The notes under the pieces: generated by a model | The model's database searches: none | What the model was told of the DNA's origin: nothing | The model's input: the letters and a program-made list of their open reading frames with translations, nothing else | In this document: positions 1-64,000 of the stretch, piece by piece | Layout of the letters: each line of letters begins with the position of its first letter | How positions within the stretch are numbered: the first letter of the stretch is position 1 | Translations under genes and position numbers: made by a program | Source: Candidatus Uhrbacteria bacterium | GTDB taxonomy: Bacteria > Patescibacteriota > Patescibacteriia > UBA9934 > GWF2-40-263 | DNA: 64,000 bases | NCBI GenBank assembly: GCA_013204385.1 | Contig: JABMNY010000003.1 | Coordinates: 14,270-78,269 of the forward strand | Direction: 5' to 3'

Positions 1-326
1 GTGGAGGTAATTCCACCAGGAACAGCCACCATCACCTCCGGACGGAACAATCGAACGCCTCCAAGGGCTTTGTTAATAAAATATCGGAGCATCGCCTCCG
101 TTGTGCGATAGTCTGCAATCACTCCGTCTTTGAGCGGACGTCTGGCCACAATCGAGTCTGGCGTTCGACCAATCATGTCTTTTGCCTCTTTTCCAACCGC
201 TAGGACTTTTTTATCAATGTATGAGACAGCCACCACGGAAGGTTCATGAATAATAATCCCTCGTTTAGGAACATAAACGAGGACAGTGGTGGTCCCAAGG
301 TCGATACCAATTTTTCTTTGAAACAT
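1..326 (-). CDS. mreB: Rod shape-determining protein MreB (N-terminal part, gene continues beyond window start)
   Basis: Reverse-complement translation from ATG at ~326: MFQRKIGIDLGTTTVLVYVPKRGIIIHEPSVVAVS... actin-like ATPase phosphate-1 motif DLGTT; not in ORF track because truncated by window edge. Confidence 0.9.
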   Translation of the reverse strand, partial: MFQRKIGIDLGTTTVLVYVPKRGIIIHEPSVVAVSYIDKKVLAVGKEAKDMIGRTPDSIVARRPLKDGVIADYRTTEAMLRYFINKALGGVRLFRPEVMVAVPGGITS

Positions 327-328
327 AC

Positions 329-2386
329 CTATAAAGCAACGTGAATCTGAAGGTCTTGATCTAAAATCGTATTCAAACGGTAGTACGCATCTCCCCACTG
401 TCCAGCCTCTTCTGAAGGGCTTGCGTGTGTCACATTCTTACCAAAATCAAGGTTGAGCGTCAACGCATTATTTTGTGCTCCAGCCTGTTTCAAAAAAGTT
501 AAGTCATATTCTCCTGATTCAATGGAAGAAACCACCTCAGGAGAAAGCATGAACTCAAACATGAGCGTACTCTCCTGCCCAGGCTCAACAGAGGTAAACG
601 TTCCAAAAGAGACCAGCCCTAATTCTTCTACCACATCCACAGGACCTTCTGCCTTTGTGGGATTTTGCGTCTTGTCATTCAACCAAGATCCATCCACGCT
701 GAGTAATTCCGTTCCCTCAGGAAGATATACGCGTGTATAGGTACGGTACCGTGTCGTCTTCCAGTCAAACACGCCGGTATGCATGTACTCAATGGACACA
801 CGGGCAAGCCATTGATCCGCAGAGTTCTGATACACCTCATACGTCACGTGGCGTGCAACTGCTGGATCTGATTTCAAACTAGCAAGGTTCGCATCCACAA
901 CAAGGAGAGTGTCTACCGTCGAACTCTCAACAGAACCAGCCCAACCTGTACGCACCAAAACTTCTTCGACCGATTCCTCTGTGCTATACAATAAAAGTTG
1001 TTTCTCTTGAAGTGCTTGTTTCATGACGAAAAATACCTGTGGCCACTCTTGCGAAGAAAGCGCATAGAGCCGTGATTTCATTTCGTTTACAAGATCCGCT
1101 AAAATTTCTTTTCTTTGGGCTTCTAAAAGCCCGTCATTCACATATCCATACTGCACTTGATACTCGAGGAGGTCCGCCACATTCTCTGAGGTAAATGTCT
1201 GTCCAGCGACGGTAATGGGCCCCGTAATATTCAGAAGATCCGCGGCGAATGTTGCTGTAAGCCCTATGACATGATCGACGTGATCAACAGCTGGAACCGA
1301 AGATCCCTCAGGAAGAAGGGCAACTTCTTCTAGAAAAAGCTCTATTCCTTGTCTAGAAGACTCGGCAAAATCTGGAGACCAGTTACTGTCTCGAAAGAAC
1401 CAATTCGATGTTGCATTATAGCGACCGAGTGGTTCAGGGGCTGTTCGCGTGATCAATTCTTCAACCGCTCGATCCAAAGTATAGACGTCTGTTGTCTCAA
1501 GATGCGCAATATCTCCTCCATACATTTCAAGAACCCCATAGGAACCAATAAACCCTCCCCCCGGTCGCAACTCATTATTATTCAAAAACAGTAACAGGAT
1601 GGAGGACGGATCCTCAAGACCCGCAAACGCTGGCAAAATTCTCGCGGCAATTGAAAGCAGATATAACGGCTCCTGCATCTCTTCCAAATCTTGTGCAAGC
1701 GGATTCAACACAGAGAGGAGCGGTCCGACTTGAACAGATTGCGAGAGGAACACAATCTCCTCCTGCAAAATATCCATCTGTGCAACCAGAAGGTCTAGGT
1801 TATCAACCGAGGCTTCCAATCGTTGAAGAATAGATCGCTTTGTTTCAGTCGAAAGATCTTCAAACGTAACCTCTGGCTTCAGGCCTTCACGCATCTGTTT
1901 AAGATAAGAGGCACTTAATCCTGAAAGTTGCACAAGATCAGACCCTAAATCCACAAGTGGAATAAAGCTTGCGATCAAGCTTTCACTTGAATCAATGATA
2001 TCTGCAAATGACTCAATGGAACTCCCAATAACCGGCACCCATTGCATGGTACGAACGATTGGCATGACACGTGTGGCGGAAGTGAGAGAAACGGAGGCAT
2101 TCTCAAGCGCCACCTCTGCTGTATCAAATTCAAATTGTTCAACAGCGTCCTTTGCATTCAAAATATCGTCACGCGCATCAAAAAGAGTGGTCGTGAGATA
2201 AACGGCAGCCGCTGCACATCCACTAATCCACACAATTAGAACAACAACCATGAACACGAAAAAAACACGGAATGTTCGTGCGCGTGACTGTCGAACCTGA
2301 ACCTCTTTAGGTTCGGTCGTGTGAAGATAATTCGGTGCGTGTGTCATGCCCCCTATGAGAATATTTCTTATAGTAGTATAGCGCAC
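329..2386 (-). CDS. DUF4012-like membrane-anchored envelope protein (N-terminal TM helix, NNNELRPGGGFIGSYG motif)
   Basis: 685-aa ORF; TM segment FFVFMVVVLIVWI; motif recalled from DUF4012 family that typically precedes glycosyltransferases; true start may be an internal Met (overlaps next gene by ~80 nt). Confidence 0.6.
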   Translation of the reverse strand: MRYTTIRNILIGGMTHAPNYLHTTEPKEVQVRQSRARTFRVFFVFMVVVLIVWISGCAAAAVYLTTTLFDARDDILNAKDAVEQFEFDTAEVALENASVSLTSATRVMPIVRTMQWVPVIGSSIESFADIIDSSESLIASFIPLVDLGSDLVQLSGLSASYLKQMREGLKPEVTFEDLSTETKRSILQRLEASVDNLDLLVAQMDILQEEIVFLSQSVQVGPLLSVLNPLAQDLEEMQEPLYLLSIAARILPAFAGLEDPSSILLLFLNNNELRPGGGFIGSYGVLEMYGGDIAHLETTDVYTLDRAVEELITRTAPEPLGRYNATSNWFFRDSNWSPDFAESSRQGIELFLEEVALLPEGSSVPAVDHVDHVIGLTATFAADLLNITGPITVAGQTFTSENVADLLEYQVQYGYVNDGLLEAQRKEILADLVNEMKSRLYALSSQEWPQVFFVMKQALQEKQLLLYSTEESVEEVLVRTGWAGSVESSTVDTLLVVDANLASLKSDPAVARHVTYEVYQNSADQWLARVSIEYMHTGVFDWKTTRYRTYTRVYLPEGTELLSVDGSWLNDKTQNPTKAEGPVDVVEELGLVSFGTFTSVEPGQESTLMFEFMLSPEVVSSIESGEYDLTFLKQAGAQNNALTLNLDFGKNVTHASPSEEAGQWGDAYYRLNTILDQDLQIHVAL

Positions 2387-3152
2387 TTTTGATTTGAATT
2401 CTGGTGAGGGGGTTCAAAAGCTGTTTAAAAAATCCACCTTGCGCTGTTTCACGACGATGATAGTGAATGAGTTTGACAGGCGGATAATAGACGACGCGCC
2501 ATCCACGTTCCCAAAATCGACGGCACCAATCTTGATCCTCAAAATACACGAAAAAATTTGGATCAAATCCCCCCACCTCCTCCAATGCGCGTCTGCGAAC
2601 AAACATCGCCGCACCAAGGATATAATCGACATCTCGAATCTTCGCACGATCTTCCCCTACCATCAGATAGGAGTCCACGGAACGTTTGGCAAATGGGAGT
2701 GATCGCAAAAATGGCACGCGACGATACAAAATGACACGTGGATCCATAAACCGATACGCACTATGTTGTAGTGATCCATCAGGGTTTTGAAGTTGTGGTC
2801 CAACCATTCCAACGGTTGGATGTGAATCCATAAACGCCAGCAACTGTTCTACTGCCTGAGGCAGTAGAATCATGTCTGGATTGAATACAAAAAGATATCG
2901 ACCAACGGCCGTTTCCATCGCCTTGTTCATTCCGCCCCCAAATCCGATATTGCGGTCACTCACAAGACATTTCACTTCTGGAAATTCCGCTTCAACCATT
3001 GCTTGGACTCGCATGTTGGGATTATTGTCTACAACAATAATCTCATACGAAACAGATGGAGCTGCACGATAAATCCCCTTCAATGTTTGTCGAAGAAGTC
3101 CAGGAGTATTGTAGTGCACGATCAAGAGTGAAACATCTATCATACAAACCAT
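2307..3152 (-). CDS. Glycosyltransferase family 2
   Basis: 281 aa; N-terminal VSLLIVHYNTPGLL...IIVVDNNP typical GT-A fold start, DxD-like region. Confidence 0.75.
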   Translation of the reverse strand: MVCMIDVSLLIVHYNTPGLLRQTLKGIYRAAPSVSYEIIVVDNNPNMRVQAMVEAEFPEVKCLVSDRNIGFGGGMNKAMETAVGRYLFVFNPDMILLPQAVEQLLAFMDSHPTVGMVGPQLQNPDGSLQHSAYRFMDPRVILYRRVPFLRSLPFAKRSVDSYLMVGEDRAKIRDVDYILGAAMFVRRRALEEVGGFDPNFFVYFEDQDWCRRFWERGWRVVYYPPVKLIHYHRRETAQGGFFKQLLNPLTRIQIKSALYYYKKYSHRGHDTRTELSSHDRT

Positions 3153-4192
3153 TTACGAAGATCTTTTGCCGAACGTTTAACGTGACTCATGGTCGCACAC
3201 CGTTTTTTCCACATCGTTGGCAAAAGCCCCACTGCTTCTTTAAACGCACGCCACCCAGTCCGTTCAAATACCAGAACGTATCCCAGTCGACCGATCTCAG
3301 TAACCAAGATGAGAGGAAATGAAAAAAGAAAATTGACGAATCGAAGATTTTTAAAAAGCATCAACCAATGATTCCGTGTTGAAAAAAAGTTTCTCAATGA
3401 CGATTTGTCTCGACGATTACGAAGACGTTCTCTGAATCCACTCTTTTCAGGTCCATACATGCCACGATAATGATACGCAATCGCTTGAGGCACATACAAT
3501 GCATCCCAGCCAGCATGCTGAAGACGCCAAGCGAGATCAACATCTTCTTTGTACGCAAAAAAGTGGTGGTCGAGAATTTCATCCTCATAGCGCACACCCT
3601 CAAGGGCAGATGCTCGATAGAGGGCAAGAGCCCCTGAAATCCCAAACACCTGTTCAACTTGTTCAAATTGTCCTTCATCCAATTCCCCTGCTCCACGATC
3701 TGTCACTGTGCGGTTTTTATGAGGGTTGAGTCCAACAGAATCAATCCGATCTGAACGAATAATCTCTTTGAACAGTTCGTCTCCCAAATTCTCTCCAAAT
3801 GCGCGGAGAAGCTTTCCTCCAAAACTTCCAACCTCTGGATGAGCTTTTGTCACTGCGACAATTTCTGCAAGAAATGTCTCTGACAACAAAACGTCCGGAT
3901 TTGTCAGTAGCACAAATCGATCTTGAACTTCTTCCTTTGGCCAATGCTCCAGAGCATAGCGAATCCCCTGATTATGTGCCGCTGAAAATCCAAGATTTCG
4001 TGCATTTCTTAAAAACGTAATTTCAGGATAGTTTTCACGTAAAAATGACTCAATTCCATCTGTTGAAGCATTATCAATAATAAGCACATTGAAATCCCGG
4101 TAGGTCTGCCCCATAATGGATTCTAAGAGATCTGGAAGGAACCGCATGGAGTTCCAAGTCACAATATGAATGCTGATAGATGGATACGTCAT
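3140..4192 (-). CDS. Glycosyltransferase family 2
   Basis: 350 aa; ISIHIVTWNSMRFLPDLLESIMGQTYRDFNVLIIDNASTDG GT2 signature. Confidence 0.75.
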   Translation of the reverse strand: MTYPSISIHIVTWNSMRFLPDLLESIMGQTYRDFNVLIIDNASTDGIESFLRENYPEITFLRNARNLGFSAAHNQGIRYALEHWPKEEVQDRFVLLTNPDVLLSETFLAEIVAVTKAHPEVGSFGGKLLRAFGENLGDELFKEIIRSDRIDSVGLNPHKNRTVTDRGAGELDEGQFEQVEQVFGISGALALYRASALEGVRYEDEILDHHFFAYKEDVDLAWRLQHAGWDALYVPQAIAYHYRGMYGPEKSGFRERLRNRRDKSSLRNFFSTRNHWLMLFKNLRFVNFLFSFPLILVTEIGRLGYVLVFERTGWRAFKEAVGLLPTMWKKRCATMSHVKRSAKDLRKWFV

Positions 4193-4947
4193 ATGATGCC
4201 CCTATGGTAGACAACAACGCCCAACAAAACAACTCCCCAGACATTCGACCAAAAGTTGGAGTCGGCGTTCTTATTGTAAAAGAAGGAAAAGTACTTCTTG
4301 GGAAGCGAATCGGATCTGATGGAGCAAGGACTTGGAGTACGCCTGGAGGACATCTAGAATATAGAGAACGTTGGGACGAATGTGCTCAACGAGAAACACG
4401 AGAAGAAACAGGTCTTGAGATAAAAAACCTACGGTTCTTTGCGGTAACGAATGACCACTATCCTCAAAGTAAAAAGCACTACATCACAATCATCATGTTA
4501 AGCGATTGGAGTGAAGGGGTAATTGAAAATCGAGAACCAGAAAAATGTGAACAGTGGGAATGGTTTCAATGGGAAGAACTCCCCAGACCTCTGTTCACAC
4601 CCATGAACACGATCGTTCGCCAAGGCCTGCACCCACTCGTAGTCAGGCATGACAAACTCGTTCGAGATCGAATGGCAGAGATTATCGAGTCTCATGGAGA
4701 CACAGCGATTACCTCCACGGCTGATGACCATGAATTTAAACACCGCCTTCGATTGAAGCTGATTGAGGAAGTAGAAGAGTACCTTGAGAGCGAATCACCT
4801 GAAGAACTCGCAGACATCCTGGAAGTCATTCATTCACTCACTGCCCTTCATGGAGTGAACCGCGAACATCTCCATCTGATTCAAACTAAAAAACGCGACG
4901 AGCGCGGAGGGTTTGATAATCGGATTGTCCTAAAAGAGACGAGGTAA
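4180..4947 (+). CDS. NUDIX hydrolase fused to MazG/HisE-like all-alpha NTP pyrophosphohydrolase domain
   Basis: 255 aa; Nudix box GGHLEYRERWDECAQRETREETGL; C-terminal EE-rich helical domain (LIEEVEEYLESESPEELADILEVIHSL). Confidence 0.7.
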   Translation: MDTSYDAPMVDNNAQQNNSPDIRPKVGVGVLIVKEGKVLLGKRIGSDGARTWSTPGGHLEYRERWDECAQRETREETGLEIKNLRFFAVTNDHYPQSKKHYITIIMLSDWSEGVIENREPEKCEQWEWFQWEELPRPLFTPMNTIVRQGLHPLVVRHDKLVRDRMAEIIESHGDTAITSTADDHEFKHRLRLKLIEEVEEYLESESPEELADILEVIHSLTALHGVNREHLHLIQTKKRDERGGFDNRIVLKETR

Positions 4948-6432
4948 TTACCTCGCCTTTTTTGTTACTTGAAATCCAAGGTATTTTCCAATCATGAGTC
5001 TTGTTTGTGCATCGATTGCTGGGAAGGATCCAAATACGATAAATGTGACGGGAAGCAAAAGCCATTGCAATCCCATTACAAGCCACGTATGTCTGCGCAC
5101 TTGTGAAGGACGTGCTGGAAGCAACGTAAGCGACATCATAGCTGAAACAAAAATTCCAACCATCGCGAACTGCATGAGCTGTTCGAGCGTAAACGGGGCA
5201 GCTTGAATCAAGGCGTTTGTCTCCCCTTTTGCCACCCATAACGGCAACCATCCTAAAACGAACATGATGATGGGCGCGGTCGCCCATGTAAACATTCCTT
5301 CGATGTGATTAAACACATATTGAAACTTCTTTCTTTTTGAAATGAGTGGATCGCGTTTAAATCCATCAATCACATACGGAAGATGCTCCACTCCCCAAGC
5401 CCATCGACGCATTTGAATGTATAGCGCCTTCATCGACTCCCAATACGTCTTCCCTGTTACGGCGTCCATGGAGACAGGCAGGAACATTGGGGTCACACGA
5501 TAATCCCCGTGATAATGAAGGAACGCCTGCATGAATATTCGTGAGTCCTCACTCACGATATCTTTCTGCCAAAACCTGACATCCTTCAACATCTTCCAAG
5601 GCATGGAGTGTGAAGAAAACGTCCAAAGACGTTCAGACCGCGTAAGCTCTCCAAACAACCAAAAGGTTGTTCCAAACGCCCCAATACGGACCGGTGCAGA
5701 AGCAGACCAAATATTGTTTGAGAAAAGCGCGATAGGCTGATAGGAAGAATGTGTAGGGTCCTCCACAGTACAGTAGAGATAAGTGAGATACGAAAAATAC
5801 TGGGGATGTGCAATTGTATCGATATCAAACGCCGACACAACAACATCCTCATCTTGAACCTCAGGAAACTGCGTTGCCAAAATCTTCTCCATGGTATGGC
5901 CCATCCAGCTCAAATTTGATCCCTTCCCAGGAATTTCATCCGGAAGCCCCTTTGGATGCACTGTTGAACCAAAATACTTAAACACCGAACCAAATTCTTG
6001 TTCAGCACGACGAACTATTTTTTGAAAAGCCTCCTGATCCGCTTCTTCTCCCCCTAGCACAACCATCATGCGACTGTTTGAAAATCGATTATCTTTGAGA
6101 GAGCGAAGTGTAGAGCGAATAATCTCATACCCCTCCTTATATGTCGGCAGAAGAATCATGTGCACAATCCGATCAGAACCCTCAATCGATGAAAGTTTTG
6201 ATTGCCAATCTGTTTTATTCGCCTGACGATATCGATTCCACGAGATCACCACAAAAATATTGAAGTACAGCACACGAAACAACCACAACAAATCAAACAC
6301 GATGATAAAAATGATCACCCACAGAGGTTGGAAGAAACTCAGAATAAGCGCAATAGAAAAAGTTCCCCAAACCAAGAGGCCGGGGAACATTTCCCAAAAA
6401 CGCATCGATCCGTAGGTGTAAGGTTCTCGCAT
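4948..6432 (-). CDS. Processive family-2 glycosyltransferase (cellulose/chitin-synthase-like), multi-TM
   Basis: 494 aa; N-terminal TM helices, central GT domain, QxxRW motif (IQMRRWAWG); start ATG overlaps upstream stop by 1 nt (TAATG). Confidence 0.7.
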   Translation of the reverse strand: MREPYTYGSMRFWEMFPGLLVWGTFSIALILSFFQPLWVIIFIIVFDLLWLFRVLYFNIFVVISWNRYRQANKTDWQSKLSSIEGSDRIVHMILLPTYKEGYEIIRSTLRSLKDNRFSNSRMMVVLGGEEADQEAFQKIVRRAEQEFGSVFKYFGSTVHPKGLPDEIPGKGSNLSWMGHTMEKILATQFPEVQDEDVVVSAFDIDTIAHPQYFSYLTYLYCTVEDPTHSSYQPIALFSNNIWSASAPVRIGAFGTTFWLFGELTRSERLWTFSSHSMPWKMLKDVRFWQKDIVSEDSRIFMQAFLHYHGDYRVTPMFLPVSMDAVTGKTYWESMKALYIQMRRWAWGVEHLPYVIDGFKRDPLISKRKKFQYVFNHIEGMFTWATAPIIMFVLGWLPLWVAKGETNALIQAAPFTLEQLMQFAMVGIFVSAMMSLTLLPARPSQVRRHTWLVMGLQWLLLPVTFIVFGSFPAIDAQTRLMIGKYLGFQVTKKAR

Positions 6433-7112
6433 TAACGTTCTGATGAAATATCTTTCTTTAATCGAGTCAAGAAACGAGACGCATGTTCTTGTCCCCCAAG
6501 CCCAAATGCCAACCCACCTGAGAGCGCAAGCATTGCAATAAGTCCGGTAAAGAGAACACGAATGAGCTCAGGGGCAATTTGCAACTGCACGAGTGCTGCC
6601 ATGAATGTAAAGATCAAAATCGCCCACTTAGCAATTCCTGAGAGAAAATCTGCAGAAGAAAGTTTTGCTGCTTCTACAGCTGTTTTTACAACGTTCTGAA
6701 CAAAATTTCCAAGCAAGATTCCTGCAAGGAGAATAATAACTGAAATAATGACATTTGGAACAAAGAGAACAACTTGCTGGAGATAATCAGTCACCTGATC
6801 CCAACCAAGAATATCTGTTGCGGCAATCAGGGCAATAATAATCACAAACCACTTTACGATCCATCCAAGAAGGGCTCCGATATGAAGCCGAAGACCAGCT
6901 CGCTCAAACTGAGAAGTAATGTCCAAACGTTTTGCAAGTTCATCAACTCGCAAAAGAGCAATCACCTTAATTACAACGCTTTGCAAGACATGAGCAACGA
7001 TCGCTCCAATAATGAAGACAATAATCGCTCCTAGTAAGTTCGGAAGATACGCAACGATCGTATCCCAAAGTTGCAACAACGGACCTTGAAAAATATCTTG
7101 TGAGAAATACAT
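6432..7112 (-). CDS. Membrane protein with conserved TM-helix repeats (mechanosensitive-channel-like small membrane protein)
   Basis: 226 aa, repeated hydrophobic helices with A/I/L-rich periodicity. Confidence 0.5.
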   Translation of the reverse strand: MYFSQDIFQGPLLQLWDTIVAYLPNLLGAIIVFIIGAIVAHVLQSVVIKVIALLRVDELAKRLDITSQFERAGLRLHIGALLGWIVKWFVIIIALIAATDILGWDQVTDYLQQVVLFVPNVIISVIILLAGILLGNFVQNVVKTAVEAAKLSSADFLSGIAKWAILIFTFMAALVQLQIAPELIRVLFTGLIAMLALSGGLAFGLGGQEHASRFLTRLKKDISSER

Positions 7113-7168
7113 AGGGTATGGATGTTAAAAATTACACGAATGATACGTATACAGTATCACTTTCCTCT

Positions 7169-7603
7169 TTATTCGGGCATGCTCGTTATCCCCATTACTT
7201 GATTACTCTGTGTGATAAGCGGAGGTCGATCATAGGAGGAGTTCACAGACGCACCCCCTTCAAACGTTCGTCCTGCCAACAATTGAGCAAGATCCAGACG
7301 ATCTGGATTTTCTAATCCAAAAATGGGAATAGATTGTGTAAATGCAATCCCATTCGCGATCGTCGTACTTATACGACTCGCCGTAAACGATCCCGGGCCT
7401 GTCACAACAATCACCCCTTTAAGTTGTTCAAGGTTCACTGATTGCTCATGAAGGAACCGATTCAGAGCAGAAAGAAACCCTTCAGGTGACTCAACTAATG
7501 TCACTTCAAATTGAATCTCCATCCCTTCAGACAACCCAAGCGTAAGAGAATGAATGTCTTGTGAGGCAATGAGTAGATACATATTACCCCTTGATATTAT
7601 CAA
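7169..7603 (-). CDS. tsaB: tRNA threonylcarbamoyladenosine biosynthesis protein TsaB (short, N-terminal domain only)
   Basis: 144 aa; VIVVTGPGSFTASRISTTIANGIAF matches YeaZ/TsaB core; likely start at MYLL (~7582) to avoid overlap. Confidence 0.65.
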   Translation of the reverse strand: MIISRGNMYLLIASQDIHSLTLGLSEGMEIQFEVTLVESPEGFLSALNRFLHEQSVNLEQLKGVIVVTGPGSFTASRISTTIANGIAFTQSIPIFGLENPDRLDLAQLLAGRTFEGGASVNSSYDRPPLITQSNQVMGITSMPE

Positions 7604-8189
7604 TCATCACGACACGTTCTCCGTTCAAAATAGAAGAAAGAAATCGATCTGATACTTGACGGCGATCAAGAAACTCATCCTTTGGCATCAATGTATAGTT
7701 AATCTCGTACGGAATTTCATCTTCAAACTTCCCAATCACCTTTTCTAGATCTTCCTGCTTAATTGAACCAACAATCAATATATCTGTGGCAATATCCGTT
7801 GCGTCCACAAAACGTCCCGTAAAGGCAAAATAGTCTATTTTCCCTTTTTCTTGGATTTCTTGAACAAGATTCTGTTTCAGGAGAATTTGTACTTTTTGAA
7901 ATAATGATCGAAGATCCTCAAACAGGATAAAATCTTTATCCACCCCATAATACTTCTTTCTATCGGACAATCGCTTCGCATCCTTCTTTTCGCCTACTTT
8001 TTCATACAAAAGACCAAGTTCTACAAGGTTTTTTAACTCTCTCCTAACAGAATTCAACTGTGCATCGATTCTTCGAGTGAGCTCGCGAACAAAAAAAGTA
8101 TCGCCAGGTTGTTGCAGAAACAAGGCAATAAGCCTTGCTCTGGTCTTAGAACCAAACATCTGCTCAAGTTTAAAAGGTTTTTTCATCAT
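7584..8189 (-). CDS. Winged-helix (ArsR-like) transcriptional regulator domain protein
   Basis: Start chosen at MMKKPF; N-terminal RARLIALFLQQPGDTFFVRELTRRIDAQLNSVRRELKNLVELGLL wHTH pattern. Confidence 0.5.
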   Translation of the reverse strand: MMKKPFKLEQMFGSKTRARLIALFLQQPGDTFFVRELTRRIDAQLNSVRRELKNLVELGLLYEKVGEKKDAKRLSDRKKYYGVDKDFILFEDLRSLFQKVQILLKQNLVQEIQEKGKIDYFAFTGRFVDATDIATDILIVGSIKQEDLEKVIGKFEDEIPYEINYTLMPKDEFLDRRQVSDRFLSSILNGERVVMIDNIKG

Positions 8190-8259
8190 ACATGATTCAT
8201 TTGCGCCCCCAGAGCATCTAGGTATAATGTACACAAATGACCATATCCGGGCAAATTAT

Positions 8260-10470
8260 ATGAGCGTCGAGATTAAAGGAGCTTCCTACGAACCTCAAAC
8301 ACCTGATGAACACATCCGGGGTATCTCTCTCCTCCTTCCGATCCAGGAACGAGGTGGATTTATTTTTTTAACTGCCTACACAAAAAAAGAAAATGCCGAT
8401 TCGGAGTTTCTTCTTCAAGTGTTGATGGATCAGACAAGACGTCTCGCTGATACGTTTGGCAAGGAGGCAAATCCACAACATCGTTTTGAACAATTTCTTG
8501 GTGCGCTAAACGAAACGCTTGCAGAACATGTTCGTGAAGGTCATTGGAATCTTCCCATCGATCAATTTCATGCGTTGATCGGGATTGCTTCCACGACACA
8601 GATGTATCTCTCAGGAACAGGTGAACTCGTCGCACTCTTTCTTCACAAAAAACCATCTCAACGCTACCAGGTCTTCAATTTATTTCGTGGCCTGCAAACA
8701 GAACAGTCATTGTTGACATGGGAAAAAGCCTTCGCGATCGTGTTGGATGGTGATCTCCATCCAGGGGACGTTTTTTGTGTCACAGACAAAGATATTCAGC
8801 AGATGATTCCAACAGATGAACTGAATCATATTCTCTCTTCCCTCCCCCCCATTGGGGCCGTAGAAAAAGTGCGTCAATATTTCTCTCATAAAGAAGGACT
8901 ACTTTTGACGATTCTAAAAACAACGGATGATGCCATCCCCTCAAGCTCTCATCAGAGTCGTTCTGCTGTCCTACAATCCAACCTTTCTGTTGAAGAACTC
9001 AACTCCACAGAAACCACTACTGATCGACTTCTTGATGACCAACGACCAAGTATTTCAATCATCATTAAGAAAATAACGGCGTTCATTCAGTCAAAAACGG
9101 ACCAACGATCACGTCTCTTAAAAGATCTTCAGACGCAAGGTAGTCTGCAACATAGCATTAAGAAAATTGGAAGAATCGTTTGGAAAGGAGGAGTGTTCTT
9201 TGGAAAATACAGTCTAAAGAAAGCCACGAATACAGCACATCTTCTTAACAATAAGGAAGAACGCACAAAGATAAAGGAACACCTTCAAATCAAACAGAGA
9301 GATGCTCATGGAAGTGTTCTCTCACTGGTATCGCGTGTACGTGGTGTTCAAACATCTACAAAATACCTCATAGGAGGAATCGCCGTTGCTCTTCTTGTGT
9401 TAACGATTGGAATTTCTGTCATCTCAAAATCTCAATCTCAAGCCACAGACGAACGCGTCTACCAAGAACATCTCACAGAGATTGAAGATATTATGGAGCG
9501 CGCAGCAGGAGCTGTTATCTACAAAGATGAAAATCAAGCTCGTAGTCTGTATGTGAATGCACAAACACTCATCGAAGAACTTTCTGTAAGCACACCAGAG
9601 CGAGAAGAAATCTCTCAAGGATTGAATAATGATCTTCAGGCAGCACTCAATGAGATTCGCCATCTGGTCACCATTCCGAACCCACCATTGCTTGCAGATC
9701 TTGCACTTCTCACAGATGGAGTCTTTGGAAACACCCTTCTCTTCAACGGAAATTCAGTCTATGTCGCAGGATCTGATGGAAGAGTCTATCTGTATAACAA
9801 TACAGAAAAACGATTCGAGAGCGTCACAGCCACACCCGAAGAAGCAATCTCATCCATTGCGTCGACAGAGGAAGATGGAAGAATGTACCTCCTAAATAGC
9901 TCAGGATCTGTTTCAAGCATCTCTCTTGAAAATACTTCCGTAAGCGCACTTGGGATCGCAGATGCGTATTGGATTGATTTTGAAGCATATGCGAATCGTC
10001 TCTACTTTCTCCGTCCGAGTGGAAATGGAGTAGAAGGCCAAATTATTCGATTCAACAGAAGTGGATCCTCATTCACAGACGAATCAGAATGGATTACTTC
10101 ACGGACAGTTTCATTCGATCATGCAGTTTCAATCGCCGTAGATGGAAATGCTTATGTTCTTATGCAGGATGGATCTATCTCCCGTTTTGCCAGCGGAGCA
10201 GAAGAGGGATGGGATACAGGAATTGTTGATCCACGTATCACGCAAGCGACAAAACTTTGGACAGACACAGAAAGTGAGTATCTCTACATTCTCGAACCCA
10301 CCACCCAACGTCTGATTGTGTTTAAAAAAGATACTGGAGAGTTTGTTGTTCAATATCGATCTGATGCCTTCTCAGGTATCACCGACTTCATTATTGACGA
10401 AGCAGGTTATACCATTTATCTTTTAGCTGGATCAAAACTTTATTCAATCGCCCCAAGTCATCTTGAATAA
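8260..10470 (+). CDS. Large single-pass membrane protein: cytoplasmic N-terminal domain, TM helix, extracytoplasmic beta-rich (propeller-like) C-terminal domain
   Basis: ORF track start 8077 overlaps divergent gene; chose ATG at ~8260 (MSVEIKG) downstream of TATAAT box at ~8223; TM YLIGGIAVALLVLTIGISVI. Confidence 0.5.
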   Translation: MSVEIKGASYEPQTPDEHIRGISLLLPIQERGGFIFLTAYTKKENADSEFLLQVLMDQTRRLADTFGKEANPQHRFEQFLGALNETLAEHVREGHWNLPIDQFHALIGIASTTQMYLSGTGELVALFLHKKPSQRYQVFNLFRGLQTEQSLLTWEKAFAIVLDGDLHPGDVFCVTDKDIQQMIPTDELNHILSSLPPIGAVEKVRQYFSHKEGLLLTILKTTDDAIPSSSHQSRSAVLQSNLSVEELNSTETTTDRLLDDQRPSISIIIKKITAFIQSKTDQRSRLLKDLQTQGSLQHSIKKIGRIVWKGGVFFGKYSLKKATNTAHLLNNKEERTKIKEHLQIKQRDAHGSVLSLVSRVRGVQTSTKYLIGGIAVALLVLTIGISVISKSQSQATDERVYQEHLTEIEDIMERAAGAVIYKDENQARSLYVNAQTLIEELSVSTPEREEISQGLNNDLQAALNEIRHLVTIPNPPLLADLALLTDGVFGNTLLFNGNSVYVAGSDGRVYLYNNTEKRFESVTATPEEAISSIASTEEDGRMYLLNSSGSVSSISLENTSVSALGIADAYWIDFEAYANRLYFLRPSGNGVEGQIIRFNRSGSSFTDESEWITSRTVSFDHAVSIAVDGNAYVLMQDGSISRFASGAEEGWDTGIVDPRITQATKLWTDTESEYLYILEPTTQRLIVFKKDTGEFVVQYRSDAFSGITDFIIDEAGYTIYLLAGSKLYSIAPSHLE

Positions 10471-10472
10471 CT

Positions 10473-10850
10473 ATGAAAAAACATCACTGGATCGTACTCA
10501 CTCTCTCCATCGCCGTCATAGGAACACTCCTTTTATGGCCCAAAACACACACGGAAGACATTGCGATAAATGAACTCGTTGGTCAGTGGCATGCAGGGGG
10601 AGTAAATGCAGACGGATTCGAATGGTTCATGGAATACACGTTTAAAAAAGACGGGACGTATGAGCTTGTCACAGGAACAGACTACACAGAAGAAGGGGTC
10701 TACGAAATTACCAATCGCTACTTAGACGGATCAATTGAAATAAAGAAAGTATTTAGTGAAGGAACAAAAGACTACACAATGGTCATTGTCACTCAAGAAG
10801 ATCCAGATATCGTAATGCTTGAAGGCACACAACTCAATCGAATCAAGTAA
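10473..10850 (+). CDS. Small secreted/lipoprotein-like hypothetical protein
   Basis: 125 aa, N-terminal signal/TM MKKHHWIVLTLSIAVIGTLLLW. Confidence 0.5.
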   Translation: MKKHHWIVLTLSIAVIGTLLLWPKTHTEDIAINELVGQWHAGGVNADGFEWFMEYTFKKDGTYELVTGTDYTEEGVYEITNRYLDGSIEIKKVFSEGTKDYTMVIVTQEDPDIVMLEGTQLNRIK

Positions 10851-10856
10851 CAAAAA

Positions 10857-10886
10857 CACCGCTCAGACATCTGAGCGGTGTTTTTT
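10857..10886. terminator. Bidirectional intrinsic terminator between convergent genes
   Basis: caccgctcagacatctgagcggtg hairpin followed by TTTTTT; A-run on the other side. Confidence 0.7.
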
Positions 10887-10898
10887 AACGAAGAATAA

Positions 10899-11306
10899 TT
10901 ACTTGAGTGAAACAGCTCCACCAGCATCTTCGATCTGCTTCTTCATCTCTTCTGCTTGTTCTTTTGAAACACCTTCTTTTACCATTGTTGGCGCAGCGTC
11001 AACAATATCTTTTGCCTCTTTGAGTCCAAGACCTGTGATCGCTCGAACGGCCTTAATCACATTGATCTTGTTGTCTCCACAGCTTGTAAGCTCAACATCA
11101 AATGATGTTTGTTCTTCTGCAGCAGGTCCAGCAGCAGGTCCAGCAGCCATCATCATTGCTGGAGCAGACGCGCTCACACCAAACTTGTCTTCGAGAACTT
11201 TTACGAGATCTGCAAGGTCCAATACAGACATCTTTTCAACAGACTCTACAAGCGCTTTAAACTTTTCTGGCACCACAACTTCTTCCTTGGTTGTTTCTTC
11301 TGACAT
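10899..11306 (-). CDS. rplL: 50S ribosomal protein L7/L12
   Basis: 135 aa [11 protein letters not shown]...[19 protein letters not shown]...[17 protein letters not shown]. Confidence 0.95.
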
Positions 11307-11336
11307 AATTGATTGAATAAGTGAATAATATATTGA

Positions 11337-11465
11337 GAGACTTCTGAAAAAGTGATGGATTTTCGTTAAACGGGCTGCTGAGATCGTGAACCCTACTCAA
11401 ATGTAGGGAGAACGGAATCAGCGGGTGCCCGTGAGACGAAAAGACGCGCTTTTACAGAGGTCTCT
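11337..11465 (-). repeat. 129-nt element with ~10-15 nt terminal inverted repeats (copy A), filling rplJ-rplL intergenic space and abutting rplJ stop codon
   Basis: ~90% identical (as reverse complement) to 59843-59969; ends AGAGACYTCTG...CAGARGTCTC; internal hairpin CCCTAC-N6-GTAGGG. Confidence 0.6.
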
Positions 11466-11987
11466 TTACGCCTTTGCTTCTTTGATCGCACTAAGAACGT
11501 AAACGAATTTACGGAGATTTCCTGCAAGAACATTAACGAATCCAGAGATTGGTGCGTTGAGTGTTCCAACGAGCTGTCCAAGTAATTGTTCTCTGCTTGG
11601 TAAGGTTGCAAGTTGTTGAATGGCCTCTTTTGAGACAAACTGTCCCTCGAGAATTCCTCCAACAATGGAGATTGTGTCACGACCTTTTGAAAACTCAGCC
11701 ATGAGTTTTGCGGCTGCGACTTCATCATCGAACCCGAATGTGGTGAGAATACTGCCTTCCAAATCATCTCTTGTGATTGGGAATCCATTTTTCTCAAGCG
11801 CACGTACGAGAAGAGATTTTTTTGCGATGAGAAGTTCTACTCCAACGGAGCGACCTTTTTCACGCAGAGTGTTTGCATCTTCCATGGTATATCCAGCGAC
11901 GCTGGTAAACACCACAGATTTCATGCTTGTGAGCTTCTCCGCAAGCCCATCAACAATCTCTGACTTCTGTACACGTGTTTTTGGCAT
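11466..11987 (-). CDS. rplJ: 50S ribosomal protein L10
   Basis: 173 aa MPKTRVQKSEIVDGLAEKL... Confidence 0.95.
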   Translation of the reverse strand: MPKTRVQKSEIVDGLAEKLTSMKSVVFTSVAGYTMEDANTLREKGRSVGVELLIAKKSLLVRALEKNGFPITRDDLEGSILTTFGFDDEVAAAKLMAEFSKGRDTISIVGGILEGQFVSKEAIQQLATLPSREQLLGQLVGTLNAPISGFVNVLAGNLRKFVYVLSAIKEAKA

Positions 11988-12002
11988 AATTTGTTCGACC
12001 TT

Positions 12003-12140
12003 TAAAAATAAAAAACTACGGATTCACGCCGTAGAACAAGGTCGAAAAGACATCTTTTCGCTGTTCACCTCGACGAGACTTGTGGCACGTGCCTGCTCGT
12101 GGTCTACGGTAAATCTTCAGTTCGATAAGAGCATACAAGA
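12003..12140 (-). promoter_or_regulatory. rplJ promoter (TTGACA-N17-TATGCT) and structured leader with hairpin+U-tract attenuator immediately upstream of rplJ start
   Basis: On minus strand: ttgacacacatcccgtcttcttgtatgct; leader contains ggcacgtgcc palindrome and cuacggcgugaauccguag followed by UUUUUUAUUUUU just before the ATG. Confidence 0.4.
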
Positions 12141-12164
12141 AGACGGGATGTGTGTCAATAAAAA

Positions 12165-12195
12165 AGCCGCTCTGAAACAGAGACGGCCGTGCCCA
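12165..12195 (-). terminator. Intrinsic terminator downstream of PP2C gene
   Basis: minus-strand gccgtctctgtttcagagcggc + TTTTTT. Confidence 0.65.
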
Positions 12196-12202
12196 TGCGG
12201 GA

Positions 12203-13096
12203 TCAAGAGGTTTGGCGAAAGAAAACGATCGTCACGTCATCTGTCGCCTGAGGGAGCAGGCTTCGAGCGTAGTCGTGAACTTCGCTCAGAGAAACCGTCT
12301 GCGTACGTCCCTGAAAGTGCCTGAGCGTACTCTCCACGATCCTGTTGCCTCCGTCCGAGCAAAGAGCGAACAGTTCACCCCTGGCAAACTCCGCCAGCTG
12401 GATCGTGGAACAGCTTGGTGTATGAATGACTGCTGGGTGGTAATCCCAATTTCCAAACGTCCGAGTAGGTTCAAGTCCACCAACCCACCGTCCGTTTACA
12501 GATCGATACAGTCGATCAACCGATCCTGGTGGCAGAGGTGGCAAACCATTTCCACTTGGGTTCGGAAACACGTTGAATTGACCAGATCGCAGAAATGATC
12601 GCAGGCGAGCAATCTCATCGGGATGATCGACATTGTGATCCTGCGTGAGACAGGCGAACCCTCGATTCCACCTAGGCAAACTCACATAGAGTCGGCAGTC
12701 ACCGGTTTGCGCCAGGCGGATTTGCGTCTCTTCCACCACGATCGCCGTGGCAACGGCTCCGACGGTAAGAAATCGATTCTTGTTTATCTCCGCAATTCGC
12801 GGGAGATACACCGAGCCCAGAACCTGCGCGACTTCATCGAACTGATCAGGAAAACAACTCGGATCCGGATACTGCTGAAACAGCACATTCAAACCCACAG
12901 CCACATCACCAGCAAATGTCGCGATGACGTATGACTTGTTTTTCCAGTGTCCTATGACATCTGTTTCGTTCCCATGTCCATCAACGACCACCGCAAAGAA
13001 CGGTCGACCGCCTCCAGCTGGAGTCACAAGAACAGCATCCTCACTTGGCCCACCGATGTACAGTGGGGCCGAGATAACTGTATATTCAACATGCAT
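12203..13096 (-). CDS. PP2C-family (PPM) serine/threonine protein phosphatase
   Basis: 297 aa; AVVVDGHGN, DHNVDHPDEIARL, GRWVGGLEPTRTFGNWDYH, LCSDG, ATDDVTIVFF motifs; GC higher than neighbours. Confidence 0.85.
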   Translation of the reverse strand: MHVEYTVISAPLYIGGPSEDAVLVTPAGGGRPFFAVVVDGHGNETDVIGHWKNKSYVIATFAGDVAVGLNVLFQQYPDPSCFPDQFDEVAQVLGSVYLPRIAEINKNRFLTVGAVATAIVVEETQIRLAQTGDCRLYVSLPRWNRGFACLTQDHNVDHPDEIARLRSFLRSGQFNVFPNPSGNGLPPLPPGSVDRLYRSVNGRWVGGLEPTRTFGNWDYHPAVIHTPSCSTIQLAEFARGELFALCSDGGNRIVESTLRHFQGRTQTVSLSEVHDYARSLLPQATDDVTIVFFRQTS

Positions 13097-13138
13097 GGCA
13101 CCCTCCTGATAGGTTGTCGCCCAGAATTGGGACAGCTA

Positions 13139-13168
13139 AACCTATCCCAATTCCTCCACTTTGTCAAC
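13139..13168 (-). promoter_or_regulatory. Candidate sigma70-type promoter (TTGACA-N18-TAGGTT) plus AGGAGG RBS for PP2C gene
   Basis: minus strand ttgacaaagtggaggaattgggataggtt; AGGAGG 5 nt before ATG. Confidence 0.45.
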
Positions 13169-13202
13169 CAAAAAGAGAGCGTACAGCTCTCTTTTTTTCA
13201 TC

Positions 13203-13913
13203 CTAATTTCCAATCACGGTTCCGATAAACCGCTTTCCTTTCAAGAGTCCCTCAAGATTCTTTAAATTCTTTCCGTTCAAAATCGCAACCTTCATGCCAC
13301 TATGATGTGCGAGTCGGGACGCAACAGGATCAAATGGAACATTCATTCCAGGGTCCCACTCGTTTCCAACCATCTTGCGAAAATCTTTCCAAGTAATATC
13401 GCAAATGACTTCCGCGTCTGAATACTTGTTTGGATCTTTATCGTAGACGTAATCGATATTTGAAAGATTGATGACCACCTTACTTCCCAATCGCTTTGCA
13501 AGGCGCGTTGCCACGTAATCCGTTGACCAGCCTGGTTTCCACCCTGCCGCAACAAGCACAGGCTGTTTTGGATGCTTTGGGGCGCGCGTTGGATCCTTGA
13601 TCATGACAGGATGGGCAATGTCACGAAACGCTGTTCTCATGAGATGTCCGTTCAATCGTGTTGCGTGGATGCCGAGCCAATCTAAATCCTCTCGAGTCAG
13701 CTCCCCTACTTTTCGTGCTGCCTCTTGATATTGCCGTGCGGTCCCCCCACCTCCGACAACAATCACAAATTTCCATCCTTTCTTGACGGATGCACTAATG
13801 AGTTTTTTAAAATCTTTTAAGAATTGAGAATCGATTCCTCCGTTTGGAACGACGAGTGAGCCTCCAACAGAAATGACAAGTGTACTTGGTTTGAGTGAAT
13901 TGGAATGAGTCAT
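13203..13913 (-). CDS. pyrH: Uridylate (UMP) kinase, amino-acid-kinase family
   Basis: 236 aa; VISVGGSLV...VIVVGGGGTARQY... typical PyrH glycine-rich motifs. Confidence 0.8.
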   Translation of the reverse strand: MTHSNSLKPSTLVISVGGSLVVPNGGIDSQFLKDFKKLISASVKKGWKFVIVVGGGGTARQYQEAARKVGELTREDLDWLGIHATRLNGHLMRTAFRDIAHPVMIKDPTRAPKHPKQPVLVAAGWKPGWSTDYVATRLAKRLGSKVVINLSNIDYVYDKDPNKYSDAEVICDITWKDFRKMVGNEWDPGMNVPFDPVASRLAHHSGMKVAILNGKNLKNLEGLLKGKRFIGTVIGN

Positions 13914-13958
13914 AGGCGAAAAAAAGACGCCCCCATCACATTGAGGAGGGCGGCTTTT

Positions 13959-14312
13959 TTAACTTTCTTTTGATTGTTTAATTAACCAGTTCGTTGCGAG
14001 TGAGATCACCCACAAAAGAAGTGCTGCCAATAATGCAGGAACGAATCCTTCTACATTGAACCCTTTCACAATGGTTGAAACCAGCCAAATCATCAAGGCA
14101 TTGATCACAAACGAGAATAATCCGAGCGTGATGATTGTGACAGGAAGTGTCAGAATGAAGAGGAGCGGTCGAATAAGTGCATTCACAAGCCCTAAGACAA
14201 GCGCGGCAATAAGTGCACTGTAGAATGTGTCCACACCAAACCCAGGAACCACATTCGCGACCACAAGGAGTGTAACTGCATTAATCACCCATCGAAATAA
14301 GATCTGTGCCAT
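13959..14312 (-). CDS. Phage-holin-4-like / DUF360-type small multi-TM membrane protein
   Basis: Start chosen at MAQILFRWVINAVTLLVVANVVPGF (4 nt after xseB stop); 3-4 TM helices. Confidence 0.5.
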   Translation of the reverse strand: MAQILFRWVINAVTLLVVANVVPGFGVDTFYSALIAALVLGLVNALIRPLLFILTLPVTIITLGLFSFVINALMIWLVSTIVKGFNVEGFVPALLAALLLWVISLATNWLIKQSKES

Positions 14313-14316
14313 AGGA

Positions 14317-14526
14317 TTATTGTGAAAACTTTTCTTTAATCTCTTCGACTTTGTTCTCAACCTGGGCAAGTTTCTTTTTGAGTTCACTTGCAAGCTCTAA
14401 GCCTCGCTCAAACTTTTTCAAACCCGCATCCAGATCAAGTTGGTCTTCTGAATCAAACCATTTTGTGATCTCTTCGAGTTCTGAAAAGGCTTCTGTAAAA
14501 TTTACCTCTTGTTTTTTTGCGCTCAT
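14317..14526 (-). CDS. xseB: Exodeoxyribonuclease VII small subunit
   Basis: 69 aa coiled-coil MSAKKQEVNFTEAFSELEEITKWFDSEDQLDLDAGLKKFERGLELA. Confidence 0.85.
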   Translation of the reverse strand: MSAKKQEVNFTEAFSELEEITKWFDSEDQLDLDAGLKKFERGLELASELKKKLAQVENKVEEIKEKFSQ

Positions 14527-15731
14527 ACGAGTTTTTGCTGACCTTTATCTTTTAATCGCAGGATTCGTGCCTGAGCTGAACTTGTGGCGAATTGTACCGT
14601 AATCTCCCCTCCTACTTCAAGTTGCCCTGCGTCGCGCACCACAGCCCCTCCTGCCATGACAAGACTGTACCCTCGCGCGAGAATACGTTTTGGGTCTACC
14701 TGACGCAGGAATCGCTCTGATCCAGACAACCGATCACTCAGTCGTGGAAGCCAGGCATTCACACGAGAAAGGATTCCTTCTTGTGCACGTGACAGGCGAT
14801 CTTTCTGTCGCTCTAAAATAAATCCAATCAGATTTGTCACACGCTCAATACTGAATTGTTGATCCTGAATCGTGTCACGCAGGCGCGATTCCATATGTTG
14901 CTCAAGCGTCCCAATCTCATACAACACATCCTGCCTGCTCGGCACAATACGCTCGGCAGCGTTCGAAGGCGTCGACGCACGAATGTCTGCCACAAAATCT
15001 GCCAATGATTCATCTCGCTCATGCCCCACCGCACACACAACGGGAATCTCAGACGCATATACAGCGCGTGCCACAGCTTCGTCGTTAAATGCATGCAAAT
15101 CCTCAAGTCCTCCTCCCCCCCGCGTAAGCACAAGAACCTCTGGACGCTTCTCCGCAGGGAGCGCATTAAAAAACTGGAATGCGCCCACAATATCTCCCAC
15201 CGCTTCTCTTCCTTGTACATGGACATGTGCATGTAACACTTGCACACCTCCCCATCGATTATTTAGAATCCTCAAAAAATCTCCGTATGCAGCCGCGTCC
15301 CTTGAAGTTAAAAGTCCAATGCGTTCAGGAAATCGCGGGAGTTCACGCTTACGCCCCTCTCCAAAAAGTCCTTCATCCTGAAGTTTCTTTTTGAGTAATT
15401 CATACGATCGTCGCAATGCTCCTTCTCCTACAGCGGCAACCTCCGTTACATTCATCTTAAACGTCCCAAAGCGCTCGTAGATTTTTGGTGCGCCCTTGAG
15501 TTGCACCCGCATGCCATCTTCAATCGGAGATTTCAGTTGCCAGGTGGTCATAAAACATTTCAGAACGGCTTGCGCTTCTTCATCTTTCAAATCAAAACTG
15601 ACCCACTTTCCTTGGGCGACACGATAATCAGAAACTTCCCCCTCCACAATAACTTCATGGGAAGGAATACACTGCAATGTTTGATTGACGAGCGTTAAAT
15701 ACTCGCCAACAGAAAGCGCTTTTTCAGGCAT
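14523..15731 (-). CDS. xseA: Exodeoxyribonuclease VII large subunit
   Basis: 402 aa; OB-fold N-terminus and catalytic core LLTSRDAAAYGDFLRIL...LTRGGGGLEDLHAFNDE; 4-nt overlap with xseB. Confidence 0.9.
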   Translation of the reverse strand: MPEKALSVGEYLTLVNQTLQCIPSHEVIVEGEVSDYRVAQGKWVSFDLKDEEAQAVLKCFMTTWQLKSPIEDGMRVQLKGAPKIYERFGTFKMNVTEVAAVGEGALRRSYELLKKKLQDEGLFGEGRKRELPRFPERIGLLTSRDAAAYGDFLRILNNRWGGVQVLHAHVHVQGREAVGDIVGAFQFFNALPAEKRPEVLVLTRGGGGLEDLHAFNDEAVARAVYASEIPVVCAVGHERDESLADFVADIRASTPSNAAERIVPSRQDVLYEIGTLEQHMESRLRDTIQDQQFSIERVTNLIGFILERQKDRLSRAQEGILSRVNAWLPRLSDRLSGSERFLRQVDPKRILARGYSLVMAGGAVVRDAGQLEVGGEITVQFATSSAQARILRLKDKGQQKLV

Positions 15732-15732
15732 G

Positions 15733-16215
15733 TTAAAAGACAGGATTAAAGAAGACTGGCTGAAAATATTGAACCAAAAGCCACAAGCTGATTCCGAGAA
15801 TCAAATGGGAAACAATGGTCTCCATCCAGACATGACGCCCTTCTTTGAGACCAAATACCCCGAACCCAAGAAGTGGGTAGACCAGCAAACCTACTATGAC
15901 CCAACTCAGAATTGCATAAACGAGAAGTGAAATGAAGGAATAGGGCTCATGCAATCCCATCAACCACTCTAATTGAACCAACGCAACATAACAGAACCCA
16001 AACAAAAACCCCATCACCACATGAATCAGAAGTCCGATAAAAAAAACTTCATGTTTATGACGAATCTTCAGACCAAAAATGGTTTTGACATCAATAAGAA
16101 GCGGAACTTCCTTCACACGACCCTTCTCTGTAATTTCAAGCAAAATTGCTGGGAGCGCAAAGACAAATGCAACTAACCCCCCAAGTGATCCGCCTAATAA
16201 ATAATCGATCGACAT
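15733..16215 (-). CDS. Hypothetical multi-TM membrane protein
   Basis: 160 aa, 4-5 hydrophobic helices. Confidence 0.45.
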   Translation of the reverse strand: MSIDYLLGGSLGGLVAFVFALPAILLEITEKGRVKEVPLLIDVKTIFGLKIRHKHEVFFIGLLIHVVMGFLFGFCYVALVQLEWLMGLHEPYSFISLLVYAILSWVIVGLLVYPLLGFGVFGLKEGRHVWMETIVSHLILGISLWLLVQYFQPVFFNPVF

Positions 16216-16218
16216 ATA

Positions 16219-17148
16219 TTATGGATAGAGAACAAGAACAACTTTTCTTCCCTGGGTAATTTCCCCCCCATCATTCCAGTCGTGCATTGCGTACAAAACA
16301 GTCTCTGCGTCATAGACGAATGCTTCCCCGCGCGAAGTTCCTGGATCATTCACAATAAACTGGCCATCCGTTGTATATCCACGAATCACAAGCATATGGT
16401 ACAGCGGACCTGGAGCGGTAAAATAGGGGTTTCCCAACAATCGTCCAGCCGCTGGAAGAAGGACGGGGTGCCCTGCAGCAAGTTCTGTTTGAATGTCTTC
16501 AATCGTTGGATTCTCGATAAGTTTATAGGTATGTCCAAACTTGAGTTCTGCTAAGACGCCTGTTTTTTCTGCGGTTGTGTCTTCATAATAGCCAAACGTC
16601 TCTTTTTCAAATGCAACAATATTCAACAGATCAAGATCGGCTGTATCTGGAGGAATAGGTCCTGCAGACACCCCTTCATAGTAAGAATGGACCATATACA
16701 CGCTCGCCTCCTCACAAGACTCTTGATAGGGCTCATCCCAATTCCCATGTGGGGCTTGAGACGTAAATGGAACCGCAAGATTCACAGACTCAGGAAGTGT
16801 TTCTACCACTTCTTCAGGCAATTCTTGTTCAACGGGAACTTCTGGATCATTCACTTCAGCTTCGACAACAACTTCTAAATCTGGTTCTGTTGAATCCTGA
16901 GGAACCTCGGAGTCTATGACTGCCTCCTCTTCTACCTCCGCTTCTGTCACATCTTCACCCGTTGTCGACTTCACTTCCTGTTGTTCTGTCATTTCTTCAT
17001 ATCCGATCGCGTCCGGAAGAACAGGTGCCCCCATCTTGAGATACCACTCCATGACCTCCACACGTTGAGAATAGACTCCTGCAGAAAAAGCAATGAGGAG
17101 AATGAACAATGTGAAAATTCTTTTTATGTGCCTTGCTCTCATAAACAA
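16219..17148 (-). CDS. Secreted papain-like (C39-like) peptidase domain protein with acidic Glu/Val-rich linker
   Basis: 309 aa; N-terminal signal/TM; putative catalytic Q/C (SQAPHGNWDEPYQESCEEASVYMV) and H (YHMLVIRGY) arrangement. Confidence 0.5.
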   Translation of the reverse strand: MFMRARHIKRIFTLFILLIAFSAGVYSQRVEVMEWYLKMGAPVLPDAIGYEEMTEQQEVKSTTGEDVTEAEVEEEAVIDSEVPQDSTEPDLEVVVEAEVNDPEVPVEQELPEEVVETLPESVNLAVPFTSQAPHGNWDEPYQESCEEASVYMVHSYYEGVSAGPIPPDTADLDLLNIVAFEKETFGYYEDTTAEKTGVLAELKFGHTYKLIENPTIEDIQTELAAGHPVLLPAAGRLLGNPYFTAPGPLYHMLVIRGYTTDGQFIVNDPGTSRGEAFVYDAETVLYAMHDWNDGGEITQGRKVVLVLYP

Positions 17149-17468
17149 ATTCCCTTACCTTCGACAAATTCTCCGCAAGTAAATCCTGTTGGGCACTGGG
17201 CGTCACTCTCACACTCACAGTATTCGAAGCACAGATCAATACAAACCTCTCCAGGATTCAGTCGACACGCAGATCCGCACGCGTTCCATGTCCCTCCCGA
17301 ACTCGCACAACTTGTCTGATTCAATACACTCTCCTCAGATAGTTCTTCTTGTGCCTGCTCTGTACTGGTTGGAACTTCTTGCATTTCACGCTCTCCCCTT
17401 GGCATAAGCCAATACAACGCAATCAAGAGGGCTCCAAAGAACAGTATGGTGAATATCCCTTTTTTCAT
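17139..17468 (-). CDS. Small secreted cysteine-rich protein (12 Cys in C-terminal 55 aa)
   Basis: Start at MKKGIFTILFFGALLIAL (3 nt after upstream stop); CASSGGTWNACGSACRLNPGEVCIDLCFEYCECESDAQCPTGFTCGEFVEGKGICL. Confidence 0.5.
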   Translation of the reverse strand: MKKGIFTILFFGALLIALYWLMPRGEREMQEVPTSTEQAQEELSEESVLNQTSCASSGGTWNACGSACRLNPGEVCIDLCFEYCECESDAQCPTGFTCGEFVEGKGICL

Positions 17469-18865
17469 AAAATGGCATTTTCTCGCACCCAACGCTGAAG
17501 GACATATGTTGCACGTACATCATCCTCATTATATTCCAAAATTTTCTGCAACACTTTAGGTTTCTTTTTTTGTAGCCATTCTTCAAACCAAAGGACAGAA
17601 TTGGCTCCGCCTGCATCCTCTGCCCGCCAAGAAAAACCGATATAGGCAGCAATATCTTTTAACGAATAGGACGAGAGAGGGAAAATAACGGTTGGACGGA
17701 TAATGGAAAGCAAATCAATCATATTCGTCTCAAGTGCCTCACGCGCAATCTCTCCAATTCCATATTTCGCCCCAAAGCGACGGACGACCTCTTCTTCAAA
17801 CCATCCGTAATGATAGATTGGGGAATCAATATGACGTTCAATAAAATGGACAAACTCTGCCCACATCTCCCCTTCTTTTTCTGGAGACTCTGCAAAAAAT
17901 GAATGATAAACCTCCTCTTTCTCACTTACCTCCAACACCCCAAACAAGTAATCAAAATCCCGAAGCGGATCACTTTCAATATCAAAATAAAGTTCCGTTC
18001 CGGCTTCTGGTAAATGCGCAGTTCCTCGAATGATGTGGCGACGCTCTGTAAGTGCAATGGCTTGATCACGCATCATTTCAAGTCGCGATGAACTAACGTC
18101 TGGAGCAAGCGATTCTAGCTGCGTCACAGACATCAACGAGAGCTTGGCGATAGTGGTCACCCCCGCTTCTGCAAGCCGATGAACTTCCTCTCGCCAGACA
18201 CGATTCAGCAACGATAAATCATCACAACTCTCTGATTCATTTTTACATTCCTTCTGCCAAGGAGATTGCTTACACCCACTTGTCATAAAATGAGCTGGAC
18301 GCGCCCCAGAAATGATCTTCTCAATCTCTGTAAGCGTGAGCTCATACTCTGCCTCAAACTCTTCAATGAGATACGGAAATGTTTCGTTGTCCGGGGAGAC
18401 CACATACCCTTGAACAGGTCTCACTCCCTGAAGAGACTCGAGAAGCTCCGCATAAAAACAACCTTGAAACTTAAACTCATCTCGCAGAAAGCGCGAGCGC
18501 TTCATGTCTGCAGCCACGTAGTAAAAATTTCCAAGTCGTGAACGACCTTCAACTTTCTCAAGCACGTCCGGATGCCCTACCCAATGCTTATCAATCAGCA
18601 CACCATGATAAATGGTTTGACGCCCCTCTCGCATAAATGCGAGCGTTTGTTTGAAAGCTTCCTCTGGATCCTCTGCCGTTACTTCTACGAGATCTTGTTT
18701 ATCTGAAAGTAAATCACGCTCCTTTTCCTCAATAAGGCCATCGTCTTGAAGTTTTGCCATCAGCACCTCATGCGGTCTTGGCTCTCCAGAATGTGTATCA
18801 AAATACACCCAATTTGGACATTTGAGATATTGATAAAACGTCTTTTCCGTAATTGATCCATGCAT
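17465..18865 (-). CDS. TM0106-family RecB-like nuclease with C-terminal RNase-H-like exonuclease domain
   Basis: Start chosen at MHGSITEKTFYQYLKCPNWVYF (alternative 18916); YHGVLID..HPDVL..YYVAADMK nuclease core; C-terminal LYFDIESDP exonuclease-like motif. Confidence 0.65.
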   Translation of the reverse strand: MHGSITEKTFYQYLKCPNWVYFDTHSGEPRPHEVLMAKLQDDGLIEEKERDLLSDKQDLVEVTAEDPEEAFKQTLAFMREGRQTIYHGVLIDKHWVGHPDVLEKVEGRSRLGNFYYVAADMKRSRFLRDEFKFQGCFYAELLESLQGVRPVQGYVVSPDNETFPYLIEEFEAEYELTLTEIEKIISGARPAHFMTSGCKQSPWQKECKNESESCDDLSLLNRVWREEVHRLAEAGVTTIAKLSLMSVTQLESLAPDVSSSRLEMMRDQAIALTERRHIIRGTAHLPEAGTELYFDIESDPLRDFDYLFGVLEVSEKEEVYHSFFAESPEKEGEMWAEFVHFIERHIDSPIYHYGWFEEEVVRRFGAKYGIGEIAREALETNMIDLLSIIRPTVIFPLSSYSLKDIAAYIGFSWRAEDAGGANSVLWFEEWLQKKKPKVLQKILEYNEDDVRATYVLQRWVRENAIL

Positions 18866-18909
18866 ACACGCATTATAGCAGAGTCTTCTAAAATTTGGAG
18901 CATGTTGAG

Positions 18910-18939
18910 TTGACAATTTTGGCTATTTTCCCTAGATTA
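18910..18939 (+). promoter_or_regulatory. Near-consensus sigma70 promoter TTGACA-N17/18-TAGATT driving the E2/E1/Ubl operon
   Basis: ttgacaattttggctattttccctagatt; GGAG RBS ~6 nt before ATG at ~18985. Confidence 0.5.
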
Positions 18940-18984
18940 TGGAGTCCGAGTGAAATCGGAACGTTCTTTTACAACGGAGAACCC

Positions 18985-20406
18985 ATGCCCCAAAATACCG
19001 AGATCGATCAATTTCTCACGAGACCGCTTCACAAAGCGTTTCTTGTTCCAGAAGTCTATGGACTTGAACAAAGAGAAGCTCTCATCACAGCTGGATTCAA
19101 AACCAGCTTGAAGACTGCGCGCAGTGGTCACTTCGCTTTTCGTGCACTGTGCATTTACATCGGTCGTCGAGGAAACGCACGACTGCAACGATTGCAATCA
19201 GCCATCAAGATCATATTCGACTCGACCGATAAGCTCGCAAGCTTTGAAGGACGCATCGTTGATCAGATTCTGCCCATCATCGCTCCGAGCGATGTTACGG
19301 TCCATATTGATCAGACACAACGAAATGATTCGACTGGAAACGATCCGACGGAAAAAGCGCTAAACGCTTATCTTCCGATCCTGACACGATTGGCTCAGAT
19401 TTCCGGGCTCAGTGTGGAATTCCATGTTCCACAAAAAGAACGGCTTCACTCACCCCATGCATCCGACGGTGTGATCCATATCTACGCCAACGCCTGCCCA
19501 CCTGGAGAATATCAATCTTGGTATGTCGATACGGCATTTGGACTCACGATTGCTCCTGCATCAAAAGACCGGCCTGTCGGCTATGGCCCAACACAAGGAA
19601 GAGGAATTGTTCTGAAGGATGCAGATGAAAAAAATCTTGTTCAAATTCTCGAAGACACTTGGTACCTTCTCATTCCAACGCTTGGAATCTTCAATCCTTT
19701 GACGAGTGTCCAGATCTTCGAGCAATTGCTCGCGCTCGGTTGGGATGCGAAGCGCACGGGAAAGCCTACTGCCCAAAAACCTCTTCCGTGCACGAAATTT
19801 CTCCGAAAAGCTCGTACATGGATCGAACCGTTTGCGGATGGCGCTACGGAAAATGCACGCAACTGCGAAGAAGAGATCAAGCGATTGCATGCAAGGCTCG
19901 CAGAGAAAACGCGCGAACTCGTTCTCTGGAGAGGTATGGAAGAAGCTCTGAAAAAGACATCGTATTCTCGCGCAACCAAAAAACGGCTTCCAAAGGATCT
20001 TCAGATCATTCTCAATCTTCCGGATGTTGATCGCCTGGAACTCTTCGAGGATGCCATGCATGTGTGGACACGTCCTCTTGTCATCATTCATGAACTCGAG
20101 GCGTATCTCGCAGGAACTTTTGTTATTCGTCTCAACAAGGAAGGTGGTGTAACCGTGTGGAGTGAAGACTCCACCCATCCAGACGGGGTTCCTCATCCGC
20201 ATATCGCCAAGCATGGCGGTCCTTGCTTTGGAAACGCTGGAACAGCCATAGCTAAAGCTGGAGGAGAGGCGCGTTACGCAGATGCTGTAAAGCATGTCCT
20301 CACCTGGCTGATACTTGGTTACACACCAAATCTGGCAACAGTGAAAATTGAAGCATGGCCGAAAGTCCCAAGCATGGAGAACTCCGATGCAACCTCCCCC
20401 TCCTGA
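18985..20406 (+). CDS. 473-aa protein: uncharacterised N-terminal ~380 aa fused to C-terminal UBC/E2-like domain (HPH-x4-G-x-C)
   Basis: Start at MPQNTEIDQF (ORF track start 18895 is upstream alternative); C-terminal HPHIAKHGGPCFGNAG...LTWLILGYTPN resembles E2 catalytic core; GC above flanks. Confidence 0.6.
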   Translation: MPQNTEIDQFLTRPLHKAFLVPEVYGLEQREALITAGFKTSLKTARSGHFAFRALCIYIGRRGNARLQRLQSAIKIIFDSTDKLASFEGRIVDQILPIIAPSDVTVHIDQTQRNDSTGNDPTEKALNAYLPILTRLAQISGLSVEFHVPQKERLHSPHASDGVIHIYANACPPGEYQSWYVDTAFGLTIAPASKDRPVGYGPTQGRGIVLKDADEKNLVQILEDTWYLLIPTLGIFNPLTSVQIFEQLLALGWDAKRTGKPTAQKPLPCTKFLRKARTWIEPFADGATENARNCEEEIKRLHARLAEKTRELVLWRGMEEALKKTSYSRATKKRLPKDLQIILNLPDVDRLELFEDAMHVWTRPLVIIHELEAYLAGTFVIRLNKEGGVTVWSEDSTHPDGVPHPHIAKHGGPCFGNAGTAIAKAGGEARYADAVKHVLTWLILGYTPNLATVKIEAWPKVPSMENSDATSPS

Positions 20407-21052
20407 CCGTTCCATGAACTTTGATCAACAAGATGAGCTCTTTGATCCCGCACTTGCACGACCTGTTACCGTCATTGGTGCAGGGTCTGTTGGTGGTGAA
20501 GTGGTGGTCAAACTCTCTCAAATCGGAGCAGTGAATATCCAAGTTTGGGACAATGATGATGTAGCTTCACACAATATTCCTATGAGCGTCTATCGGATCA
20601 AGGACCTCGGTCGTTATAAAGTCGATGCTCTCAAGGAGATTGTAAGAGAAAAAAGTGGAATAGAGATCAGAACTCACCTGAAAAATTGGACGAGACAGCC
20701 CCTCAGGGATTCCGTCATTTGTTGTGTTGATTCCATGGATGTTCGTTGCGATGTCTGGGGGATCGTACGAGACAATCCACTCATCGATGTCTTCATTGAC
20801 ACACGGATCGCAAAAGAATTCGTCGTGGTCTATGCCATCAACCCCACAGACCCAGTACAGATCGCGTTTTACGAATCGCGATTGTACTCCTCAAGCGAAG
20901 CGGTAACGCCAACATGTGGAGACCATGGCATAACCTATGTCAGTAGTATCGCCGCCAGTGCAGCTATTGCACGATTGACGAATTCGTGGAAAGGCGGTAC
21001 AAATTCCCCACTATTTGAGATGTTGGTGGGTAACCTCCTTCAAATCACCTAG
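20387..21052 (+). CDS. ThiF/MoeB-type E1-like adenylyltransferase (short, no rhodanese domain)
   Basis: VTVIGAGSVGGEVVVKL (GxGxxG), VWDNDDVASHNIPMSVY, D..ICCVDS ThiF pattern; ATG at ~20387 has GGAG RBS and overlaps upstream gene by ~20 nt. Confidence 0.75.
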   Translation: MQPPPPDRSMNFDQQDELFDPALARPVTVIGAGSVGGEVVVKLSQIGAVNIQVWDNDDVASHNIPMSVYRIKDLGRYKVDALKEIVREKSGIEIRTHLKNWTRQPLRDSVICCVDSMDVRCDVWGIVRDNPLIDVFIDTRIAKEFVVVYAINPTDPVQIAFYESRLYSSSEAVTPTCGDHGITYVSSIAASAAIARLTNSWKGGTNSPLFEMLVGNLLQIT

Positions 21053-21090
21053 TTCATCATGAATCGATCAAAAAGTTGCAAGGAGCCCTA

Positions 21091-21339
21091 ATGTCAGCCA
21101 CAGTCACCGTACGAGTGGTTCCGCTAAGCGGAACCCCGACCGAAGTCACCGTACCATTCAAGAAGGGAATGACCGTCAATTCGGCGCTCACCGCCGCGGG
21201 GGTCTCGAGCGACAAGCGCGACCTCTCTGTCGAAGCGGCTCCGGGCCAGACCCTCAAGTCGGGTCAGACCGTCGTCGTCACGGATAAGGTCAAGGCCGGC
21301 GGGCAGGTCACTGTCCGCGAACGTCCACAGGGGTCCTGA
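21091..21339 (+). CDS. Small beta-grasp-sized protein (candidate ubiquitin-like/ThiS-like carrier) with internal GG followed by 11-aa C-terminal tail
   Basis: MSATVTVRVVPLSGTPTEVTVPFKKGMTVNSALTAAGV...TVVVTDKVKAGG|QVTVRERPQGS; AAGGAG RBS 5 nt upstream; ~60% GC. Confidence 0.5.
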   Translation: MSATVTVRVVPLSGTPTEVTVPFKKGMTVNSALTAAGVSSDKRDLSVEAAPGQTLKSGQTVVVTDKVKAGGQVTVRERPQGS

Positions 21340-21450
21340 CCCTACAACAACAAGAGTGCCGTCTCCGACACTCCGCTACGCCCCGACCCCTCATTGAGCG
21401 GTCGGTTTTATTTTTCCTTATTTGTCGGCGGCTCAGCCCCCGACCTGGTT
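21340..21450 (+). terminator. Intrinsic terminator (ccgacc-N11-ggtcgg + TTTTATTTTT) followed by conserved 34-nt module TTATTTGTCGGCGGCTCAGCCCCCGACCTGGTTG
   Basis: Module recurs as reverse complement at 35405-35452 downstream of the other high-GC orphan gene. Confidence 0.55.
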
Positions 21451-21464
21451 GGCTAAAACGTGTG

Positions 21465-22610
21465 TCATGGAAGATAGTTTGCGGGCTCGTACACATTTCG
21501 GGCATTCCACAGAATCCACCCACTTGCCCCGGCGTCACGTGCCGCTTGGATCTGTGCCTCGATCAATGTACTTGTGTACACTGCGCCAATGTCAAAATCT
21601 TGAAGCCATGGTCGCCAATGCGATCGCAGCTCCTCTTCGGTTCCCGAATACATTCCAAGCATCAAGTGTGTTCCTGAATCCAATGCCATTTTCACGATCT
21701 CATACGGATACAAAGCTGGATTTCCAAGTCCTTTAAATCCGTCTGGATAATGCGAGGGATACACCATGGGTGAAACCCAATCAGCAAAGGGAAAGACATC
21801 CGCTAAACGCTGACCGATATTATAATCATGATGGGACTCAAACGTCATGCCAAACACATCAAACGAAACAGGAATCCCTTCATCATGCATCGTCCCTCCC
21901 ACGGTTTGAAAAAATCTCTGCATCACTTCCACTTTTGTCTCGCGGTGATCATACACAGGATAGACAGTCGCGTTCACGGCGCCATCTGAAGCAAATCGCA
22001 CATAGTCATACTGAATCTCATCGAATCCCGCTTCGTAAAATCGTCGACCAAGTTCGATAGCGTAGTCTGAGACTTCTTGTGCGGAAGGATCCACCCAAAC
22101 CGATCCGATCGAATCAGTCCAATACCCTCCTCCTAACGAGCGCAGTGCCACACTTGGATGATCCCAAGCAAATGCTCCATCACGCATCACCGCGATGCGT
22201 GCGATCCGATAGATTCCTGCGTCCGCAAGACGCACCAATACTTCCCTAAAATCCTCGACCTCAAGCAGTTGTCCATTATCCATCTTCACATCAATCACTA
22301 CCGCGTTCAGCCCCGTCTCCAACATGTACTCAATCAATTGATCTGCACGTGCATTCGTTGCTGTCACAGCGGTCCAATAGATTCCACGCACTTCTTCTGG
22401 AAGAAGTACGTGCGAAGTAACTTCAACAGGGAATTCTTCTTCTACTCCCTCTTTTTCCTCAACCAGCAGTTCTTCAGGCTCTGTTTGTATCACGAGCTCA
22501 ACTTCTTTCTTTTGTTCCTGATGCATCAACATCCCGATACCCAACACAATCAAAAGCGCAGAAAACAAAAACACAGGGACGAGAAACTCGACCCTGTGTT
22601 TGGTATCCAT
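21465..22610 (-). CDS. Membrane-anchored TIM-barrel glycoside-hydrolase-like (GHL10/DUF4015-like) protein
   Basis: 381 aa; N-terminal TM; weak family recollection only. Confidence 0.45.
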   Translation of the reverse strand: MDTKHRVEFLVPVFLFSALLIVLGIGMLMHQEQKKEVELVIQTEPEELLVEEKEGVEEEFPVEVTSHVLLPEEVRGIYWTAVTATNARADQLIEYMLETGLNAVVIDVKMDNGQLLEVEDFREVLVRLADAGIYRIARIAVMRDGAFAWDHPSVALRSLGGGYWTDSIGSVWVDPSAQEVSDYAIELGRRFYEAGFDEIQYDYVRFASDGAVNATVYPVYDHRETKVEVMQRFFQTVGGTMHDEGIPVSFDVFGMTFESHHDYNIGQRLADVFPFADWVSPMVYPSHYPDGFKGLGNPALYPYEIVKMALDSGTHLMLGMYSGTEEELRSHWRPWLQDFDIGAVYTSTLIEAQIQAARDAGASGWILWNARNVYEPANYLP

Positions 22611-22611
22611 A

Positions 22612-23238
22612 TTATTGTGCGCGCTCTTCGACCGTAACGGTTGTCATGACATCTCCGACCATAATGGCATCCACGACATCCATTCCTTCAAGTACACGTC
22701 CAAAAATGGAGTAAGACTTTGGAAGTGGCACATCTCCTAACATGACAAAAAATTGCGAGCCATTTGTACTGGGTCCACGGTTTGCCATGGCGACAATTCC
22801 GCGCTCATACGTGTAATCATCTGTAAGCTCATCAGAGAATTCATAGCCTGGACCACCCGTCCCATTTCCAGCAGGATCTCCTCCTTGAATCACAAACCCC
22901 TCTTCACGTCGATGAAATTTCAGTCCAGTGTAGTATCCTCCTTCCGTTAAATATACAAAGTTAGAAACGGTCATTGGAGCCGTATCTGCAAAGAGTTCAA
23001 AAACGATATCTCCCTTTTCTGTTGAGATACGAATCTGTTTATTGGCAATCTGTTCTTCTGGAAGGGTTCCAGGAAAACTCCACGTTTGAGTTGATGTTTC
23101 GTCTTGCACAGAGTCTGGATAGCTAAAGGTGAGTGAAGATTCTTCTTGGGCAACTGGGGCACACCCAGCCCCCATTAACACGAGCGCGCTCAGAGAAATG
23201 AGTCCTAGATATTTCATAGAGTATATCCGCTGATCCAA
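22612..23238 (-). CDS. ppiB: Peptidyl-prolyl cis-trans isomerase, cyclophilin type, with signal/lipobox-like N-terminus
   Basis: FHRREEGFVIQGGDP...GIVAMANRGPSTNGSQFFVML cyclophilin signature. Confidence 0.9.
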   Translation of the reverse strand: MDQRIYSMKYLGLISLSALVLMGAGCAPVAQEESSLTFSYPDSVQDETSTQTWSFPGTLPEEQIANKQIRISTEKGDIVFELFADTAPMTVSNFVYLTEGGYYTGLKFHRREEGFVIQGGDPAGNGTGGPGYEFSDELTDDYTYERGIVAMANRGPSTNGSQFFVMLGDVPLPKSYSIFGRVLEGMDVVDAIMVGDVMTTVTVEERAQ

Positions 23239-23693
23239 TCTGTAAAACCACTCACAGAAAGAGATGGCATTTCGAAATTTCCGGGGAGTGCTGTTGAGAG
23301 CAAGAGACCAGAGAGAATCGCGATAGAGATAGAGAGGACTCCGATCAACTTATTTACCCCCATTGGCATGTGATCACAATTGCGACACGTTCCAAGAAAA
23401 ACGATTTTATGATGCACTTCTAATTTTGAACGAGATCCTGGTGCAGATTTTTCTATGATAGTCACTACAGGAACGGTCTCTTCTTCCACTTGAAATACCA
23501 GTTCAGGAGTTTTAGCTACGGGAGTTTTTTTTGCAACAGACTTTTTTGCAACAGGTTTCTTTTTTGCTCCTGCTTTTTTTGTTGTTGTTTTCTTGACGGC
23601 TGTTTTCTTTGAAACCGTTTTCTTTTTTGCAACAGGTTTCTTTACCTCCTTTGTGTTTGAAGCAGAGGAGGATGTTTTTGTTTTTGTTGGCAT
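23214..23693 (-). CDS. Lys/Ala/Pro-rich histone-H1-like N-terminal repeats fused to C-terminal TM helix
   Basis: KKPVAKKKTVSKKTAVKKTTTKKAGAKKKPVAKKSVAKK repeats; C-terminal LIGVLSISIAILSGLLL. Confidence 0.45.
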   Translation of the reverse strand: MPTKTKTSSSASNTKEVKKPVAKKKTVSKKTAVKKTTTKKAGAKKKPVAKKSVAKKTPVAKTPELVFQVEEETVPVVTIIEKSAPGSRSKLEVHHKIVFLGTCRNCDHMPMGVNKLIGVLSISIAILSGLLLSTALPGNFEMPSLSVSGFTDWISGYTL

Positions 23694-23788
23694 AGACTTC
23701 TCTCCTCACCGCTTGCACGGGAAGAATAAAGAACGTTAAGAAATTTTATTACTCACAGTATAACACACGTAAATACAGGATACCAAAC

Positions 23789-24268
23789 TTACTCAACAAG
23801 AACCCGTTCTCCCAATCCCACAAGAAGATTTCCCGCAAAACTTACCGGAGCAAAAAGTGTTTGTGTCTCAAGTACAAAAGATGTTGGGAGTGCCTCCCAA
23901 GAAAGTGTAGAACGATCAAATTGATAGACCACGACATCTTGAATCATGAGTCCTTCTTCTGTGAATTGATCGAATTCAAATGTGAGCTCCCCCTCCTGAA
24001 GGATCCCTCTCTGTGTAAACGCAAGTTCATACACGGGACTCACTGCGTGTTCAATATCTGTTGTCACTCCATCAAGACGTTCGATCACAATCACTCCTGA
24101 TTCACTTGTGACTCCTTCAAGTGAGACGATCCCGTCTTCTGAGCGTGCCTTTACTTCTTCAGGAGCAGGTCGTAGAAAAAGAAATGTACTTGCAATTAAA
24201 ACAATCGCGACCACCATCGCGACTGAAAAATTTGATTCTTTTTTTGAATTCTTACTTCCCATACCCAT
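23789..24268 (-). CDS. Hypothetical N-terminally anchored protein
   Basis: 159 aa; single TM near N-terminus. Confidence 0.4.
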   Translation of the reverse strand: MGMGSKNSKKESNFSVAMVVAIVLIASTFLFLRPAPEEVKARSEDGIVSLEGVTSESGVIVIERLDGVTTDIEHAVSPVYELAFTQRGILQEGELTFEFDQFTEEGLMIQDVVVYQFDRSTLSWEALPTSFVLETQTLFAPVSFAGNLLVGLGERVLVE

Positions 24269-24271
24269 TTA

Positions 24272-25327
24272 CTATATCACAAACGTTTCCTCCCACGGGA
24301 ACCCTTCTCGTCCAAAATGTCCGTAGGCAGCGGTTGCTCGATATACAGGCTGAAACAGATTTAACCGCTCTGTAATGGCTTCTGGTCGAAAATCAAATGT
24401 CTGCAAGAGTAGGTTTGTCAGATCTGTCTTGCTTCCTCGAGACTTCACTCCCATCCCAACTGCCTGAACATGCACAGGCTCTGCCCGACCCATCGAATAC
24501 ACAAGTGTAACCATCGCAGAGGCTACCAACCCCTGCTCCACCAAATAACGCGCCGCGTAGCGCGCCATGTACGCACCTGCACGGTCCACCTTACTTGGAT
24601 CCTTTCCAGAAAGAGATCTGTCTCCTTGTGGAATGAGCCCCCCATAGGTATCAACGGTAAGTTTGCGTCCAGACGCTCCTGAATCTGCACGGAATCCTGC
24701 ATCAATAAAAGATCCAATCGGATTGATAAAAATTTGCACGCCATCTTCTCCTACAATCGGAATCAAGAGACGCTCGAGCAACGCAGTCTTTACCTCTTTT
24801 TCTTCTATGCTCACTTGATGCGACGCAAGAACCGTCACAGAACTCACCTGTGCCCCATCCATGGTCAACTGAATTTTTCCGTCTGGTTTGAGCCAAGAAA
24901 ACATCGGATCACTTTTGCGTAGATCGTCCAGTCGTCTGGCAAGATTCTGTGCGTATACGACAGCGCGTGGCATGAGCTCGCGTGTTTCATTTGTGGCATA
25001 CCCGTTTACAACCATGTTGTCCGTCACGCCATTTGAGACGCGCTTCATTTCATCAGATTGCGTTTCGATATTCACGAACACTTCAATATCATCCTTATAC
25101 CCAATCTCTGCGTACACCTGGCGAGCAAGTGCTCCGATATCAAAGTCAGCCGTACTCGTCACCTCTCCACCAACCATCACCATCCCATGACTTCCTAATA
25201 CATTTACGTCCACGCGTGCCTGCGCGTCACGACGTAAATATTCATCCACAATGGCGTCTGCGATTTGATCACAGACTTTATCAGGCTGACCTTGAGTGAC
25301 AGATTCGACCGTTTTTTTCATACGCAA
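24272..25327 (-). CDS. metK: S-adenosylmethionine synthetase
   Basis: GQPDKVCDQIADAIVDEYL, GGGAFSGKD-like and C-terminal GHFGR motifs. Confidence 0.95.
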   Translation of the reverse strand: MRMKKTVESVTQGQPDKVCDQIADAIVDEYLRRDAQARVDVNVLGSHGMVMVGGEVTSTADFDIGALARQVYAEIGYKDDIEVFVNIETQSDEMKRVSNGVTDNMVVNGYATNETRELMPRAVVYAQNLARRLDDLRKSDPMFSWLKPDGKIQLTMDGAQVSSVTVLASHQVSIEEKEVKTALLERLLIPIVGEDGVQIFINPIGSFIDAGFRADSGASGRKLTVDTYGGLIPQGDRSLSGKDPSKVDRAGAYMARYAARYLVEQGLVASAMVTLVYSMGRAEPVHVQAVGMGVKSRGSKTDLTNLLLQTFDFRPEAITERLNLFQPVYRATAAYGHFGREGFPWEETFVI

Positions 25328-25459
25328 TGTTGCCTCAGGTTAACAAAATTTTGACCGCTTGTCATCGCATAGAGTGGGGATGAGTTCGGGATAATTGCCT
25401 GAACCCTTGATCTTTTTGTATTTCTAAGCTATGTTCTAGCGTTCTTTGGAGGATGGAAC

Positions 25460-26008
25460 ATGTTAGACACAGGAACTCTGCGACTTAAATTCATCGCTCT
25501 CATCAACCGAGGGTCTGATGGACTCGACTTGGGTGCAGGTGATGGCCGTTGGGCATTCGTCGCCTCAAGTAAACAAGCTCGTGTCACAGCCATTGACCGC
25601 CAACCATCACCAGATTCGCTTCCAATCGGAATGCGATGGATTCAAGCAGATGTGTGTAATGGTCTCTCAAGCTTCTTGGAATCAAACCATTCAGGTTTTG
25701 ACTTCATGATGTGCTGGAACCTCATTCAGTTCCTTCCCCACGACTACGTGACAGACAATCTGCTTCCAAGCCTCGCTCAGTACGCACGACCCAACTGTGT
25801 GCTGGGTCTACGGACATTCTGGCGCAACCCAATTCCCGGTTTTGCAAATCCTGTCCCCTCACTCTATAGAACCAATGAACTTGTCAGGAGTCTGAAGGGT
25901 TGGGACATCATTCACAAGGAAGAAATCGAAGGTGATGGCCCAAGTCTCGATGGGACAACCATGCGTCACTGGTATTTCACCGACATCATCGCTCGCTTCC
26001 CCTCATAG
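25460..26008 (+). CDS. Class I SAM-dependent methyltransferase
   Basis: motif I LDLGAGDGRWAFV; 182 aa; slightly elevated GC. Confidence 0.6.
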   Translation: MLDTGTLRLKFIALINRGSDGLDLGAGDGRWAFVASSKQARVTAIDRQPSPDSLPIGMRWIQADVCNGLSSFLESNHSGFDFMMCWNLIQFLPHDYVTDNLLPSLAQYARPNCVLGLRTFWRNPIPGFANPVPSLYRTNELVRSLKGWDIIHKEEIEGDGPSLDGTTMRHWYFTDIIARFPS

Positions 26009-26118
26009 AGATACTCTCCTCTCACACCTACCACTTGGTAGGTTTTTATATTGACAATCTCCTTCAAAATGTGTACCGTCAGCCTCCACTCCCTCCCCCA
26101 TCCTTATGGAGTTGAAAC

Positions 26119-26943
26119 ATGTTTGCTCTTCTCACACTTGCTTCACGAGCTGCTCAGATGGGTGGAAGATCTCTTGTAGACTTCCGTACGCGTGGTCTCT
26201 CCCTAGAGACCACGAAAAAGCCTGATGGCACGCTCGTCACAGAGGCAGACGCTCGAGCGTCTCGAATCATTCAACGGGTCTTGAAGGCTGGCGATCCTTA
26301 TGCATTCATCCTTGATGAGGAGGCTGTAAACACACATGACCTCGAGCGCCCTAAGTACTTCTGGATCGTGGATCCACTCGATGGAACAAGTGCGTTTATC
26401 GAAGGAGCCGACACCTTCTGTACAATGATCGCACGCATGCAAGGGAATATCCCTGTATTGGGAGTGATCTACTTCCCTGTGAGCAACACGCTCTTCTGGG
26501 GTGGGTACCGACAAGGTGCGTGGATGAAAGTCGGTGATCAACCAGCGAGAGAACTTTCTGGTCGACGCATCCAGCTCATGGAGCAGGTGCGTATGACCAC
26601 CCCCACAAAAGTTGTGACGCGCGCCCTTTTCATGCGCATCGCTCAATCGCTCAATGTTCAAGCGGTTGAGATCGACCAACCGTCTGGTGGTCTCTATACC
26701 GGCATACTCAACAATGGACATGACCTTGTTATCACTCGACCTGGTAGACCAGCCGTCTGGGATACCGCTGCAGGCCACGCCATCCTCCTTGCTGCTGGCG
26801 GGAAGATCGTCGATTTGCATGGCGACCCACTCAACTACCAAGAAGGCACTCACTTGAAATACGGATCCGTCGCCGTGATCGATCCGAGTCTTCTTCCTGT
26901 GATCCTGCACCAACTTCCTCCTCGCAACGAACTCATCCCTTGA
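26119..26943 (+). CDS. Inositol monophosphatase / CysQ-family 3'(2'),5'-bisphosphate nucleotidase
   Basis: WIVDPLDGTSAF, DEEAV.. metal-binding motifs. Confidence 0.8.
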   Translation: MFALLTLASRAAQMGGRSLVDFRTRGLSLETTKKPDGTLVTEADARASRIIQRVLKAGDPYAFILDEEAVNTHDLERPKYFWIVDPLDGTSAFIEGADTFCTMIARMQGNIPVLGVIYFPVSNTLFWGGYRQGAWMKVGDQPARELSGRRIQLMEQVRMTTPTKVVTRALFMRIAQSLNVQAVEIDQPSGGLYTGILNNGHDLVITRPGRPAVWDTAAGHAILLAAGGKIVDLHGDPLNYQEGTHLKYGSVAVIDPSLLPVILHQLPPRNELIP

Positions 26944-26947
26944 TGAA

Positions 26948-26985
26948 ACGCTCGCTCAGCCCACTTGGACTGAGCGTTTTTTATT
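26948..26985 (+). terminator. Intrinsic terminator after IMPase-family gene
   Basis: cgctcagcccacttggactgagcg + TTTTTTATT. Confidence 0.7.
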
Positions 26986-27042
26986 ATCCATCTTTGTCTC
27001 CCAACAACGATACAAAACGTGTGTGTGAAATTTTGGAGAAAT

Positions 27043-27224
27043 GGTGGTGGTCAAGGTATTGCAAGACTTGGCCTGGCTCCACCATTCGTCAGTAAATTCT
27101 CTCTCTTCTAGCAACACTCAACAGGGTGGAAATAAATTTAGGTGTGCCGGTGGTAGTCAAGATATTGTAAGACTTGGCCCGGTTCCGCCGAAGCACCTCA
27201 ATTTATTTCCACCCTGTTGAGTTA
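27043..27224. repeat. Two related ~41-nt hairpins (conserved loops TATTGYAAGA) with the second embedded in a 22-bp long-range inverted repeat
   Basis: ggtggtggtcaaggtattgcaagacttggcctggctccacc vs ggtggtagtcaagatattgtaagacttggcccggttccgcc; actcaacagggtggaaataaatt / aatttatttccaccctgttgagt. Confidence 0.5.
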
Positions 27225-27244
27225 TCCCCACCCCACCCCTTGCG

Positions 27245-27288
27245 TTCGGTTTTTGTTCGGTTCATAATACGAACATAAAGCGAACACC
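27245..27288. promoter_or_regulatory. 44-nt imperfect dyad (GTTCGG-N5-GTTCGG...CGAACA-N5-CGAACA) 15-55 nt upstream of lexA: candidate LexA autoregulatory operator(s)
   Basis: gttcggtttttgttcggttcataatacgaacataaagcgaaca; inner GTTC-N7-GAAC. Confidence 0.4.
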
Positions 27289-27302
27289 TAACGAGATACT
27301 GT

Positions 27303-27917
27303 ATGCCACAACTCACAAAAAAACAGTCAGCTGTGCTCGCGTTCATTCGCACACACATTGAAGAGAACGGGTATGCCCCCTCCTACAGAGAAATCGCTGA
27401 CGCATTCGGACTCTCTTCCCCCGCAACCATTCATGGCCATGTCCAGTCTCTCGTTGAAAAAGGACTTATCGTAAATGGAGATGATGGTGAAGCACGTTCA
27501 ATTGAACTCGTTCAAGAAGCCGCATCAGGATCCTCTATCCTTCTCCCCTTCATCGGACTCATTACCGCAGGAGAACCAATAGAAGCTGTCCAAGATAATG
27601 AAACGATGGCTGTCCCTGTAGACTTTGTTCTCGATGGTGCCAACTCATTTGTCTTACGTGTAAAAGGACGCTCCATGATTGAAGACGGAATTCTTGATGG
27701 AGACTATGTTGTCATCGAACGTAATCCTTCCCCACGTAACGGAGAGGTTGTCGTCGCACTTCTGGACAATGCCTTTGCAACGCTCAAGCGTTTTTACCGA
27801 GAGACAAATCGTATTCGTCTTCAACCAGCCAACAGCTCAATGGATCCAATCTACGTCCAAGACTGCATTATCCAAGGGGTGGTCCGAGCCGTCATCAGAA
27901 AGTTCCAACCCATCTAA
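27303..27917 (+). CDS. lexA: LexA repressor
   Basis: N-terminal wHTH; C-terminal S24 peptidase with Ala-Gly cleavage site region and Ser...Lys dyad (VKGRSM...ATLKR). Confidence 0.9.
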   Translation: MPQLTKKQSAVLAFIRTHIEENGYAPSYREIADAFGLSSPATIHGHVQSLVEKGLIVNGDDGEARSIELVQEAASGSSILLPFIGLITAGEPIEAVQDNETMAVPVDFVLDGANSFVLRVKGRSMIEDGILDGDYVVIERNPSPRNGEVVVALLDNAFATLKRFYRETNRIRLQPANSSMDPIYVQDCIIQGVVRAVIRKFQPI

Positions 27918-28380
27918 TAATAACATCCAACCGTCCTTAGACTCGCGAAGCTAAGGACGGTCACCAGCTGACAATTTGAGATCCCATGATGAGACGCGTA
28001 AGGGATCACGCGTCTGACCGTGGGATTTTAGTTTGCCAATTTTCAGAATCATCGAGGCTAAAGGTCTCGCTACAATACGCGGTAACAGAGAAGACGTTAT
28101 TCTGCTTCGCTCAGAATCGTCACGCTCGTGAAACCCTCATTGTGGCCTGACCTTCATCCTTTGATGAACCTGATCCCTTAATTCACTTACTCTTTACGTT
28201 CTATGTCTACCGCCACTACACTACGCCACCACTCCAACACATTCGCCTTCCTTCCACGACAACGGGATCAACGTTTCATCAAGAGTCTTCGTGCGATCAA
28301 AATCCGAACGAGTCGCCGAAAAATCAGACAAGTCATTCGTCAAATGATCGACCACCGATCACTTAGCACCATCTAATCCT

Positions 28381-28629
28381 ATGCACGAAATGCTTAACGA
28401 TCCTATAGACGTCACTGTCGCATTCAAAGATAATCGCGTCTTTCCACGCACCATGAGATGGAACGAACGTGACTACAAAATCGAAACCGTAAACCTTGTG
28501 CATACCGCTCGCGAAGGTCAAAAACGTATATTCTATTTCTCTGTGTCAGACACAACAAATTATTTCAAACTCAAACTCGACCCAGAAATGCTCGAATGGC
28601 GATTAGTCGAACTCTATACAGATGGATAA
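28381..28629 (+). CDS. Hypothetical 82-aa protein in SOS neighbourhood
   Basis: ORF only; no motif recognised. Confidence 0.4.
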   Translation: MHEMLNDPIDVTVAFKDNRVFPRTMRWNERDYKIETVNLVHTAREGQKRIFYFSVSDTTNYFKLKLDPEMLEWRLVELYTDG

Positions 28630-28650
28630 GAAAAAAGCACCTGATAGGTG

Positions 28651-29133
28651 CTAGCTGAGCGTATGTTCGAAATGAATGTTCGAACCTTTGACGGGTCTGA
28701 ACCCAAGCTTCTCGTAGAGGATTCGTGCCCCCTCACGTTCCTCCTCGGAAACGAGCTTGAGCAGAGAGATCTTTGGACGCACCTCCCCTGCCTGTTCGAT
28801 CAAATGTTCCATGACAGCGCGACCAAGCCCGCGACCTTCTCCGCGAAACTCAGGGTGCACCAGAACATATTCAACGTCCCCAACCCCCTTGCGCCAGTCG
28901 TAGCTGATCTTGAGCAAAGCAACAGCAACAATCTGTCGCGCACCTTTCTCTCGAATAATGCTAATGCGCGTTCGATTTGGATCCATGAGACGCGCCTGAA
29001 ACAGCGCGTCTTTGTAGTCGAGTGGACCCGACCGAAGCAGATCTTGCCCATGCTCATTCAGGAACGTTATGCAGTCTCGATAATCCCAGAGTTGAGCTTT
29101 CGAGTGAACAAATCGTTCTGGATCAAATGCCAT
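28651..29133 (-). CDS. GNAT-family N-acetyltransferase
   Basis: Start at MAFDPERF with GGAGGTG RBS; VHPEFRGEGRGLGRAVMEHLIE acetyl-CoA motif A. Confidence 0.75.
   Translation of the reverse strand: MAFDPERFVHSKAQLWDYRDCITFLNEHGQDLLRSGPLDYKDALFQARLMDPNRTRISIIREKGARQIVAVALLKISYDWRKGVGDVEYVLVHPEFRGEGRGLGRAVMEHLIEQAGEVRPKISLLKLVSEEEREGARILYEKLGFRPVKGSNIHFEHTLS
29106..29118. promoter_or_regulatory. GAAC-N5-GTTC palindrome ~65 nt upstream of dinB start: candidate Cheo-like SOS box
   Basis: gaacaaatcgttc. Confidence 0.35.
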
Positions 29134-29182
29134 GAGACACCTCCGTATACAAACCCTAACATTCCAGAGCACATCGTCAACT

Positions 29183-30388
29183 ATGCATCGCATCATCCTT
29201 CACATTGACATGAACTCGTACTTTGCCTCTGTAGAGCAACAGGCGAACCCTTTTTTGCGTGGAAAACCGATTGGGATTACAGGAAAAGACCAAGAGCGCT
29301 CCGTCGTCGCAACCGCCTCTATTGAAGCTAAGAAACTTGGGGTGAAGACCGCTATGTCTACCTGGGAAGCAAAGAAGATTTGCCCTTCACTTATTCTCTA
29401 TGCCGGCGACCCAGAAAAGTACTCAGACATCATGCATCGCTTCAACGCAATTTACCAGGAGTTCACTCCACATGTGGAACCATTCAGTGTAGATGAAAGT
29501 TTTTTAGATATAACAGAAGAGGCGGAAGATTTTTTTGGAGCGACGTATATGGCTCAAATGATCCGTACACGTCTTAAAGAAGAACTCGGGAATCACATCA
29601 CCGCCTCCATCGGTATTGCCCCAAACAAACTCATGGCAAAGCTTGCGTGTGAGACTGTGAAACCAAGTGGACTCACTGTTGTTCAACCAGAAGAACTTAT
29701 CGACTTGTTGAACCGTTGTAAACTTGATGACCTCTGCGGAATCGGTCCCCGTATTCTTAAACGTTTACACGCACTTGATATTAAAACATTCGCAGAACTA
29801 CGTGCATGCCCACTTGAGGATCTTCAACGTGAATTTAAGAGCTACGGTCTTTGGCTTCACGAAGCCGCTTACGGACGAGACTCTTCACAAGGAGTGAATG
29901 CGAATTCTTCAGACGCAAAATCTTACGGACATTCCTATACACTGCCAGAGAATACTCAAGATCAAACAGTACTCAAACGTTATCTCTTTGGACTCGCCGA
30001 CAAAGTTGGTTGGCGCATGCGTCGAGATGGAGTTGTTGCGCGTCGCATTACCGCCCATGTGCGGTTTGGAGATTTTACAAGTCATAGTGAACAACGAACG
30101 GTGAATACTCCAACAGCAGACGGCATGGATCTTTTTAAAATTTCCTGGAACATCGTAAAACCCCTACTCACAAGCGATGTACGTCTTGTCGGTCTCTCCG
30201 CCTCTATGCTTACAAAAAATCCTAGCCAACCGTCCCTATTCAAAAAAGAACGGAACATGCAGTCCGTCCTATGTGCGCTCGATTCTCTCCAACACCGCTA
30301 TGGCACAGGTGTCTGGAAACGAGGTGCAACACTCCCCCTCAACCTCAAACAACGCTCAAGCGGCTTCCATTTTGATCATGAAGTGTAG
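29183..30388 (+). CDS. dinB: DNA polymerase IV (Y-family)
   Basis: Start at MHRIILHIDMNSYFASVEQ; SVDESFLD catalytic motif. Confidence 0.9.
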   Translation: MHRIILHIDMNSYFASVEQQANPFLRGKPIGITGKDQERSVVATASIEAKKLGVKTAMSTWEAKKICPSLILYAGDPEKYSDIMHRFNAIYQEFTPHVEPFSVDESFLDITEEAEDFFGATYMAQMIRTRLKEELGNHITASIGIAPNKLMAKLACETVKPSGLTVVQPEELIDLLNRCKLDDLCGIGPRILKRLHALDIKTFAELRACPLEDLQREFKSYGLWLHEAAYGRDSSQGVNANSSDAKSYGHSYTLPENTQDQTVLKRYLFGLADKVGWRMRRDGVVARRITAHVRFGDFTSHSEQRTVNTPTADGMDLFKISWNIVKPLLTSDVRLVGLSASMLTKNPSQPSLFKKERNMQSVLCALDSLQHRYGTGVWKRGATLPLNLKQRSSGFHFDHEV

Positions 30389-30542
30389 AGAGTGAACTTA
30401 AGAAGTTCCTCTTCTTAAGTTCCGAACGAAGCGAAGTGATCTGTTCTACAGATCATGAAGTGTAGTGAGCGAGTTCATAAAGTTCCTCTTTATGAATTCC
30501 GAACGGAACGCCATGACTTGTTCTACAGATCATGAACTCTAG
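30374..30542. repeat. 2.2 tandem copies of a 77-bp unit beginning with the last 5 codons+stop of dinB (gatcatgaagtgtag), each unit carrying a 12-bp-stem hairpin with conserved TTCCTC loop
   Basis: Units at 30374, 30451, partial at 30528; stems gaacttaagaag/cttcttaagttc vs gagttcataaag/ctttatgaattc differ but stay complementary. Confidence 0.7.
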
Positions 30543-31093
30543 CCTCCAAACTCACCAATCACTTTATGCGTTCCTGGACCCGCGTCTCCGTCGTAGGCAT
30601 TTACCGTCACAATAATATGTCCATACCCCGAATAATCCTCTGTGTCTGGCGCCTGCCACTCAATCACAAAATATCCATCCTCGTCCGTGGTCATTTCCCC
30701 AAGAGAAAAGAACTCATACGGGAGTCGACGTAATAACCATACTTGATAATAATGCACCTCCCGATCAATCTCTGGGAGTGTCATTTTCATTTCCACGTAA
30801 TACTTGCCATCTTTTTCTCCTCGGCTCGCCGAGCCAACACGCGCATTTGATGATTTCCAATACAACTCCGCATCCCGACTCACTGTATCAATGGCTCCAT
30901 CAATCACCGCTTGCGAAATTGGATCTGGTTTCAACACGTCGACAATCGACGACACAACCTCTTCCTCAGGAATCGGCTCCGCCCGAAACCATTTCACCGC
31001 AATAATAAACACCAAAAACAACACGATCACAACGCCCACAGAACCAACTGCGGAGCTGACGCGGACTATTTTCTTATGCTGTTTTTGTCCCAT
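30539..31093 (-). CDS. Hypothetical N-terminally anchored protein
   Basis: 184 aa; TM VGSVGVVIVLFLVFIIAV. Confidence 0.45.
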   Translation of the reverse strand: MGQKQHKKIVRVSSAVGSVGVVIVLFLVFIIAVKWFRAEPIPEEEVVSSIVDVLKPDPISQAVIDGAIDTVSRDAELYWKSSNARVGSASRGEKDGKYYVEMKMTLPEIDREVHYYQVWLLRRLPYEFFSLGEMTTDEDGYFVIEWQAPDTEDYSGYGHIIVTVNAYDGDAGPGTHKVIGEFGG

Positions 31094-31096
31094 ATT

Positions 31097-32245
31097 CTAA
31101 GCTGCCTTCTTCACCGCTTCTGCCACAACGTCCGCAAGTCCAGGAACAAATGGAGAAGGCATAATTGTCTCGGCTGTTGGATCTGGAACCAGACCAGCTA
31201 ATGCATGCGCGGCAGCAACACGCATGGCGGGTGTAATCTTTCGTAGCCGTCCTTCAAGCGCCCCTTTGAAAATTCCAGGAAATGCTAAGACGTTATTTAC
31301 CTGATTTGGGAAATCTGATCGTCCTGTCGCAATAACAAACGCTCCCCCCTCCTTTGCAATGTCCGGCATAATCTCAGGAATAGGGTTCGAGAGCGCAAAG
31401 ATGATCGCTCTCGGTGCCATTGTTTGTACCATTTGTGCAGTGACAAGTCCTGGCTGGCTCACCCCAATAAAAACGTCTGCCCCAAGAAGCGCATCCTCTA
31501 ACGTTCCTGTGCGTCCTTCTGGATTAATCCGAGCAGCAAGCTCTTCTTTGTACGTGTTCATTCCTTCTCGACCAGGGGCAATGATTCCTTTTGAATCCAA
31601 CATAGCTAACTTCTGCATCCCTGCTTCAAACAATAAATGCGCGATCCCCATCCCTCCTGCACCAGCTCCAGAAATAACAACAGAAATATCTTCGATGTTC
31701 TTCCCAACCACTTTGAGTGCATTCAAAAGCCCAGCCAAAACCACCACAGCCGTTCCATGCTGATCGTCATGCATCACCGGAATATCAAGTTCTTCAATCA
31801 ACCGTCGCTCAACTTCAAAGCACGCCGGTGCAGCGATATCTTCAAGATTAATTCCTCCAAAACCTGGAGCAATGCGCTTTACCGTCTCGACAATCTCATC
31901 GACATCTTGTGTATTCAAACAAATGGGAAACGCATCGAGTCCTGCAAAGCGCTTAAACAAAATAGCTTTCCCTTCCATGACAGGAAGACCAGCTTCTGGT
32001 CCAATATTCCCAAGCCCAAGCACGGCAGACCCATCAGTTACAATGGCAACCGTATGTCCTTTCATGGTGAGATCCCAGGCACGCTCCTTATCTGCGGCGA
32101 TTACGCGACAAGGTTCCGCCACACCAGGGGTATAGGCGATTGAAAGATCCTCTTTCGTCTCAAGCGGAACACTCGACTTAATTTCAAGCTTTCCTCCATA
32201 CCGCTTATGCATGTCCAATGACGCAATATCGTAATTCATAATCAA
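31097..32245 (-). CDS. NAD(P)-dependent malic enzyme (short form)
   Basis: YTPGVAEPC, GAGAGGMGIA Rossmann motif. Confidence 0.9.
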   Translation of the reverse strand: MIMNYDIASLDMHKRYGGKLEIKSSVPLETKEDLSIAYTPGVAEPCRVIAADKERAWDLTMKGHTVAIVTDGSAVLGLGNIGPEAGLPVMEGKAILFKRFAGLDAFPICLNTQDVDEIVETVKRIAPGFGGINLEDIAAPACFEVERRLIEELDIPVMHDDQHGTAVVVLAGLLNALKVVGKNIEDISVVISGAGAGGMGIAHLLFEAGMQKLAMLDSKGIIAPGREGMNTYKEELAARINPEGRTGTLEDALLGADVFIGVSQPGLVTAQMVQTMAPRAIIFALSNPIPEIMPDIAKEGGAFVIATGRSDFPNQVNNVLAFPGIFKGALEGRLRKITPAMRVAAAHALAGLVPDPTAETIMPSPFVPGLADVVAEAVKKAA

Positions 32246-32251
32246 TAAGTG

Positions 32252-32815
32252 CTAATTGAAAATATCTGGTGGAAGTTTGTCTGGCCATCTTTTTGTCTCT
32301 CGAGCAATCGCAAATGCCCAAACGAGATGTCCAATGCGCACATTTCCTTTTTCAAACGGACAAATTTCCTGAAACTCTCTGCAAAACTCAGTCGGAGTCA
32401 TGCGATGAAGATTATTCTGATCAAGAGGCCCAGCCAATTCCTTTAAAAACCTCTTCATTAAGCGAGGAACTTCCTGAGCAGATGCTCTTCGATTTCCATT
32501 TGTAGCCTTGATTTCGCTTGTCCGATACCCTTTATTTTGTTTCTCAATGAATTCAGCCCACTTCAAAAGACATTCTTCCAGTTGATCCTTTGTGAGAGGA
32601 GCCCCTTCAATATACCCTGTCGCTAACTGTTTCGCCTCAAGATACGCTTGCGCGAACGCTTCTATTCTCGCACGTTCTACTGTGTCTTGATTTTCTGATT
32701 GCACAAGAATCAATTCTCTATCACACAGATCTAATCCGTCTGGAAAATGGACTGTGGAGTGCTGTTCGGCAGTTGAAACCGGTCCTTTATGATCATGCAT
32801 ATCAAAGTTCATCAA
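32252..32815 (-). CDS. Fic/DOC-family protein with degenerate Fic motif
   Basis: CPFEKGNVRIGHLV resembles HPFx[DE]GNGR. Confidence 0.55.
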   Translation of the reverse strand: MMNFDMHDHKGPVSTAEQHSTVHFPDGLDLCDRELILVQSENQDTVERARIEAFAQAYLEAKQLATGYIEGAPLTKDQLEECLLKWAEFIEKQNKGYRTSEIKATNGNRRASAQEVPRLMKRFLKELAGPLDQNNLHRMTPTEFCREFQEICPFEKGNVRIGHLVWAFAIARETKRWPDKLPPDIFN

Positions 32816-34904
32816 TATCTCTTAAAAAACTCATTCCGGTGGTTGGTTTCTTTTTCACGCGTTCTCCTAAATCATCAAACACAATCGTGGGTCCCTCATC
32901 GACCCACTCATCGTTTGAGAACGATCCGTACGAAGGCTTTGACACACTCGCCTTTAATTTAATCTCTTCTAAAAGCTCCCTTGGAAGCTCTTGTAAGAAC
33001 ATCGAAGGCTGACTAAGCATGAGTGTATCGTATCCAGAGGTAATCGGATAGGTATAAAACAAATGCTTTTTGGCTCGTGTTGTGGCGACATAAAAGAGTC
33101 GTCGCTCTTCCTCAAGTCCTCCTTTTTCATCAAGTGCCGCTCCAATTGGGAACTTTCCGTCAACGAGATGCATGATAAAGACCGCAGACCACTCCAATCC
33201 TTTTGACTGATGAATTGTAGAAAGCACCATCTTCTCTTCTTCAAACACGCTCCCATCCTCACGGAGTGCTCCATACTCCCCTGTGAGCGCGACCTCATCT
33301 AGGAATTTCTGCAAACTTGTATATCCTTCCGCAAACAGGGCAAACTGTTCGATATCCTCAAGACGATCCATAAAATCAGGATACTCCGCCTCGATGTAGT
33401 CTCGATAGTCTCCCGTGACAACAGCGCGAATGAGCTCCGAAGGTCGTTCTTCATCCCTCATGAGTACAAGGGTCTTTGCAAGATTATTCCATCCAATCTG
33501 TGCACGCTTTGGAACACGCGGCTGTGAATGCAAAATTTCATCAAGAGTCGTGAATTGTTTGAACACGGATGCCATTTTTTCCGCAGTCACAAGTCCGACA
33601 CCTGGAATCAATGAGAGAACGCGCATCCACGCCATCTCGTCTTTTGGATTCATTTTCACCCGCAAATGCGCAACCAGATCTTTCACATGCGCGCGCTCAA
33701 AGAACTTGAGTCCCCCGCGATACTCATACGGAATATCTCTACGCATCAATTCAAACTCCAACTGCTGAGAATGAAATGCTGCACGAAACAACACGGCTGT
33801 TTCTGAAAGCGGAACCCCCTCGTCCCGCAGGGCTAAAATGCGCTGTGCAATAAACTGTGCTTCTTGTGCCGCATTCTGTGCTGGCACAATGTTTGGTTTC
33901 TCAAAAGACGCCAGAACGGCCCCAAGTTCTTTTTTAAACTGTTCTCGATTTTGAAGAATCGTATTGTTTGCGACCGCCAAAATCTCAGGGGTGGAACGAT
34001 AGTTCGTAACAAGTCGAAATGTTTTTGTATTGTTGTAGGTTTGCGGAAACCCAAGAATATTCTTGATCTCTGCCGCACGAAAAGAATAAATCGACTGTGC
34101 ATCGTCTCCGACCACTAATACATTTCCATGTACACTCGCAAGCTGTCGAATAATATCCGCTTGAATGACATTCGTATCCTGATACTCATCCACCAAGATA
34201 TACTCAAACTGCTGTCCGAGTCTTTGACGCACCCCCTCGTTTGTAAACAACAGCTCTCGCAACTTCAAAAGCAGATCATCAAAATCCATCGAATCTGACT
34301 CACGCTTGCGAGACGCATACAGTTCCGCAATACGCTCAATCGTCGAACTCATCTCAATAAAACTTGGATAGCGCGTCTCAAGCACATCGATCATCGGTTG
34401 CCCAGAGTTTTTCGCGTAACTAATAATTCCATTGAGCTTAGCTGGCGATGGAAATCGTCGTGAAGTGGTATCGATCTTAAGCGCCTTGATACAGACCTTC
34501 ACTAGTGCCTTTGCGTCTTCCTGATCGAGAATTGTGAAGTTCGATGTGTGCCCAATCTCAGGAGCGTAAATCCGAAGCAGTCTGTTCGCAATCGAATGGA
34601 ACGTTCCACCCCACAATCCTTTGGGTTTACGACCAAGCAAACTCTCCACGCGCTCCATCATTTCTTTTGCCGCCTTGTTCGTAAACGTCACAAGCAAAAT
34701 ACTCTCTGGACTCACCCCTCGCTCAAGCAAATACGCCACACGATAGGTAATGGTCCGAGTCTTTCCGGACCCTGCCCCTGCCAACACGAGAGCTGGCCCA
34801 TCCCCATGCAAAACCACCTCTAATTGCTCCGCATTCAATTCCTTTTGATAATCAATGTTTGCCTTCGATAGGTCAAAATCATCATGTAACACGAATTCTT
34901 TCAT
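32802..34904 (-). CDS. uvrD: ATP-dependent DNA helicase UvrD/PcrA
   Basis: Walker A GAGSGKTRTITYRVAYLL, helicase motifs; ORF-track start is a TTG; chose ATG (MKEFVLH). Confidence 0.9.
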   Translation of the reverse strand: MKEFVLHDDFDLSKANIDYQKELNAEQLEVVLHGDGPALVLAGAGSGKTRTITYRVAYLLERGVSPESILLVTFTNKAAKEMMERVESLLGRKPKGLWGGTFHSIANRLLRIYAPEIGHTSNFTILDQEDAKALVKVCIKALKIDTTSRRFPSPAKLNGIISYAKNSGQPMIDVLETRYPSFIEMSSTIERIAELYASRKRESDSMDFDDLLLKLRELLFTNEGVRQRLGQQFEYILVDEYQDTNVIQADIIRQLASVHGNVLVVGDDAQSIYSFRAAEIKNILGFPQTYNNTKTFRLVTNYRSTPEILAVANNTILQNREQFKKELGAVLASFEKPNIVPAQNAAQEAQFIAQRILALRDEGVPLSETAVLFRAAFHSQQLEFELMRRDIPYEYRGGLKFFERAHVKDLVAHLRVKMNPKDEMAWMRVLSLIPGVGLVTAEKMASVFKQFTTLDEILHSQPRVPKRAQIGWNNLAKTLVLMRDEERPSELIRAVVTGDYRDYIEAEYPDFMDRLEDIEQFALFAEGYTSLQKFLDEVALTGEYGALREDGSVFEEEKMVLSTIHQSKGLEWSAVFIMHLVDGKFPIGAALDEKGGLEEERRLFYVATTRAKKHLFYTYPITSGYDTLMLSQPSMFLQELPRELLEEIKLKASVSKPSYGSFSNDEWVDEGPTIVFDDLGERVKKKPTTGMSFLRDIDEL

Positions 34905-34912
34905 ACCCAGCA

Positions 34913-34985
34913 AGACAACTTTTTAGATAACAATCCGAATGCCCATTTGCAAGATATCTTTCTTTAAATAAAGAAAAAGTTGTCT
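34913..34985. promoter_or_regulatory. 12-bp perfect inverted repeat (agacaacttttt / aaaaagttgtct) separated by 49 nt, ending 9 nt upstream of uvrD start
   Basis: seen directly in divergent uvrD / small-peptide intergenic region. Confidence 0.4.
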
Positions 34986-35030
34986 TACTGAGCATAGCCG
35001 TGCCATTTTAGCATACAACCCTGTTTGGAT

Positions 35031-35059
35031 TGACAAAATCAAGATTTTCAGGTATAAAA
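35031..35059 (+). promoter_or_regulatory. Consensus-like promoter TTGACA-N17-TATAAA for small peptide gene
   Basis: ttgacaaaatcaagattttcaggtataaa; GGAG RBS upstream of ATG 35113. Confidence 0.5.
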
Positions 35060-35112
35060 TCGTCTCGATTCTGGAAAATCCTCACCCCCCCAGTAAATCG
35101 AGTGGAGACCTC

Positions 35113-35253
35113 ATGAACGGATGGACCGCAGCAACAGTGATCACTCTCACGATCGTGGTCGGAATGGTCGCATGGTTGACCAACGAACCCTGGGTCGCAT
35201 TGGCATTCCTCCTGCCCGCAGGAATTGCCTGGCAAGCAGTCTTTAGTCGCTGA
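35113..35253 (+). CDS. 46-aa hydrophobic (two-helix) membrane peptide, below ORF-track threshold
   Basis: MNGWTAATVITLTIVVGMVAWLTNEPWVALAFLLPAGIAWQAVFSR; own promoter, RBS and terminator; ~56% GC. Confidence 0.45.
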   Translation: MNGWTAATVITLTIVVGMVAWLTNEPWVALAFLLPAGIAWQAVFSR

Positions 35254-35255
35254 CC

Positions 35256-35336
35256 TGACTGCACACTCCCAGCGACCAACGGCAACCTGCCCACCTTAGC
35301 TTTTCGAGCAACGGTGGGTTTTTTCTTTTTCAAAAA
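35256..35336 (+). terminator. Tandem hairpins + U-tract terminator module (ACCTGCCCACC..AGCT.TTCGAGC.ACGGTGGGTTTT) plus duplicated dcd-leader-like segment ending in ATG
   Basis: ~70 nt similar to 61650-61746. Confidence 0.55.
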
Positions 35337-35398
35337 ATTCCTGGCTACCATAAATATGGACTCAATAAAGTTGTAATTTCGACTAACGACTTATCAAG

Positions 35399-35500
35399 AA
35401 AACTCAACCAGGTCGGGGGCTGAGCCGCCGACAAATTAGGGAAAATAAAAACCCTTCGCCAGAGCGAGGGGTGTGCGTTTAGTCCTGTATAGAGTCGGAT
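35399..35500 (-). terminator. Terminator (cccttcgcc-agag-cgaggg + U-tract) and conserved 34-nt module downstream of 441-aa gene
   Basis: reverse complement of module at 21404-21450. Confidence 0.5.
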
Positions 35501-35516
35501 GTGGTGACCTTGTTGG

Positions 35517-36842
35517 TCACAGTGGAGCGCAGGCGAGTTTGAGCTCGGTCTGCATGGTCTTGAGATCAGGTCCCCCGTCGATGAGTTTCCTCATGAGTGC
35601 CTCGACGGCGAGGTGAATGCGCGGAAGGACACGTGGAAGGACGGGACGTTTGAACCCGTGTTCGAGCTTTCTCGCCGTACGTGGATCAACATGCGCAAGA
35701 CGGCGATGGATCGCGAGAAGTTCTTCTTTGTACATCAGTTGCTCGGATGCCCCGATGTCTTGTTTGCGATCTTCCAGAATTCCCACTTGGAGCAGGACCT
35801 CTTCAAGACGTCGGTGACAATCCATCTGAATCATCGCGCGATAGACGCGTCCGATGACATCCTTGGACTGGTCCACATATTGACCATCACTCGCAGTCGC
35901 AGCCTGACGCAGAAGTTGTGCCGCTTCATCGAGATCGTCCGCACAGCGATTGAACGAACGCGAGAACGGTCGGGAGACGATTGCTCGCAAGCGCTGTGCT
36001 TCGAACTCTATTTGACCAGCTTCCTTTCGAACAGAATTGGGAGTCCGTTTCAGAGGAACCAACCACTCCCCACGCAGACGATGCTCTTGACTTCGAGACA
36101 CATCACGCGAGATCTCGTGCAAGCGATCGATGTAGTGCTCAAGCACCACCTCGCGGAAACTCATCCGACGACCGATACCACGTACTGCTTGGATGCGCGA
36201 GGCAACCTTGTTCTCACCCGCAAAGCAGATGAGTGGAATCCGTCCTGGATTGAAACGACCGATTGAGTCGATCACAGAACCAGCTTGGAGCGTTCGCTGT
36301 TGAGCCATGACTTTCGTCTCGTCGATTGGCTTCCCGTATGCCTTGGCAGCACGCACCGCGATGAGCACGAACGACGATTGTCCTTCCTCATCGACCTTGC
36401 GCAATTCCCACGAGTATTTCATCAGCTCATCGAGTGTCCCCGCGAGCTTCTTGTTCGCCGGAATCTCGCGTGAGCGATATCGTCGATCAATCTTCCCAAG
36501 ACCACGACGCGCCTTGAAGACCCCATCGAATGACTGAAAGCACTGATCGACCTGGCTCTCGATAGGTCCGCCACTGAGACGTTCACTGACTTTCATATTT
36601 CGACTCAGGATACTTCCCGGCCGAAGTTCTCGAACATCTTTCGCCAACTCGTGACAGTCCATTGGGACTTCGTACAAGCAATGCGGAATAAGTTCGATGA
36701 GCTTGGCACCCGTAAGCACCAACGGCTCAATCTTGGGTTCGCCCTTTTTGCGACGACGACGATTCCGCAGAACCGTCAGGTCCCGGACGATGATTCTTGG
36801 CTCTTGTGGATCTGGCCACACGAACGAAAAAGGAACGGTCAC
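35517..36842 (-). CDS. 441-aa Arg-rich orphan protein, GTG start, no recognisable catalytic motif
   Basis: Longest ORF in a ~58% GC segment; AGGAGG-N5-GTG; own TTGACA-N17/18-TAATTT promoter and structured ~75-nt 5' UTR. Confidence 0.6.
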   Translation of the reverse strand: MTVPFSFVWPDPQEPRIIVRDLTVLRNRRRRKKGEPKIEPLVLTGAKLIELIPHCLYEVPMDCHELAKDVRELRPGSILSRNMKVSERLSGGPIESQVDQCFQSFDGVFKARRGLGKIDRRYRSREIPANKKLAGTLDELMKYSWELRKVDEEGQSSFVLIAVRAAKAYGKPIDETKVMAQQRTLQAGSVIDSIGRFNPGRIPLICFAGENKVASRIQAVRGIGRRMSFREVVLEHYIDRLHEISRDVSRSQEHRLRGEWLVPLKRTPNSVRKEAGQIEFEAQRLRAIVSRPFSRSFNRCADDLDEAAQLLRQAATASDGQYVDQSKDVIGRVYRAMIQMDCHRRLEEVLLQVGILEDRKQDIGASEQLMYKEELLAIHRRLAHVDPRTARKLEHGFKRPVLPRVLPRIHLAVEALMRKLIDGGPDLKTMQTELKLACAPL

Positions 36843-36939
36843 GATAGCCTCCTAGGTGATTGGATCTTCCGATGTCTGAATTCAAAAGCTGAAACTCAGA
36901 AAACGAAAGACCCTCCAGAACCAAGGTCACCGAAGGGTC

Positions 36940-36969
36940 AAATTACGGATAAAACATCTTTTTGTCAAT
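36940..36969 (-). promoter_or_regulatory. Promoter TTGACA-N17/18-TAATTT for 441-aa gene
   Basis: minus strand ttgacaaaaagatgttttatccgtaattt. Confidence 0.5.
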
Positions 36970-36972
36970 CCA

Positions 36973-37995
36973 TTACTTTAAGTACTTATACTTATTGTCA
37001 ATATGTTGATCAAAGGTTTTTGCATAGATTACTTCTCCTTCTGGAGAGGTAAGAAAGAACACGTAATCTGAATCCACTGGATTCAAGACGGCCAAAATCG
37101 CATTCATCCCAGGATTACTGATTGGTCCAGGAGGGAGTCCAAGGTTTCGATAGGTATTGTATGGTGAACTGATCTGACTATCATCAAGGGAGATAGATGG
37201 GGTATCCTTGCCCGTCACATAATTGACCGTAGAGTCAGCCTGAAGTGCCATGCCAATTTGCATGCGCGTGTAAAAGATTCCCGCAACAATTTTCATCTCA
37301 TCCGCCTGACGCACTTCGCGTTCTACAATCGACGCAAGTGTCATCATTTCATGAAACGTGAGCCCTCCTTCAAAAATAAGATTGCGAGGAATGACAATAT
37401 CATTTTCTGCCAACCTTCGCTTTAAGGTTAACACCATTGTCTCTACAACTGTCTCTGCCGTCGCATCTGCTCGGAATCGATACGTGTCGGGAAAAAGGTA
37501 TCCCTCCAGTCCTTGTCCAACTGGAATTCCAGAAAGGATTTCAGACTCGGCCACCATCCACTTGCCATTTGGTCCCGCTACCTCCTCCCATTCCTCTTGA
37601 GTGATCTCTGGTAATACACTCATGACAGCCTCCCCAATCTGCTTGAGTGTGTATCCTTCAGGAATGGTTACTTGCACTTCTGATACACGTGCATCTCCAA
37701 GCACAGAAACGATTGCTCGAAGACTCATTCCCGGTTTCAGTTCAAATATTCCTGCCTGAAGAATTGACCCTGATACCCTAGTGTACAATCGAAAAAAAAG
37801 CTGGCTTGTGATGATCCCTTCCGCTTCAAGTTGCTCTGCTATTCCAACTCCTCGAGACCCCTCTTCGATCGTAATCGATATAGCTTCCGCATCATCGTCA
37901 GGAGAAATCAGATAGGCATCAAACAGATAGGAGCCAGACAATACAACCCCGACTAAGAGCACGATTCCAATAATCAATCCAAGAAATTTCATCAT
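36973..37995 (-). CDS. mltG: Endolytic murein transglycosylase MltG (YceG-like)
   Basis: N-terminal TM, YceG domain pattern. Confidence 0.8.
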   Translation of the reverse strand: MMKFLGLIIGIVLLVGVVLSGSYLFDAYLISPDDDAEAISITIEEGSRGVGIAEQLEAEGIITSQLFFRLYTRVSGSILQAGIFELKPGMSLRAIVSVLGDARVSEVQVTIPEGYTLKQIGEAVMSVLPEITQEEWEEVAGPNGKWMVAESEILSGIPVGQGLEGYLFPDTYRFRADATAETVVETMVLTLKRRLAENDIVIPRNLIFEGGLTFHEMMTLASIVEREVRQADEMKIVAGIFYTRMQIGMALQADSTVNYVTGKDTPSISLDDSQISSPYNTYRNLGLPPGPISNPGMNAILAVLNPVDSDYVFFLTSPEGEVIYAKTFDQHIDNKYKYLK

Positions 37996-37998
37996 AGA

Positions 37999-38481
37999 TT
38001 ACTTCCCATGACAGGCATTATATTTAGAACCTGACTCACAAAAACAATCACGTTCCTCTCGATCCTCCGCAGTTAACCATGAACTTGATTGCATCTTTCC
38101 GCCTTGCCCCACATTAAACACGGCTTCAATCCCAAGCTCACGACACACAATCGCCTCAGGAATATTGTCTGCAAATCTGTCCCCACCGTTCGCAAAAATC
38201 TGTGGCTCAATCATCCGCAATTCTCGACAAACAGATCGATCTTCATCATCAGGCTCATGCGCCGTAAACACCACACGTGTCACCCCCTTAATCGCCTCCA
38301 CGATTTCTCTCCGCTGATCCTGAGGCATGAACACATGTCCTTTCTTTTTTCTGAGCCAATGATCATTATTAATAATCACCACCAACTCATCTCCAAGAGC
38401 CGCCGCCTCCTGGATCATACGAATATGTCCAACATGAATTGGATCAAACCCCCCAGAAACAGTTACGATTTTTTTTGTCAT
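37999..38481 (-). CDS. Cytidylyltransferase-like nucleotidyltransferase (HxGH) with C-terminal SEC-C zinc motif
   Basis: VSGGFDPIHVGHIRMI; C-terminal CFCESGSKYNACHGK. Confidence 0.7.
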   Translation of the reverse strand: MTKKIVTVSGGFDPIHVGHIRMIQEAAALGDELVVIINNDHWLRKKKGHVFMPQDQRREIVEAIKGVTRVVFTAHEPDDEDRSVCRELRMIEPQIFANGGDRFADNIPEAIVCRELGIEAVFNVGQGGKMQSSSWLTAEDREERDCFCESGSKYNACHGK

Positions 38482-39011
38482 AGTCTCTCTAAAATCATAA
38501 TTACGCCGACGGTCGCATACGGTGTGACAAGAAGTCCGATGAATGCTCCTGCAAGAATATCTGAAAAAAAGTGGACTCCTGTGGCTACTCGACCAAGTGC
38601 AACCACAATACCAGCCGCAAGCATATACGGCAAAAGGGCTGTATAAAATAAGAAACTCAAAGAAATAATCGTGAATGCAAAGGTCGCATGTGCGCTTGGA
38701 AACGACGCTGTATGAACAAATGGATCAATAAGTGGTTTCTGTTTCGTTTCAAGATACGGACGCTTTCGATTAACCAATTTTGAAATAATTCCTGTCACCC
38801 CCCATGCAGGAAGCAGAAGTGCAAGTACGAACAACGTGTCGGCCCCAGGAACAAAAACGATTGTTTCGGAATTCCATGCCGTAACCGTCACGAGCACCCC
38901 AATCATCAACCAGATAAGATGGGTCGATGCGGCAACAGCAATATGTCGAGAAAGCCAGTGCTGACGCGTCTTGTTAAAAAAGGCGTGAGAGAATTTATGA
39001 TCGATGTTCAT
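38478..39011 (-). CDS. PAP2-family phosphatase (undecaprenyl-diphosphatase-like)
   Basis: SFPSAHA and SRxxxxxHxxxD-like motifs; multi-TM. Confidence 0.75.
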   Translation of the reverse strand: MNIDHKFSHAFFNKTRQHWLSRHIAVAASTHLIWLMIGVLVTVTAWNSETIVFVPGADTLFVLALLLPAWGVTGIISKLVNRKRPYLETKQKPLIDPFVHTASFPSAHATFAFTIISLSFLFYTALLPYMLAAGIVVALGRVATGVHFFSDILAGAFIGLLVTPYATVGVIMILERL

Positions 39012-39012
39012 A

Positions 39013-40134
39013 TTACACAGCTTGTTCTCTTAATTGTTCGAGCTCGAGCTCTCGTCGCTTAATATCAGTAAGCATCTCTTCTGCATTCTTTGGTATGGCA
39101 AGATTCTTCTGTTTGAATGCACACTGTTCGCGCACAGGGCAGGCCCAGCATCGGGGTTTACTAATACAGATGTACCGCCCATGCTTCACAAATACCTGAT
39201 TCACCGTTTTCTTCATCTTGTCTGGCACAATCTTCAACAACGCTTCTTCTGTTTTTTCTGGCGTCTTCGTCTTTACCCATCCTAATCGATTTGTGACGCG
39301 GTGAACATGGGTATCCACCGCAATCGCAGGTGTATCAAACGAGGCAACGAGAACGACACTTGCAGTCTTACGTCCCACCCCAGCAAGACTCACGAGCTCT
39401 TCCATGGTATCAGGAATCTCAGCATCAAACTTTTCCACGACATCAACAGCCATCGACTTTAGATTCTTCGCCTTCTGTCGAAACATGCCAATCGTGTTGA
39501 TCTTTTGTTCGATCTGTTTCGTTGTTGCTTTTGCAAGTTTTTGAGGAGTAGGAAACGCTTTGAAAAAACCTGGCATCAACTTCAACACCTGTTCATCTCG
39601 TGTCCGTGCACTCAACAACACCCCTACCAAATTCTGATAGGGATTCCCAATCTCCATCGCCCCAGGGTTCGGCCATCGTTTTTTAAGAAGTTGAAGTATG
39701 GAAAAAATTTCTTGAGAACGAAACCAGACACTTTTTTCAATTTTTTTCTGATACCTTCGATCTACATCATTTTTATGAGAACGTACTATAGCGAATGCTG
39801 CTGAAGTTTCCGTCCTTACTAATTGGAGTAATATAGATCCTTGTTGATCGGGATCAAGGGCATACCATTGACGATATAAAACGTTTACAGCCGCAAGAGA
39901 ACCTGATGACGCAAGATCAAACAGTAAATCATTTTGCTTCCAATCCTGATAAAAGCCCATGTGTTTCTCAACAAAATCAACATGAGATGCCTTTCCACTT
40001 CTCGCACACAACGAAAGCAAAAGATACCTCTCATCCATAGAAAGTATCTGCCAACATTTTTCAAGAGAGCGTGTCGCAGTCAATTCTGGCCAACGCTCCT
40101 TGAGCAGTTTTAAAAACACCGCATCTGTCTTCAT
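39013..40134 (-). CDS. nth: Endonuclease III (HhH-GPD, 4Fe-4S) with ~140-aa N-terminal extension
   Basis: LVSLAGVGRKTASVVL, C-x6-C-x2-C-x5-C cluster (CISKPRCWACPVREQC). Confidence 0.85.
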   Translation of the reverse strand: MKTDAVFLKLLKERWPELTATRSLEKCWQILSMDERYLLLSLCARSGKASHVDFVEKHMGFYQDWKQNDLLFDLASSGSLAAVNVLYRQWYALDPDQQGSILLQLVRTETSAAFAIVRSHKNDVDRRYQKKIEKSVWFRSQEIFSILQLLKKRWPNPGAMEIGNPYQNLVGVLLSARTRDEQVLKLMPGFFKAFPTPQKLAKATTKQIEQKINTIGMFRQKAKNLKSMAVDVVEKFDAEIPDTMEELVSLAGVGRKTASVVLVASFDTPAIAVDTHVHRVTNRLGWVKTKTPEKTEEALLKIVPDKMKKTVNQVFVKHGRYICISKPRCWACPVREQCAFKQKNLAIPKNAEEMLTDIKRRELELEQLREQAV

Positions 40135-40136
40135 AT

Positions 40137-41717
40137 CTACAAGAGTGACTGCCCCGTCATGTCAGGAGGTTGCTCAATTCCCATCACTGCAAGAATGGTC
40201 GGTGCAACATCAGCCAGCATTCCCACAGGCGACATCAGTGAGAGATCTCCCTCTGGAACCTCTCCGGCAATCGACGGCTGACCTTCATATTCTTTTCCGA
40301 TAATAAGGAATGGCACAGGATTGGTCGCATGCTCTTTGTAGTTCTCTCCCGTGCGCAGGTTTTTCATTTCTTCTGCGTTGCCGTGATCCGCCGTGATAAA
40401 CACATGTCCTTCTCGCGCAAGCGTCTCATCCACAATTTTCCCAATGCACTCATCCACGACCGCAATCCCTTTCATCGCGGCTGCTTGATCTCCGGTATGT
40501 CCTACCATATCAGGATTGGCAAAGTTCGTGACGATGAAATCAAATTTATTTTCACGCATTTCTTTCACGACACGATCTGCAATAAGTCGTGCACTCATCT
40601 CCGGAGCCTCATTATAATTTGCGACCTTTGGACTTGGGATGATAATGCGTTCTTCACCTGGAAACGCCTCTTCCTTTGTTCCATTCAAGAAGAATGTGAC
40701 ATGCGCATACTTTTCCGTCTCTGCAATATGAAGTTGCTTAAGCCCCTTCTCAGATAATATTTGTGCCAAGGTGTGCTCAATAACTTCTGGAGCAAACGCG
40801 ACTTCTACAGGAAGTCCTTTCTCATACTCTGCCATGGTCACAGAAAAGACATTCTTCACTTGCGTACGAACGAACCCATCAAAATCCGGTAATACAAATG
40901 CCTTACAAAGTTCCCGCATACGGTCTGGACGAAAATTGAAAAAAATGACCGCATCATTCTCTTCCACGCGACCAACTGGCGCCCCATCTTTCACAATCAC
41001 TGTCGGCAAAAACTCCTCGTCATACACTTCCTTTTGATACGATGCACGAATTGCTTCAAGTGGATCTTCAGCGGTTTCTCCAACTCCCGTCACCATTGCG
41101 TTATACGCTTTTTCTACTCGATCCCATCTTGTATCACGATCCATCGCATAATAACGCCCTGACAAAGAAGCAATCTTCCCGATCTTCAATTCAGCCATCT
41201 TTGCTTGTAAGTTCGTTAAAAAATCGATTCCTGCATTATAAACAGTGTCACGACCGTCGAGAATGGCTTGCACACAAACCTCTTTCACGCCGGCCATTTT
41301 TGCCGCTTCCAAGAGAGCGTGACAATGTAAATCCATTGAATGCACACGGCCCTGCGAGACCATTCCAATGAGATGCAGTTTACTTCCCTGTTTTTTGACA
41401 TGCTCAAACGCATGAACAAACCCTTCAATCCCCGCGAACTCCCCTGCTTCCATTGTACGATTGATGCGTGGAAAGGTTTGATAGTACACACGCCCCGCAC
41501 CGATTGCCAAGTGTCCGACTTCTGAATTTCCCATCTCCCCCCAACTCAATCCAACCTCCTCTCCAGAGGCTCGAAGGGTCATCGTTGGATAGGTGCGAAC
41601 AAATCGATCGTACTGAGGAGTCTTTGCTCGTACAATGGCATTTCCCTCTCCATCAGGCGCCACACCAAACCCATCAATAATGATAAGCACGTTCGGTTTT
41701 TTTAGGGGGTCAGACAT
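40137..41717 (-). CDS. gpmI: 2,3-bisphosphoglycerate-independent phosphoglycerate mutase
   Basis: 526 aa; full-length iPGM. Confidence 0.95.
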   Translation of the reverse strand: MSDPLKKPNVLIIIDGFGVAPDGEGNAIVRAKTPQYDRFVRTYPTMTLRASGEEVGLSWGEMGNSEVGHLAIGAGRVYYQTFPRINRTMEAGEFAGIEGFVHAFEHVKKQGSKLHLIGMVSQGRVHSMDLHCHALLEAAKMAGVKEVCVQAILDGRDTVYNAGIDFLTNLQAKMAELKIGKIASLSGRYYAMDRDTRWDRVEKAYNAMVTGVGETAEDPLEAIRASYQKEVYDEEFLPTVIVKDGAPVGRVEENDAVIFFNFRPDRMRELCKAFVLPDFDGFVRTQVKNVFSVTMAEYEKGLPVEVAFAPEVIEHTLAQILSEKGLKQLHIAETEKYAHVTFFLNGTKEEAFPGEERIIIPSPKVANYNEAPEMSARLIADRVVKEMRENKFDFIVTNFANPDMVGHTGDQAAAMKGIAVVDECIGKIVDETLAREGHVFITADHGNAEEMKNLRTGENYKEHATNPVPFLIIGKEYEGQPSIAGEVPEGDLSLMSPVGMLADVAPTILAVMGIEQPPDMTGQSLL

Positions 41718-41749
41718 ACAGGATTTAGTAACAGTTATTGATATTCTTC

Positions 41750-42619
41750 TTAGTTCGTCTGTTCATCTTTTCTACGCAAACGCTCTAAAAGTGGTCCACA
41801 AATTCGCTGGAACTCCTGAAATAAAACCTTCTTATTTGAACCGTATTGTTCGAAAATCGTTCTTGCAAGAAGCAAGTACTTTTCATCAGGATTGCTCGCA
41901 CTTAGTAAAAGGGCTTCCTCTCCTGTTTGCTTCACTTCCTCTTTATGCTCTGGCACTCTTCGAAATGCAGTCTCACTTAAAAAAAGGACGATTGTTTTTT
42001 CGTACGCACGACGTACAGATTCAAAATCTTTGTGATCCACCTCTGAAGCAATTTTCTCAAAAGCGACTTTGGCAACTTCCGGATGTTCATAATCACCAAC
42101 CGTCAAAACTTCCATGAGTGCGCTTGTAGATTCCGAATCTAAAAACGAAGCAAACAAAGGTCGTCCTTCGAAAATTTGTGAAAAGATGAGAGCAGGAAAT
42201 TCCTCGAGCATCACGTTCGGATCTGTGTACCCTTCTTCTAACGTTGCCGTAAGGAAGCTTGGCACCAAACTCTTTCCTTCGCTTTTATCATACATCGCAA
42301 TCGCATGAGCTGGGTCATGAAATGAAATGAATCCAAAGCGCTCTTTTGGATCGAATAAGCATTGCTTCGCTTTCTCCTTCGTTGAAATTTCGGCTCCAGG
42401 GCGATGCAGAGCCGCATTCACTAATCGTTTACTCACATGCTCGACAAAACGACCTACGTCTGCCTTCTCTTCCTCTGAAAGTTTTTCTCCCTCAAGCAGA
42501 AAGAAATTATCAATTGCTTCATCAGAAACTTCTCGTGAACCAAAAATTTCGCGTGACTTTCGGTAAATAGCCTCACGAATAATAGGATCTCGATAAAAGG
42601 AGGGTCGACGTTCAGTCAT
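41750..42619 (-). CDS. Hypothetical cytoplasmic protein
   Basis: 289 aa, no motif recognised. Confidence 0.45.
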   Translation of the reverse strand: MTERRPSFYRDPIIREAIYRKSREIFGSREVSDEAIDNFFLLEGEKLSEEEKADVGRFVEHVSKRLVNAALHRPGAEISTKEKAKQCLFDPKERFGFISFHDPAHAIAMYDKSEGKSLVPSFLTATLEEGYTDPNVMLEEFPALIFSQIFEGRPLFASFLDSESTSALMEVLTVGDYEHPEVAKVAFEKIASEVDHKDFESVRRAYEKTIVLFLSETAFRRVPEHKEEVKQTGEEALLLSASNPDEKYLLLARTIFEQYGSNKKVLFQEFQRICGPLLERLRRKDEQTN

Positions 42620-42623
42620 ATAC

Positions 42624-43877
42624 TTAACTCACTTCCTCTTCAATTTCCATTAACCGATTATACTTTGCAAGACGTTCTGAGCGTGACAAGGAGCCTGTCT
42701 TGATAAAGTCTGCGTTCACCGCAACCGCGAGATCTGCGATTGTTGTATCTGCTGTTTCTCCAGAGCGATGTGAAACACTCACTTTCCACCCATATTGTTT
42801 TGCCAGCATAATGGCATCCACAGACTCAGTGAGTGTTCCAATTTGGTTTACCTTAATCAAAATGGCATTCCCCGCTTTCAGTTCAATCGCTTTTGCTAGT
42901 CGAGCAACATTTGTCACAAGAAAATCGTCTCCCACAAGTGTCACTTTTTTCCCGAGACGTTTTGTAAGCTCCACCCAACCGTCCCAATCATCTTGATCAA
43001 GACCATCTTCCAAAGAAATGATTGGGTATTTTGCAAGCCATCCTTCCCATAAATCAATCATTTGCGCACTTGTCATCTTCTTTGCTTCTGTCTTCAATAT
43101 GTACCGTTTTGTCTTTTTATCATAGAGCTCTGAAACCGCAGGATCCATGGCAAGAAACACATTCTTTCCTGGGATATACCCAGCGTTCTTAATTGCCACA
43201 ATAATCAACTTAAACGCCTCTTCATTGTTTTTGAGCGGTACAGCGTATCCTCCTTCATCACCTTTGAGAGTTGAGTATCCCTTCTTCTTCAAAAGTAATC
43301 CAAGCTCTTCAAAAATCTCCGCCCCTGCTCGCACTCGTTCCTTAAACGTTGCTTGTTTTGGAACGATCATGAATTCCTGAAAATCTAAAATCCATCCTGC
43401 ATGCGCCCCACCATTCAAAACATTCATGGTTGGCACAGGAAGTTTGTACGTTGTAAACGGGAGTTCAAATGTCTCTCGAATATACGCATACAGTGGCATT
43501 TTCTTTGCTCGCGCCGCCGCATATGCACACGCAAGACTCACACCTAAAATGGCATTCGCCCCAAGATGGGCCTTATTAAGCGATCCATCAAGCTCCATCA
43601 TCACCGCATCAATATCCCGTTGATGCATTACGTTCATCCCTATAAGAGCTGGGGCAATTTTCTTATGCACATTCGCCACGGCCTTCAAAACCCCCTTCCC
43701 GTGGTAGCGTTTCGCGTCTCCATCACGTAACTCAAGAGCCTCGTGCACTCCTGTAGAAGCACCACTTGGAACGCTTGCGCTTCCTGATATCCCTCCTTTC
43801 AACAACACAGTTACATTCAAAGTCGGATTCCCACGAGAATCTAGGATTTCATGTGTGTGGATAGATTCAATTTTCAT
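42624..43877 (-). CDS. eno: Enolase
   Basis: 417 aa; canonical enolase sequence. Confidence 0.95.
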   Translation of the reverse strand: MKIESIHTHEILDSRGNPTLNVTVLLKGGISGSASVPSGASTGVHEALELRDGDAKRYHGKGVLKAVANVHKKIAPALIGMNVMHQRDIDAVMMELDGSLNKAHLGANAILGVSLACAYAAARAKKMPLYAYIRETFELPFTTYKLPVPTMNVLNGGAHAGWILDFQEFMIVPKQATFKERVRAGAEIFEELGLLLKKKGYSTLKGDEGGYAVPLKNNEEAFKLIIVAIKNAGYIPGKNVFLAMDPAVSELYDKKTKRYILKTEAKKMTSAQMIDLWEGWLAKYPIISLEDGLDQDDWDGWVELTKRLGKKVTLVGDDFLVTNVARLAKAIELKAGNAILIKVNQIGTLTESVDAIMLAKQYGWKVSVSHRSGETADTTIADLAVAVNADFIKTGSLSRSERLAKYNRLMEIEEEVS

Positions 43878-43880
43878 AGA

Positions 43881-45071
43881 CTACATGGTAAGTGCTTCAA
43901 TTCCAGGCAGAGACTCTCCCGCAAGAAATTGAAGGAGGGCCCCTCCTCCTGTTGAAAGAAGAGTATATTTATCCGCAAGTTTAAGTGCTTCGATGACCGG
44001 AAGTGTATCTCCCCCACCCACAATCGTTGTTGTACTTCCCGTCTGATGGGCGATCACCTTTGCGACATCACGCGTCCCTGCACAAAATGCTGCAATTTCA
44101 CAATAACCGAGCGGCCCATTCCAGACAATCGTCTTGGCAGTACTGAGAGTTTCTTGAAAGAGTTTTCGTGTGCGTGGCCCGATATCCACAATGCGATCTG
44201 TCTCGCCAATCTCTTCTACAGCAACCTCACGTTGTTTCGCATCTTTTCTAAGCGAACGCACAACAACGACGTCTAACGGAAGGAGGATTCTGTCTCCATG
44301 AGTTCGCAGGAGTGTGCGAGCTGATTCAACAGATGCTTCCTCATATACAGATCTCCCCACAGACAGACCTTTCGCTACTAAAAAGACATTCGCAAGTGCT
44401 CCTCCGACTAATAAGTTATCTAGATCAGAAATAAATCGTTCAATGATCGGAAGCTTCGTCGTCATTTTAAGCCCCCCGAGCATTAACACGAACGGCTTTT
44501 TTGCTTGTTTCTCAAGTCGACTGAGTACCGCCACCTCTTGAGCCAACAAAGGACCTGCGTACGAAGGAAGATGTGAGGTAATCGCCACAAGTGACGCATG
44601 CGCGCGATGCGAAACAGCAAACGCATCATTTACATAGACATCTGCTAATCGCGCGAGCTCTTGTGCAAATCCTTCATCGTTCTCAGATTCTCGCGCATCG
44701 AACCGCAAATTTTCTAATAACAAAACTTCTCCATTTTCCATTTTTTCAATCGCTCGCTCAACATCTTTCCCAATCACCGATCGCATCACTTGAATGCGTG
44801 TTCCCAACAAACCCGAAAGTCGCTTCGCAATTGGTTTCACAGAATACGCAGAAATATGCCGACCGTTTGGTCGACCAAGGTGCGTCATCACAATAACTTT
44901 TGCTCCACGTTGTGAAAGCCAATTAATATCCACAGCACTACGAGCGATCCGTCCATGAGGACCATCTTGTGCGCGTCCTTTAATCACAGGCACATTTCCA
45001 TCGATGCGAATCAAGACTCGTTTTCCTTTCAGATTCATCGTGTTCCCAAGTTTGCGTAATTTCATAATCAT
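43881..45071 (-). CDS. pgk: Phosphoglycerate kinase
   Basis: GKRVLIRIDGNVP N-terminal signature. Confidence 0.95.
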   Translation of the reverse strand: MIMKLRKLGNTMNLKGKRVLIRIDGNVPVIKGRAQDGPHGRIARSAVDINWLSQRGAKVIVMTHLGRPNGRHISAYSVKPIAKRLSGLLGTRIQVMRSVIGKDVERAIEKMENGEVLLLENLRFDARESENDEGFAQELARLADVYVNDAFAVSHRAHASLVAITSHLPSYAGPLLAQEVAVLSRLEKQAKKPFVLMLGGLKMTTKLPIIERFISDLDNLLVGGALANVFLVAKGLSVGRSVYEEASVESARTLLRTHGDRILLPLDVVVVRSLRKDAKQREVAVEEIGETDRIVDIGPRTRKLFQETLSTAKTIVWNGPLGYCEIAAFCAGTRDVAKVIAHQTGSTTTIVGGGDTLPVIEALKLADKYTLLSTGGGALLQFLAGESLPGIEALTM

Positions 45072-45090
45072 TCTCCCCCCTATTCCCCAA

Positions 45091-45591
45091 TTAACCCAAA
45101 AACAGACGAACCCACTTCATGCGAGGTGCAAGTCGGCGTTCGATAATTGAATCTACCCCCCACACATGACCGAATCCACCAAGAATAAAAAGTAAAAGGA
45201 CTGTTGCATAGACAACATGTTCATCTATGAACCCGTGTGCCGTATTCCCCACAAGATCTGCAAAGTAATACAGGACCATTATAACGATTCCAAACGCAGA
45301 AGCTGTTCGCACAAGCAGACCAATGATAAGCGCTACACCTATCAGTGTCAGTCCCCACATATTCAAGAAATCAATAAATCCATTGCCCGCAAGCGACTGA
45401 AACCAAGAGGCAAATGGACCAGTTGCATTTGCGAGATATCCTGCTGCACTCCAATCAGGAGAAACGAGTTTTGACCAACCTGCATAGAAGAATAAAAATC
45501 CGATCACGATCCGCAAAAGCACAACTCCCCATCCCATCGCTTCTTGATAGGTTCCTTCAATAAATGTATCAAATGATGTTGATTTTCTCAT
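45091..45591 (-). CDS. DoxX-family membrane protein
   Basis: LLRIVIGFLFFYAGWSKL DoxX pattern; start trimmed to avoid overlap with gap. Confidence 0.55.
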   Translation of the reverse strand: MRKSTSFDTFIEGTYQEAMGWGVVLLRIVIGFLFFYAGWSKLVSPDWSAAGYLANATGPFASWFQSLAGNGFIDFLNMWGLTLIGVALIIGLLVRTASAFGIVIMVLYYFADLVGNTAHGFIDEHVVYATVLLLFILGGFGHVWGVDSIIERRLAPRMKWVRLFLG

Positions 45592-45599
45592 ATATCTGA

Positions 45600-46604
45600 T
45601 TATTGCTTCGCAATATAAAGCGCCATGTCGACGAGGCGCTGAGTATACCCCCATTCGTTGTCATACCATGCAAGAATTTTCACAAGATCTCCATCCACAA
45701 CACGTGTCATCCCAAGATCCACAACCGCCCCAAATGGCGACCCAATAAAATCTGATGAAACGAGTGGTTCATTCGTCACATCAATAATCCCTTTCCATCG
45801 CTTTGAACGCGCAGCTGTTTTAAAAAGTGTATTCAGTTCTTCAACGCTCGTCTTGCGCTTCATCACGAATGTAAAGTCCGTAAGAGAAACATCAAGTGTT
45901 GGAACACGTACAGAGATTCCATCAAACTTATCTTTCAAGGATGGAATTACTTGTGTTGTTGCTTTTGCAGCTCCTGTGCTTGTAGGAATAATATTCACAA
46001 GCGCAGAACGACCAATTCTCAAGTCTGTCTTCTTACTCGGAAGTCCATCAACAATATTTTCACTCGCAGTCACAGAATGAATCGTGGTAAGCATTGCTTT
46101 TTGAATCCCAATCGCTTCTGTCAAAATCTGCGCAATAGGTGCTGCTGAATTTGTTGTGCATGAAGCATTGTTCACAACGTCCTGTGATTTTTTACATGTT
46201 GTATGATTCACCCCCATTAAAAATGTTGGAGCATCGTCCGACGGAGCAGAAATCACAACGCGCTTTGCCCCCGCTTCAATATGTTTGCGTGCATCCGCTT
46301 CTTTTCGAAAAAAGCCTGTAGACTCAATCACTACATCGATCTTGAGTTCTTTCCAGGGAAGTAGACTTGGATCTTTCTGTGCATAGATTGGAATCTTCAC
46401 TCCATCCACTTGAATAAAGTCCTTTCCGGCTTTGACCGTCTTCCCCCATGTACGAAACACCGAGTCATATTTTAAAAGATAAGAAAGTGTCTCTGGATCA
46501 GTAAGGTCGTTGATCGCAACGACTTGAACCCCTTTTCGCTCACTCATGGCACGGAGTGTTGATCGACCAATCCGACCAAACCCATTAATTGCAATTCGTA
46601 TCAT
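45600..46604 (-). CDS. gap: Glyceraldehyde-3-phosphate dehydrogenase
   Basis: INGFGRIGR, SCTTN motifs. Confidence 0.95.
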   Translation of the reverse strand: MIRIAINGFGRIGRSTLRAMSERKGVQVVAINDLTDPETLSYLLKYDSVFRTWGKTVKAGKDFIQVDGVKIPIYAQKDPSLLPWKELKIDVVIESTGFFRKEADARKHIEAGAKRVVISAPSDDAPTFLMGVNHTTCKKSQDVVNNASCTTNSAAPIAQILTEAIGIQKAMLTTIHSVTASENIVDGLPSKKTDLRIGRSALVNIIPTSTGAAKATTQVIPSLKDKFDGISVRVPTLDVSLTDFTFVMKRKTSVEELNTLFKTAARSKRWKGIIDVTNEPLVSSDFIGSPFGAVVDLGMTRVVDGDLVKILAWYDNEWGYTQRLVDMALYIAKQ

Positions 46605-46684
46605 AGAAAAATGAAATGATTATCGTCAGTATTTTATCACTCTTTGCTCGAAACAAAAAACAGGGTCGGAACCCTGTTTTTTGT

Positions 46685-47272
46685 TTAGATATTGAATCGG
46701 GCGAAACGACGAATTGAAATGTTTTCTCCGATACTCGCAATTTTGGATTTTACATACTCATCAATGGTCTGATCTTCATCTTTGATGAATGATTGTTCAA
46801 GAAGAACTATCTCAGAATACCATTTATTCAGCTTCCCTTCGACAATCTTTGCGATAACATCTGAAGGTTTTGCTTGATTCTCCATCTCCTTAGTAAAGAT
46901 CTCCATCTCTTTTTCAACGAGATCCATTGGAACATCTTCACGCTTGAGGTAGAGCGGTTCTGTAGCACTAATGTGCATCGCGACATCGTTACAGAAATCG
47001 ATGAATGCTTCATTGCGCGCAACAAAATCTGTTTCGCACAAGATTTCTACCATCGCTCCCAGTTTTCCATTCGAATGGATGTATGCATGCACACGACCTT
47101 CATTGGTTTCTCGTGAGGATTTCTTTGCTGCCTTCACCATCCCCTTCTCACGAAGAAGTTGGGAGGCTTTCTCTAAATCTCCTGTGGCTTCTTCCAAAGC
47201 TTTCTTGGCATCCATCATGCCAGCACCCGTCATAGATCGAAGCTCTGCGACGAGTTTTGCGTCAATACTCAT
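46685..47272 (-). CDS. tsf: Elongation factor Ts (short form)
   Basis: LRSMTGAGMMDAKKAL. Confidence 0.9.
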   Translation of the reverse strand: MSIDAKLVAELRSMTGAGMMDAKKALEEATGDLEKASQLLREKGMVKAAKKSSRETNEGRVHAYIHSNGKLGAMVEILCETDFVARNEAFIDFCNDVAMHISATEPLYLKREDVPMDLVEKEMEIFTKEMENQAKPSDVIAKIVEGKLNKWYSEIVLLEQSFIKDEDQTIDEYVKSKIASIGENISIRRFARFNI

Positions 47273-47293
47273 AGGCTAAAGAACAGTTAGATG

Positions 47294-48040
47294 TTAGGAA
47301 GTTGTTTCTACTTTTTTGATTGTTTTTGCACGTGTATCCGCTGCAACTTTTGCGGCAGATGCTTTTCCGTCCTTAATCGCGTCACATACAAGCTTCAAGA
47401 TGAGCTCAATAGATTTTACCGCATCATCATTCCCTGGAATGACTTTTGCAACACCGTCAGGATTAACGTTTGTGTCACACAACGCAATAACAGGAATCCC
47501 AGTCACGTTTGCTTCTTTCAGCGCTGTCTTTTCTGTTTTAATATCGATGATAAAAATAGCATCTGGAGTCCGGGTAATATTTTCAATTCCCCCAAACTTC
47601 TCTTCCATTTCAACAATCTCTCGAGAGATCATGAGACGCTCTTTCTTTGTGTATTTCTTGAGCTCTCCCTTATCGCGCTGATCTTTCAACATCTTCATGC
47701 GCTTCAATGTCTGTTTGATTTGCACGAAGTTTGTCAGGGTTCCCCCAAGCCATCGATTGATGACGAATGGCATTCCACATGCTTCTGCATATTTCTGCAC
47801 AGGAGCTTTTGCCTGAAGCTTTGTGCCAATAAACAAGATGACTCCCCCACGAGAAGCAATCCCTCTTAGTGTTTCAAGCGCATCCTCAAGATACACCTGA
47901 GTCTTTTCTAAATTGATAATGTGGACACCCTGTCGAGCCCCAAAAATGAACTGTCTCATCTTAGGATGCCAGCGGGATGTTGAGTGACCAAAGTGCATGC
48001 CGGATTTCAGCATGTCTGTGAGCGAAGGCATATTTGCCAT
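47294..48040 (-). CDS. rpsB: 30S ribosomal protein S2
   Basis: GVHFGHSTSRWHPKM. Confidence 0.95.
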   Translation of the reverse strand: MANMPSLTDMLKSGMHFGHSTSRWHPKMRQFIFGARQGVHIINLEKTQVYLEDALETLRGIASRGGVILFIGTKLQAKAPVQKYAEACGMPFVINRWLGGTLTNFVQIKQTLKRMKMLKDQRDKGELKKYTKKERLMISREIVEMEEKFGGIENITRTPDAIFIIDIKTEKTALKEANVTGIPVIALCDTNVNPDGVAKVIPGNDDAVKSIELILKLVCDAIKDGKASAAKVAADTRAKTIKKVETTS

Positions 48041-48299
48041 AGTTTTTCTCCTTTTTTACCCGCCATAACTCCAAAAGAGTGCTGGTAGGTTACGTCAATG
48101 GCGATTACCAGGCCCCAAAATCATTGGGGAGGATCTGGATCATCGTAATTCCATCTGTTGGGTTAATTACGGGCAGAAGTATAAACAATCACCTCTCGTA
48201 CGTCAATGTTTACCTCATCATTAATTGACAAATAATGGTCGAATTGCTATTCTCCAGCCGTCAAAACTAATCATGTACGTATACAAGCGTGCACCTACT

Positions 48300-48593
48300 A
48301 TGAAGAAAGATATCCACCCAAATTACACCGCTCAAGCAACGATCACCTGTGCGTGTGGACAAGAGTACACGATTGGATCAACACAAGCAGCCCTTCAAAC
48401 AGAGCTCTGTTCCGCTTGTCACCCATTCTACACAGGAAAGCAAAAGATCATGGATACGGCACGTCGCGTAGAAAAGTTCGAAGAACGAGCTTCTTTGCAA
48501 ACCGATGATAAGACTGGAAAAAAGGCAAAAGCAGAAAAGCGTAGTAAGCAGAAAATCACAAAGCGTGAAGAGAAAGAAAAGTCTGAAGCTTAA
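48300..48593 (+). CDS. rpmE: 50S ribosomal protein L31 with Lys/Glu-rich C-terminal tail
   Basis: [10 protein letters not shown]...CACGQ...[10 protein letters not shown]; TTGACA-N17-TATTCT promoter upstream. Confidence 0.9.
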
Positions 48594-48678
48594 CCGCAAT
48601 GAGAAAAGCGTTCTTCGAGTCTGGAAGAACGCTTTTTTATTAGCTACACTATTAAGAGCATAAAAAGGCTCTAACACT

Positions 48679-49752
48679 ATGAACCTCATCCAACAACTCA
48701 TCACCCGAAGGGAACACATGAGAGAACTTGAAACTCAGATGGCAAGTTCTGAGGTGCTTTCGGACCCACAAAAAATTCGTGAAGTCCACGAAACGTATGC
48801 ACGCGAAAAAGAAGTTGTTGAAATTGGCGACCGCTACGAAAAAGCCATGTCTAACCTAGAGCAATCAAAGGAGACGATCGCAACTTCCAAAGACGCTGAT
48901 TTGCTTACACTCGCCGAACAGGAGATTGAAGAGATTAAAATGGCCCTTCCCCTCCTCGAACACGAACTCACTGTCGCACTCATTCCACCAGACCCCATGG
49001 ATAAAAAGAATGTGATCATCGAAATTCGTGCGGGAGCAGGTGGAGATGAGTCATCTTTGTTTGCCGCTGAGCTCATGCGTTCATACATGATGTACGCAGA
49101 GACACACGGATGGAAGGCAGAACTTGTATCCGCAAGCAGAAGTGATGTTGGAGGATTCAAAGAAGCGATCATGGAAATCAAGGGGGCAAATGCCTATAGC
49201 CGACTTAAATTTGAAAGTGGCGTTCATCGTGTTCAGCGTGTTCCTGAAACGGAGAAGCAAGGACGAGTCCACACATCCACCATCACGGTCGCAATTATGC
49301 CTGAAGCAGAAGAAGTCGATATCCGGATTGAACCACAAGACCTGAAGATTGAAGCAACAACCTCCACAGGTGCAGGAGGACAAAGCGTAAATACCACCTA
49401 TTCAGCTGTGCGTATTACCCATCTTCCAACAGGAGTCATGGTGTACTGCCAAGAAGAGCGCTCTCAAAAACAAAACAAGGAGCGAGCCCTCTCTATTATT
49501 CGATCACGCGTATACGCAATGGAACAAGAACGCTTACGTAAAGAACGTGATGATAAACGCCGAGGACAGATTGGGACAGGAGACCGTTCAGAAAAAATTC
49601 GTACCTACAATTTTCCTCAAGACAGAATCACAGATCATCGCGTTAATGAAAACTTTCACAATATTCCAGGAATCATGAATGGAAATCTGGACGAGATTAT
49701 TGACTCTCTCAAGCGTACAGAAATTGAAGAACGTCTAAGTGAGCTTGTCTAA
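48679..49752 (+). CDS. prfA: Peptide chain release factor 1
   Basis: GGQ motif (GAGGQSVNTT), PxT-region consistent with RF1. Confidence 0.95.
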   Translation: MNLIQQLITRREHMRELETQMASSEVLSDPQKIREVHETYAREKEVVEIGDRYEKAMSNLEQSKETIATSKDADLLTLAEQEIEEIKMALPLLEHELTVALIPPDPMDKKNVIIEIRAGAGGDESSLFAAELMRSYMMYAETHGWKAELVSASRSDVGGFKEAIMEIKGANAYSRLKFESGVHRVQRVPETEKQGRVHTSTITVAIMPEAEEVDIRIEPQDLKIEATTSTGAGGQSVNTTYSAVRITHLPTGVMVYCQEERSQKQNKERALSIIRSRVYAMEQERLRKERDDKRRGQIGTGDRSEKIRTYNFPQDRITDHRVNENFHNIPGIMNGNLDEIIDSLKRTEIEERLSELV

Positions 49753-49757
49753 TCCGT

Positions 49758-50411
49758 ATGCAAGCCGTCATTCTCGCAGCAGGCAAAGGAGCTCGCCTTC
49801 GTCCGCTCACAGACACTGTTCCAAAACCATTGATTCTAATCGGACAAAAACCATTACTCCTGCATGTTCTTGAGGTACTTCCAGACGCGATCGATGAAAT
49901 TTTTATCGTCGTCAATCATTTACAACAACAGATCATAGAAACCATCGGGCCTGTATGGAAGAACATTCCTGTAACGTATATTTTTCAAGAATCCTTAGAC
50001 GGAACTGCAGGAGCGCTGACCCATGTAAAAGAGCATCTTTCAAACTCATTTCTCGTCTTGAATGCCGATAATCTTTACGCTAAGGCAGATCTTGAACAAC
50101 TCATCGACCACAAATGGTCGATCCTTGTTTCACCACTGAATCACACATTGAAGGCTGCAGCACAAGACCAAGAACAGAGATTCACAGGACTCGGGCCCGG
50201 CAATCTTGCTGTGTGTGGAGCATATGTTCTTGGAATGGATTTTTTTAATGCGCCTCTTGTGGAAATTCAAGTCCAAACGCATCATGAATTCGGATTACCA
50301 CAAACACTTGCAACGACAACAGATCAACATACAATACACACCATTCACGCAACATTCTGGCACCAAGTTGGTACCCATGAAGAGTTAGATCGCGCACGAT
50401 TACTCGTATGA
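49758..50411 (+). CDS. Sugar-phosphate nucleotidyltransferase
   Basis: MQAVILAAGKGARLRPLT. Confidence 0.7.
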   Translation: MQAVILAAGKGARLRPLTDTVPKPLILIGQKPLLLHVLEVLPDAIDEIFIVVNHLQQQIIETIGPVWKNIPVTYIFQESLDGTAGALTHVKEHLSNSFLVLNADNLYAKADLEQLIDHKWSILVSPLNHTLKAAAQDQEQRFTGLGPGNLAVCGAYVLGMDFFNAPLVEIQVQTHHEFGLPQTLATTTDQHTIHTIHATFWHQVGTHEELDRARLLV

Positions 50412-51319
50412 CCATCATGGAGGCTCTTCAATGGGCAAACAATAAACTCCGCAAAGCCGATGTCGACTCTCCTATGCTCGACGCGGAGATTTTACTTGCC
50501 CATACACTGGACACTTCGAAAGCATGGCTCTTCTCTCATTTTGCAGACACATTAAAAACCCATCAGCAAGAGCAATTTTCTGAACTGGTTGATCTACGAG
50601 AAAAACGAGAACCGATCGCGTATCTCGTAAAGAAAAAGGCATTTTACGGACGGGATTTTCATGTCAATAAAAACGTTCTCATTCCAAGACCAGAAACCGA
50701 AACACTGATTGAGCTTGCAATCACCCTCCTTGATGAGACGGACCCAGAACGCACACTGCTCGTAGACATCGGAACAGGTTCCGGAGCAATCGCTGTGACG
50801 CTCGCTGTGGAAACATCCCTTCCCGTCATCGCAATCGATATAGACGAAGCTGCGCTTCAAACCGCAAAGAAGAACGCAGAACTCCTTGCCCCAGATACGG
50901 CAGTGGATTTTCAACAAGGAAATCTCGCCGAACCACTTATCCGTATATTCAAAACCATTCGAGGGCAAACAAACGTACAAACCTCTTCCATTTATCCATT
51001 TAAAACGCTCCTCATCACTGCCAACCTTCCGTATATTCCAGAGTCTCGTATGGAACGCCTTCAACCAGAAGTCCGTGACTTTGAACCACGTCTGGCGCTC
51101 GCCGCCGGAGCAGATGGACTAGACGCGTACTGGGAACTCTTTCGTCAACTGCGTGCGGATAGAAAAATTCTTCCGCGTGAATGCACAGTCTTAATCGAAA
51201 TGGATCCAGAACAACGACACTCCTGCGAAAAACTCATCCTCCACAATTTCGCGCAAGCAACCCTCACCACCCACAAAGACCTCCGAGGCGACGACCGCGT
51301 CATCGAAGTACATATCTAA
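50408..51319 (+). CDS. prmC: Release factor glutamine N5-methyltransferase
   Basis: NLPYIP (NPPY) motif, DIGTGSGAIA motif I; 4-nt overlap with upstream gene. Confidence 0.85.
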   Translation: MTIMEALQWANNKLRKADVDSPMLDAEILLAHTLDTSKAWLFSHFADTLKTHQQEQFSELVDLREKREPIAYLVKKKAFYGRDFHVNKNVLIPRPETETLIELAITLLDETDPERTLLVDIGTGSGAIAVTLAVETSLPVIAIDIDEAALQTAKKNAELLAPDTAVDFQQGNLAEPLIRIFKTIRGQTNVQTSSIYPFKTLLITANLPYIPESRMERLQPEVRDFEPRLALAAGADGLDAYWELFRQLRADRKILPRECTVLIEMDPEQRHSCEKLILHNFAQATLTTHKDLRGDDRVIEVHI

Positions 51320-51345
51320 AAACTGACCACACGGTCAGTTTTTTG

Positions 51346-52416
51346 TTACTTGATAATCACATCCTCTTCATCTCCCACAATCTCGATCCAAGTCTTACCT
51401 GCGTTCATGATAATCTCTTCCCCAGTCTCTCGATCGTAGAACTTTAGACGTTCTGACTTGGAAGGTTTTCTCCATGTTGCTTCTATGACGTTCCCGTCTT
51501 GAAACACATACCCTTCTCCTTCCCCCGTTGTACGAATTGCCCGACGTCCTACAGCGTCGATTACACTCACATCCGTAAGCACAAGAGCAACGTTATCCGC
51601 TGTGAGTTGCGCTCCTGATTCTACAAGGTGTGGATCTAGATACTGTGAACGTTCATATTGGTTTGTTTCTGTGTTGTATACCCAATCAACGACATATACA
51701 GGCGGAAGAAAATCAATATGCAGTCCTAACCCCTCTGACCCAGATGGACTTGGATTCTTAAATTCCCAAAGATCATATAACCGCGTTGGAACAACTCCAG
51801 CTTCCGCTCGAACCGTATAAAATTCATTTAAATAGTCTGAAGAGGTATACACATTATGTGGAGCGTATCGATTGGTTGATCGCCAAAAATATTGCCCCCA
51901 CCAGTACTGGTTCATATCAAACGTGTCACCAGAAGCAATAAGATCAAGCGCCTCGTTTGATCCTCCCACATGCACGTACTGCGCATCAAATTCATTTGCC
52001 CAATCAAGAAAATACGGTCGTGCAGATCGGACAGGTCCAATTTTTTCTATTTCCACTTCCTGTGTAAAAAATGCTTCCATGCGAGACATTCCAGCCTCAA
52101 CAGGAGCCTCGATCACAAGAAAGGCCTGATCAATCCCAGCGGGTGGCCAAGCATCTGAATGATTATCAATCATCACGGCAAATACCTGAGGAAGATCCAT
52201 GGCTTCATTCAACGCCATTCCCGTAAGCGGATGACGATATAAAACTTCTTCGTATAACTCCTGTGAGAGCGTTTGTTGTTCTTGAGATCTATAAATAAAT
52301 CTTGGAAACACGGCGGCGACCAATACAACAAGACCCAAGATAACAAGAAGACCGACCAGCAACGGCTGATCGGTCTTTTTCATTCTAATCTGTTCTTTTT
52401 TTTGACTCTCTAACAT
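51346..52416 (-). CDS. DUF3048-like secreted/anchored hypothetical protein
   Basis: 356 aa; N-terminal TM; weak family recollection. Confidence 0.45.
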   Translation of the reverse strand: MLESQKKEQIRMKKTDQPLLVGLLVILGLVVLVAAVFPRFIYRSQEQQTLSQELYEEVLYRHPLTGMALNEAMDLPQVFAVMIDNHSDAWPPAGIDQAFLVIEAPVEAGMSRMEAFFTQEVEIEKIGPVRSARPYFLDWANEFDAQYVHVGGSNEALDLIASGDTFDMNQYWWGQYFWRSTNRYAPHNVYTSSDYLNEFYTVRAEAGVVPTRLYDLWEFKNPSPSGSEGLGLHIDFLPPVYVVDWVYNTETNQYERSQYLDPHLVESGAQLTADNVALVLTDVSVIDAVGRRAIRTTGEGEGYVFQDGNVIEATWRKPSKSERLKFYDRETGEEIIMNAGKTWIEIVGDEEDVIIK

Positions 52417-52428
52417 GCAGGATTGATG

Positions 52429-53106
52429 TTATTTTTTGGCTTCCTCTGTTGGTTCTTCTCCATCCTCTGATTCCTTCTTCTCTCCAACAGTCTCAACAGC
52501 AGTGACGTCTGCGTCTACCGCTGAATCAAGAGCTTCCATTTCCTCATCTGTTCGTGGAGCAGATACAGAGGCAATTGTCAGATCTCCTTCATCGAGCACC
52601 ATCACACCTTCTGGGATATCTAAGTCTGAAACACGAATCACATCATCGAGTGTTACCAGCTTACTAATATCTACAGATAATGAGCGTAACAACTTTGAAG
52701 GCAGACAACGCACAGAGATTGATGAATGTGTGAGAACAAGTGTTCCTCCCAATCCTTTGACGGCTGGTGACACTCCTTCGATCACAAGGTCCACTTCTGT
52801 TTCAATCTCCTTGTTCATATCAATAGAACGGAAATCCACATGTGTCACTTCATCTCGAAGAGGATCAACTTGATAATCTTGGATCAGAACATGCAACGCT
52901 GTTTCTCCGTCTACCTTCAACTCAACAATGGAGCTTTCTCCAGCTGCCTTATAGGTCTTTACGAACTGGATACGATCCAATGTAATCATTTGAGGCTCTG
53001 TTCCGATCCCATAGACAACAGCTGGGACAGCACCTTCCGCTCGTAAAACGTTTGTTTTACGCCCTTTTTCTGTTCGTGTTTTTGCTTCGAGGATATTCTC
53101 GCTCAT
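52429..53106 (-). CDS. rplY: 50S ribosomal protein L25 / general stress protein Ctc, acidic C-terminal tail
   Basis: EAKTRTEKGRKTNVLRAEGAVPAVVYG. Confidence 0.85.
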   Translation of the reverse strand: MSENILEAKTRTEKGRKTNVLRAEGAVPAVVYGIGTEPQMITLDRIQFVKTYKAAGESSIVELKVDGETALHVLIQDYQVDPLRDEVTHVDFRSIDMNKEIETEVDLVIEGVSPAVKGLGGTLVLTHSSISVRCLPSKLLRSLSVDISKLVTLDDVIRVSDLDIPEGVMVLDEGDLTIASVSAPRTDEEMEALDSAVDADVTAVETVGEKKESEDGEEPTEEAKK

Positions 53107-53171
53107 AAAAAATCAGGATAATTCGGGGATATTGTGCTCGACTCCTCTCAAAAAGTCAAGCGACTCGCATC

Positions 53172-53591
53172 TTAGCGGGTCGCTTGATTTTTTTGTTCCT
53201 TTTTTTCGCGCTGTTGTCGCTTTTTTTGTACGTGTTGGATTTGTTCTTGCGAGGCTCTTCCAAGCTGATCCTCCCAGTGATTGGTTTCAAACGCAGAATG
53301 AACGTCCATAACATCATCAATTGTCACAGATCGAGCAGTTTTCAGTCGAAGAACATCCTCATAGGAAAGATCTGTGAGTAAGCCCACAGAGCTGGCTCCC
53401 ACTCGATTTACCAGAACAAGCGCAAGGATAGAATGTTCACACTTACGGCATTGCACATGGAGGAGATGTGTCTCACCTTCTTGCTCGAGAATCCGAGCCT
53501 CCATTGGATTGTACCGCGTGTCACAAACGGGACAAAAAGAAACGAGCTTGAGTCCCTCGTTCCACAGCTCCGAACCGAGCGTTGAAGACAT
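53172..53591 (-). CDS. Zinc-ribbon-containing hypothetical protein
   Basis: CPVCDTRY...CRKCEH. Confidence 0.45.
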   Translation of the reverse strand: MSSTLGSELWNEGLKLVSFCPVCDTRYNPMEARILEQEGETHLLHVQCRKCEHSILALVLVNRVGASSVGLLTDLSYEDVLRLKTARSVTIDDVMDVHSAFETNHWEDQLGRASQEQIQHVQKKRQQREKKEQKNQATR

Positions 53592-53646
53592 ATGGTTGAT
53601 ATTATTTTCCCTTTACTGACACGATAACACACCTCTACCCCTGTGA

Positions 53647-54765
53647 CTACTTTCGTTGTCTCATCGCGATACTTTGCGAGAATGCAAATAACGCAAGCAT
53701 CACAACGAGAGACGATCCTCCATAACTCACAAAAGGAAGTCCAATCCCCGTCACTGGAAACAATCCTAAGTTCATTCCCACATTTACGAGAAATTGAAGG
53801 AAAAACACGGCAACAATTCCAAACGCAAGATACGCTGTAAAATCGTCGCTTGCCTGTGAACCTTGTTTAATCAGACGATAAAACACGAGACCAAATGCAA
53901 TACACAAAAAAATCGCTCCAAAAAAACCAAGTTCCTCTGCAATAACCGCAAAAATGAAATCCGTCTGACTTTCTGGAAGAAACTTTAATTGACTCTGTGT
54001 TCCAAATCCCAAACCACTTCCAAACCATCCTCCAGATCCTACCGCAATGATCGCTTGCGTCACGTTATACCCCTGCCCCAATGGATCAAGACTCGGATCC
54101 AAAAACGTCAAAATACGCGCACGTTGATAATCGGCAAAAAAGAAATTCCAACTGAGAACAAAAAACACCACTCCAGCAAAGATAAGCGAAATAATATAAC
54201 GCCAAGGAATTCCTGCGTACAGCATGGCAAACCCCCAGATCCCCATCAAAATCGAAGCCGATCCAAAGTCTGGTTGAAGCATGACGAGAAAAACGGGAAT
54301 ACCAGTAATACATCCACTTTCAATAAATGCACGCAAATCAAAGCGTCGTTTCCCACGCCTGGCAAAATAGGTCGCAAGCGCAATGAGAAGACCAATCTTC
54401 ATGAACTCCACTGGCTGAAAACTGACTGGTCCGATCACATACCATCCCGTTGCTCCTCGGATCGTCTCACCGAGCACGAGTACTCCAATAAGCAGTAGAC
54501 AACAGAGTGCGTACAAAATCAGTGCGTAATTTTGTAGCAGACGATAATTCGACGGAGCGAGAAACAAAAAGACACCGATTCCAATTATCAATGCGACAAG
54601 CTGTTTTTTAACATGTAAAAATTGGGCTGCATCTTGCGAAAGCTCAACAGAGTAAATTGCCGCAAGACCCAAGAGAATCAGTCCAAAAACAGCCAATAAA
54701 AGAATCCAATCCATTCCCCGCATCAGGCGAAAGAATCGAAAAACATAATTTTGAATACGAGCCAT
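53647..54765 (-). CDS. SEDS-family peptidoglycan glycosyltransferase (RodA/FtsW)
   Basis: 372 aa, 10 TM, conserved SEDS loops. Confidence 0.85.
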   Translation of the reverse strand: MARIQNYVFRFFRLMRGMDWILLLAVFGLILLGLAAIYSVELSQDAAQFLHVKKQLVALIIGIGVFLFLAPSNYRLLQNYALILYALCCLLLIGVLVLGETIRGATGWYVIGPVSFQPVEFMKIGLLIALATYFARRGKRRFDLRAFIESGCITGIPVFLVMLQPDFGSASILMGIWGFAMLYAGIPWRYIISLIFAGVVFFVLSWNFFFADYQRARILTFLDPSLDPLGQGYNVTQAIIAVGSGGWFGSGLGFGTQSQLKFLPESQTDFIFAVIAEELGFFGAIFLCIAFGLVFYRLIKQGSQASDDFTAYLAFGIVAVFFLQFLVNVGMNLGLFPVTGIGLPFVSYGGSSLVVMLALFAFSQSIAMRQRK

Positions 54766-54783
54766 GTCGATGAAGGTCTAATG

Positions 54784-55770
54784 TTAGCGAAATGCGCGAG
54801 TGCGCGTATCACGTGTCGTCTCCCCCACCAAAGGTTTATACACCCCCACATCAAAAATGTTGAGTTCTGGAATCACAACAACTTGTGTCGCCGAAGGAAG
54901 TGTTCCAAACCAATTAACTGTCACCTCCACTTCTTCCCCTGTCACAATCTGGGAAAGCGTTGTGCGATTCACCCCAACAACAGATGAACCACGCATTAAC
55001 AAAACATATAATCCAACATCGTAATAACTGAATGCCGTATCATTTGCCACGGTAAATGTTGTGCGACCGTACACCTCACCATCAAATCGGGTTTCTTTTT
55101 CAAACAAGGCGTCCTCAATCACAAGATTCAAACGATCTAAAGACCATGTTTCATAATTTGAAATCAAATGATGATCAACTCGATGCCACTGAATATTTTC
55201 AAGAACAAGCTTTGCTGAAGAAATAGGCACGCTGGATTCGATCGCAAGTTCTGAAAGTGGCTTTTCTTGACCTGGAAGAATGAATCCCTTTTGTGTTTGC
55301 GACTCTCCTTCTGAGAGCGTAAATGTATAGTCAAACTCTGCCCACCAATCTGCATTTGGATTCAAGAGTTCAGTATAAAGATCATATCGACTACTTCCAA
55401 TCGAAATGACACGCACATCATTTTGCTCAAGATCATCGGCGGCGTTCGCGACGGTGTACCCACGAAGATCTTCTTGCCCGAATGCAACCATCTGCATCAC
55501 AATTCTTTCCTCTGCCCCATACTTGATCGCAAACGCATTCAAAAGATGCCATCCAGCAAACAAAAGGAGTACTGCATCAAACGCAATGAACAATGCATAT
55601 CCAATCCGCCTTAACGAATCTCGATGTTCGACCCACCACAAGGATAAACGATACATCCGCTTAAATTCTTTTTCTTCCTCAAGAAGAAGCCCTCCTTCAT
55701 TCATATACAAAAAGTATACCATGATCAACTCATTGCGTGAGAGCTTGGCTTCTTCCAAATTCCTTCCCAT
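54784..55770 (-). CDS. Hypothetical membrane-anchored protein
   Basis: 328 aa. Confidence 0.45.
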   Translation of the reverse strand: MGRNLEEAKLSRNELIMVYFLYMNEGGLLLEEEKEFKRMYRLSLWWVEHRDSLRRIGYALFIAFDAVLLLFAGWHLLNAFAIKYGAEERIVMQMVAFGQEDLRGYTVANAADDLEQNDVRVISIGSSRYDLYTELLNPNADWWAEFDYTFTLSEGESQTQKGFILPGQEKPLSELAIESSVPISSAKLVLENIQWHRVDHHLISNYETWSLDRLNLVIEDALFEKETRFDGEVYGRTTFTVANDTAFSYYDVGLYVLLMRGSSVVGVNRTTLSQIVTGEEVEVTVNWFGTLPSATQVVVIPELNIFDVGVYKPLVGETTRDTRTRAFR

Positions 55771-55805
55771 TCCTGTAAGGTAGTACCGAAATTGATGACC
55801 TGTGA

Positions 55806-57911
<2,106 letters not shown>

Positions 57912-57979
57912 AAGAACAGGCCCATTTGGGTCTGTTTTACTTATCCCCTCTCTATATTTTGTTAAACAAGCATTGCCCA

Positions 57980-58038
57980 TTGCCAAACCCTCTAACATGG
58001 GGTATATTCTTCTCATCAGCCCCCACCAGGGGGTTTTA
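57980..58038 (+). promoter_or_regulatory. Promoter TTGCCA-N17-TATATT followed by GC hairpin + UUUU in the secE-nusG leader
   Basis: ttgccaaaccctctaacatggggtatatt ... cccccaccagggggtttt. Confidence 0.4.
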
Positions 58039-58054
58039 AGATACTTTATTCTCT

Positions 58055-58279
58055 ATGTCCACCACTACCAAAAAGAAAGAGAATCCTATTCAGTGGCTTT
58101 GGCGCTACTTGAATGAGTCTCGCGAAGAACTTCGTAAAGTCACCTGGCCAACTCAAAAAGAAACAACCAAATACTCGTTGATTGTGATTGTGTTGTGTCT
58201 CGCACTCGCCTTATTTTTTGGAGGTCTTGATTACCTCTTAAACTTAGGTCTCGAGTGGTTAATTAGTGTCACCAATTAA
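58055..58279 (+). CDS. secE: Preprotein translocase subunit SecE
   Basis: 74 aa single TM; WPTQKETTKYSLIVIV. Confidence 0.8.
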   Translation: MSTTTKKKENPIQWLWRYLNESREELRKVTWPTQKETTKYSLIVIVLCLALALFFGGLDYLLNLGLEWLISVTN

Positions 58280-58283
58280 TTCT

Positions 58284-58829
58284 ATGGCAAAACAGACAGC
58301 CAATTTTGGACGACGATGGTTTGCGATCCACACCTACTCAGGATACGAGGAAAACGTGATGGAAAACTTGAACCAGCGTATTGAAACAATGGACATGGAA
58401 GAAAAGATCTTCAGTGTTCTTGTTCCGAAAGAAAAGAAAATTAAAATCAAGAACGGAAAACGAAAAGTCATCGAAGAAAAGATTTTTCCTGGATATGTTC
58501 TTGTGGAGATGCTCGTAACCGATGATTCTTGGTACGTTGTTCGAAACACCCCAAACGTCACAGGTTTTATTGGAACAGGAACCACTCCAACACCAATCGC
58601 AGAGGAAGAAATGGAAGCGCTTAAAAAACGCATGGGAGTGGATGAGCCTGAATTTAAGATGGATGTCGAAAAAGGATCTTCTATTCAAATCACAGACGGA
58701 CCATTTAAAGGTCAAGAAGGAAAAGTATCTGAAGTTGACGAAGAACGTGGAAAAGTCAAAGTGCTTGTTAACCTCTTTGGTCGAGAAACACCTGTGGAAC
58801 TCGACTTCTTGCAAGTTAAGAAGATTTAA
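58284..58829 (+). CDS. nusG: Transcription antitermination factor NusG
   Basis: WFAIHTYSGYEENV NGN domain; KOW C-terminus. Confidence 0.9.
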   Translation: MAKQTANFGRRWFAIHTYSGYEENVMENLNQRIETMDMEEKIFSVLVPKEKKIKIKNGKRKVIEEKIFPGYVLVEMLVTDDSWYVVRNTPNVTGFIGTGTTPTPIAEEEMEALKKRMGVDEPEFKMDVEKGSSIQITDGPFKGQEGKVSEVDEERGKVKVLVNLFGRETPVELDFLQVKKI

Positions 58830-58834
58830 CCTCT

Positions 58835-59338
58835 ATGCCTCCTCGTCGCATTCTTGAAATTGGACCAGGACCCAGTCCTCTCCATCATCGAGGAATAGAA
58901 AACTCCCTGCAACTAAAGGACAATGAAGAGTATCACGGCATTGACTCACACGAAGGAATGTCTGAAAGAACCGTCTGGAAGCAAGCAAAGGAAGAATATG
59001 GAGATCGTGTGTTTCTGTATCAAGGGGATCGCACTGACCTCCATCAAATTGCAAACAACAGCATGGACGAACTTGTCGCTCTAGGAACCTATGGTCGAAA
59101 CGGAAAAGCCGTTCGCGAGTTTGATCGTGTTCTTAAAGAAGGTGGAAAACTTCTGTTGGGAACCAACACATCAAATGAACAGGCACTTCGTGAATCTTGG
59201 GGAGCCCGTCTTGAGCGACGTGGGTATCAAGAACTTCCCTCCAAAACAAAGCGATATACCCATAAAGGAAATACTTCTGCTGAATCTCCTTTTATCGTCC
59301 TGGTTTGGCAAAAAGGCTATTCTGAGGAATCGCATTGA
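58835..59338 (+). CDS. Small class I SAM-dependent methyltransferase inserted between nusG and rplK
   Basis: motif I ILEIGPGPSP. Confidence 0.55.
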   Translation: MPPRRILEIGPGPSPLHHRGIENSLQLKDNEEYHGIDSHEGMSERTVWKQAKEEYGDRVFLYQGDRTDLHQIANNSMDELVALGTYGRNGKAVREFDRVLKEGGKLLLGTNTSNEQALRESWGARLERRGYQELPSKTKRYTHKGNTSAESPFIVLVWQKGYSEESH

Positions 59339-59419
59339 CAAAAAACCCATTTCCATCAATAATCACCCCGTTAATCCTTAGCTGTGGTTGCCTGTAAAAT
59401 AGGAATCCACTTAAAAAGT

Positions 59420-59842
59420 ATGGCAAAAAAACTTGTTACTCAAATCAAATTGCAGGTTCCAGGTGGAGCAGCAACTCCAGCCCCTCCAATTGGACCAGCG
59501 CTTGGACAGCATGGTCTCCCTATTCAAGAGTTCGTTGTTCGTTTTAACAACGACACACAAGATCGACGTGGAGAAATTGTTCCAGTGGTCATCTCTGTGT
59601 ACGACGATCGAACATTCGACTTCATTTTAAAGACTGCCCCGGCGTCTGACATGATTTTGAAAGCAGCGGGCATCAAAAAAGGATCAGGAAATCCTTTGAC
59701 GACAAAAGTTGGATCTATCACCCAGGCGCAACTCAAAGAAATCGCAGAGAAGAAAATGCCTGACCTCAATACAAATGACACAGAAGCTGCCATGAAAATC
59801 ATTGCAGGGACCTGTCGTCAGATGGGAGTCGAAATCAAGTAG
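59420..59842 (+). CDS. rplK: 50S ribosomal protein L11
   Basis: [29 protein letters not shown]. Confidence 0.95.
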
Positions 59843-59969
59843 AGACCTCTACAAAAGCGCGTCTTTTCGTCTCACGGGCACCCGCTGACCCCGTTCTCCC
59901 TACGTTTTAGTAGGGTTCTCGGTTTCAGCAGCCCGTTCAACGAAAATCCATCACTTTTTCAGAGGTCTC
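59843..59969 (+). repeat. 129-nt terminal-inverted-repeat element (copy B) between rplK stop and rplA
   Basis: agagacctctacaaaag...ctttttcagaggtctc; ~90% identical to reverse complement of 11337-11465. Confidence 0.6.
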
Positions 59970-60036
59970 GTAAGTCTAATCATTCATTACTGTGGGAGGT
60001 GTGAGATACTCTCAGACCGACCGAACCACTACCTGT

Positions 60037-60720
60037 ATGCCAAGTAAACGTTTTCAAGCAGCCAAGACCCTTGTTGATAAAAACAAGGTCTACACAATCA
60101 CCGAAGCGATTGCCCTCACAAAGAAAGCGGCGACCGCCAAGTATGACGAAGCAATCGAACTTCACCTTCGTATCGGAATCGATCCAACAAAGTCAGACCA
60201 GCAAATTCGTGGAACCATTTCCCTTCCACATGGAACAGGAAAAACCAAGCGTGTTGCTGCGTTCGTAGAGGGAGACAAGGAAGCAGACGCAAAAGCTGCT
60301 GGGGCAGACATTGTTGGAGGAGAAGAACTCATCGCAACAATTGCTGCAAAGGGAACCATCGACTTTGATGTCGCAGTTGCCACACCAGCCATGATGCCAA
60401 AACTTGCAAAGCTTGCTCGACTCTTAGGACCTCGTGGTCTGATGCCAAACCCAAAAACAGACACTGTTTCTCCAAACGTCACCAAGATGATTGAGGAGCA
60501 AAAGGCGGGTAAGGAAAGTTTTAAGAACGACAACACTGCAAACATCCACCAGATCTTTGGACGGAAGTCTTTCACAGAAGCACAACTCGAAGAAAACCTT
60601 CGAGCGCTCCTAGAAACACTGAAACGCATGAAGCCACAGTCTTCAAAAGGAATTTATTTGAAGAGTGCAACCATTGCGTCAACCATTGGTCCTGGAATCA
60701 AAGTAGATATAAACTCATAA
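60037..60720 (+). CDS. rplA: 50S ribosomal protein L1
   Basis: Start at MPSKRFQAAK. Confidence 0.95.
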   Translation: MPSKRFQAAKTLVDKNKVYTITEAIALTKKAATAKYDEAIELHLRIGIDPTKSDQQIRGTISLPHGTGKTKRVAAFVEGDKEADAKAAGADIVGGEELIATIAAKGTIDFDVAVATPAMMPKLAKLARLLGPRGLMPNPKTDTVSPNVTKMIEEQKAGKESFKNDNTANIHQIFGRKSFTEAQLEENLRALLETLKRMKPQSSKGIYLKSATIASTIGPGIKVDINS

Positions 60721-60730
60721 TCTCCATAAA

Positions 60731-60758
60731 AACACCCGCCTTCTGGCGGGTGTTTTTT
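60731..60758. terminator. Bidirectional intrinsic terminator
   Basis: aacacccgccttctggcgggtgtt + TTTTT. Confidence 0.7.
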
Positions 60759-61068
60759 ATGAACGACGACCACCAAACATCCCACCAAACCATCCTCTTC
60801 CTGTTTCTGTTTTTGTTTCAACCTGAGACTCTTTTAACATATCCTCTAATGGAATTTCTTTGATCAGTTGAGCTATCTCTGCACCAGAGGGTGGATTTGC
60901 GTGATCAAGACGTGCTTGTATTTCTTCAAGCGCTTGAACAAGTGCAGGAACATTTTGAAGCTGATACTTGGAACCTTGCATCAAACGATGATGATCAATA
61001 ATTGCTGTCGTTCTTTGAAGTTGCGCCTTCAACTCAAAAAGAACATCTTCTATCTCATTTCTTTTCAT
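60757..61068 (-). CDS. Hypothetical 103-aa coiled-coil protein
   Basis: ORF only. Confidence 0.4.
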   Translation of the reverse strand: MKRNEIEDVLFELKAQLQRTTAIIDHHRLMQGSKYQLQNVPALVQALEEIQARLDHANPPSGAEIAQLIKEIPLEDMLKESQVETKTETGRGWFGGMFGGRRS

Positions 61069-61170
61069 ATGATCAAATTATATCATAGTGTTTTTGTAGA
61101 TAAAACCTGAAGGTACGTTGATTGACAGGATCACCTCATATTGCTAGCCTCACCCACAAGGAGGTGAACT

Positions 61171-61647
61171 GTGTTCAATTTACAAGATCCCCCACCACGT
61201 CGGTGGATCGAACCAACCATCAAGGAGTATACCGGTCCTGAACGGGTTGGAGTCCTTGCAATAAGTTTCATTGTCCAAGAACGCGACAAACATCCGGATC
61301 TGGCGCTGGCTCAGCGTATTGTCGGAGATCATCCCCACTTTCTCTACGGATCCAATGCTGGGAATCGCTACGCTCATGCAGGATGGGCTTATCTGACCCT
61401 TGGTCTGGACGATGAGGCTTGGCGAGTCCTTGTCACCATCGAGCGCACAGCCATGCACTTTCTCAAGATGAAAAGGTTCCCTGCTCCTACCCCTACTGCC
61501 CTCGTATTCATCTACACGGCACTGCGCATGGGAAAACTCGACTCCGCATATCTTGGAATCCAGCTCGCTCGCCTGCGCCGACTCACCTTCCAAGAAAAAG
61601 AAGATCTCTCAATGCTCGATCAAGCCTGCATCCAAGCAGCCATCTAG
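61171..61647 (+). CDS. 158-aa orphan protein, GTG start with AAGGAGGTG RBS, elevated GC
   Basis: ORF + RBS; no motif recognised. Confidence 0.5.
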   Translation: MFNLQDPPPRRWIEPTIKEYTGPERVGVLAISFIVQERDKHPDLALAQRIVGDHPHFLYGSNAGNRYAHAGWAYLTLGLDDEAWRVLVTIERTAMHFLKMKRFPAPTPTALVFIYTALRMGKLDSAYLGIQLARLRRLTFQEKEDLSMLDQACIQAAI

Positions 61648-61649
61648 CA

Positions 61650-61725
61650 CTGCCCCGTTCCAAACACGGGGACCTGCCCACCAAAGCTCTTCGAGCGACG
61701 GTGGGTTTTATTATTTTCAAATCTG
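61650..61725 (+). terminator. Tandem hairpins + U-tract terminator module (copy of 35256-35336)
   Basis: ccccgttccaaacacgggg; cccaccaaagctcttcgagcgacggtggg + TTTTATTATTTT. Confidence 0.55.
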
Positions 61726-61743
61726 TGGCAGGCTAGAGGTACT

Positions 61744-62400
61744 ATGTCCATCCTTACACGATCTGAAATCACAAAACACATTACAGACCAACAGCTGGTA
61801 TTCACCCCCGCATTGGATCAGTTTCAACTCCAGCCACATGCAGTCGATCTTCGACTTGGCTACAAATTTCTCATACCACGCAACTGGACCGTGGATGAAA
61901 AAGGACGTCGTGCCATCAACATGTCGATCGATGACATCGATGCGCATCGCGATCAGTTCGATGAAGTCCAGCTCCAACCAGGACAATACTTCGATCTCCT
62001 CCCAAACGAATTCGTGATTGGGACAAGTCTCGAACGCATCGAAATAAACGCGATGAACCTGATGGCGATTCTCTTCCCTCGCACGAGCACAAACCGTCGT
62101 GGGATCGACCTCTCCCTTTCAGGCATCATCGACACCGGCTACAAGGGACACCTGATCTTCCCAATGAAGAACGAAGCGGGCGACCAAGTCATTCGCATCT
62201 ATCCAGGCGAGCGCGTCTGCCAAGTCATTTTCCAAGAACTCAACCACCCCCTCACCCCAGAAGAAGCCAACCTCCACGGCCTCTCTGCTGCCAAGTACAG
62301 CGGATCAGGTTCGCAAGGCTTCAAACTCGACAAAGACGAAGAGCGACAGATGCTCATCTCAGGAAAACTCGACGATTTGAAAAAGGAATACGGACTTTAA
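61744..62400 (+). CDS. dcd: dCTP deaminase / dUTPase-fold protein
   Basis: 218 aa; MSILTRSEI...VDLRLG dCTP deaminase N-terminus. Confidence 0.8.
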   Translation: MSILTRSEITKHITDQQLVFTPALDQFQLQPHAVDLRLGYKFLIPRNWTVDEKGRRAINMSIDDIDAHRDQFDEVQLQPGQYFDLLPNEFVIGTSLERIEINAMNLMAILFPRTSTNRRGIDLSLSGIIDTGYKGHLIFPMKNEAGDQVIRIYPGERVCQVIFQELNHPLTPEEANLHGLSAAKYSGSGSQGFKLDKDEERQMLISGKLDDLKKEYGL

Positions 62401-62403
62401 ATA

Positions 62404-62431
62404 AAATCAGCCCAAAACGGGCTGATTTTTG
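62404..62431 (+). terminator. Intrinsic terminator after dcd
   Basis: aaatcagcccaaaacgggctgattttt. Confidence 0.65.
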
Positions 62432-62616
62432 TTTGGTTTGTCCCAAAATAGATTGACAAAAGACTGTTTTTATAGTACCTTTGCCTGTTCGCTTTTTTAT
62501 TCTGATCTTGTGAAACCAGCGCTCATTACGTTGATTTCGCCAGAGCAGAAAATGGCGGCGCAGGGAGGGTGGCGATAGCTTTCCCATGTGTATCCTTATC
62601 GCATTCGAGGTTTGTC

Positions 62617-64000
62617 ATGAAATTCAACACTTACGTTGGTTCCAACAACTGGAAGAAGGTTGAGATTCAGGTTCCAGACGGCAAATGGGCTCTGAGAATC
62701 AAGCTCTCGACTTCCCTGACTTCACACCCACAGGACAAGCGCTTCGGGATCAACCAAGAGGGACACTCGGACGCACGCCTGCGTCCACATACCCAGGTGG
62801 TCACTCGATTCGTACGAGTCCTAGGAGTGGCTGAAGATGCGGTCACGATCCACCAGATCAACGACCATCACGATCGAGAGTCCCACCACTGGATCAACGA
62901 TCTCGATCTCCTGCTCGTGTGTGATCAACCCTTCGCGGTTCTCACCATCAGTGACGACCAGGAATTCCCCAGCCAGAGTGGCTACCGACGAGCCAGCATC
63001 CGGGTCGCTCGGCAGGTCCACAAGGGTGAACTGTCGCAGACGTTCAGACCAGTCGTGCTCAGAAGCACCGAGAGCGACCTGCAGATCAATCATGCGCCGG
63101 TGCAATACGTTCAACTGAAGGATGTTGCACAAGCCATCAACATCGATCCCCTCGAATGTCTGCGCACCTTCGCTGTTGTCTCGCCCTCGAGCTACTACGA
63201 AGCGAATGCGTCGATCTCGCACCGGGGTGCACGGTATCGCATTTACGAGACTGTCCCACAGGGCGGTGACTGTACTGGTGCAAGTCAGTGGGGAGAGACA
63301 GCGATCAGCTGGGAAACCTTCCAGGCGAACATGAACACGAAGGGTTGGCATTCGGACCAGATCTTCATTCCCATGGCCTGGGCGCGCGACATTCTCATCC
63401 TCGCGCACTTCGGGTTCATCCCAGGAGTGAACGAGAAGCCGGAGCGTTCCTTCCTGATCAAGGCCGAACAGCCCGAACCCTACACTATCCTCGGACTCCT
63501 GCCTGTACTCCCGATCGACGAGATCCGAGAACTGCGGGGCTCCATCCAGAAGGCACGAACACCTGGAGAGTGGAACGCTCTGGTAAAAGCGACCCTGGGT
63601 CCCCAGAAACAGAGCGCGACGCACCCCAAAGACCGCCCCTTCACAGACAGAGACCGATCTGCCTTCGAGTGTTGGGTCGAGACCGTGACTGGTCATAGCA
63701 ACTGGGCTCAGGCGCAGGACCTCAACGACACCGGCAGTTTCGTCTACCACAACGACTTCCGTGTCCTGCGACTCTTCAACGATCGTCTCTCGATCGCAAC
63801 CAGCTTCTGGTCACGAGGTGGCGCAGATAAAGGACAGTACTGGGCCGGTTTCATCGCTGTACACCCAGAGATCGCTGTGGATCCCAGGCGTGAACCCGCG
63901 CTCTACAGGCTGATGATCTGGCCTGACCAGATCCTTCGCCAGACGCCAATCGGTGTGGAAGGAGGATTCTTCCCAGAGATCGAAGGCATCGAGCCCGAGA
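62617..64000 (+). CDS. Large (>460 aa) orphan protein, ~58% GC, open to window end
   Basis: Uninterrupted frame from ATG 62617 (GAGG RBS) to position 64000; MKFNTYVGSNNWKKVEIQVPDGKW...; absent from ORF track because it has no stop within window. Confidence 0.55.
   Translation, partial: MKFNTYVGSNNWKKVEIQVPDGKWALRIKLSTSLTSHPQDKRFGINQEGHSDARLRPHTQVVTRFVRVLGVAEDAVTIHQINDHHDRESHHWINDLDLLLVCDQPFAVLTISDDQEFPSQSGYRRASIRVARQVHKGELSQTFRPVVLRSTESDLQINHAPVQYVQLKDVAQAINIDPLECLRTFAVVSPSSYYEANASISHRGARYRIYETVPQGGDCTGASQWGETAISWETFQANMNTKGWHSDQIFIPMAWARDILILAHFGFIPGVNEKPERSFLIKAEQPEPYTILGLLPVLPIDEIRELRGSIQKARTPGEWNALVKATLGPQKQSATHPKDRPFTDRDRSAFECWVETVTGHSNWAQAQDLNDTGSFVYHNDFRVLRLFNDRLSIATSFWSRGGADKGQYWAGFIAVHPEIAVDPRREPALYRLMIWPDQILRQTPIGVEGGFFPEIEGIEPE

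Follow-up and report, generated by a model that had tools for sequence, protein, structure and literature searches.

In E. coli, the single-locus Y1/HUH gene of TnpA-REP (RAYT; 4ER8) is bracketed by inverted short GC-rich hairpins, and such hairpins (REPs, REP-BIMEs) are also scattered in extragenic spacers, often after gene ends. RAYT genes and their REPs are defined by inverted repeats bracketing a Y1 transposase gene (PMC5581495, PMC3733652), and the classical REP superfamilies are defined by a GTAG (or CGTC) head (PMC3733652). E. coli REPs affect mRNA decay (PMC3479197, PMC3733652). In Pseudomonas, the REPs form REPINs, inverted doublets that make a long hairpin, and the transposase locus looks vertically inherited with a flanking repeat that co-varies (Bertels and Rainey; PMC3116915, PMC5581495). 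In a literature search, no publication came up that connects REPs, REPINs or RAYTs to the Patescibacteria or the CPR.

Here we describe a hairpin module of a Candidatus Uhrbacteria bacterium that is very probably a REP of its host, with a cognate RAYT-type Y1/HUH tyrosine transposase encoded elsewhere in the genome. Like its E. coli counterpart, the Uhrbacteria transposase gene appears to occupy a single locus, between inverted hairpins, and the hairpin is found again in extragenic spacers, often after gene ends. Unlike the E. coli REP, which is an imperfect palindrome with bulges and has hundreds of copies, the Uhrbacteria REP has no GTAG head, its stem of 9 bp is almost perfectly palindromic and closes a 3-nt loop, a conserved tail of 8–20 nt starting CTGGTT lies on one side, and few copies are known, from partial genome sampling. 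As in the Pseudomonas REPIN-RAYT systems, the transposase locus has the look of vertical inheritance, the repeat beside it changes along with it, and doublets are present at some loci (L027, L028, L016, L019). However, the copies are mostly singlets or direct tandem doublets with a 43-nt period, the abundance is apparently one to two orders of magnitude lower, and the host belongs to the CPR. CPR genomes are roughly 1 Mb and extremely reduced. The CGTC-tagged REPs are likewise short palindromes with 8–9-bp stems and short unpaired tails, and some of their variants start with TGTC, which may be compared with T-GTCGG here; they differ in that GTC is an unpaired head rather than part of the stem, and in that they are without an associated transposase, whereas the Uhrbacteria family has one (PMC3733652).

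Two copies of a hairpin module in the window

The window, by which we mean the whole 64-kb stretch of DNA that was analysed, comes from a CPR/Patescibacteria bacterium of ~46% GC. Exact look-up of its proteins led to NCBI entries NQV898xx (Candidatus Uhrbacteria bacterium) and to JGI sample 3300032736. The initial annotation of the window held that two high-GC cargo units end with the same module, and the module was indeed recovered at both sites. The 34-mer TTATTTGTCGGCGGCTCAGCCCCCGACCTGGTTG lies at 21418-21451 (+) and its reverse complement, with one mismatch, at 35405-35438 (-); no match to the 34-mer occurred in 100 dinucleotide-preserving shuffles. A repeat finder extended the pair to 46 nt, 21406-21451 (+) and 35405-35450 (-), which are 96% complementary and 13,953 nt apart. 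The extended pair has an exact core of 31 nt and includes the T-rich run after each terminator, and no such pair is expected by chance. The second copy had been described as an exact reverse complement with a 2-nt variation in the A/T part, which is right for the 46-mer. The start that had been given for the site, 21404, precedes the 46-mer by ~2 nt and the 34-mer by 14 nt.

The core of the module is a 21-nt near-palindromic hairpin, GTCGGCGGCTCAGCCCCCGAC, with 8 bp around a C.C mismatch and a 3-nt loop; it contains the gtcgg-N11-ccgac hairpin that had been noted initially. As single-stranded DNA it folds with -6.5 kcal/mol (top strand) and -9.5 kcal/mol (bottom strand). A T-rich stretch precedes the hairpin and a CTGGTTG tail follows it. 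Copy 1 (21406..21458, plus strand) consists of a T-rich left flank (21406-21423), the hairpin (21424-21444) and the tail CTGGTTGGCTAAAAC (21445-21459). Copy 2 (35389..35450) is inverted and lies on the minus strand, with the hairpin at 35412-35432, the T-rich flank at 35433-35450 and the tail CTGGTTGAGTTTTCTTG from 35411 down to 35395. A covariance model of the family, searched against the 64-kb window, detected copies 1 and 2 only (53.1 and 45.9 bits); besides the same two sites on the opposite strand, the next matches had E>1.

Both copies are located in convergent spacers, and each follows a terminator-like hairpin with a T-run. After the Ubl-like ORF, CCGACC-N11-GGTCGG with its T-run occupies 21383..21415 on the plus strand (hairpin 21383-21405) and lies outside the conserved REP core. 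After the 441-aa ORF, CCCCTCGC-TCTG-GCGAAGGG, which has one mismatch, occupies 35442..35471 on the minus strand together with its T-run (hairpin 35452-35471). The two terminator-like stems are unlike each other, as had been stated before. Neither was flagged by a simple terminator scan because one has a long loop and the other an internal mismatch. The module hairpin itself, examined as an intrinsic terminator, has no T-run on either strand; it is followed by CTGGTTG on one strand and by AAATAAGG on the other.

The unit before copy 1 encodes a 503-aa protein without family match (18895-20406, +), a 234-aa ThiF/E1-like adenylyltransferase (20348-21052, +) and, as its last gene, an 87-aa Ubl-like ORF (21076..21339, +), 84 nt downstream of which the hairpin of copy 1 is found. 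PADLOC, Pfam and NCBIfam searches gave no family for the 503-aa and 87-aa proteins, the latter having a sub-threshold match to DUF7601 (E 0.009), and the ThiF-like protein gave weak sub-threshold matches to PADLOC E1-E2 and NCBIfam 6A-MBL cap2_3. The operon (18895-21339) is possibly a minimal ubiquitin-like conjugation or defence module. A DUF4015 glycosyl-hydrolase-like gene (21465..22610, -) converges with this unit. Its stop codon is 20 nt from the hairpin and the REP would therefore fall in the DUF4015 3' UTR on the minus strand, where it may also influence how stable the 3' end of the mRNA is. The hairpin of copy 2 is 84 nt downstream of the stop codon of the 441-aa ORF (35517..36842, -), for which no Pfam, NCBIfam or PADLOC match was obtained. 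The 90%-identity cluster of this ORF has two members, both from assemblies of the Uhrbacteria host. The description of both units as high-GC applies to the Ubl ORF (0.63) and the 441-aa ORF (0.545) relative to the window mean of 0.46, but less so to the entire Ubl unit (0.50). The other genes of the window are ordinary bacterial genes, among them a UvrD-type helicase, MltG/YceG, a PPIase and the DUF4015 gene.

The initial annotation proposed that the module could be a cassette-like recombination site or the end of a common vehicle that delivered both units, and suggested a comparison with integron attC. attC sites are imperfect palindromes of 57-141 nt with the layout R''(RYYYAAC)-L'' ... L'-R'(GTTRRRY) and extrahelical bases, and integron cassettes are arrayed in one orientation beside intI/attI. 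The module resembles attC as a structured recombination-type sequence 3' of genes; both copies directly follow the two highest-GC units of the region, and GTTGAGT in copy 2 fits the R' consensus. However, the comparison fails on length and site architecture, since a single 21-nt hairpin stands against paired R''/L'' and L'/R' sites, GTTGGCT in copy 1 misfits GTTRRRY, and a partner R'' site is lacking. The array organisation differs too: the copies point in opposite directions, 14 kb of DNA with housekeeping genes (PPIase, UvrD and others) separates them, direct-repeat target duplications are missing, and the module is absent on the 5' sides of the units. The associated enzyme is also of another kind, as copies of the module flank a Y1 transposase gene and no integrase was seen among the annotated neighbour genes. 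Together with copies after housekeeping genes in this and related genomes, these observations make a cassette site or a vehicle end highly improbable.

Another reading takes the two copies as terminal inverted repeats that bound a single 14-kb composite transposon (21424-35432), since they are inverted, face inward and start with TGT. The interior, however, consists of core genes (DUF4015, PPIase, UvrD helicase) and contains no transposase. There are no target-site duplications, the outer flanks are inverted copies of each other, and the same 40-nt module occurs in many genomes as singlets with unrelated flanks. A composite transposon is improbable in the extreme.

Searches for other kinds of element in the window were negative. 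Rfam gave nothing relevant, either for the whole window at gathering thresholds or around the module at E<=1. A tRNA scan of the window found no tRNA genes and therefore no tRNA-linked attachment site. Megablast of 18-38 kb against a phage database gave no match, and a scan of viral contigs for the hairpin found none.

Other repeats in the window

Four further repeats were observed. A 129-nt element is present twice in inverted orientation (11337-11465 and 59841-59969, 91% identical). Each copy is a long near-perfect hairpin with the ends GAGACCTCTG...CAGAGGTCTC and an RNA fold of -71 kcal/mol (z = -10); Rfam gave no match for it at E<=1. The element may represent another repeat family of the MITE or REPIN kind, or else a structured RNA. 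A 56-nt direct repeat (35279-35334 and 61666-61721, 84% identical, ..CCCACC..GGTGGGTTTT) looks like a shared terminator module, and one of its copies shares a spacer with REP copy 2, at a distance of ~70 nt. Two tandem 77-nt units (30374-30527, 77% identical), each with an internal inverted repeat such as AACTTAAGAAG..CTTCTTAAGTT, lie in the convergent spacer after a 418-aa ORF. Finally, an intergenic 38-nt inverted repeat (87%) with a 31-nt spacer is found at 27116-27222.

The hairpin flanks a transposase gene that very probably belongs to the host

The identification of the module as a REP is based on the presence of an identical hairpin on the flanks of the host's RAYT-type transposase gene. 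This gene was found on L033 (Logan contig SRR28106091_207407) and encodes P0007, a 221-aa Y1/HUH transposase named 'transposase [Candidatus Uhrbacteria bacterium]' at NCBI. L033 starts with TGTCGGCGGCTCAGCCCCCGACCTGGTTGACTAAAAC, which is the window's hairpin variant GTCGGCGGCTCAGCCCCCGAC plus CTGGTTG with the C.C mismatch included. This first REP is 68 nt upstream of the P0007 start codon, and its inverted partner GTCGGCGGCTGAGCCGCCGAC begins 7 nt after the P0007 stop codon. The hairpin and CTGGTTG are identical to those of copy 1, and the copy 1 tail CTGGTTGGCTAAAAC matches the tail upstream of P0007, CTGGTTGACTAAAAC, at 14/15 positions. The initial suspicion that the repeated module is tied to mobile DNA was borne out.

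L033 very likely comes from the organism of the window, as judged from sequence records. The sequencing run SRR28106091 also yielded the window's 441-aa and DUF4015 genes in exact-sequence look-ups, the names and sources match (NCBI 'Candidatus Uhrbacteria'), and the C.C hairpin variant is unique, with no further copy in scans of genome and metagenome collections. tblastn for the RAYT, SerRS or kinase gave no match in the window, and the RAYT locus is therefore elsewhere in the genome.

Exact-protein look-ups added ~2.2 kb beyond the window on one side, where a third dispersed copy is located ~200 nt past the window's right end (L035 2889-2943). It follows a dCMP-deaminase-family gene and its terminator, and a 17-nt tail (L035 2880-2896) is the tail CTGGTTGAGTTTTCTTG of copy 2. 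In total, 5 copies are known in ~75 kb sampled of this genome, two in the window, one on L035 and two at the RAYT gene. The region around the L035 copy (2889-2960, ~window 64196-64270) has a perfect stem with tails on both sides, CAACCAG-hairpin-CTGGTTA, and adjoins a terminator with the arms CCGACC/GGTCGG, which are also the arms of the copy 1 terminator. Because these arms resemble the foot of the REP stem, there is a hint that some 'terminators' here derive from REP halves. Four Logan contigs of SRR28106091 (L026, L032, L033 and L036) start or finish within or next to a REP copy, a pattern to be expected of a repeat that exceeds the assembler's k-mer in length.

Orthologous transposase loci

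A homology search with the transposase gave 1,495 relatives. Some of these have names: several entries are annotated as transposases from Uhrbacteria or Patescibacteria, and one from JGI is called 'REP element-mobilizing transposase RayT'. Orthologues are 48-76% identical to P0007. On L015, two inverted copies of the repeat with their tails inward bracket a 226-aa gene that matches Pfam Y1_Tnp (IS200-like transposase). Its product is 61% identical to P0007, and its best NCBIfam match is REP-associated tyrosine transposase, below the curated cut-off.

The order seryl-tRNA synthetase, transposase, Ser/Thr kinase is maintained on the Patescibacteria contigs L015, L027, L028, L029 and L034. L033 shows the kinase side only because the contig begins at the upstream REP. 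This synteny, on five contigs and on the kinase side of a sixth, argues for vertical descent of the transposase. No second copy of the transposase gene was present in any locus sequence examined, the loci being seen as contig fragments.

The hairpins beside the gene change with the orthologue. Inverted REP copies are present on both sides of the gene on L033, L015, L027 and L029, hairpins adjoin it on L028, and on L034 it is flanked by a different hairpin. The flanking hairpins are GTCGGACATTAAATGTCCGAC on L027, GTCGTAAGCTCCGCTTACGAC on L028, (A/G)TCGGAAGCGAAGCTTCCGCC on L029 and CTACGGAAGTCTAGCTTCCGTA on L034. Their stems vary among orthologues by compensatory changes, and the tail CTGGTTGACGAAAGT is conserved in the closer relatives.

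The predicted fold of the enzyme is closest to a RAYT

P0007 matches Pfam Y1_Tnp with E=4e-10, and Y1_Tnp matches 17/18 of the aligned members. No sequence in the 18-member alignment departs from the HxH motif (H79 and H81 in P0007) or from the Tyr of YIHxN (Y139). In NCBIfam a single model matched, REP_Tyr_transpos; P0007 scored 51.1 bits and the L015 protein 30.7 bits, both below the curated cut-off of 80. An AlphaFold model of P0007 (pLDDT 89, pTM 0.87) was compared with the PDB by Foldseek. The top match was 4ER8, the E. coli 'REP associated tyrosine transposase bound to a REP hairpin' (E 1e-6, target TM 0.65), with the TnpA of IS608 and ISDra2 ranking below. A sequence-profile search of the PDB gave weak matches to ISDra2 TnpA, and 4ER8 was reached by the fold search. 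The predicted fold thus fits the E. coli RAYT best. Unlike the E. coli RAYT, the Uhrbacteria enzyme, at ~220 aa, is longer, has a conserved C-terminal extension (~75 aa, with a W-S-S motif) and scores below the NCBIfam cut-off.

The repeat is a dispersed family

Degenerate hairpin patterns were scanned against genome and metagenome collections. Matches were obtained in the Patescibacteria MAG FW215_bin.11 (5 copies on 4 contigs), one Uhrbacteria MAG, several JGI Ga-series contigs and a few others. A MAG labelled 'Gammaproteobacteria' also gave matches, and one of its two contigs is 99.9% identical to the contig of the Uhrbacteria MAG. Matches in Burkholderiales (L001), Aeromonas (L009) and L023 were discarded as probable chance matches in GC-rich sequence, having no conserved tail and no similarity past the pattern. 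The oriented family consensus is T-GTCGGnnGCTwAGCnnCCGAC-CTGGTTGAmGAAAATGnACTT, with unrelated outer flanks. The family alignment contains no GTAG head; its conserved flanks are the T before the stem and CTGGTT after it.

Pairing in the stem was examined in 26 distinct instances. In these, 97% of the cells pair and 5/9 pairs change on both sides, with compensatory changes such as TG..CA, AA..TT and ACATT..AATGT, while the base in the middle of the loop varies freely among A, T and C. The covariation score was reached by 0/500 shuffles, and slid controls pair at 20-42%. T precedes the stem in 20/26 instances and many copies come after a T-run; a preference in targeting or cleavage may lie behind this.

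Every copy assigned to the family is intergenic. The copies are mostly in 3' spacers, many of them directly after a terminator hairpin and T-run, and their orientation relative to neighbouring genes varies. Copies whose context was checked with Pfam lie after FolD (L017), after the NuoC/D fusion NuoCD (L003), as a tandem doublet in the spacer from Sua5/TsaC to RsmA (L019), upstream of lexA (L020), before an ECF sigma factor gene (L008) and between EngA and a LytR-family gene (L010); a further copy adjoins tRNA-Pro (L006). The module is therefore not specific to high-GC cargo. In this genome it follows the dCMP-deaminase-family gene and lies near the stop codon of the housekeeping-like DUF4015 gene, and in related genomes it is found at FolD, NuoCD, TsaC/RsmA and lexA; a frequent occurrence downstream of ordinary housekeeping genes had been named at the outset as the observation that would speak against a cargo-specific module. 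Between the REP and the lexA start on L020 (~9540-9620, Ga0082335_1001609), GTTCGGTTTTTGTTC contains a GTTC-N7-GTTC direct repeat, which we take to resemble an SOS box of the alphaproteobacterial type and to be a candidate LexA operator.

The tails of the dispersed copies are of two kinds. Type A contains TTGAC(G/T), and type B contains the complement of the last codons of the transposase gene. They suggest that REP units were copied from either side of the gene. At the master copy, the type A TTGAC(G/T) is 17 nt before a TGTAyT-like hexamer, and the two may form a candidate promoter of the transposase gene. A promoter, sigma-70 or sigma-54-like, was rejected as a general function of the tail, since the tails of many copies face away from the neighbouring genes or run antisense to them, and both copies in the window are in convergent spacers; the -35-like hexamer is plausible only at RAYT-proximal master copies. 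A DnaA box, TTATCCACA after the tail, was likewise rejected, being present in a subset only (L007, L011 and L012).

The sole serious alternative to a REP-RAYT pair is that the transposase and its hairpins form an active autonomous insertion sequence of the IS200/IS605 type, with the solitary hairpins as MITE-like units or end remnants. The protein is a member of the Y1_Tnp family and scores under the curated RAYT threshold, and many dispersed copies carry 15-25 nt of transposase-proximal sequence (the putative promoter -35 in type A, the last codons in type B) that can be read as remnants of ends. The enzyme superfamily and, with DNA-hairpin recognition, the presumed chemistry are shared with IS608 and ISDra2. 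The ends of these elements lie on the same strand and are not inverted. Unlike IS200/IS605 elements, which have two different same-strand hairpins, are multi-copy and move as a whole, the Uhrbacteria gene has the same chromosomal position in orthologues that are 48-76% identical to P0007, and its flanking hairpins are inverted and near-identical on both sides. In addition, no second gene copy was found in any locus examined, and the closest fold is the RAYT structure 4ER8. The autonomous element is disfavoured and we consider it quite unlikely.

A second possibility is that the hairpin is a functional element of the host (a 3'-UTR RNA stabiliser, a terminator helper or an operator for a dimeric DNA-binding protein) and is next to the transposase gene by coincidence. 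Conservation of the stem by compensatory changes, the prevalence of 3' spacers, the module upstream of lexA on L020 and the known effect of E. coli REPs on mRNA decay (PMC3479197, PMC3733652) are in keeping with such a role. But at many loci the hairpin comes after the terminator, and so it is often outside the transcript, and no T-run follows it on either strand. It has both orientations relative to its neighbours, as well as tandem doublets, and the neighbouring genes have no function in common. Moreover, in four genomes or more (L033, L015, L027 and L029) the transposase gene lies between inverted copies, the hairpin sequence changes with each orthologue, L034 having a different hairpin, and Rfam contains no match. 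A host element with incidental transposase adjacency is very unlikely. The REP-RAYT reading draws on the bracketing hairpins, the intergenic dispersal, a stem that evolves in step with the enzyme orthologue and the conserved position of the gene.

Proposed mechanism and significance

By analogy with E. coli TnpA-REP and IS608 TnpA, we infer that the transposase mobilises the REPs. In single-stranded DNA the enzyme would bind the 9-bp hairpin, and the cutting and rejoining of the DNA beside the hairpin would depend on the HUH motif and the catalytic tyrosine of the enzyme. Cutting and rejoining would copy or move the hairpin together with a short adjacent tail, which starts with CTGGTT and at the master copy would run into the apparent -35 of the transposase gene's promoter. 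The window copies are probably dispersed REP singlets of the ordinary kind, which came to lie in two convergent 3' spacers. That they are found beside the high-GC units would reflect where REPs are tolerated or targeted, in T-rich tracts after terminators, with no shared vehicle.

Both high-GC units have terminators with T-runs, sites that many REP copies follow. The location of both window copies beside two compositionally odd units may be due to chance, there being ~8 convergent spacers in the window, or to a shared preference for strong terminators. For the adjacency to the two most deviant units, a terminator or T-run preference is all that the REP-RAYT model offers. Copies 1 and 2 and the third copy all follow a terminator. 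A stronger version, with an active part for the REPs in these very small genomes, is that REPs insert specifically into the T-rich tract after intrinsic terminators and that such spacers are hotspots for the capture or retention of foreign higher-GC genes (the Ubl/E1 unit, the 441-aa ORF), or that the insertions, since they bring along the -35-like portion of the RAYT promoter (TTGACG/TTGACT), seed an outward partial promoter. We regard this version as unlikely.

One orthologue already bears the name RayT in automated JGI annotation. What is new is a REP-RAYT system without a GTAG/CGTC head, with an apparently low copy number and in a CPR host. A tempting reading as integron-like cassettes in a CPR genome is replaced by a documented mechanism, and the REP explains assembly breaks in these MAGs. 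The short hairpin and its enzyme also make a compact, sequence-defined pair for biochemistry. In Uhrbacteria and related Patescibacteria, the locus of the REP-RAYT pair is constant and the hairpins evolve together with the enzyme, which bears on the debate whether or not RAYTs and REPs are maintained as host-beneficial partners. If the hotspot or partial-promoter reading were true, the pair would be an organiser of gene gain or of transcription boundaries in CPR bacteria.

Follow-up and report, generated by a model that had tools for sequence, protein, structure and literature searches.

What kind of sequence is the highly structured, non-coding segment that lies directly upstream of lexA in this genome, and does it take any part in the control of that gene? 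We examined the segment within a contiguous stretch of 64 kb (hereafter the window), which LexA homologs assign to Candidatus Uhrbacteria (Patescibacteria/CPR). We know of no experimental work on SOS control in these uncultured organisms. The original prediction had named a small RNA gene, a protein-binding array and a degenerate MITE as possible identities for the segment. The account that we lean towards is close to the last of these: a palindromic insertion of the MITE type that is specific to this lineage and either an orphan or present in few copies; it may also consist of two such elements, adjacent or duplicated. The downstream gene is lexA, as predicted (PF01726, PF00717), and the features of the locus are collected in Table 1.

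Table 1. Layout of the lexA upstream region, in coordinates of the window.
Feature	Position	Strand	Basis or detail
Inositol-monophosphatase-family gene, upstream of the segment	26119-26943	+	PF00459
Intrinsic terminator of the inositol-monophosphatase-family gene	26953-26982	+	11-bp stem 26953-26963/26966-26976, then TTTTTT 26977-26982
Left TTATCC copy, putative target-site duplication (first 6 nt of the conserved box)	26984-26989		Comparison with L085 and L172
Lineage-specific non-coding insertion of 232 bp, two ~107-nt tandem units	26990-27221	+	Not in relatives' lexA loci; unit-unit alignment
Hairpin A, degenerate unit holding DR1; 21-nt arms, 71% complementarity	27027-27099	+	Inverted repeat and fold
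Hairpin B, 107-nt near-perfect palindrome holding DR2 (27149-27189)	27116-27222	+	Inverted repeat and fold
Conserved box TTATCCCCA, consensus TTATCC[A/C]CA, fits DnaA-box consensus	27222-27230	+	58 of ~60 operator-bearing loci
Predicted lexA promoter within palindromic operator	27240-27285	+	Hexamers and spacing; near-invariant in relatives
lexA, 204 aa	27303-27917	+	PF01726 and PF00717

The segment is repetitive at two scales. DR1, which occupies exactly the position originally given for it (27043-27083), and DR2 (27149-27189) are direct repeats of 41 nt with a period of 106 nt, and the paired hairpin repeats described there are real. The two copies are only ~85% identical; all six differences between them are transitions, and the apical stem (6 bp) is invariant. 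Without gaps, the direct repeat reaches 56 nt (27028-27083 versus 27134-27189, 79% identity), and with gaps it extends over 26991-27083 and 27098-27189, giving a local alignment score of 72 compared with 19.9 +/- 3.3 (maximum 35) for 300 shuffled sequences. The segment as a whole consists of two tandem units, 26991-27097 and 27098-27221, each of ~107 nt.

Each unit contributes one hairpin. Hairpin A folds with 29 pairs, five of them G-U, at -23.3 kcal/mol, and hairpin B with 41 pairs, three of them G-U, at -63.0 kcal/mol, the latter closing on an 11-nt apical loop, AUAUUGUAAGA. The long-range inverted repeat that had been noticed around DR2 is present, but its outer stem is perfect over 23 bp (27116-27138/27200-27222) rather than 22 bp; the arms of hairpin B extend to 38 nt (87% complementarity) around 31 nt of intervening sequence. 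It is the largest inverted repeat in the 64-kb window. The finer pairing first proposed for both repeats (GGTGG/CCACC outer, GUCAAG/CUUGGC inner with a U-G pair, and an 11-nt loop) is that of the minimum-free-energy fold for DR2, whereas for DR1 it is a feasible alternative only. Folding of 27020-27235 gave -88.5 kcal/mol on the + strand (z = -6.9 versus shuffles) and -76.2 kcal/mol on the - strand (z = -4.7), bearing out the description of the segment as highly structured, and it ranks among the two most stable 120-nt windows in the 64 kb. Three further assemblies, made from different samples, contain the identical sequence (L002, L176 and, in part, L177), and the segment is therefore no assembly artefact.

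We compared the locus with 80 lexA loci from species-representative genomes and with six from the closest LexA relatives. Where the relatives have an upstream gene on the same strand (L085, L172/L174, L017 and L010), its terminator T-run is followed, after 1-2 nt, by TTATCC[A/C]CA; in L085 and L172/L174, LexA is 90% identical to that of the window and the upstream gene is the same. The order in the window is T-run, A, TTATCC, 232 nt and then TTATCCCCA (TTATCCCCACCC). Because the T-run directly adjoins the box in the relatives, the insertion can be delimited to 26990-27221, between 6-bp direct repeats. In the closest relatives (L083, L084, L003 and L175, with LexA 91-94% identical), metK lies upstream in divergent orientation at a distance of 76-82 nt, and the element is absent. 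It is likewise missing from the orthologous site in all the syntenic and non-syntenic relatives that we examined, and a collection of 5.8 billion proteins contained no relative above 94% LexA identity. The upstream site of lexA is thus in a derived, inserted state in this lineage. A lack of conservation in relatives had been named in advance as evidence against the original prediction and, on conservation, the outcome goes against a small RNA gene.

The TTATCC at the two edges of the insertion (26984-26989 and 27222-27227) agrees with the empty sites of L085, L172 and L017, and the conserved box begins with the right-hand copy. The two copies may represent a 6-bp target duplication; we estimate the chance of the 6-mer recurring within the ~20 nt after the terminator at ~0.5%, and the duplication could be a coincidence. 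Unit B taken alone has no flanking target duplication.

The hairpin segment stops exactly at the 5' edge of the box, which places it upstream of the lexA promoter and outside the leader. In 58 of ~60 operator-bearing lexA loci (L003-L085), the spacing between box and operator is fixed: most loci have 20-22 nt, ~14 have 41-45 nt and a single one has 35 nt, with a difference of about two helical turns between the two main classes. From the box onward, the order of elements is almost invariant across the relatives, with ~10 nt leading to CTTGCGTTCGGTTTTTGTTCGG and then ATACGAACATAAAGCGAACA. Judged by hexamers and spacing, the predicted lexA promoter comprises a -35 element TTGCGT (27240-27245), a 17-nt spacer and a -10 element CATAAT (27263-27268), and the LexA operator reads GTTCN7GTTC then GAACN7GAAC (27244-27285). 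The control region as a whole is a 42-bp palindrome of two GTTCGN6GTTCG direct repeats, inverted relative to each other; TTGCGT and CATAAT sit inside it, and it is near-invariant across Uhrbacteria. This arrangement of half-sites resembles the GTTC-N7-GTTC type of LexA motif described for Alphaproteobacteria (PMC8565304).

Neither the conserved box nor the promoter hexamers nor the LexA operator is disrupted by the insertion, which appears to leave the control of lexA intact. Since these elements are untouched, the insertion marks the 5' boundary of the sequence that the lexA promoter needs. The box itself has only three matches in the 64 kb, the level expected by chance, and is therefore no general promoter element; as a DnaA-box-like site beside the insertion, it is a candidate regulatory element in its own right. 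A replication origin was considered here and rejected, there being a single box and a cumulative GC skew that is monotonic across the window. Downstream of lexA (27303-30388) lie a conserved 82-aa ORF without a Pfam match, a GNAT acetyltransferase gene on the opposite strand and a gene for a DinB-type (IMS family) polymerase, a cluster that is kept in the closest relatives except that L083 shows no GNAT gene.

We then searched for homologs of the insertion and found none in the DNA that was covered. BLASTN with a word size of 7 gave no match in 431 kb around the lexA genes of more than 80 Uhrbacteria and other Patescibacteria genomes, and a covariance model built from both units found nothing better than E = 0.5 in 490 kb of Uhrbacteria DNA. 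Within the window, a genome-wide copy search having been proposed at the outset, the 25-nt core of the repeat and the outer arm occur nowhere else (no matches are expected in shuffles), and neither BLASTN nor nhmmer recovered related sequence from the rest of the 64 kb; a single match at E = 0.002 (46623-46671) adjoins a terminator and has the AACAGGGT motif in common with the query. Exact-core scans gave no matches in 185,579 species-representative genomes (GTDB), five in JGI metagenomes, and 70, 10 and one in collections of viral contigs, none of them with common flanks; the viral matches are redundant phage coding sequences, encoding for example GGGQDI or K-[VIL]-L-x-D-L peptides. The element was not found in phage and plasmid collections. 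The proposed scan against Rfam (release 15) yielded nothing over the window at gathering thresholds and, for 26900-27350 at E <= 10, only microRNA and snoRNA noise.

The insertion also carries no coding, promoter or terminator signals. The only ORF across the repeats (59 aa) has no Pfam match, and their 106-nt offset puts the two repeats into different reading frames of it; a coding repeat was accordingly rejected, the translations being GGGQGIARLGLAPP and GGSQDIVRLGPVPP. Scans of the segment for sigma-70-like promoters and intrinsic terminators found none, and neither hairpin is followed by a U-run. For hairpin B, the intrinsic-terminator test was negative on both strands, the sequence 3' of the stem being UAUCCCC (+ strand) and GUUGCUAG (- strand). 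ARAGORN found no tRNA or tmRNA in the window, and an origin from such a gene was set aside.

These results bear on the idea that the segment works as RNA, either as a small RNA gene or as a cis-acting read-through RNA on the + strand, specific to the lineage, whose hairpins present the 11-nt loop (G/A)UAUUG(C/U)AAGA. Pairing is indeed well preserved between the two units: the + strand folds better than the - strand (-88.5 versus -76.2 kcal/mol), both units retain U-G pairs, the proportion of paired cells over 24 pairs is 91.7% compared with 31-48% in slid registers, and four pairs (4 of 18 in mid-stem) have changed on both sides. The restriction of the six differences between the 41-nt repeats to transitions, together with the invariant apical stem, fits the same picture. 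The four compensatory changes and the perfect 23-bp stem, in units that have diverged by ~20%, hint weakly that pairing may have been maintained. However, the covariation is weak with two sequences: there was no homolog among the relatives to align, and in the comparison of one unit with the other, 31 of 500 shuffles reached the observed value. Such covariation is, moreover, equally expected of DNA palindromes (through templated repair) or of matched transposon ends, and the asymmetry in wobble pairs between the strands of hairpin B (3 versus 2) is uninformative. Further against an RNA, neither a promoter nor a terminator of its own was found, the upstream gene ends in a good terminator, the lexA promoter lies downstream of the segment, Rfam and covariance-model searches gave no match, and every relative examined, including the syntenic ones, lacks it. 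We therefore regard a structured RNA of any kind as improbable, and the small-RNA reading in particular is not supported.

A further set of readings would assign the hairpins to a known class of recombination site or array, such as an integron attC site, a two-repeat CRISPR remnant, or a hairpin pair of the IS200/IS605 or REP type. Two similar hairpins do lie in direct orientation 106 nt apart, and hairpin B resembles attC sites as an imperfect palindrome of ~107 nt whose ends, ACTCAAC (27116-27122) and GTTGAGT (27216-27222), fit RYYYAAC/GTTRRRY, a fit with a chance of ~1 in 1000 per palindrome end. In other bacteria, integron integrases are under the control of LexA. With 23 base pairs perfectly matched, however, the stem has neither the extrahelical bases nor the unpaired central spacer between R and L boxes of an attC site, and with no integrase and no cassettes membership in that class was rejected. 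A CRISPR array is disfavoured too: the repeats are only ~85% identical, no Cas domains were detected, and the sequence between the repeats is homologous in the two units and hence is no CRISPR spacer. A diversity-generating retroelement was also rejected, in the absence of adenine specificity among the differences and of any reverse transcriptase. More generally, a search of the ~60 ORFs of the window against Pfam found no transposase, integrase, Cas protein, reverse transcriptase, HUH enzyme or Y1 transposase, and the hairpins occupy a single site with no cassette array. We consider it extremely unlikely that the segment belongs to any of these classes of recombination site or array.

In the MITE-type account that we lean towards, a non-coding segment of 232 bp (26990-27221) would have inserted in this lineage precisely where the box begins on its 5' side, in an event that may have duplicated 6 bp of target, TTATCC. 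The segment would be made up of two tandem, diverged copies of a ~107-bp hairpin module, of which the promoter-proximal copy is a near-perfect palindrome, and it probably has no dedicated cellular function and would count as selfish or accidental DNA. We propose that the insertion could persist because it spares the box, the -35/-10 hexamers and the LexA operator, and because transcription of the upstream gene ends at a separate terminator. Both transposition as the mechanism of insertion and the neutrality of the insertion are inferred.

Compared with what is typical of MITEs, the insertion is short (232 bp, where < ~600 bp is usual) and non-coding, but it lacks terminal inverted repeats. The 23-38-bp inverted repeat bounds unit B only (27116-27222), and the left end of the insertion, ATCTTTGTCTCCCAAC..., matches the inverse of the right end no further than CTC..AACA. 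As unit B has no duplication of its own, the inverted repeat and the duplication are not paired as they are in a textbook MITE. No other copy was found in the 64-kb window, the part of the source genome that was searched, or in 431 kb of relatives. Membership in the MITE class is thus not established, since copy number is known for the window only and the inverted repeat and the duplication bound different segments. Of the three identities originally proposed, a degenerate MITE nonetheless comes closest to the evidence: the segment is palindromic and non-coding, represents a derived insertion, may be flanked by a 6-bp target duplication, and belongs to a genome with a real MITE family. The lack of a second copy in the DNA searched and an inverted repeat lying away from the insertion ends leave membership unproven.

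Families of small palindromic intergenic repeats are known from other bacteria, among them Correia/NEMIS elements in Neisseria, ERIC in enterobacteria and BOX, with its boxB module, in pneumococci. Like them, the insertion is short, non-coding and able to form a hairpin; it is likewise intergenic, placed just after a terminator, absent from the orthologous site in relatives and possibly flanked by a short duplication. The modular tandem duplication of boxB is comparable with its internal units. Unlike these families, which have tens to hundreds of copies each, the insertion is known from one locus, its inverted repeat is not terminal, and no cognate transposase was seen.

The MITE family in the same window provides a closer comparison. 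Its two copies there (11335-11466 and 59841-59970, 91.5% identical) are ~130 nt long, have the terminal repeat GAGACCTCT(A/G)(C/T)AAAAG and form one long hairpin (z = -9.3) without a match in Rfam. Both lie inside ribosomal-protein operons, where one copy separates rplJ from a probable rplL and the other rplK from rplA, and their orientation relative to the operon is the same. Other copies are present at L004:2360-2489, L022:1941-2056, L043:4209-4367, L036:79-251, L048:698-740 and L021:4962-5002, that of L004 being in the 5' UTR of lexA, between the LexA operator and the start codon. The family and the insertion share a genome, a similar size per hairpin (130 versus 107 nt) and an extreme fold (z ~ -9), but they have no sequence similarity, and the family is multi-copy in at least seven genomes whereas the insertion has no other copy. 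The family also serves as a positive control, in that it was readily detected under the same sampling and copies of the insertion were not.

The main rival to an insertion of the MITE type is generation of the palindrome in place. Here, tandem duplication or slippage in the spacer upstream of the promoter would have been followed by template switching or fold-back synthesis, and quasi-palindrome correction would have kept the arms matched. The segment is a complete orphan, with no copy anywhere that was searched, which favours such an origin, and a perfect 23-bp outer stem in the face of ~20% divergence between units fits recent templated correction. The insertion resembles template-switch quasi-palindromes in having perfect outer and imperfect inner arms, compensatory changes, and partial copies of adjacent native sequence: its right arm contains TTATTTCCACCC, in agreement at 10 of 12 positions with the adjacent native TTATCCCCACCC that begins 19 nt further downstream, and the inverse is found in the left arm. 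Additionally, unrelated long hairpins adjoin the same box in other Uhrbacteria, with arms made of local repeats of ~8 nt; in L051, for example, GACTTTAT occurs twice and is followed by GACTCAAC and then GACTTATCCACA, and L025, L035 and L011 are alike in this respect. Pure template switching, however, would not be expected to leave a flanking direct duplication or to bring in 232 nt of largely foreign sequence, which apart from the 12-mer shows no similarity to its neighbourhood, and the TTATCC flanks are more in keeping with insertion at a staggered cut. Across loci, box-like sequences are weakly enriched upstream of the box (40 observed versus 23.9 expected), in a count that is confounded by metK coding sequence. 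We thus hold a local origin to be possible but unlikely.

The proximity of the segment to the box raises the question of whether it acts on lexA as DNA. The insertion abuts exactly a box that is strongly conserved at fixed phase (58 of ~60 loci), and its arms hold the box-like sequences TTATTTCCA and TGGAAATAA. It might therefore form a cis-regulatory array, in which the arms add two inverted, degenerate boxes, or in which an extrudable hairpin modulates a putative, possibly DnaA-like, box factor and through it the expression of lexA. Each of the two box copies, however, carries two mismatches, ~0.4 such copies are expected by chance, and they represent a single event owing to the symmetry of the arms. 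The protein-binding array of the original prediction comes down to these copies, one degenerate box per hairpin arm, which is not significant. A wider array of extra boxes was not supported, the excess of box-like 9-mers upstream of the box across the 58 loci (40 versus 23.9 expected) being weak and confounded. A long distance between palindrome arms disfavours cruciform extrusion in duplex DNA, and here 61 nt separate the perfect arms.

We also assessed the 140 nt upstream of the box across the 58 loci for hairpins as such. Folding is strong (z < -3) in eight of them, namely the window, L008, L016, L025, L032, L035, L051 and L053, with the window the most extreme at -9.2; the sequences of these hairpins are unrelated. 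Strong hairpins next to the box in eight lineages would favour a cis-regulatory array, yet the other 50 lack one. With only 8 of 58 loci reaching z < -3, a box-adjacent hairpin was rejected as a conserved feature, and its sporadic occurrence fits a hypervariable spacer that accepts insertions. We judge the cis-regulatory array to be quite improbable. In a related proposal, box-adjacent hairpins that arose independently would be a selected structural cis-element, with a single-strand or cruciform hairpin tuning the access of the box factor under replication stress or a change in supercoiling. Were this so, replication status would be coupled to SOS control, and the 107-nt palindrome of the window would be the most extreme example; we think it very unlikely.

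The insertion, which is most likely of the MITE type, documents that Candidatus Uhrbacteria, as CPR bacteria with small genomes, can accommodate large palindromic insertions directly upstream of a key stress-response promoter. As it stands this matters little, and it would matter more if the hairpin were transcribed or altered the expression of lexA.

Several minor observations concern hairpins and repeats elsewhere. Unrelated long hairpins occur around the lexA promoter in L011 (2400-2500) and L008 (2350-2400), and 100-150 nt upstream of the box in L051, L035 and L025. The arms of the unrelated Uhrbacteria hairpins are tandem repeats of ~8 nt, such as AGTAGCAG/AGTAGAAG or GTGGGGAG/GTGGGAAG. 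In L007 (2430-2445, CGTTGAGTTATCCACA), GTTGAG stands directly 5' of the box, as it does at the end of the right arm of the window hairpin (27215-27230). LexA of L007 is 85% identical and its upstream gene is a different one; we put the probability of this match arising by chance at ~1-2% across the loci examined, an estimate made post hoc. The hairpin arms of L051 also hold ACTCAAC and GTTGAGT. Elsewhere in the window, a gene-free stretch of 600 nt (34913-35517) has significant predicted structure on the - strand (z = -4.8), with an inverted repeat of 22-nt arms in or at it (34903-34995) and nothing meaningful in Rfam.

Finally, a conserved leader motif, CATCCCCA..TGCGATGACA....TTTGGTATTCTG, was noticed upstream of metK on the metK strand, at 25330-25400 of the window (- strand) and also between metK and lexA in L003, L004, L007, L009, L013-L015 and L083. 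A comparison with Rfam gave nothing at E <= 1 for this motif, and it could be a riboswitch-like or other regulatory element. In L025 and L035, where metK is divergent, the hairpin read on the metK strand terminates with a U-run immediately ahead of the metK start codon.

Follow-up and report, generated by a model that had tools for sequence, protein, structure and literature searches.

How does a bacterial gene come to be followed by further copies of its own last codons, and why should each full copy of the resulting repeat carry hairpins? These questions are raised by a locus in a member of Candidatus Uhrbacteria (CPR), where dinB and a convergent gene are separated by a repeat array at positions 30374-30542 of the 64,000-nucleotide stretch of DNA that was analysed, hereafter the window. 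The original prediction described 2.2 tandem copies of a 77-bp unit opening with the last codons of dinB at 30374 and 30451, and this description was borne out by Tandem Repeats Finder and a repeat search, which together gave 2.1-2.2 copies. Specifically, Tandem Repeats Finder reported a period of 77 over 30374-30536 (2.1 copies, 79% matches, 0 indels) with a score of 200, by far the top repeat score of the window. The 15-nt head GATCATGAAGTGTAG is found at both starting positions, its first copy encoding the D-H-E-V-stop of DNA polymerase IV, and the variant GATCATGAACTCTAG occurs at 30528, where the minus-strand ORF does have its stop, as had been claimed. The two full units are 77% identical, with head GATCATGAAGTGTAG and tail TGTTCTACA the same in both and with differences in the linker, the stem arms and the spacer. 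Because 18 sites differ between the units, and because an independent JGI contig (L001) carries an identical array, an assembly artefact is ruled out.

The longest dinB ORF opens at 29132, and the database protein begins at MHRIILH (29183). The C-terminus of DinB, RSSGFHFDHE followed by V, I or L and the stop, is conserved in more than 100 CPR homologues; the 184-aa product of the convergent gene had no Pfam match. Coordinates of the features are collected in the table below.

Table. Features of the dinB 3' region in the window, and the corresponding cassettes in other Uhrbacteria lineages.
Feature	Position	Strand	Description
dinB, DNA polymerase IV, 401 aa	29183-30388	+	100% identical to P0001; Pfam IMS/IMS_C
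Unit 1 of array	30374-30450	+	dinB tail GATCATGAAGTGTAG (DHEV-stop), linker AGAGT, hairpin 1, CGAACG linker, 5' arm and loop of hairpin 2
Hairpin 1 of unit 1	30394-30422	+	GAACTTAAGAAG-TTCCT-CTTCTTAAGTTC; arms 30394-30405/30411-30422; 12 bp, 100% complementary
Linker block CGAACG	30423-30428	+	again at 30500-30505 in unit 2
Hairpin 2 of unit 1	30437-30455	+	TGATCTG-TTCTA-CAGATCA; 3' arm enters next dinB tail copy
Unit 2 of array	30451-30527	+	76.6% identical to unit 1
Hairpin 1 of unit 2	30471-30499	+	GAGTTCATAAAG-TTCCT-CTTTATGAATTC; arms 30471-30482/30488-30499; 11 Watson-Crick pairs and 1 G-T
Hairpin 2 of unit 2, weakened	30514-30532	+	TGACTTG-TTCTA-CAGATCA; 5 Watson-Crick pairs, 1 wobble, 1 mismatch
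Third, partial copy GATCATGAACTCTAG	30528-30542	+	would read DHEL-stop; stop of convergent gene within its CTAG
Convergent gene, 184 aa	30539-31093	minus	stop CTA at 30539-30541; neighbour of malic-enzyme gene in relatives (synteny)
L011/L032/L033 cassette	dinB stop		one full unit and truncated second
L050/51 cassette	dinB stop		1.2 copies; perfect 12-bp hairpin 1, stem sequence unrelated
L042/43 cassette	dinB stop		1.2 copies; hairpin 1 decayed, hairpin 2 strong
L049 cassette	dinB stop		remnant

Hairpin 1 of unit 1 begins 5 nt past the dinB stop, and the 3' arm of hairpin 2 begins with the final 2 nt of the same unit. It had been proposed that the 12-bp stems of the two units differ at 5 positions yet remain complementary, around a fixed TTCCTC loop. 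Pairing is indeed kept, but the count of 5 applies to the 5' arms and the 3' arms differ at 4, so that the change between units amounts to four fully compensated pairs and one A-T to G-T change. The loop, likewise, is the same in both units but is the 5-nt TTCCT, one C having been counted twice. Hairpins 1 and 2 are both recovered by RNAalifold, and the + strand of the array folds with a z-score of -5.1 relative to shuffles; about 0.4 perfect hairpins of at least 10 bp are expected in shuffled windows, and the hairpins of the array are not due to chance. Folding is about equally good on the + and minus strands, and G-U pairs point both ways, with four wobbles favouring the + strand and two, in the decayed stem of L042, favouring the minus. 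The first and second tails can also pair in alternative ways with each other and with hairpin 2, and an outer helix between tails is not kept in L050 or L042. The dinB tail also contains the palindromic sequences TGATCA and TCATGA.

The origin of the array can be read from relatives that do not have it. In five related lineages, dinB meets the same convergent 184-aa gene without any spacer, the two stops overlapping as CTAG or CTAA (by 4 nt in L002, L044, L045/46 and L048), and in L037-40 the same kind of stop overlap joins dinB to a different convergent gene. In L002, the junction runs from GATCATGAACGCTAG directly into TCTCCAAAC, again with a 4-nt gene overlap, and the third copy in the array matches it. 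Since the junction is empty and overlapping in relatives, and since the last partial copy matches it, the array is an insertion that duplicated the dinB tail; the third copy, GATCATGAACTCTAG, is the displaced ancestral end of dinB. The polarity of the insertion is also visible in the protein ends: the DinB proteins of carriers all end in DHEV (GTG or GTT, then TAG), those of non-carriers all end in DHE followed by I, T or R, and the downstream tail copies of carriers resemble the tails of non-carriers. The first tail, GATCATGAAGTGTAG, is unusually uniform among carriers of different clades, while non-carriers vary at synonymous sites. Synteny in the window is intact, with the convergent 184-aa gene and the malic-enzyme gene beside the array.

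The same cassette was found in four other Uhrbacteria lineages, solely at the dinB stop, and always in the order of tail, hairpin 1, CGAACG linker and hairpin 2 ending in the next tail copy. These carriers have approximately 1.2 or 1.4 copies, or a remnant, and two full copies are found in the window genome only. Direct repeats of the dinB tail, 9-15 nt in length, flank the insert in all carriers, the inserted sequence between tail copies is 62 nt, and the empty site is seen in L002, L044, L045 and L048. Carriers are spread patchily over three clades of the DinB tree. Gain or loss is apparently rapid, in that carrier L011 and non-carrier L002 are 97.4% identical in DinB and 94.4% identical in dinB DNA. 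The hairpin 1 stems of L011 (GAACGCATAAAG/CTTTATGCGTTC) and L050 (AACAAACAACAG/CTGTTGTTTGTT) are perfectly paired, and in both the loop TTCC(T) and the flanking CGAACG are conserved. Comparison of orthologous dinB 3' regions thus yielded homologous cassettes with further paired stems, and other genomes do not present merely single copies lacking a conserved hairpin, because their cassettes have perfectly paired stems of different sequence. The L011 unit is a mosaic of the two window units, 83% identical to each, a pattern that unequal exchange would be expected to give.

Does this amount to selection on the hairpin, as the original prediction held? The four intact hairpin 1 stems all differ in sequence and all are fully paired, with loop and linker conserved, and the CGAACG block is invariant in 5/5 aligned cassettes. 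Across the stems, 92.6% of cells are paired relative to 37-45% when partners are slid. Double changes affect six pairs, and the covariation score is reached in 0/500 shuffles, although these statistics are weak because just four intact, partly related stem variants are available. Compensatory evolution extends to hairpin 2, where L042 has a compensatory G-C to A-U change. The additional paired stems in L011 and L050 support the view that the hairpin is probably under constraint preserving its pairing. Perfect palindromes could also persist through DNA-level template switching, without selection. The loop, the linker and the unit junction, for their part, stay invariant while the stems drift.

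The cassette is not dispersed: each carrier genome has it at a single locus. A search for further copies, proposed along with the original prediction, placed it at the dinB locus only in the window, the species genomes and the metagenomes. Three motif searches with mismatches across the 64-kb window returned the two units and nothing else, and the covariance model R1, run over 142 kb (the window plus Uhrbacteria loci, with about 78 kb of related loci), returned known cassettes only, its weak matches being one terminator (46651-46686) and noise. A scan of 185,579 species genomes gave 27 matches, all but one of them chance occurrences in coding regions of unrelated phyla, the real one being the single cassette match in the whole L011 genome. 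Of 6 matches in the metagenome scan, 2 are real, both representing the Crystal Geyser population of L011 at the same locus, and all 10 matches among viral contigs are due to chance. Rfam has no family matching the array (the sole match in the window region, snoZ163, scores 18 bits against a gathering score of 39 and is attributable to chance), nor was there an Rfam match at the cassettes of L050 and L003. Several more specific identities were considered and rejected. A tRNA- or tmRNA-derived repeat is not indicated, as ARAGORN found no tRNA or tmRNA in the window and no tRNA-like fold. A read-through extension of DinB would be short and is not conserved, and a second in-frame stop (TAG TGA) is present in most cassettes. 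On the minus strand, unit 2 and L011 have an SD-like GAGGA in the loop followed by ATG; such mini-ORFs were rejected on inspection by eye, since unit 1 lacks a start codon and the frame would be another one in L050.

Taken as a whole, the cassette opens with a dinB tail, which a 5-nt linker joins to hairpin 1; the stem of this hairpin has 12 bp and is free in sequence, and its TTCC(T) loop is conserved. A conserved linker containing CGAACG then leads to hairpin 2, which uses the next tail as its 3' arm. The best reading, to which we give about an even chance, is a REP-like stem-loop cassette in the 3' UTR that slippage between tail repeats has added, removed and duplicated; we are similarly balanced on whether the repeat in the window arose when an older cassette of about 77 nt, tied to the dinB 3' end in some Uhrbacteria, was doubled in tandem in this lineage alone. 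According to this explanation, the cassette would have inserted precisely at the stop-codon overlap (CTAG/CTAA) of dinB and the convergent gene, duplicating the last 9-15 nt of dinB, and because of that duplication both reading frames would have been left intact: the new first tail copy would supply the terminal Val-stop of DinB (GTG TAG), and the old tail copy would remain joined to the convergent gene. With direct tail repeats at its edges and hairpins within, the cassette would readily undergo replication slippage or unequal recombination, and this tendency may account both for the doubling in the window and for the range of copy numbers in close relatives (0, about 1.2, about 1.4 and 2.2). 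A precedent is the precise excision of Tn5 and Tn10, which proceeds by replication slippage at short direct repeats flanking the insert. Here, too, a hairpin-containing insert with 9-15-nt direct repeats is present or absent among near-identical relatives, and loss of the cassette restores the original junction exactly; for the cassette, however, no transposon is involved and the mechanism is inferred from sequence patterns alone.

Transcripts of dinB would presumably carry the cassette in their 3' UTR, and those of the convergent gene would carry its antisense in theirs; the stable stem-loops may act in a REP-like manner, either blocking 3' exonucleases or serving as partial, non-canonical terminators or insulators. 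In the latter case, they may keep apart two converging transcription units that would collide without them. The cassette is dispensable, because most relatives have no spacer at all, and the decay of hairpin 1 in L042 counts against a function. A mere exonuclease block would call for none of the strong conservation seen in the loop, in CGAACG and in the 24-nt junction between units.

The cassette resembles the REP and BIME sequences of E. coli in several respects: these, too, are imperfect palindromes outside genes that lack a U-tract and follow closely on stop codons, often between convergent genes and sometimes in tandem. REPs are nevertheless GC-rich, occur in hundreds of dispersed copies and are associated with a RAYT transposase, whereas the cassette is AT-rich, has one locus per genome and, unlike REPs, includes a duplicated piece of the upstream gene. 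REPs also have a conserved 5' GTAG-type tetranucleotide. In the window, L011 and L050, hairpin 1 is preceded, at a distance of 5 nt, by a GTAG that contains the dinB stop (TTAG in L042); this may be no more than stop-codon context. Functionally, the E. coli REPs have been reported as partial terminators and blocks to 3'-5' decay, and they provide a precedent for non-canonical 3'-UTR hairpins between convergent genes (bioRxiv 10.64898/2026.03.23.713779).

A rather unlikely alternative is that the cassette is a selfish or neutral palindromic insertion (MITE-, REP- or RPE-like) without host function, which landed at the sole tolerated spot between overlapping gene ends and was later doubled. The target-site duplication would then be the 9-bp GATCATGAA and the element GTGTAG...CTACA, with stems staying paired through DNA-level palindrome self-correction or a requirement of mobility. 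MITEs and RPEs, likewise, are short non-coding inserts that fold into hairpins and lie between short direct repeats; reduced genomes with densely packed genes put up with them at or within the ends of genes, where they can change the terminus of a protein (PMC10969869). As with MITEs, every carrier's insert has flanking direct repeats that resemble a target-site duplication (the dinB tail repeats), and empty sites are known. Moreover, these genomes clearly harbour other palindromic insertions: a different element of 87-105 nt occupies the very same junction in L003, L041 and L050, and dinB of L050 contains an in-frame palindrome of about 83 nt. The distribution on the DinB tree is patchy, and most relatives dispense with the cassette. 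The conserved terminal inverted repeats of MITEs, however, are represented by the short, weak pair TGTAG/CTACA in the window/L011 clade only and are missing in L050 (which ends in CCTCCA) and L042 (CCTTCA). MITEs also occur at multiple loci, whereas pattern scans of genomes and metagenomes and the covariance model yielded one and the same locus per genome, no dispersed copies and no source element, and no transposase was found among the nearby ORFs examined. Finally, palindrome correction at the DNA level does not account for a loop and linker that have changed less than the stems.

The suggestion of stacked bidirectional terminators for dinB and the convergent gene, in the canonical intrinsic sense, did not hold up and is considered improbable. 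Stable hairpins on both strands between convergent genes are what such terminators have, and their stems also evolve by compensatory change, as reported for the 3' hairpins of Bacillus cereus terminators (PMC5381666). In addition, the L050 stem is A-rich on its 5' side and T-rich on its 3' side (AAACAAACAACAG/CTGTTGTTTGTT), like the window terminator at 46651-46686. Intrinsic terminators are flanked by an A-run and a T-run, however, and no T-run follows the window hairpins on either strand (+, CGAACGAAGCGA; minus, ACTCTCTACACT). The stems are AT-rich, with 3/12 pairs G-C in each window hairpin 1, and a terminator scan of 28000-33000 had no match inside 30374-30542; for contrast, seven clear bidirectional A-run/stem/T-run terminators with GC-rich cores lie elsewhere in the window.

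There is a similarly small probability that the loop, the CGAACG linker and the duplicated tail form a specific recognition element bound by protein or RNA, whether for an SOS-linked regulator, as a 3'-UTR-derived sRNA, or as a ribosome-termination switch at the dinB stop. The CU-rich loop UUCCU does resemble the anti-Shine-Dalgarno sequence, the invariance of loop, linker and unit junction beside drifting stems would suit a binding site, and the tails and hairpin 2 offer alternative pairings. The repeat is also the densest spot for GTTC/GAAC tetramers in the window (11 in 154 nt; 99.9th percentile, 9), and CCGAAC is a half-site of the conserved lexA operator. A LexA box within the repeat was nevertheless rejected: a matrix built from 14 lexA-operator boxes scores its best site at -3.7 bits, relative to approximately 32 bits for real boxes. 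The clade's own operator, GTTC-N7-GTTC, is located upstream of lexA, and neither this spacing nor GAAC-N7-GAAC occurs in the cassette; the Gram-positive LexA box, GAAC-N4-GTTC, is absent near lexA or dinB. Nor did a promoter/terminator scan find a promoter-like site within the repeat, and the absence of an Rfam match, the lack of frame conservation in the minus-strand mini-ORFs and the loss of the outer tail-tail helix in L050 and L042 also count against recognition. An extended version, in which the SOS polymerase gene has in the cassette a regulatory module of its own and not a passive stem-loop, with a tail decoy, trans-factor contacts and copy-number tuning, has a comparably slim chance. 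In such a module, hairpin 2 or the tail-tail helix would report a ribosome terminating 5 nt upstream of hairpin 1, the UUCCU loop and the GTTC/GAAC-rich CGAACG linker would be the contact sites of a trans-factor, and a copy number of 0, 1 or 2, slipping at the palindromic tail, would tune DinB output between close strains.

It is very improbable that the repeats are att-site remnants, left by an element with its own dinB tail that integrated, perhaps twice, and then decayed to a 62-nt scar between attL/attR-like repeats. The uniform first tail of carriers, beside the synonymous variation of non-carriers, would fit, as would the breaks in synteny directly downstream of dinB in L042, L047 and L037-40. 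No integrase or recombinase domain or island lies beside the repeats in the window, L042 or L050, however, the "scar" is itself conserved and structured across lineages, and window synteny with the convergent and malic-enzyme genes is unbroken. A recent neutral tandem duplication with an unconstrained hairpin is scarcely credible, in that the restriction of two full copies to the window genome is outweighed by units that are each nearer the L011 unit (83%) than each other (77%), by the compensation of all stem changes, and by paired cassettes with different stems in lineages whose DinB is just 70-76% (approximately) identical to that of the window.

The dinB cassette is therefore a real, structure-conserved and fairly ordinary 3'-end element with a putative function, modest and local rather than a new kind of system. 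It offers a natural example of convergent genes with overlapping stops gaining a spacer, with both frames undamaged, through duplication of a gene tail, and it shows how strains of almost the same sequence then drop such a spacer, retain it or double it. The analysis also defines a small 3' motif, conserved in structure and tied to a translesion polymerase gene, in an uncultivated CPR lineage for which, to our knowledge, almost nothing is known of 3'-end formation or RNA regulation. If the hairpins do affect the stability or read-through of dinB mRNA, changes in cassette copy number would be a simple means of tuning the levels of a mutagenic polymerase.

The array that follows dinB was the one outstanding tandem repeat found in the window by Tandem Repeats Finder (30374-30536; period 77, 2.1 copies, 79% matches, no indels, score 200), and a repeat search resolved it into two full units, 77% identical to each other, each with a 12-bp hairpin and a 5-nt loop, TTCCT. 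The region also folds far better than its shuffles on the + strand (z = -5.1), and the tandem 77-bp array with hairpins given in the original prediction is confirmed. The loop had been read there as TTCCTC, in a 12-6-12 split that counts one C twice. The stems, said to differ at five positions yet remain complementary, do so in the 5' arm and at four positions in the 3' arm, with four pairs fully compensated and one changed to G-T. An assembly artefact is excluded by the 18 sites at which the units differ and by an independent JGI assembly that has an identical array.

Positions of the array and of related features (in the window unless a related locus, L, is named)
Feature	Position	Strand	Detail
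First head, GATCATGAAGTGTAG	30374 (start)	+	encodes last four codons and stop of the DNA polymerase IV gene
Unit 1	30374-30450		
Unit 2	30451-30527		
Third head	30528-30542		15 nt
Stop of convergent 184-aa ORF	30539-30541		CTA in third head
Canonical bidirectional terminators	10852-10885, 13170-13196, 46651-46686, 48604-48636, 51318-51343, 60728-60757, 62403-62429		perfect hairpins, A-run and T-run flanks
lexA promoter/operator in relatives	L002 1457-1500; L003 1727-1770; also L041, L044, L045, L049		
Other LexA-matrix matches	28292, 12354, 36819	-	
87-105-nt palindromic element	L003 4225-4311; L041 2764-2849; L050 about 2875-2975		arms GTCATCC-CGAACGTAGTGAG-GGATCTCC

DinB is 100% identical to a 401-aa database protein named as Candidatus Uhrbacteria (P0001; Pfam IMS/IMS_C). 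Its C-terminus, RSSGFHFDHE[V/I/L] followed by the stop, is kept in >100 CPR homologues, and GATCATGAA is therefore ancestral coding sequence. When the dinB 3' flanks of eleven further protein clusters were compared, in five lineages (L002, L044, L045, L046, L048) dinB was followed by the same convergent 184-aa gene with no spacer, the two stop codons overlapping as CTAG or CTAA; in L002, GATCATGAACGCTAG runs directly into TCTCCAAAC. Loci L037-40 have the same 4-nt CTAG overlap (2673-2676), but with a different convergent gene (398 aa). The third partial copy in the window, GATCATGAACTCTAG running into CCTCCAAAC, is the ancestral dinB/convergent-gene junction. The 154 bp upstream were therefore inserted, and this copy is where dinB originally ended, now displaced. 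The dinB 3' end is also a synteny breakpoint in several relatives (L037-L040, L042, L047), with a C-5 DNA methylase downstream in L047 and a + strand gene of unknown function in L042.

Among 185,579 species genomes, a pattern scan returned 27 matches, 26 of them chance occurrences inside unrelated genes and one real, in Candidatus Uhrbacteria CG10_48_16 (L011), where one full unit and a truncated second unit follow dinB (hairpin 1 stem GAACGCATAAAG/CTTTATGCGTTC, loop TTCCT); a metagenome scan recovered the cassette only from the same population. DinB ends in DHEV in carriers and in DHE[I/T/R] in non-carriers, and two more DHEV proteins, chosen by this ending, both had the element: a 1.2-copy cassette in L050/51, with an unrelated yet perfectly paired stem (AACAAACAACAG-TTCC-CTGTTGTTTGTT), and a remnant in L049. 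Orthologous 3' ends include conserved, paired hairpins (L011, L050/51) as well as the spacer-free junctions; in L042/43, a 1.2-copy cassette has a decayed hairpin 1. The common architecture is, in order, the dinB tail, a TGAGC linker, hairpin 1, a CCGAACGAAnCG linker, and hairpin 2, TGATCTG(G)-loop-(C)CAGATCA; the next copy of the tail begins with the 3' arm of this hairpin. In most cassettes (L011, L042, L049, and L050 compared), the dinB stop is followed at once by another in frame (TAG TGA); window unit 1 has TAG AGA instead (30386-30391), and TAG TGA sits in the non-coding unit 2. Because the first tail copy is GT(G/T) TAG in every carrier while the downstream copies (ATT TAA, ATT TGG, CTC TAG) resemble non-carrier dinB ends, the comparison points to a single origin for the cassette.

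In the DinB tree, carriers occur in three clades and are interleaved with non-carriers. The carrier L011 and the non-carrier L002 are near-identical (97.4% in DinB, 94.4% in dinB DNA), and gain or loss must therefore have been recent. Each window unit shares 83% identity with the L011 unit but only 77% with the other, and the differences in the L011 unit form a mosaic of units 1 and 2, the pattern expected of unequal exchange in an older array of two units. An insert that is rich in hairpins and lies between 9-15-nt direct repeats is a classic slippage substrate. Slippage would either duplicate the cassette or remove it exactly, bringing back the junction with overlapping stops and the I/T/R codon.

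In an alignment of five cassettes, standard pairs occupy 92.6% of cells, versus 37-45% with the 3' partners slid 1-3 columns; six pairs have changed on both sides, and none of 500 shuffles equalled the alignment in covariation score or in percentage paired. Both hairpins were independently recovered by RNAalifold, and in an arm-to-arm count by eye all 48 cells of four intact hairpin-1 stems pair, with more than one pair type at 9 of 12 positions. Little or no change is seen in the loop, the CGAACG block, or the 24-nt unit junction, in contrast to the drifting stems and spacer. Together, the paired variants and the conserved loop and linker support the predicted constraint on the cassette structure, in a small, partly related sample with hairpin 1 decayed in one lineage. 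Stem pairing could also come from DNA-level palindrome correction mimicking selection, although such correction does not explain the conserved loop.

Several identities were rejected. The cassette matches no Rfam family, no tRNA-like element was found in the window, no integrase adjoins the repeat, and neither minus-strand mini-ORFs nor read-through extensions of DinB are conserved. Further copies, which the original prediction had proposed seeking, were absent from other loci in window motif searches, genome and metagenome scans, and a covariance model, excluding a dispersed repeat. The stacked bidirectional terminators also proposed are not supported in a canonical form, as no T-run follows the stems on either strand and a terminator scan finds none in the repeat. 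Seven perfect A-run/stem/T-run hairpins do occur in the window as canonical bidirectional intrinsic terminators, so the standard type is in use in this CPR organism.

The repeat (30381-30540) is the densest 154-nt GTTC/GAAC stretch of the 64-kb window (11 tetramers; median 1, 99.9th percentile 9). The tetramer is found in each conserved block of the cassette (loop, stem base, CGAACG, TGTTCTACA), and CCGAAC is identical to one half-site of the lexA operator, itself conserved (GTTC-N7-GTTC plus GAAC-N7-GAAC). A LexA box is nonetheless rejected: with a matrix from 14 operator boxes, no site in the repeat exceeds -3.7 bits, whereas real boxes reach about 32 bits. The highly conserved lexA promoter/operator itself (27244-27290) comprises TTGCGT-17-CATAAT, overlapped by GTTCGGTTTTTGTTC (GTTC-N7-GTTC), then GAACATAAAGCGAAC (GAAC-N7-GAAC); it is a LexA box of the direct-repeat type, in agreement with the direct-repeat motif cited for Patescibacteria (PMC7739468). 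An SOS-like gene order of lexA, a 57-59-aa ORF, an 82-aa ORF, and dinB is conserved (window 27303-29196; L002/L003/L041/L044/L045), the small ORFs having no Pfam match; a GNAT acetyltransferase lies on the opposite strand between the 82-aa ORF and dinB in the window (28651-29196), and also in L042, L048, and L050.

Other Uhrbacteria carry a different, 87-105-nt palindromic element at the same junction. A similar motif, GTCATTCTGA..CCGAGCGCAGCGAGG..GAAGAATC, was a chance find in an Acidobacteria locus (L006, near 338, minus strand), which suggests that the element may belong to a widespread repeat class. Within dinB of L050, a near-perfect palindrome of ~83 nt (2239-2321; homologous insert in P0010/L045) adds ~25 residues in frame (GVRSPVSGFSRSQTFSIKPETGDLTP) and is reminiscent of Rickettsia palindromic elements; its matches to miRNA-like hairpins in Rfam are due solely to the length of its stem. 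Since such inserts occur at the junction and even inside dinB, a selfish insertion of the MITE/RPE type that does nothing for the host (precedent in PMC10969869) is a plausible main rival, but the confinement of the cassette to a single locus and its conserved loop and linker weigh against it.

The cassette is most likely akin to REP-type 3'-UTR stem-loops, which are non-canonical hairpins just past stop codons, frequent between convergent genes, and reported as partial terminators and blocks to 3'-5' decay (bioRxiv 10.64898/2026.03.23.713779); the stems of Bacillus cereus terminators are a precedent for evolution by compensatory change (PMC5381666). In such a role, it would supply a structured 3' end to dinB, and in antisense to the convergent gene, at a point where their transcription units otherwise meet head-on. 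Taken as a whole, the dinB-tail array is a real, modestly interesting feature, and the cassette is a new, locus-bound member of the small hairpin insertions/3'-UTR stem-loops, with a putative function of this kind.

Follow-up and report, generated by a model that had tools for sequence, protein, structure and literature searches.

A probable lineage-restricted gene for a 46-residue helical-hairpin membrane peptide beside uvrD in Candidatus Uhrbacteria

A small gene between uvrD and a convergent neighbour

An open reading frame of 46 codons (ORF46) adjoining uvrD in a Candidatus Uhrbacteria genome (CPR; a MAG of an uncultivated organism) is probably a genuine, lineage-restricted (ORFan) gene, and its product a membrane peptide of 46 residues folded as a helical hairpin. 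The hydropathy pattern, the codon usage and the expression signals of ORF46 are, taken together, far beyond chance, and on intrinsic evidence the reading as a peptide gene is clearly the best. The whole 64-kb stretch of DNA that was analysed is referred to below as the window. The gene and its convergent neighbour are the following:

35113..35253, forward strand: ORF46, from ATG 35113 to TGA 35253, 46 aa, product MNGWTAATVITLTIVVGMVAWLTNEPWVALAFLLPAGIAWQAVFSR
35517..36842, reverse strand: convergent neighbour, encoding HQ487_00345, a hypothetical protein of 441 aa, Uhrbacteria-specific and with no Pfam domain

ORF46 sits inside a spacer of 603 nt, of which both flanking genes, uvrD and the 441-aa gene, are on the reverse strand. 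A preliminary description of this DNA had proposed the gene from its letters, and the translation of 35113-35253 on the forward strand is identical to the 46-aa peptide quoted there. The same description called the gene unannotated, which is incorrect, as the public record already holds the protein: an identical GenBank/NCBI nr entry, from an 80-kb contig, is listed as hypothetical protein HQ487_00340 [Candidatus Uhrbacteria bacterium]. That NCBI annotates ORF46 as a gene also counts on the side of a coding reading.

Coding statistics

A codon model was trained on 55 long ORFs of the window. ORF46 obtained a log-likelihood of +0.27 bits/codon, the top value among the six frames, where 46-codon windows of true genes had a mean of +0.30 and off-frame windows a mean of -0.55 bits/codon. 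For comparison, 301 spurious ORFs, 35-70 aa long and free of stops, were taken from within real genes: a single one attained the codon score of ORF46 and four its mean hydropathy; none attained the two jointly. The base composition was strongly 3-periodic, with a G-rich position 1, A in 4 of 46 codons at position 2 and T in 4 of 46 at position 3.

An open frame of 46 codons is unremarkable by itself, and 19% of composition-matched shuffles remained open. Among 7,794 open shuffles of the gene's own bases, however, none attained either the two-TM score or the mean hydropathy of ORF46. In a survey of 1.24 Mb, comprising the window and the related loci, two 17-residue windows with a mean hydropathy of at least 1.91 were present in 5 of 3,792 ORFs of 40-60 aa (0.13%), and ORF46 was among the five.

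The overlapping ORFs that compete with ORF46 scored lower, at -0.30 bits/codon for a 75-aa ORF and -0.08 for an 89-aa ORF on the reverse strand, and at -0.14 for a 41-aa ORF in another frame of the forward strand. Neither antisense ORF had a Pfam match, and none of the three had a counterpart in any related locus. The lack of a Pfam match and of a counterpart in relatives makes antisense artefact, the label given earlier to the 75-aa ORF, a reasonable one for the opposite-strand ORFs. For annotation practice, this indicates that tests of hydropathy and codon periodicity can tell a plausible microprotein from antisense artefacts even where homologues are lacking.

Predicted structure of the peptide

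The two-helix peptide claimed in the preliminary description was checked with AlphaFold2 on the single sequence, which gave a confident helical hairpin (pLDDT 91.6) with helices at residues 6-24 and 26-44. The mean Kyte-Doolittle hydropathy of ORF46 is 1.10. E25 and R46 are the only charged residues, and the net charge is 0. Small membrane proteins are delimited by a length of at most 50 codons, start signals of their own and a predicted TM helix, and all three were found for ORF46. A Foldseek search of PDB with the model gave no match. The product would enter the cytoplasmic membrane with helix 6-24 antiparallel to helix 26-44. A short polar turn, TNEP, would link the two and, in the predicted topology, is exposed on one face of the membrane, with both termini on the other.

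Expression signals

The signals surrounding the coding sequence, all on the forward strand, were located as follows:

35030..35058, forward strand: small-gene promoter of sigma-70 type, with -35 box TTGACA at 35030-35035, a 17-nt spacer and -10 box TATAAA at 35053-35058
35064..35112, forward strand: putative 5′ UTR of ~48 nt behind a predicted transcription start, with a modest hairpin at 35065-35102 and the SD GGAG at 35104-35107
35246..35276, forward strand: first 3′ hairpin, stem 35246-35252/35270-35276 of 7 bp with a 17-nt loop, overlapping the stop codon
35289..35330, forward strand: intrinsic terminator, in which the stem 35289-35295/35313-35319 encloses a further stem of 4 bp and T6CT5 (35319-35330) comes next

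The TTGACA-N17-TATAAA promoter, the GGAG ribosome-binding site and the two-hairpin terminator with its U-tract, as given in the preliminary description, were all recovered at these positions. The promoter agrees with TTGACA-N17-TATAAT in 11 of 12 positions. On both strands of the 64-kb window two such 11/12 matches were observed against 0.39 expected, the second one (59335-59363) also being directly upstream of a gene. The promoter spacer contains the palindrome AAAATCAAGATTTT (35035-35048), which is not conserved in the relatives, and the window has no conserved operator-like palindrome in common with them.

The GGAG lies 5 nt ahead of the ATG and is weak evidence when taken alone, SD-like tetramers being present in 13% of random 17-nt windows; they precede just 20% of naively called gene starts. 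The 5′ UTR together with the start region folds at -14.3 kcal/mol (z -0.09) and the whole ORF46 mRNA at a z of -1.4, in both cases with no more structure than in shuffled sequences.

The 91-nt stretch with both 3′ hairpins folds at -25.6 kcal/mol (z -2.6). An independent scan found that hairpin-plus-T-run terminators follow many genes of the window and that the terminator of ORF46 is comparable to these. The forward strand has no long gene at 35319 for this terminator to serve. A 12-nt inverted pair at 35238-35249/35380-35391 is of a kind expected at chance frequency, and its counterpart is absent from one of the related loci that carry a gene in the same slot (L002, described below). An integron cassette with attC, or a MITE, was considered for the conserved 3′ hairpin; the structure is a canonical short terminator with a U-tract, no repeated copies were found, and no integrase gene was called beside the slot in the loci examined. 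With Rfam, no match was obtained at gathering thresholds in the 64-kb window, and between 34000 and 36500 the matches were at chance level (E >= 0.6), near the uvrD leader and none of them on ORF46. A scan for tRNA and tmRNA genes gave none.

From these elements, ORF46 would be transcribed from the near-consensus sigma-70 promoter at 35030-35058 as a monocistronic RNA of ~260 nt (about 35065 to 35325), with transcription ending at the intrinsic terminator 35289-35330. Translation would begin at GGAG-N5-ATG, where the SD is predicted to be accessible.

The uvrD side

Two features on the reverse strand belong to the adjacent helicase gene:

35005..35013, reverse strand: extended -10 box TGCTAAAAT of uvrD, conserved immediately ahead of that gene in every related locus
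34903..34995, reverse strand: inverted repeat, given as context outside the small gene; an insert of 92 nt in the leader of uvrD, where it forms a hairpin

Alignment with relatives placed the true start of uvrD/pcrA at ATG 34904 (MKEF...). The promoters of uvrD and ORF46 stand back to back with ~17 nt between them and do not overlap. The arms of the inverted repeat are 22 nt long (34903-34924/34974-34995) and 86% complementary, with a perfect core of 13 bp; the hairpin has a folding energy of -35.4 kcal/mol (z -4.7). The repeat lies downstream of the uvrD -10 box, inside the leader of the uvrD mRNA, where it overlaps the start codon at 34904, and it is absent from the relatives. ORF46 had been described as diverging from uvrD across a 12-bp inverted repeat; the divergence stands, whereas the repeat belongs to the uvrD leader and not between the promoters. 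An operator shared by uvrD and ORF46 was rejected because the repeat is within that leader.

The slot in related genomes

The order yceG, 441-aa gene, uvrD and malic enzyme gene was conserved among relatives, and the interval between the 441-aa gene and uvrD was variable. Homologues of the 441-aa protein, 56 in number, were from Uhrbacteria and other Patescibacteria, with the exception of one partial sequence labelled Diapherotrites, and none had a Pfam domain. In at least 10 lineages the spacer between the 441-aa gene and uvrD measured merely 45-120 nt and consisted of the terminator, a TGnTAAAAT box and uvrD, and in the majority of relatives the slot held no gene at all. L001 and L087, which are one organism and the nearest relative (UvrD 91-96% identical), had a co-directional gene of 148 aa in the slot and no trace of ORF46. 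In another locus (L084) the slot contained two unrelated antisense genes, one of which encodes two N-terminal TM helices; kinship of ORF46 to these was considered and no similarity was found.

Five loci (L002, L167, L168, L169 and L170) contained a gene for a hydrophilic 76-aa protein (P0058-P0060; 70-84% mutual identity) in the same position and orientation as ORF46 has in the window, that is, between uvrD and the 441-aa gene, which together with yceG point the other way; in L002 the 441-aa gene is missing. The 76-aa protein is acidic, with three predicted soluble helices. A profile built from the spacers with the 76-aa gene was aligned to the window by nhmmer and gave two collinear blocks, both in the flanks. 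The 5′ block covers 35005-35119; the 3′ block and the interior between the two are:

35262..35473, forward strand: 3′ homology block, comprising the small-gene terminator and the terminator region of the convergent 441-aa gene
35120..35261 (end approximate), forward strand: lineage-specific interior, which begins at codon 3, ends just beyond the stop and is not homologous to the 76-aa gene

The 3′ block had an nhmmer E of 2.6e-5 when the whole window was searched and of 2.4e-7 when the search was confined to the spacer, and a local alignment score of 21 compared with 9.1 +/- 1.3 in shuffles. The 5′ block had an E of 0.009 within the spacer, attained by 0 of 200 shuffles. Invariant in the 5′ block were ATTTTAnCA (the uvrD -10), GGATTGAC (the -35 box), CCAGTA, GGAGA and CATGAACG; the -35 box GGATTGAC did not vary among the relatives with the 76-aa gene, and the series CCAGTA...GGAGA...CATGAACG was common to these and the window. 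The -10 box of the window is nearer to the consensus than that of the relatives. The terminator is homologous to that of the 76-aa gene in L002 and L167, with a compensatory change in the stem, CCCACC/GGTGGG as compared with CCCGCC/GGCGGG.

Global alignment of the interior with those of L167 and L002 gave z values of -0.4 and -0.5, respectively, and tblastn returned noise only. A similarity of 40 nt to the 76-aa coding sequence with a 1-nt frameshift (28/40 identical, p about 0.04) was marginal. ORF46 as a frameshifted 76-aa gene was not adopted, since there is this marginal match only and no global similarity. The coding body of ORF46 was absent from every related locus found. Absence of the region from close relatives combined with conservation of the opposite-strand ORF had been named beforehand as an outcome that would speak against the gene; the absence was borne out, and the conservation of the opposite-strand ORF was not.

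The unit in the window is the positional counterpart of the 76-aa unit: -35 box, SD, terminator and the first two codons are retained, and the coding body is a different one. Synonymous sites of uvrD are saturated between the window and the lineages with the 76-aa gene (pS 0.75-0.84), yet these motifs were kept, which suggests that the -35 box, SD, start codon and terminator have been retained in the window lineage under selection for expression of the unit. The retained motifs mildly favour a functional product. The full set of expression signals ascribed to ORF46 in the preliminary description is thus present, with less independence than the phrase implies: the signals are inherited from a small-gene unit that encodes a different protein in the relatives, and they are therefore no independent evidence that ORF46 itself was selected.

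Searches for homologues and for a source

ORF46 found itself only, whether 5.8 billion proteins were searched by word index or 1.84 billion cluster representatives exhaustively by phmmer. Nothing significant came from Pfam, NCBIfam, PADLOC or PHROGs with ORF46 (best E 0.1), nor with the antisense ORFs, the 441-aa neighbour or the slot genes of the relatives. An exact-protein contig look-up had no record of ORF46, and a metagenome scan with the UvrD N-terminus recovered the locus of the closest relative (L087) only and no strain of the window genome. Neither the window nor the 174 loci contained a second copy of ORF46 or a source of its interior. Viral contigs, scanned with degenerate codons, and phage records, searched by tblastn, returned nothing, and thus no sign of a phage origin was seen. 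Recent horizontal transfer, considered on account of a GC jump (56% as compared with 46%), was dropped because a high GC content is general to the slot: in all lineages examined, the 441-aa gene and every slot gene were 7-12 GC points above their own genome.

Alternative readings and origin of the gene

The inherited signals raise the alternative that the unit is a decaying remnant of the 76-aa unit, with ORF46 as an accidental frame behind an inherited ATG, perhaps transcribed and translated and with no selected function. The -35 box, the SD, ATG-AAC and the terminator all being inherited would fit such a remnant, as would the lack of a homologue anywhere, a slot that is empty or otherwise filled in most relatives, the one shuffle in five or so (19%, above) that stays open from the ATG and the marginal frameshifted 40-nt similarity to the 76-aa coding sequence. 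What makes it an unlikely account is the coding sequence itself, with a two-TM pattern and a mean hydropathy reached by none of the open shuffles, a gene-like codon score and a 3-periodic composition. Besides, the interior has no overall homology to the 76-aa gene and hence is not simply a frameshifted copy, and the -10 box is nearer to consensus than in the relatives. What weighs against ORF46 as a genuine gene is that it has no homologues, that its body is absent in relatives, most of which have a spacer of 45-120 nt only, and that inherited signals would persist on a decaying remnant.

It was also considered that the ~260-nt forward-strand RNA, or the act of its transcription, is what matters, for example by insulating or tuning the uvrD promoter or by blocking read-through from the 441-aa gene into uvrD. 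Conservation of promoter and terminator around a body that is not conserved, and a promoter back to back with that of uvrD, are in line with such a role. The 76-aa gene moreover had an unusually low synonymous divergence (pS 0.15-0.20; uvrD next to it had 0.55 between L167 and L002) and a dN/dS of 0.34-1.2, a hint of constraint at the nucleotide level or of recent exchange. The SD and ATG-AAC, however, are conserved too and are relevant to translation only. A non-coding role also leaves the coding statistics of ORF46 unexplained, the RNA has ordinary structure and belongs to no Rfam family, and most relatives manage without such a unit. This role is rated as improbable.

For ORF46 as a peptide gene, the history would be that the signals of the older small-gene unit were kept and that the coding body (about 35120-35261) was replaced or diverged beyond recognition; replacement, extreme divergence or de novo origin may each account for the present body. 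A broader proposal, which we put forward tentatively and regard as doubtful at present, is that Uhrbacteria have a conserved expression slot beside the uvrD promoter in which coding bodies turn over by lineage, and that a new microprotein arose or was captured here within the signals of the 76-aa gene. If true, it would provide a clean natural example of a bacterial ORFan gaining ready-made expression signals. The breakpoints of non-homology coincide almost exactly with the coding body, and the signals around it are common to a different gene in relatives, which makes the locus a tractable case for how ORFans acquire their signals. The locus also carries a caution, in that complete expression signals around a small ORF are no independent proof of selection on that ORF. 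As a genuine gene, ORF46 would give a CPR genome one further small membrane protein specific to its lineage; singletons of this sort are frequent and, taken alone, unsurprising.

Possible function and the type I toxin question

Membrane-associated type I toxins are hydrophobic, shorter than 60 aa, and have one TM helix with cationic or polar residues clustered C-terminally (PMC8309996, PMC2887945). They are controlled by an RNA antitoxin and an mRNA fold that sequesters the RBS, and often occur as tandem repeats (PMC8309996, PMC2887945). ORF46 had been likened to TisB in the preliminary description, and could in principle encode a membrane-depolarising toxin of this type, its mRNA restrained by an antisense RNA and its expression perhaps raised upon DNA damage, as for TisB/IstR-1. 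Its 46 residues, its strong hydrophobicity, its intergenic position beside the gene of a DNA-repair helicase and its restriction to one lineage are all compatible with that. The likeness ended at size and hydrophobicity, and the toxin reading failed on helix number and charge, mRNA fold, copy number and family membership. Two TM helices, a net charge of 0 and a single C-terminal Arg depart from the norm of one helix with a cationic C-terminal cluster (PMC8309996). The 5′ UTR and the mRNA are structured at the level of shuffles, the SD is left free, the window and the loci contained neither a tandem nor any other second copy, and none of the toxin families in Pfam, NCBIfam and PADLOC was matched.

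An antisense partner was looked for on the reverse strand. A scan of 35100-35516, which covered partners encoded in cis behind a consensus-type promoter, found no sigma-70-like promoter there, and no terminator was found opposite ORF46, so that neither kind of signal for an antisense RNA was seen across from the unit. The transcripts of the neighbouring genes are cut off from ORF46 by their own promoter or terminators, and those of uvrD and the 441-aa gene overlap it solely by read-through, if at all. The palindrome in the promoter spacer is not kept in relatives, where the counterpart is a soluble acidic protein, and the promoter and SD of ORF46 look made for unrepressed expression. On this evidence a type I toxin is very improbable. 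Since expression seems unrepressed and strong and there is no visible sign of an antitoxin, a harmless accessory or modulatory role, at the membrane or on one of its proteins, is more likely for the peptide than that of a toxin.

Comparison with known systems

Type I toxins (TisB, Hok, Fst, Ldr, Ibs, ShoB, ZorO and SprG1) resemble ORF46 in being hydrophobic, helical, shorter than 60 aa, encoded by a separate short intergenic unit and readily missed by length thresholds (PMC8309996, PMC2887945). ORF46 differs from them by its two TM helices and by having no cationic C-terminus, RBS sequestration, duplication, sequence match or detectable antisense RNA gene, and its promoter is near-consensus and apparently unrepressed. 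With the 76-aa family (HY626_03110, HY733_00975; P0058-P0060) it shares the slot, the orientation, the -35 box, the SD, ATG-AAC and the terminator, whereas the products are dissimilar throughout their coding bodies, the one being an acidic soluble protein of 76 aa and the other a peptide of 46 aa with two TM helices.

AcrZ, MgtS, KdpF and CydX are inner-membrane proteins of at most 50 aa that modulate larger membrane proteins; most cross the membrane once, and they show conservation between genera and in many cases have their gene adjacent to that of the partner. ORF46 is similar to these in size class, in its hydrophobic and helical nature, in being a stand-alone gene with its own signals and in having no enzymatic domain. 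It differs in its two-helix hairpin, in its occurrence in one MAG only and in its neighbours, which are uvrD and the gene of a soluble 441-aa protein and include no membrane-protein gene. Pmp3/YqaE (UPF0057) are widely conserved two-TM proteolipids of ~55 aa and, as very small membrane proteins forming a two-helix hairpin, are like ORF46 as predicted; ORF46, in contrast, is a singleton with no Pfam match at E <= 0.1.

ORFans and small genes of de novo origin (PMC12315717) have in common with ORF46 that they are short, encode TM helices and occur in a single lineage, with a site that is non-homologous or empty in relatives. The difference is that ORF46 uses a pre-existing promoter, SD, start and terminator instead of signals newly evolved in bare DNA. 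ORF46 fits best among small bacterial membrane proteins and ORFans (PMC12315717), as a new singleton.

Gene content upstream of uvrD in Uhrbacteria relatives

A hot spot of changing gene content lies in the interval upstream of uvrD. Among the related loci, the following contents were recorded there:

L084, 5330-6517: two antisense genes, of 146 aa and of 142 aa, the latter with two N-terminal TM helices
L001, 68-514 (the same organism as L087 and the closest relative): a GC3-rich gene of 148 aa
L005, 3678-4010: spacer
L075, 3779-4010: spacer rich in repeats (TACAGAT-type)

The spacers of L005 and L075 measured 220-330 nt, and the inserted genes of L084 and L001/L087 gave no family matches. 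In five other loci the slot of ORF46, the gene for the 46-aa predicted two-helix membrane peptide, is occupied by a gene of 76 aa:

L002, 3673-3903 (-)
L167, 3001-3231
L168, 965-1195
L169, 860-1090
L170, 318-548

This family is conserved and acidic, with three predicted helices (AF2 pLDDT 73), and had no Pfam match. The pS of the 76-aa gene was 0.15-0.20, far under the 0.55 of the adjacent uvrD (the latter value from the L167-L002 pair), which together with a dN/dS of 0.34-1.2 suggests either nucleotide-level constraint on this unit or its recent exchange between lineages.

The leader of uvrD

In the relatives, the start of uvrD consists of TGnTAAAAT followed after 9 nt by the ATG, and the gene appears to be leaderless there. 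The window carries a 92-nt insert, present in a single copy, which parts the ancestral ATG (34995) from the uvrD ATG (34904) on the minus strand. Two features were delineated:

34903-34924 and 34974-34995 (-): inverted ends of the insert, 22 nt each
34882..34995 (-): uORF of 37 codons, opened by the ancestral ATG

The hairpin fold of the insert reached -35.4 kcal/mol (z -4.7). No SD was present upstream of the uvrD start at 34904, which the uORF overlaps out of frame. As judged from this arrangement, insert and uORF may provide translational coupling or attenuation of uvrD.

Surroundings of ORF46

The spacer of the ORF46 promoter is filled by a 14-nt palindrome:

35035-35048 (+): AAAATCAAGATTTT

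The palindrome is operator-like, and AAAATC recurs nearby at 35056 and 35075; conservation of the palindrome in relatives was not found.

The convergent 441-aa gene (35517-36842, -) is conserved in Uhrbacteria, nearly always flanked by yceG and uvrD, and its GC exceeds that of its neighbours by 7-11 points in the three lineages checked; the protein had zero matches in Pfam, NCBIfam, PADLOC and PHROG. An exact 22-nt repeat, GGTCGGGGGCTGAGCCGCCGAC, lies 3′ of this gene at 35411-35432 (+) and 3′ of the gene 21465-22610 at 21424-21445 (-), with 0 expected by chance. Both copies sit within ~45-65 nt of similar sequence comprising a hairpin and an A/T-rich run, and the element looks like a repeated terminator-like module.

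Other candidate small genes

Outside the long-ORF gene set used for scoring, two short ORFs had gene-like codon scores:

60891-61001 (+): 36 aa, 0.43 bits/codon
14317-14526 (-): 69 aa, 0.39 bits/codon, overlapping a gene of the long-ORF set by a few bases

On their codon usage, both may be additional small genes.
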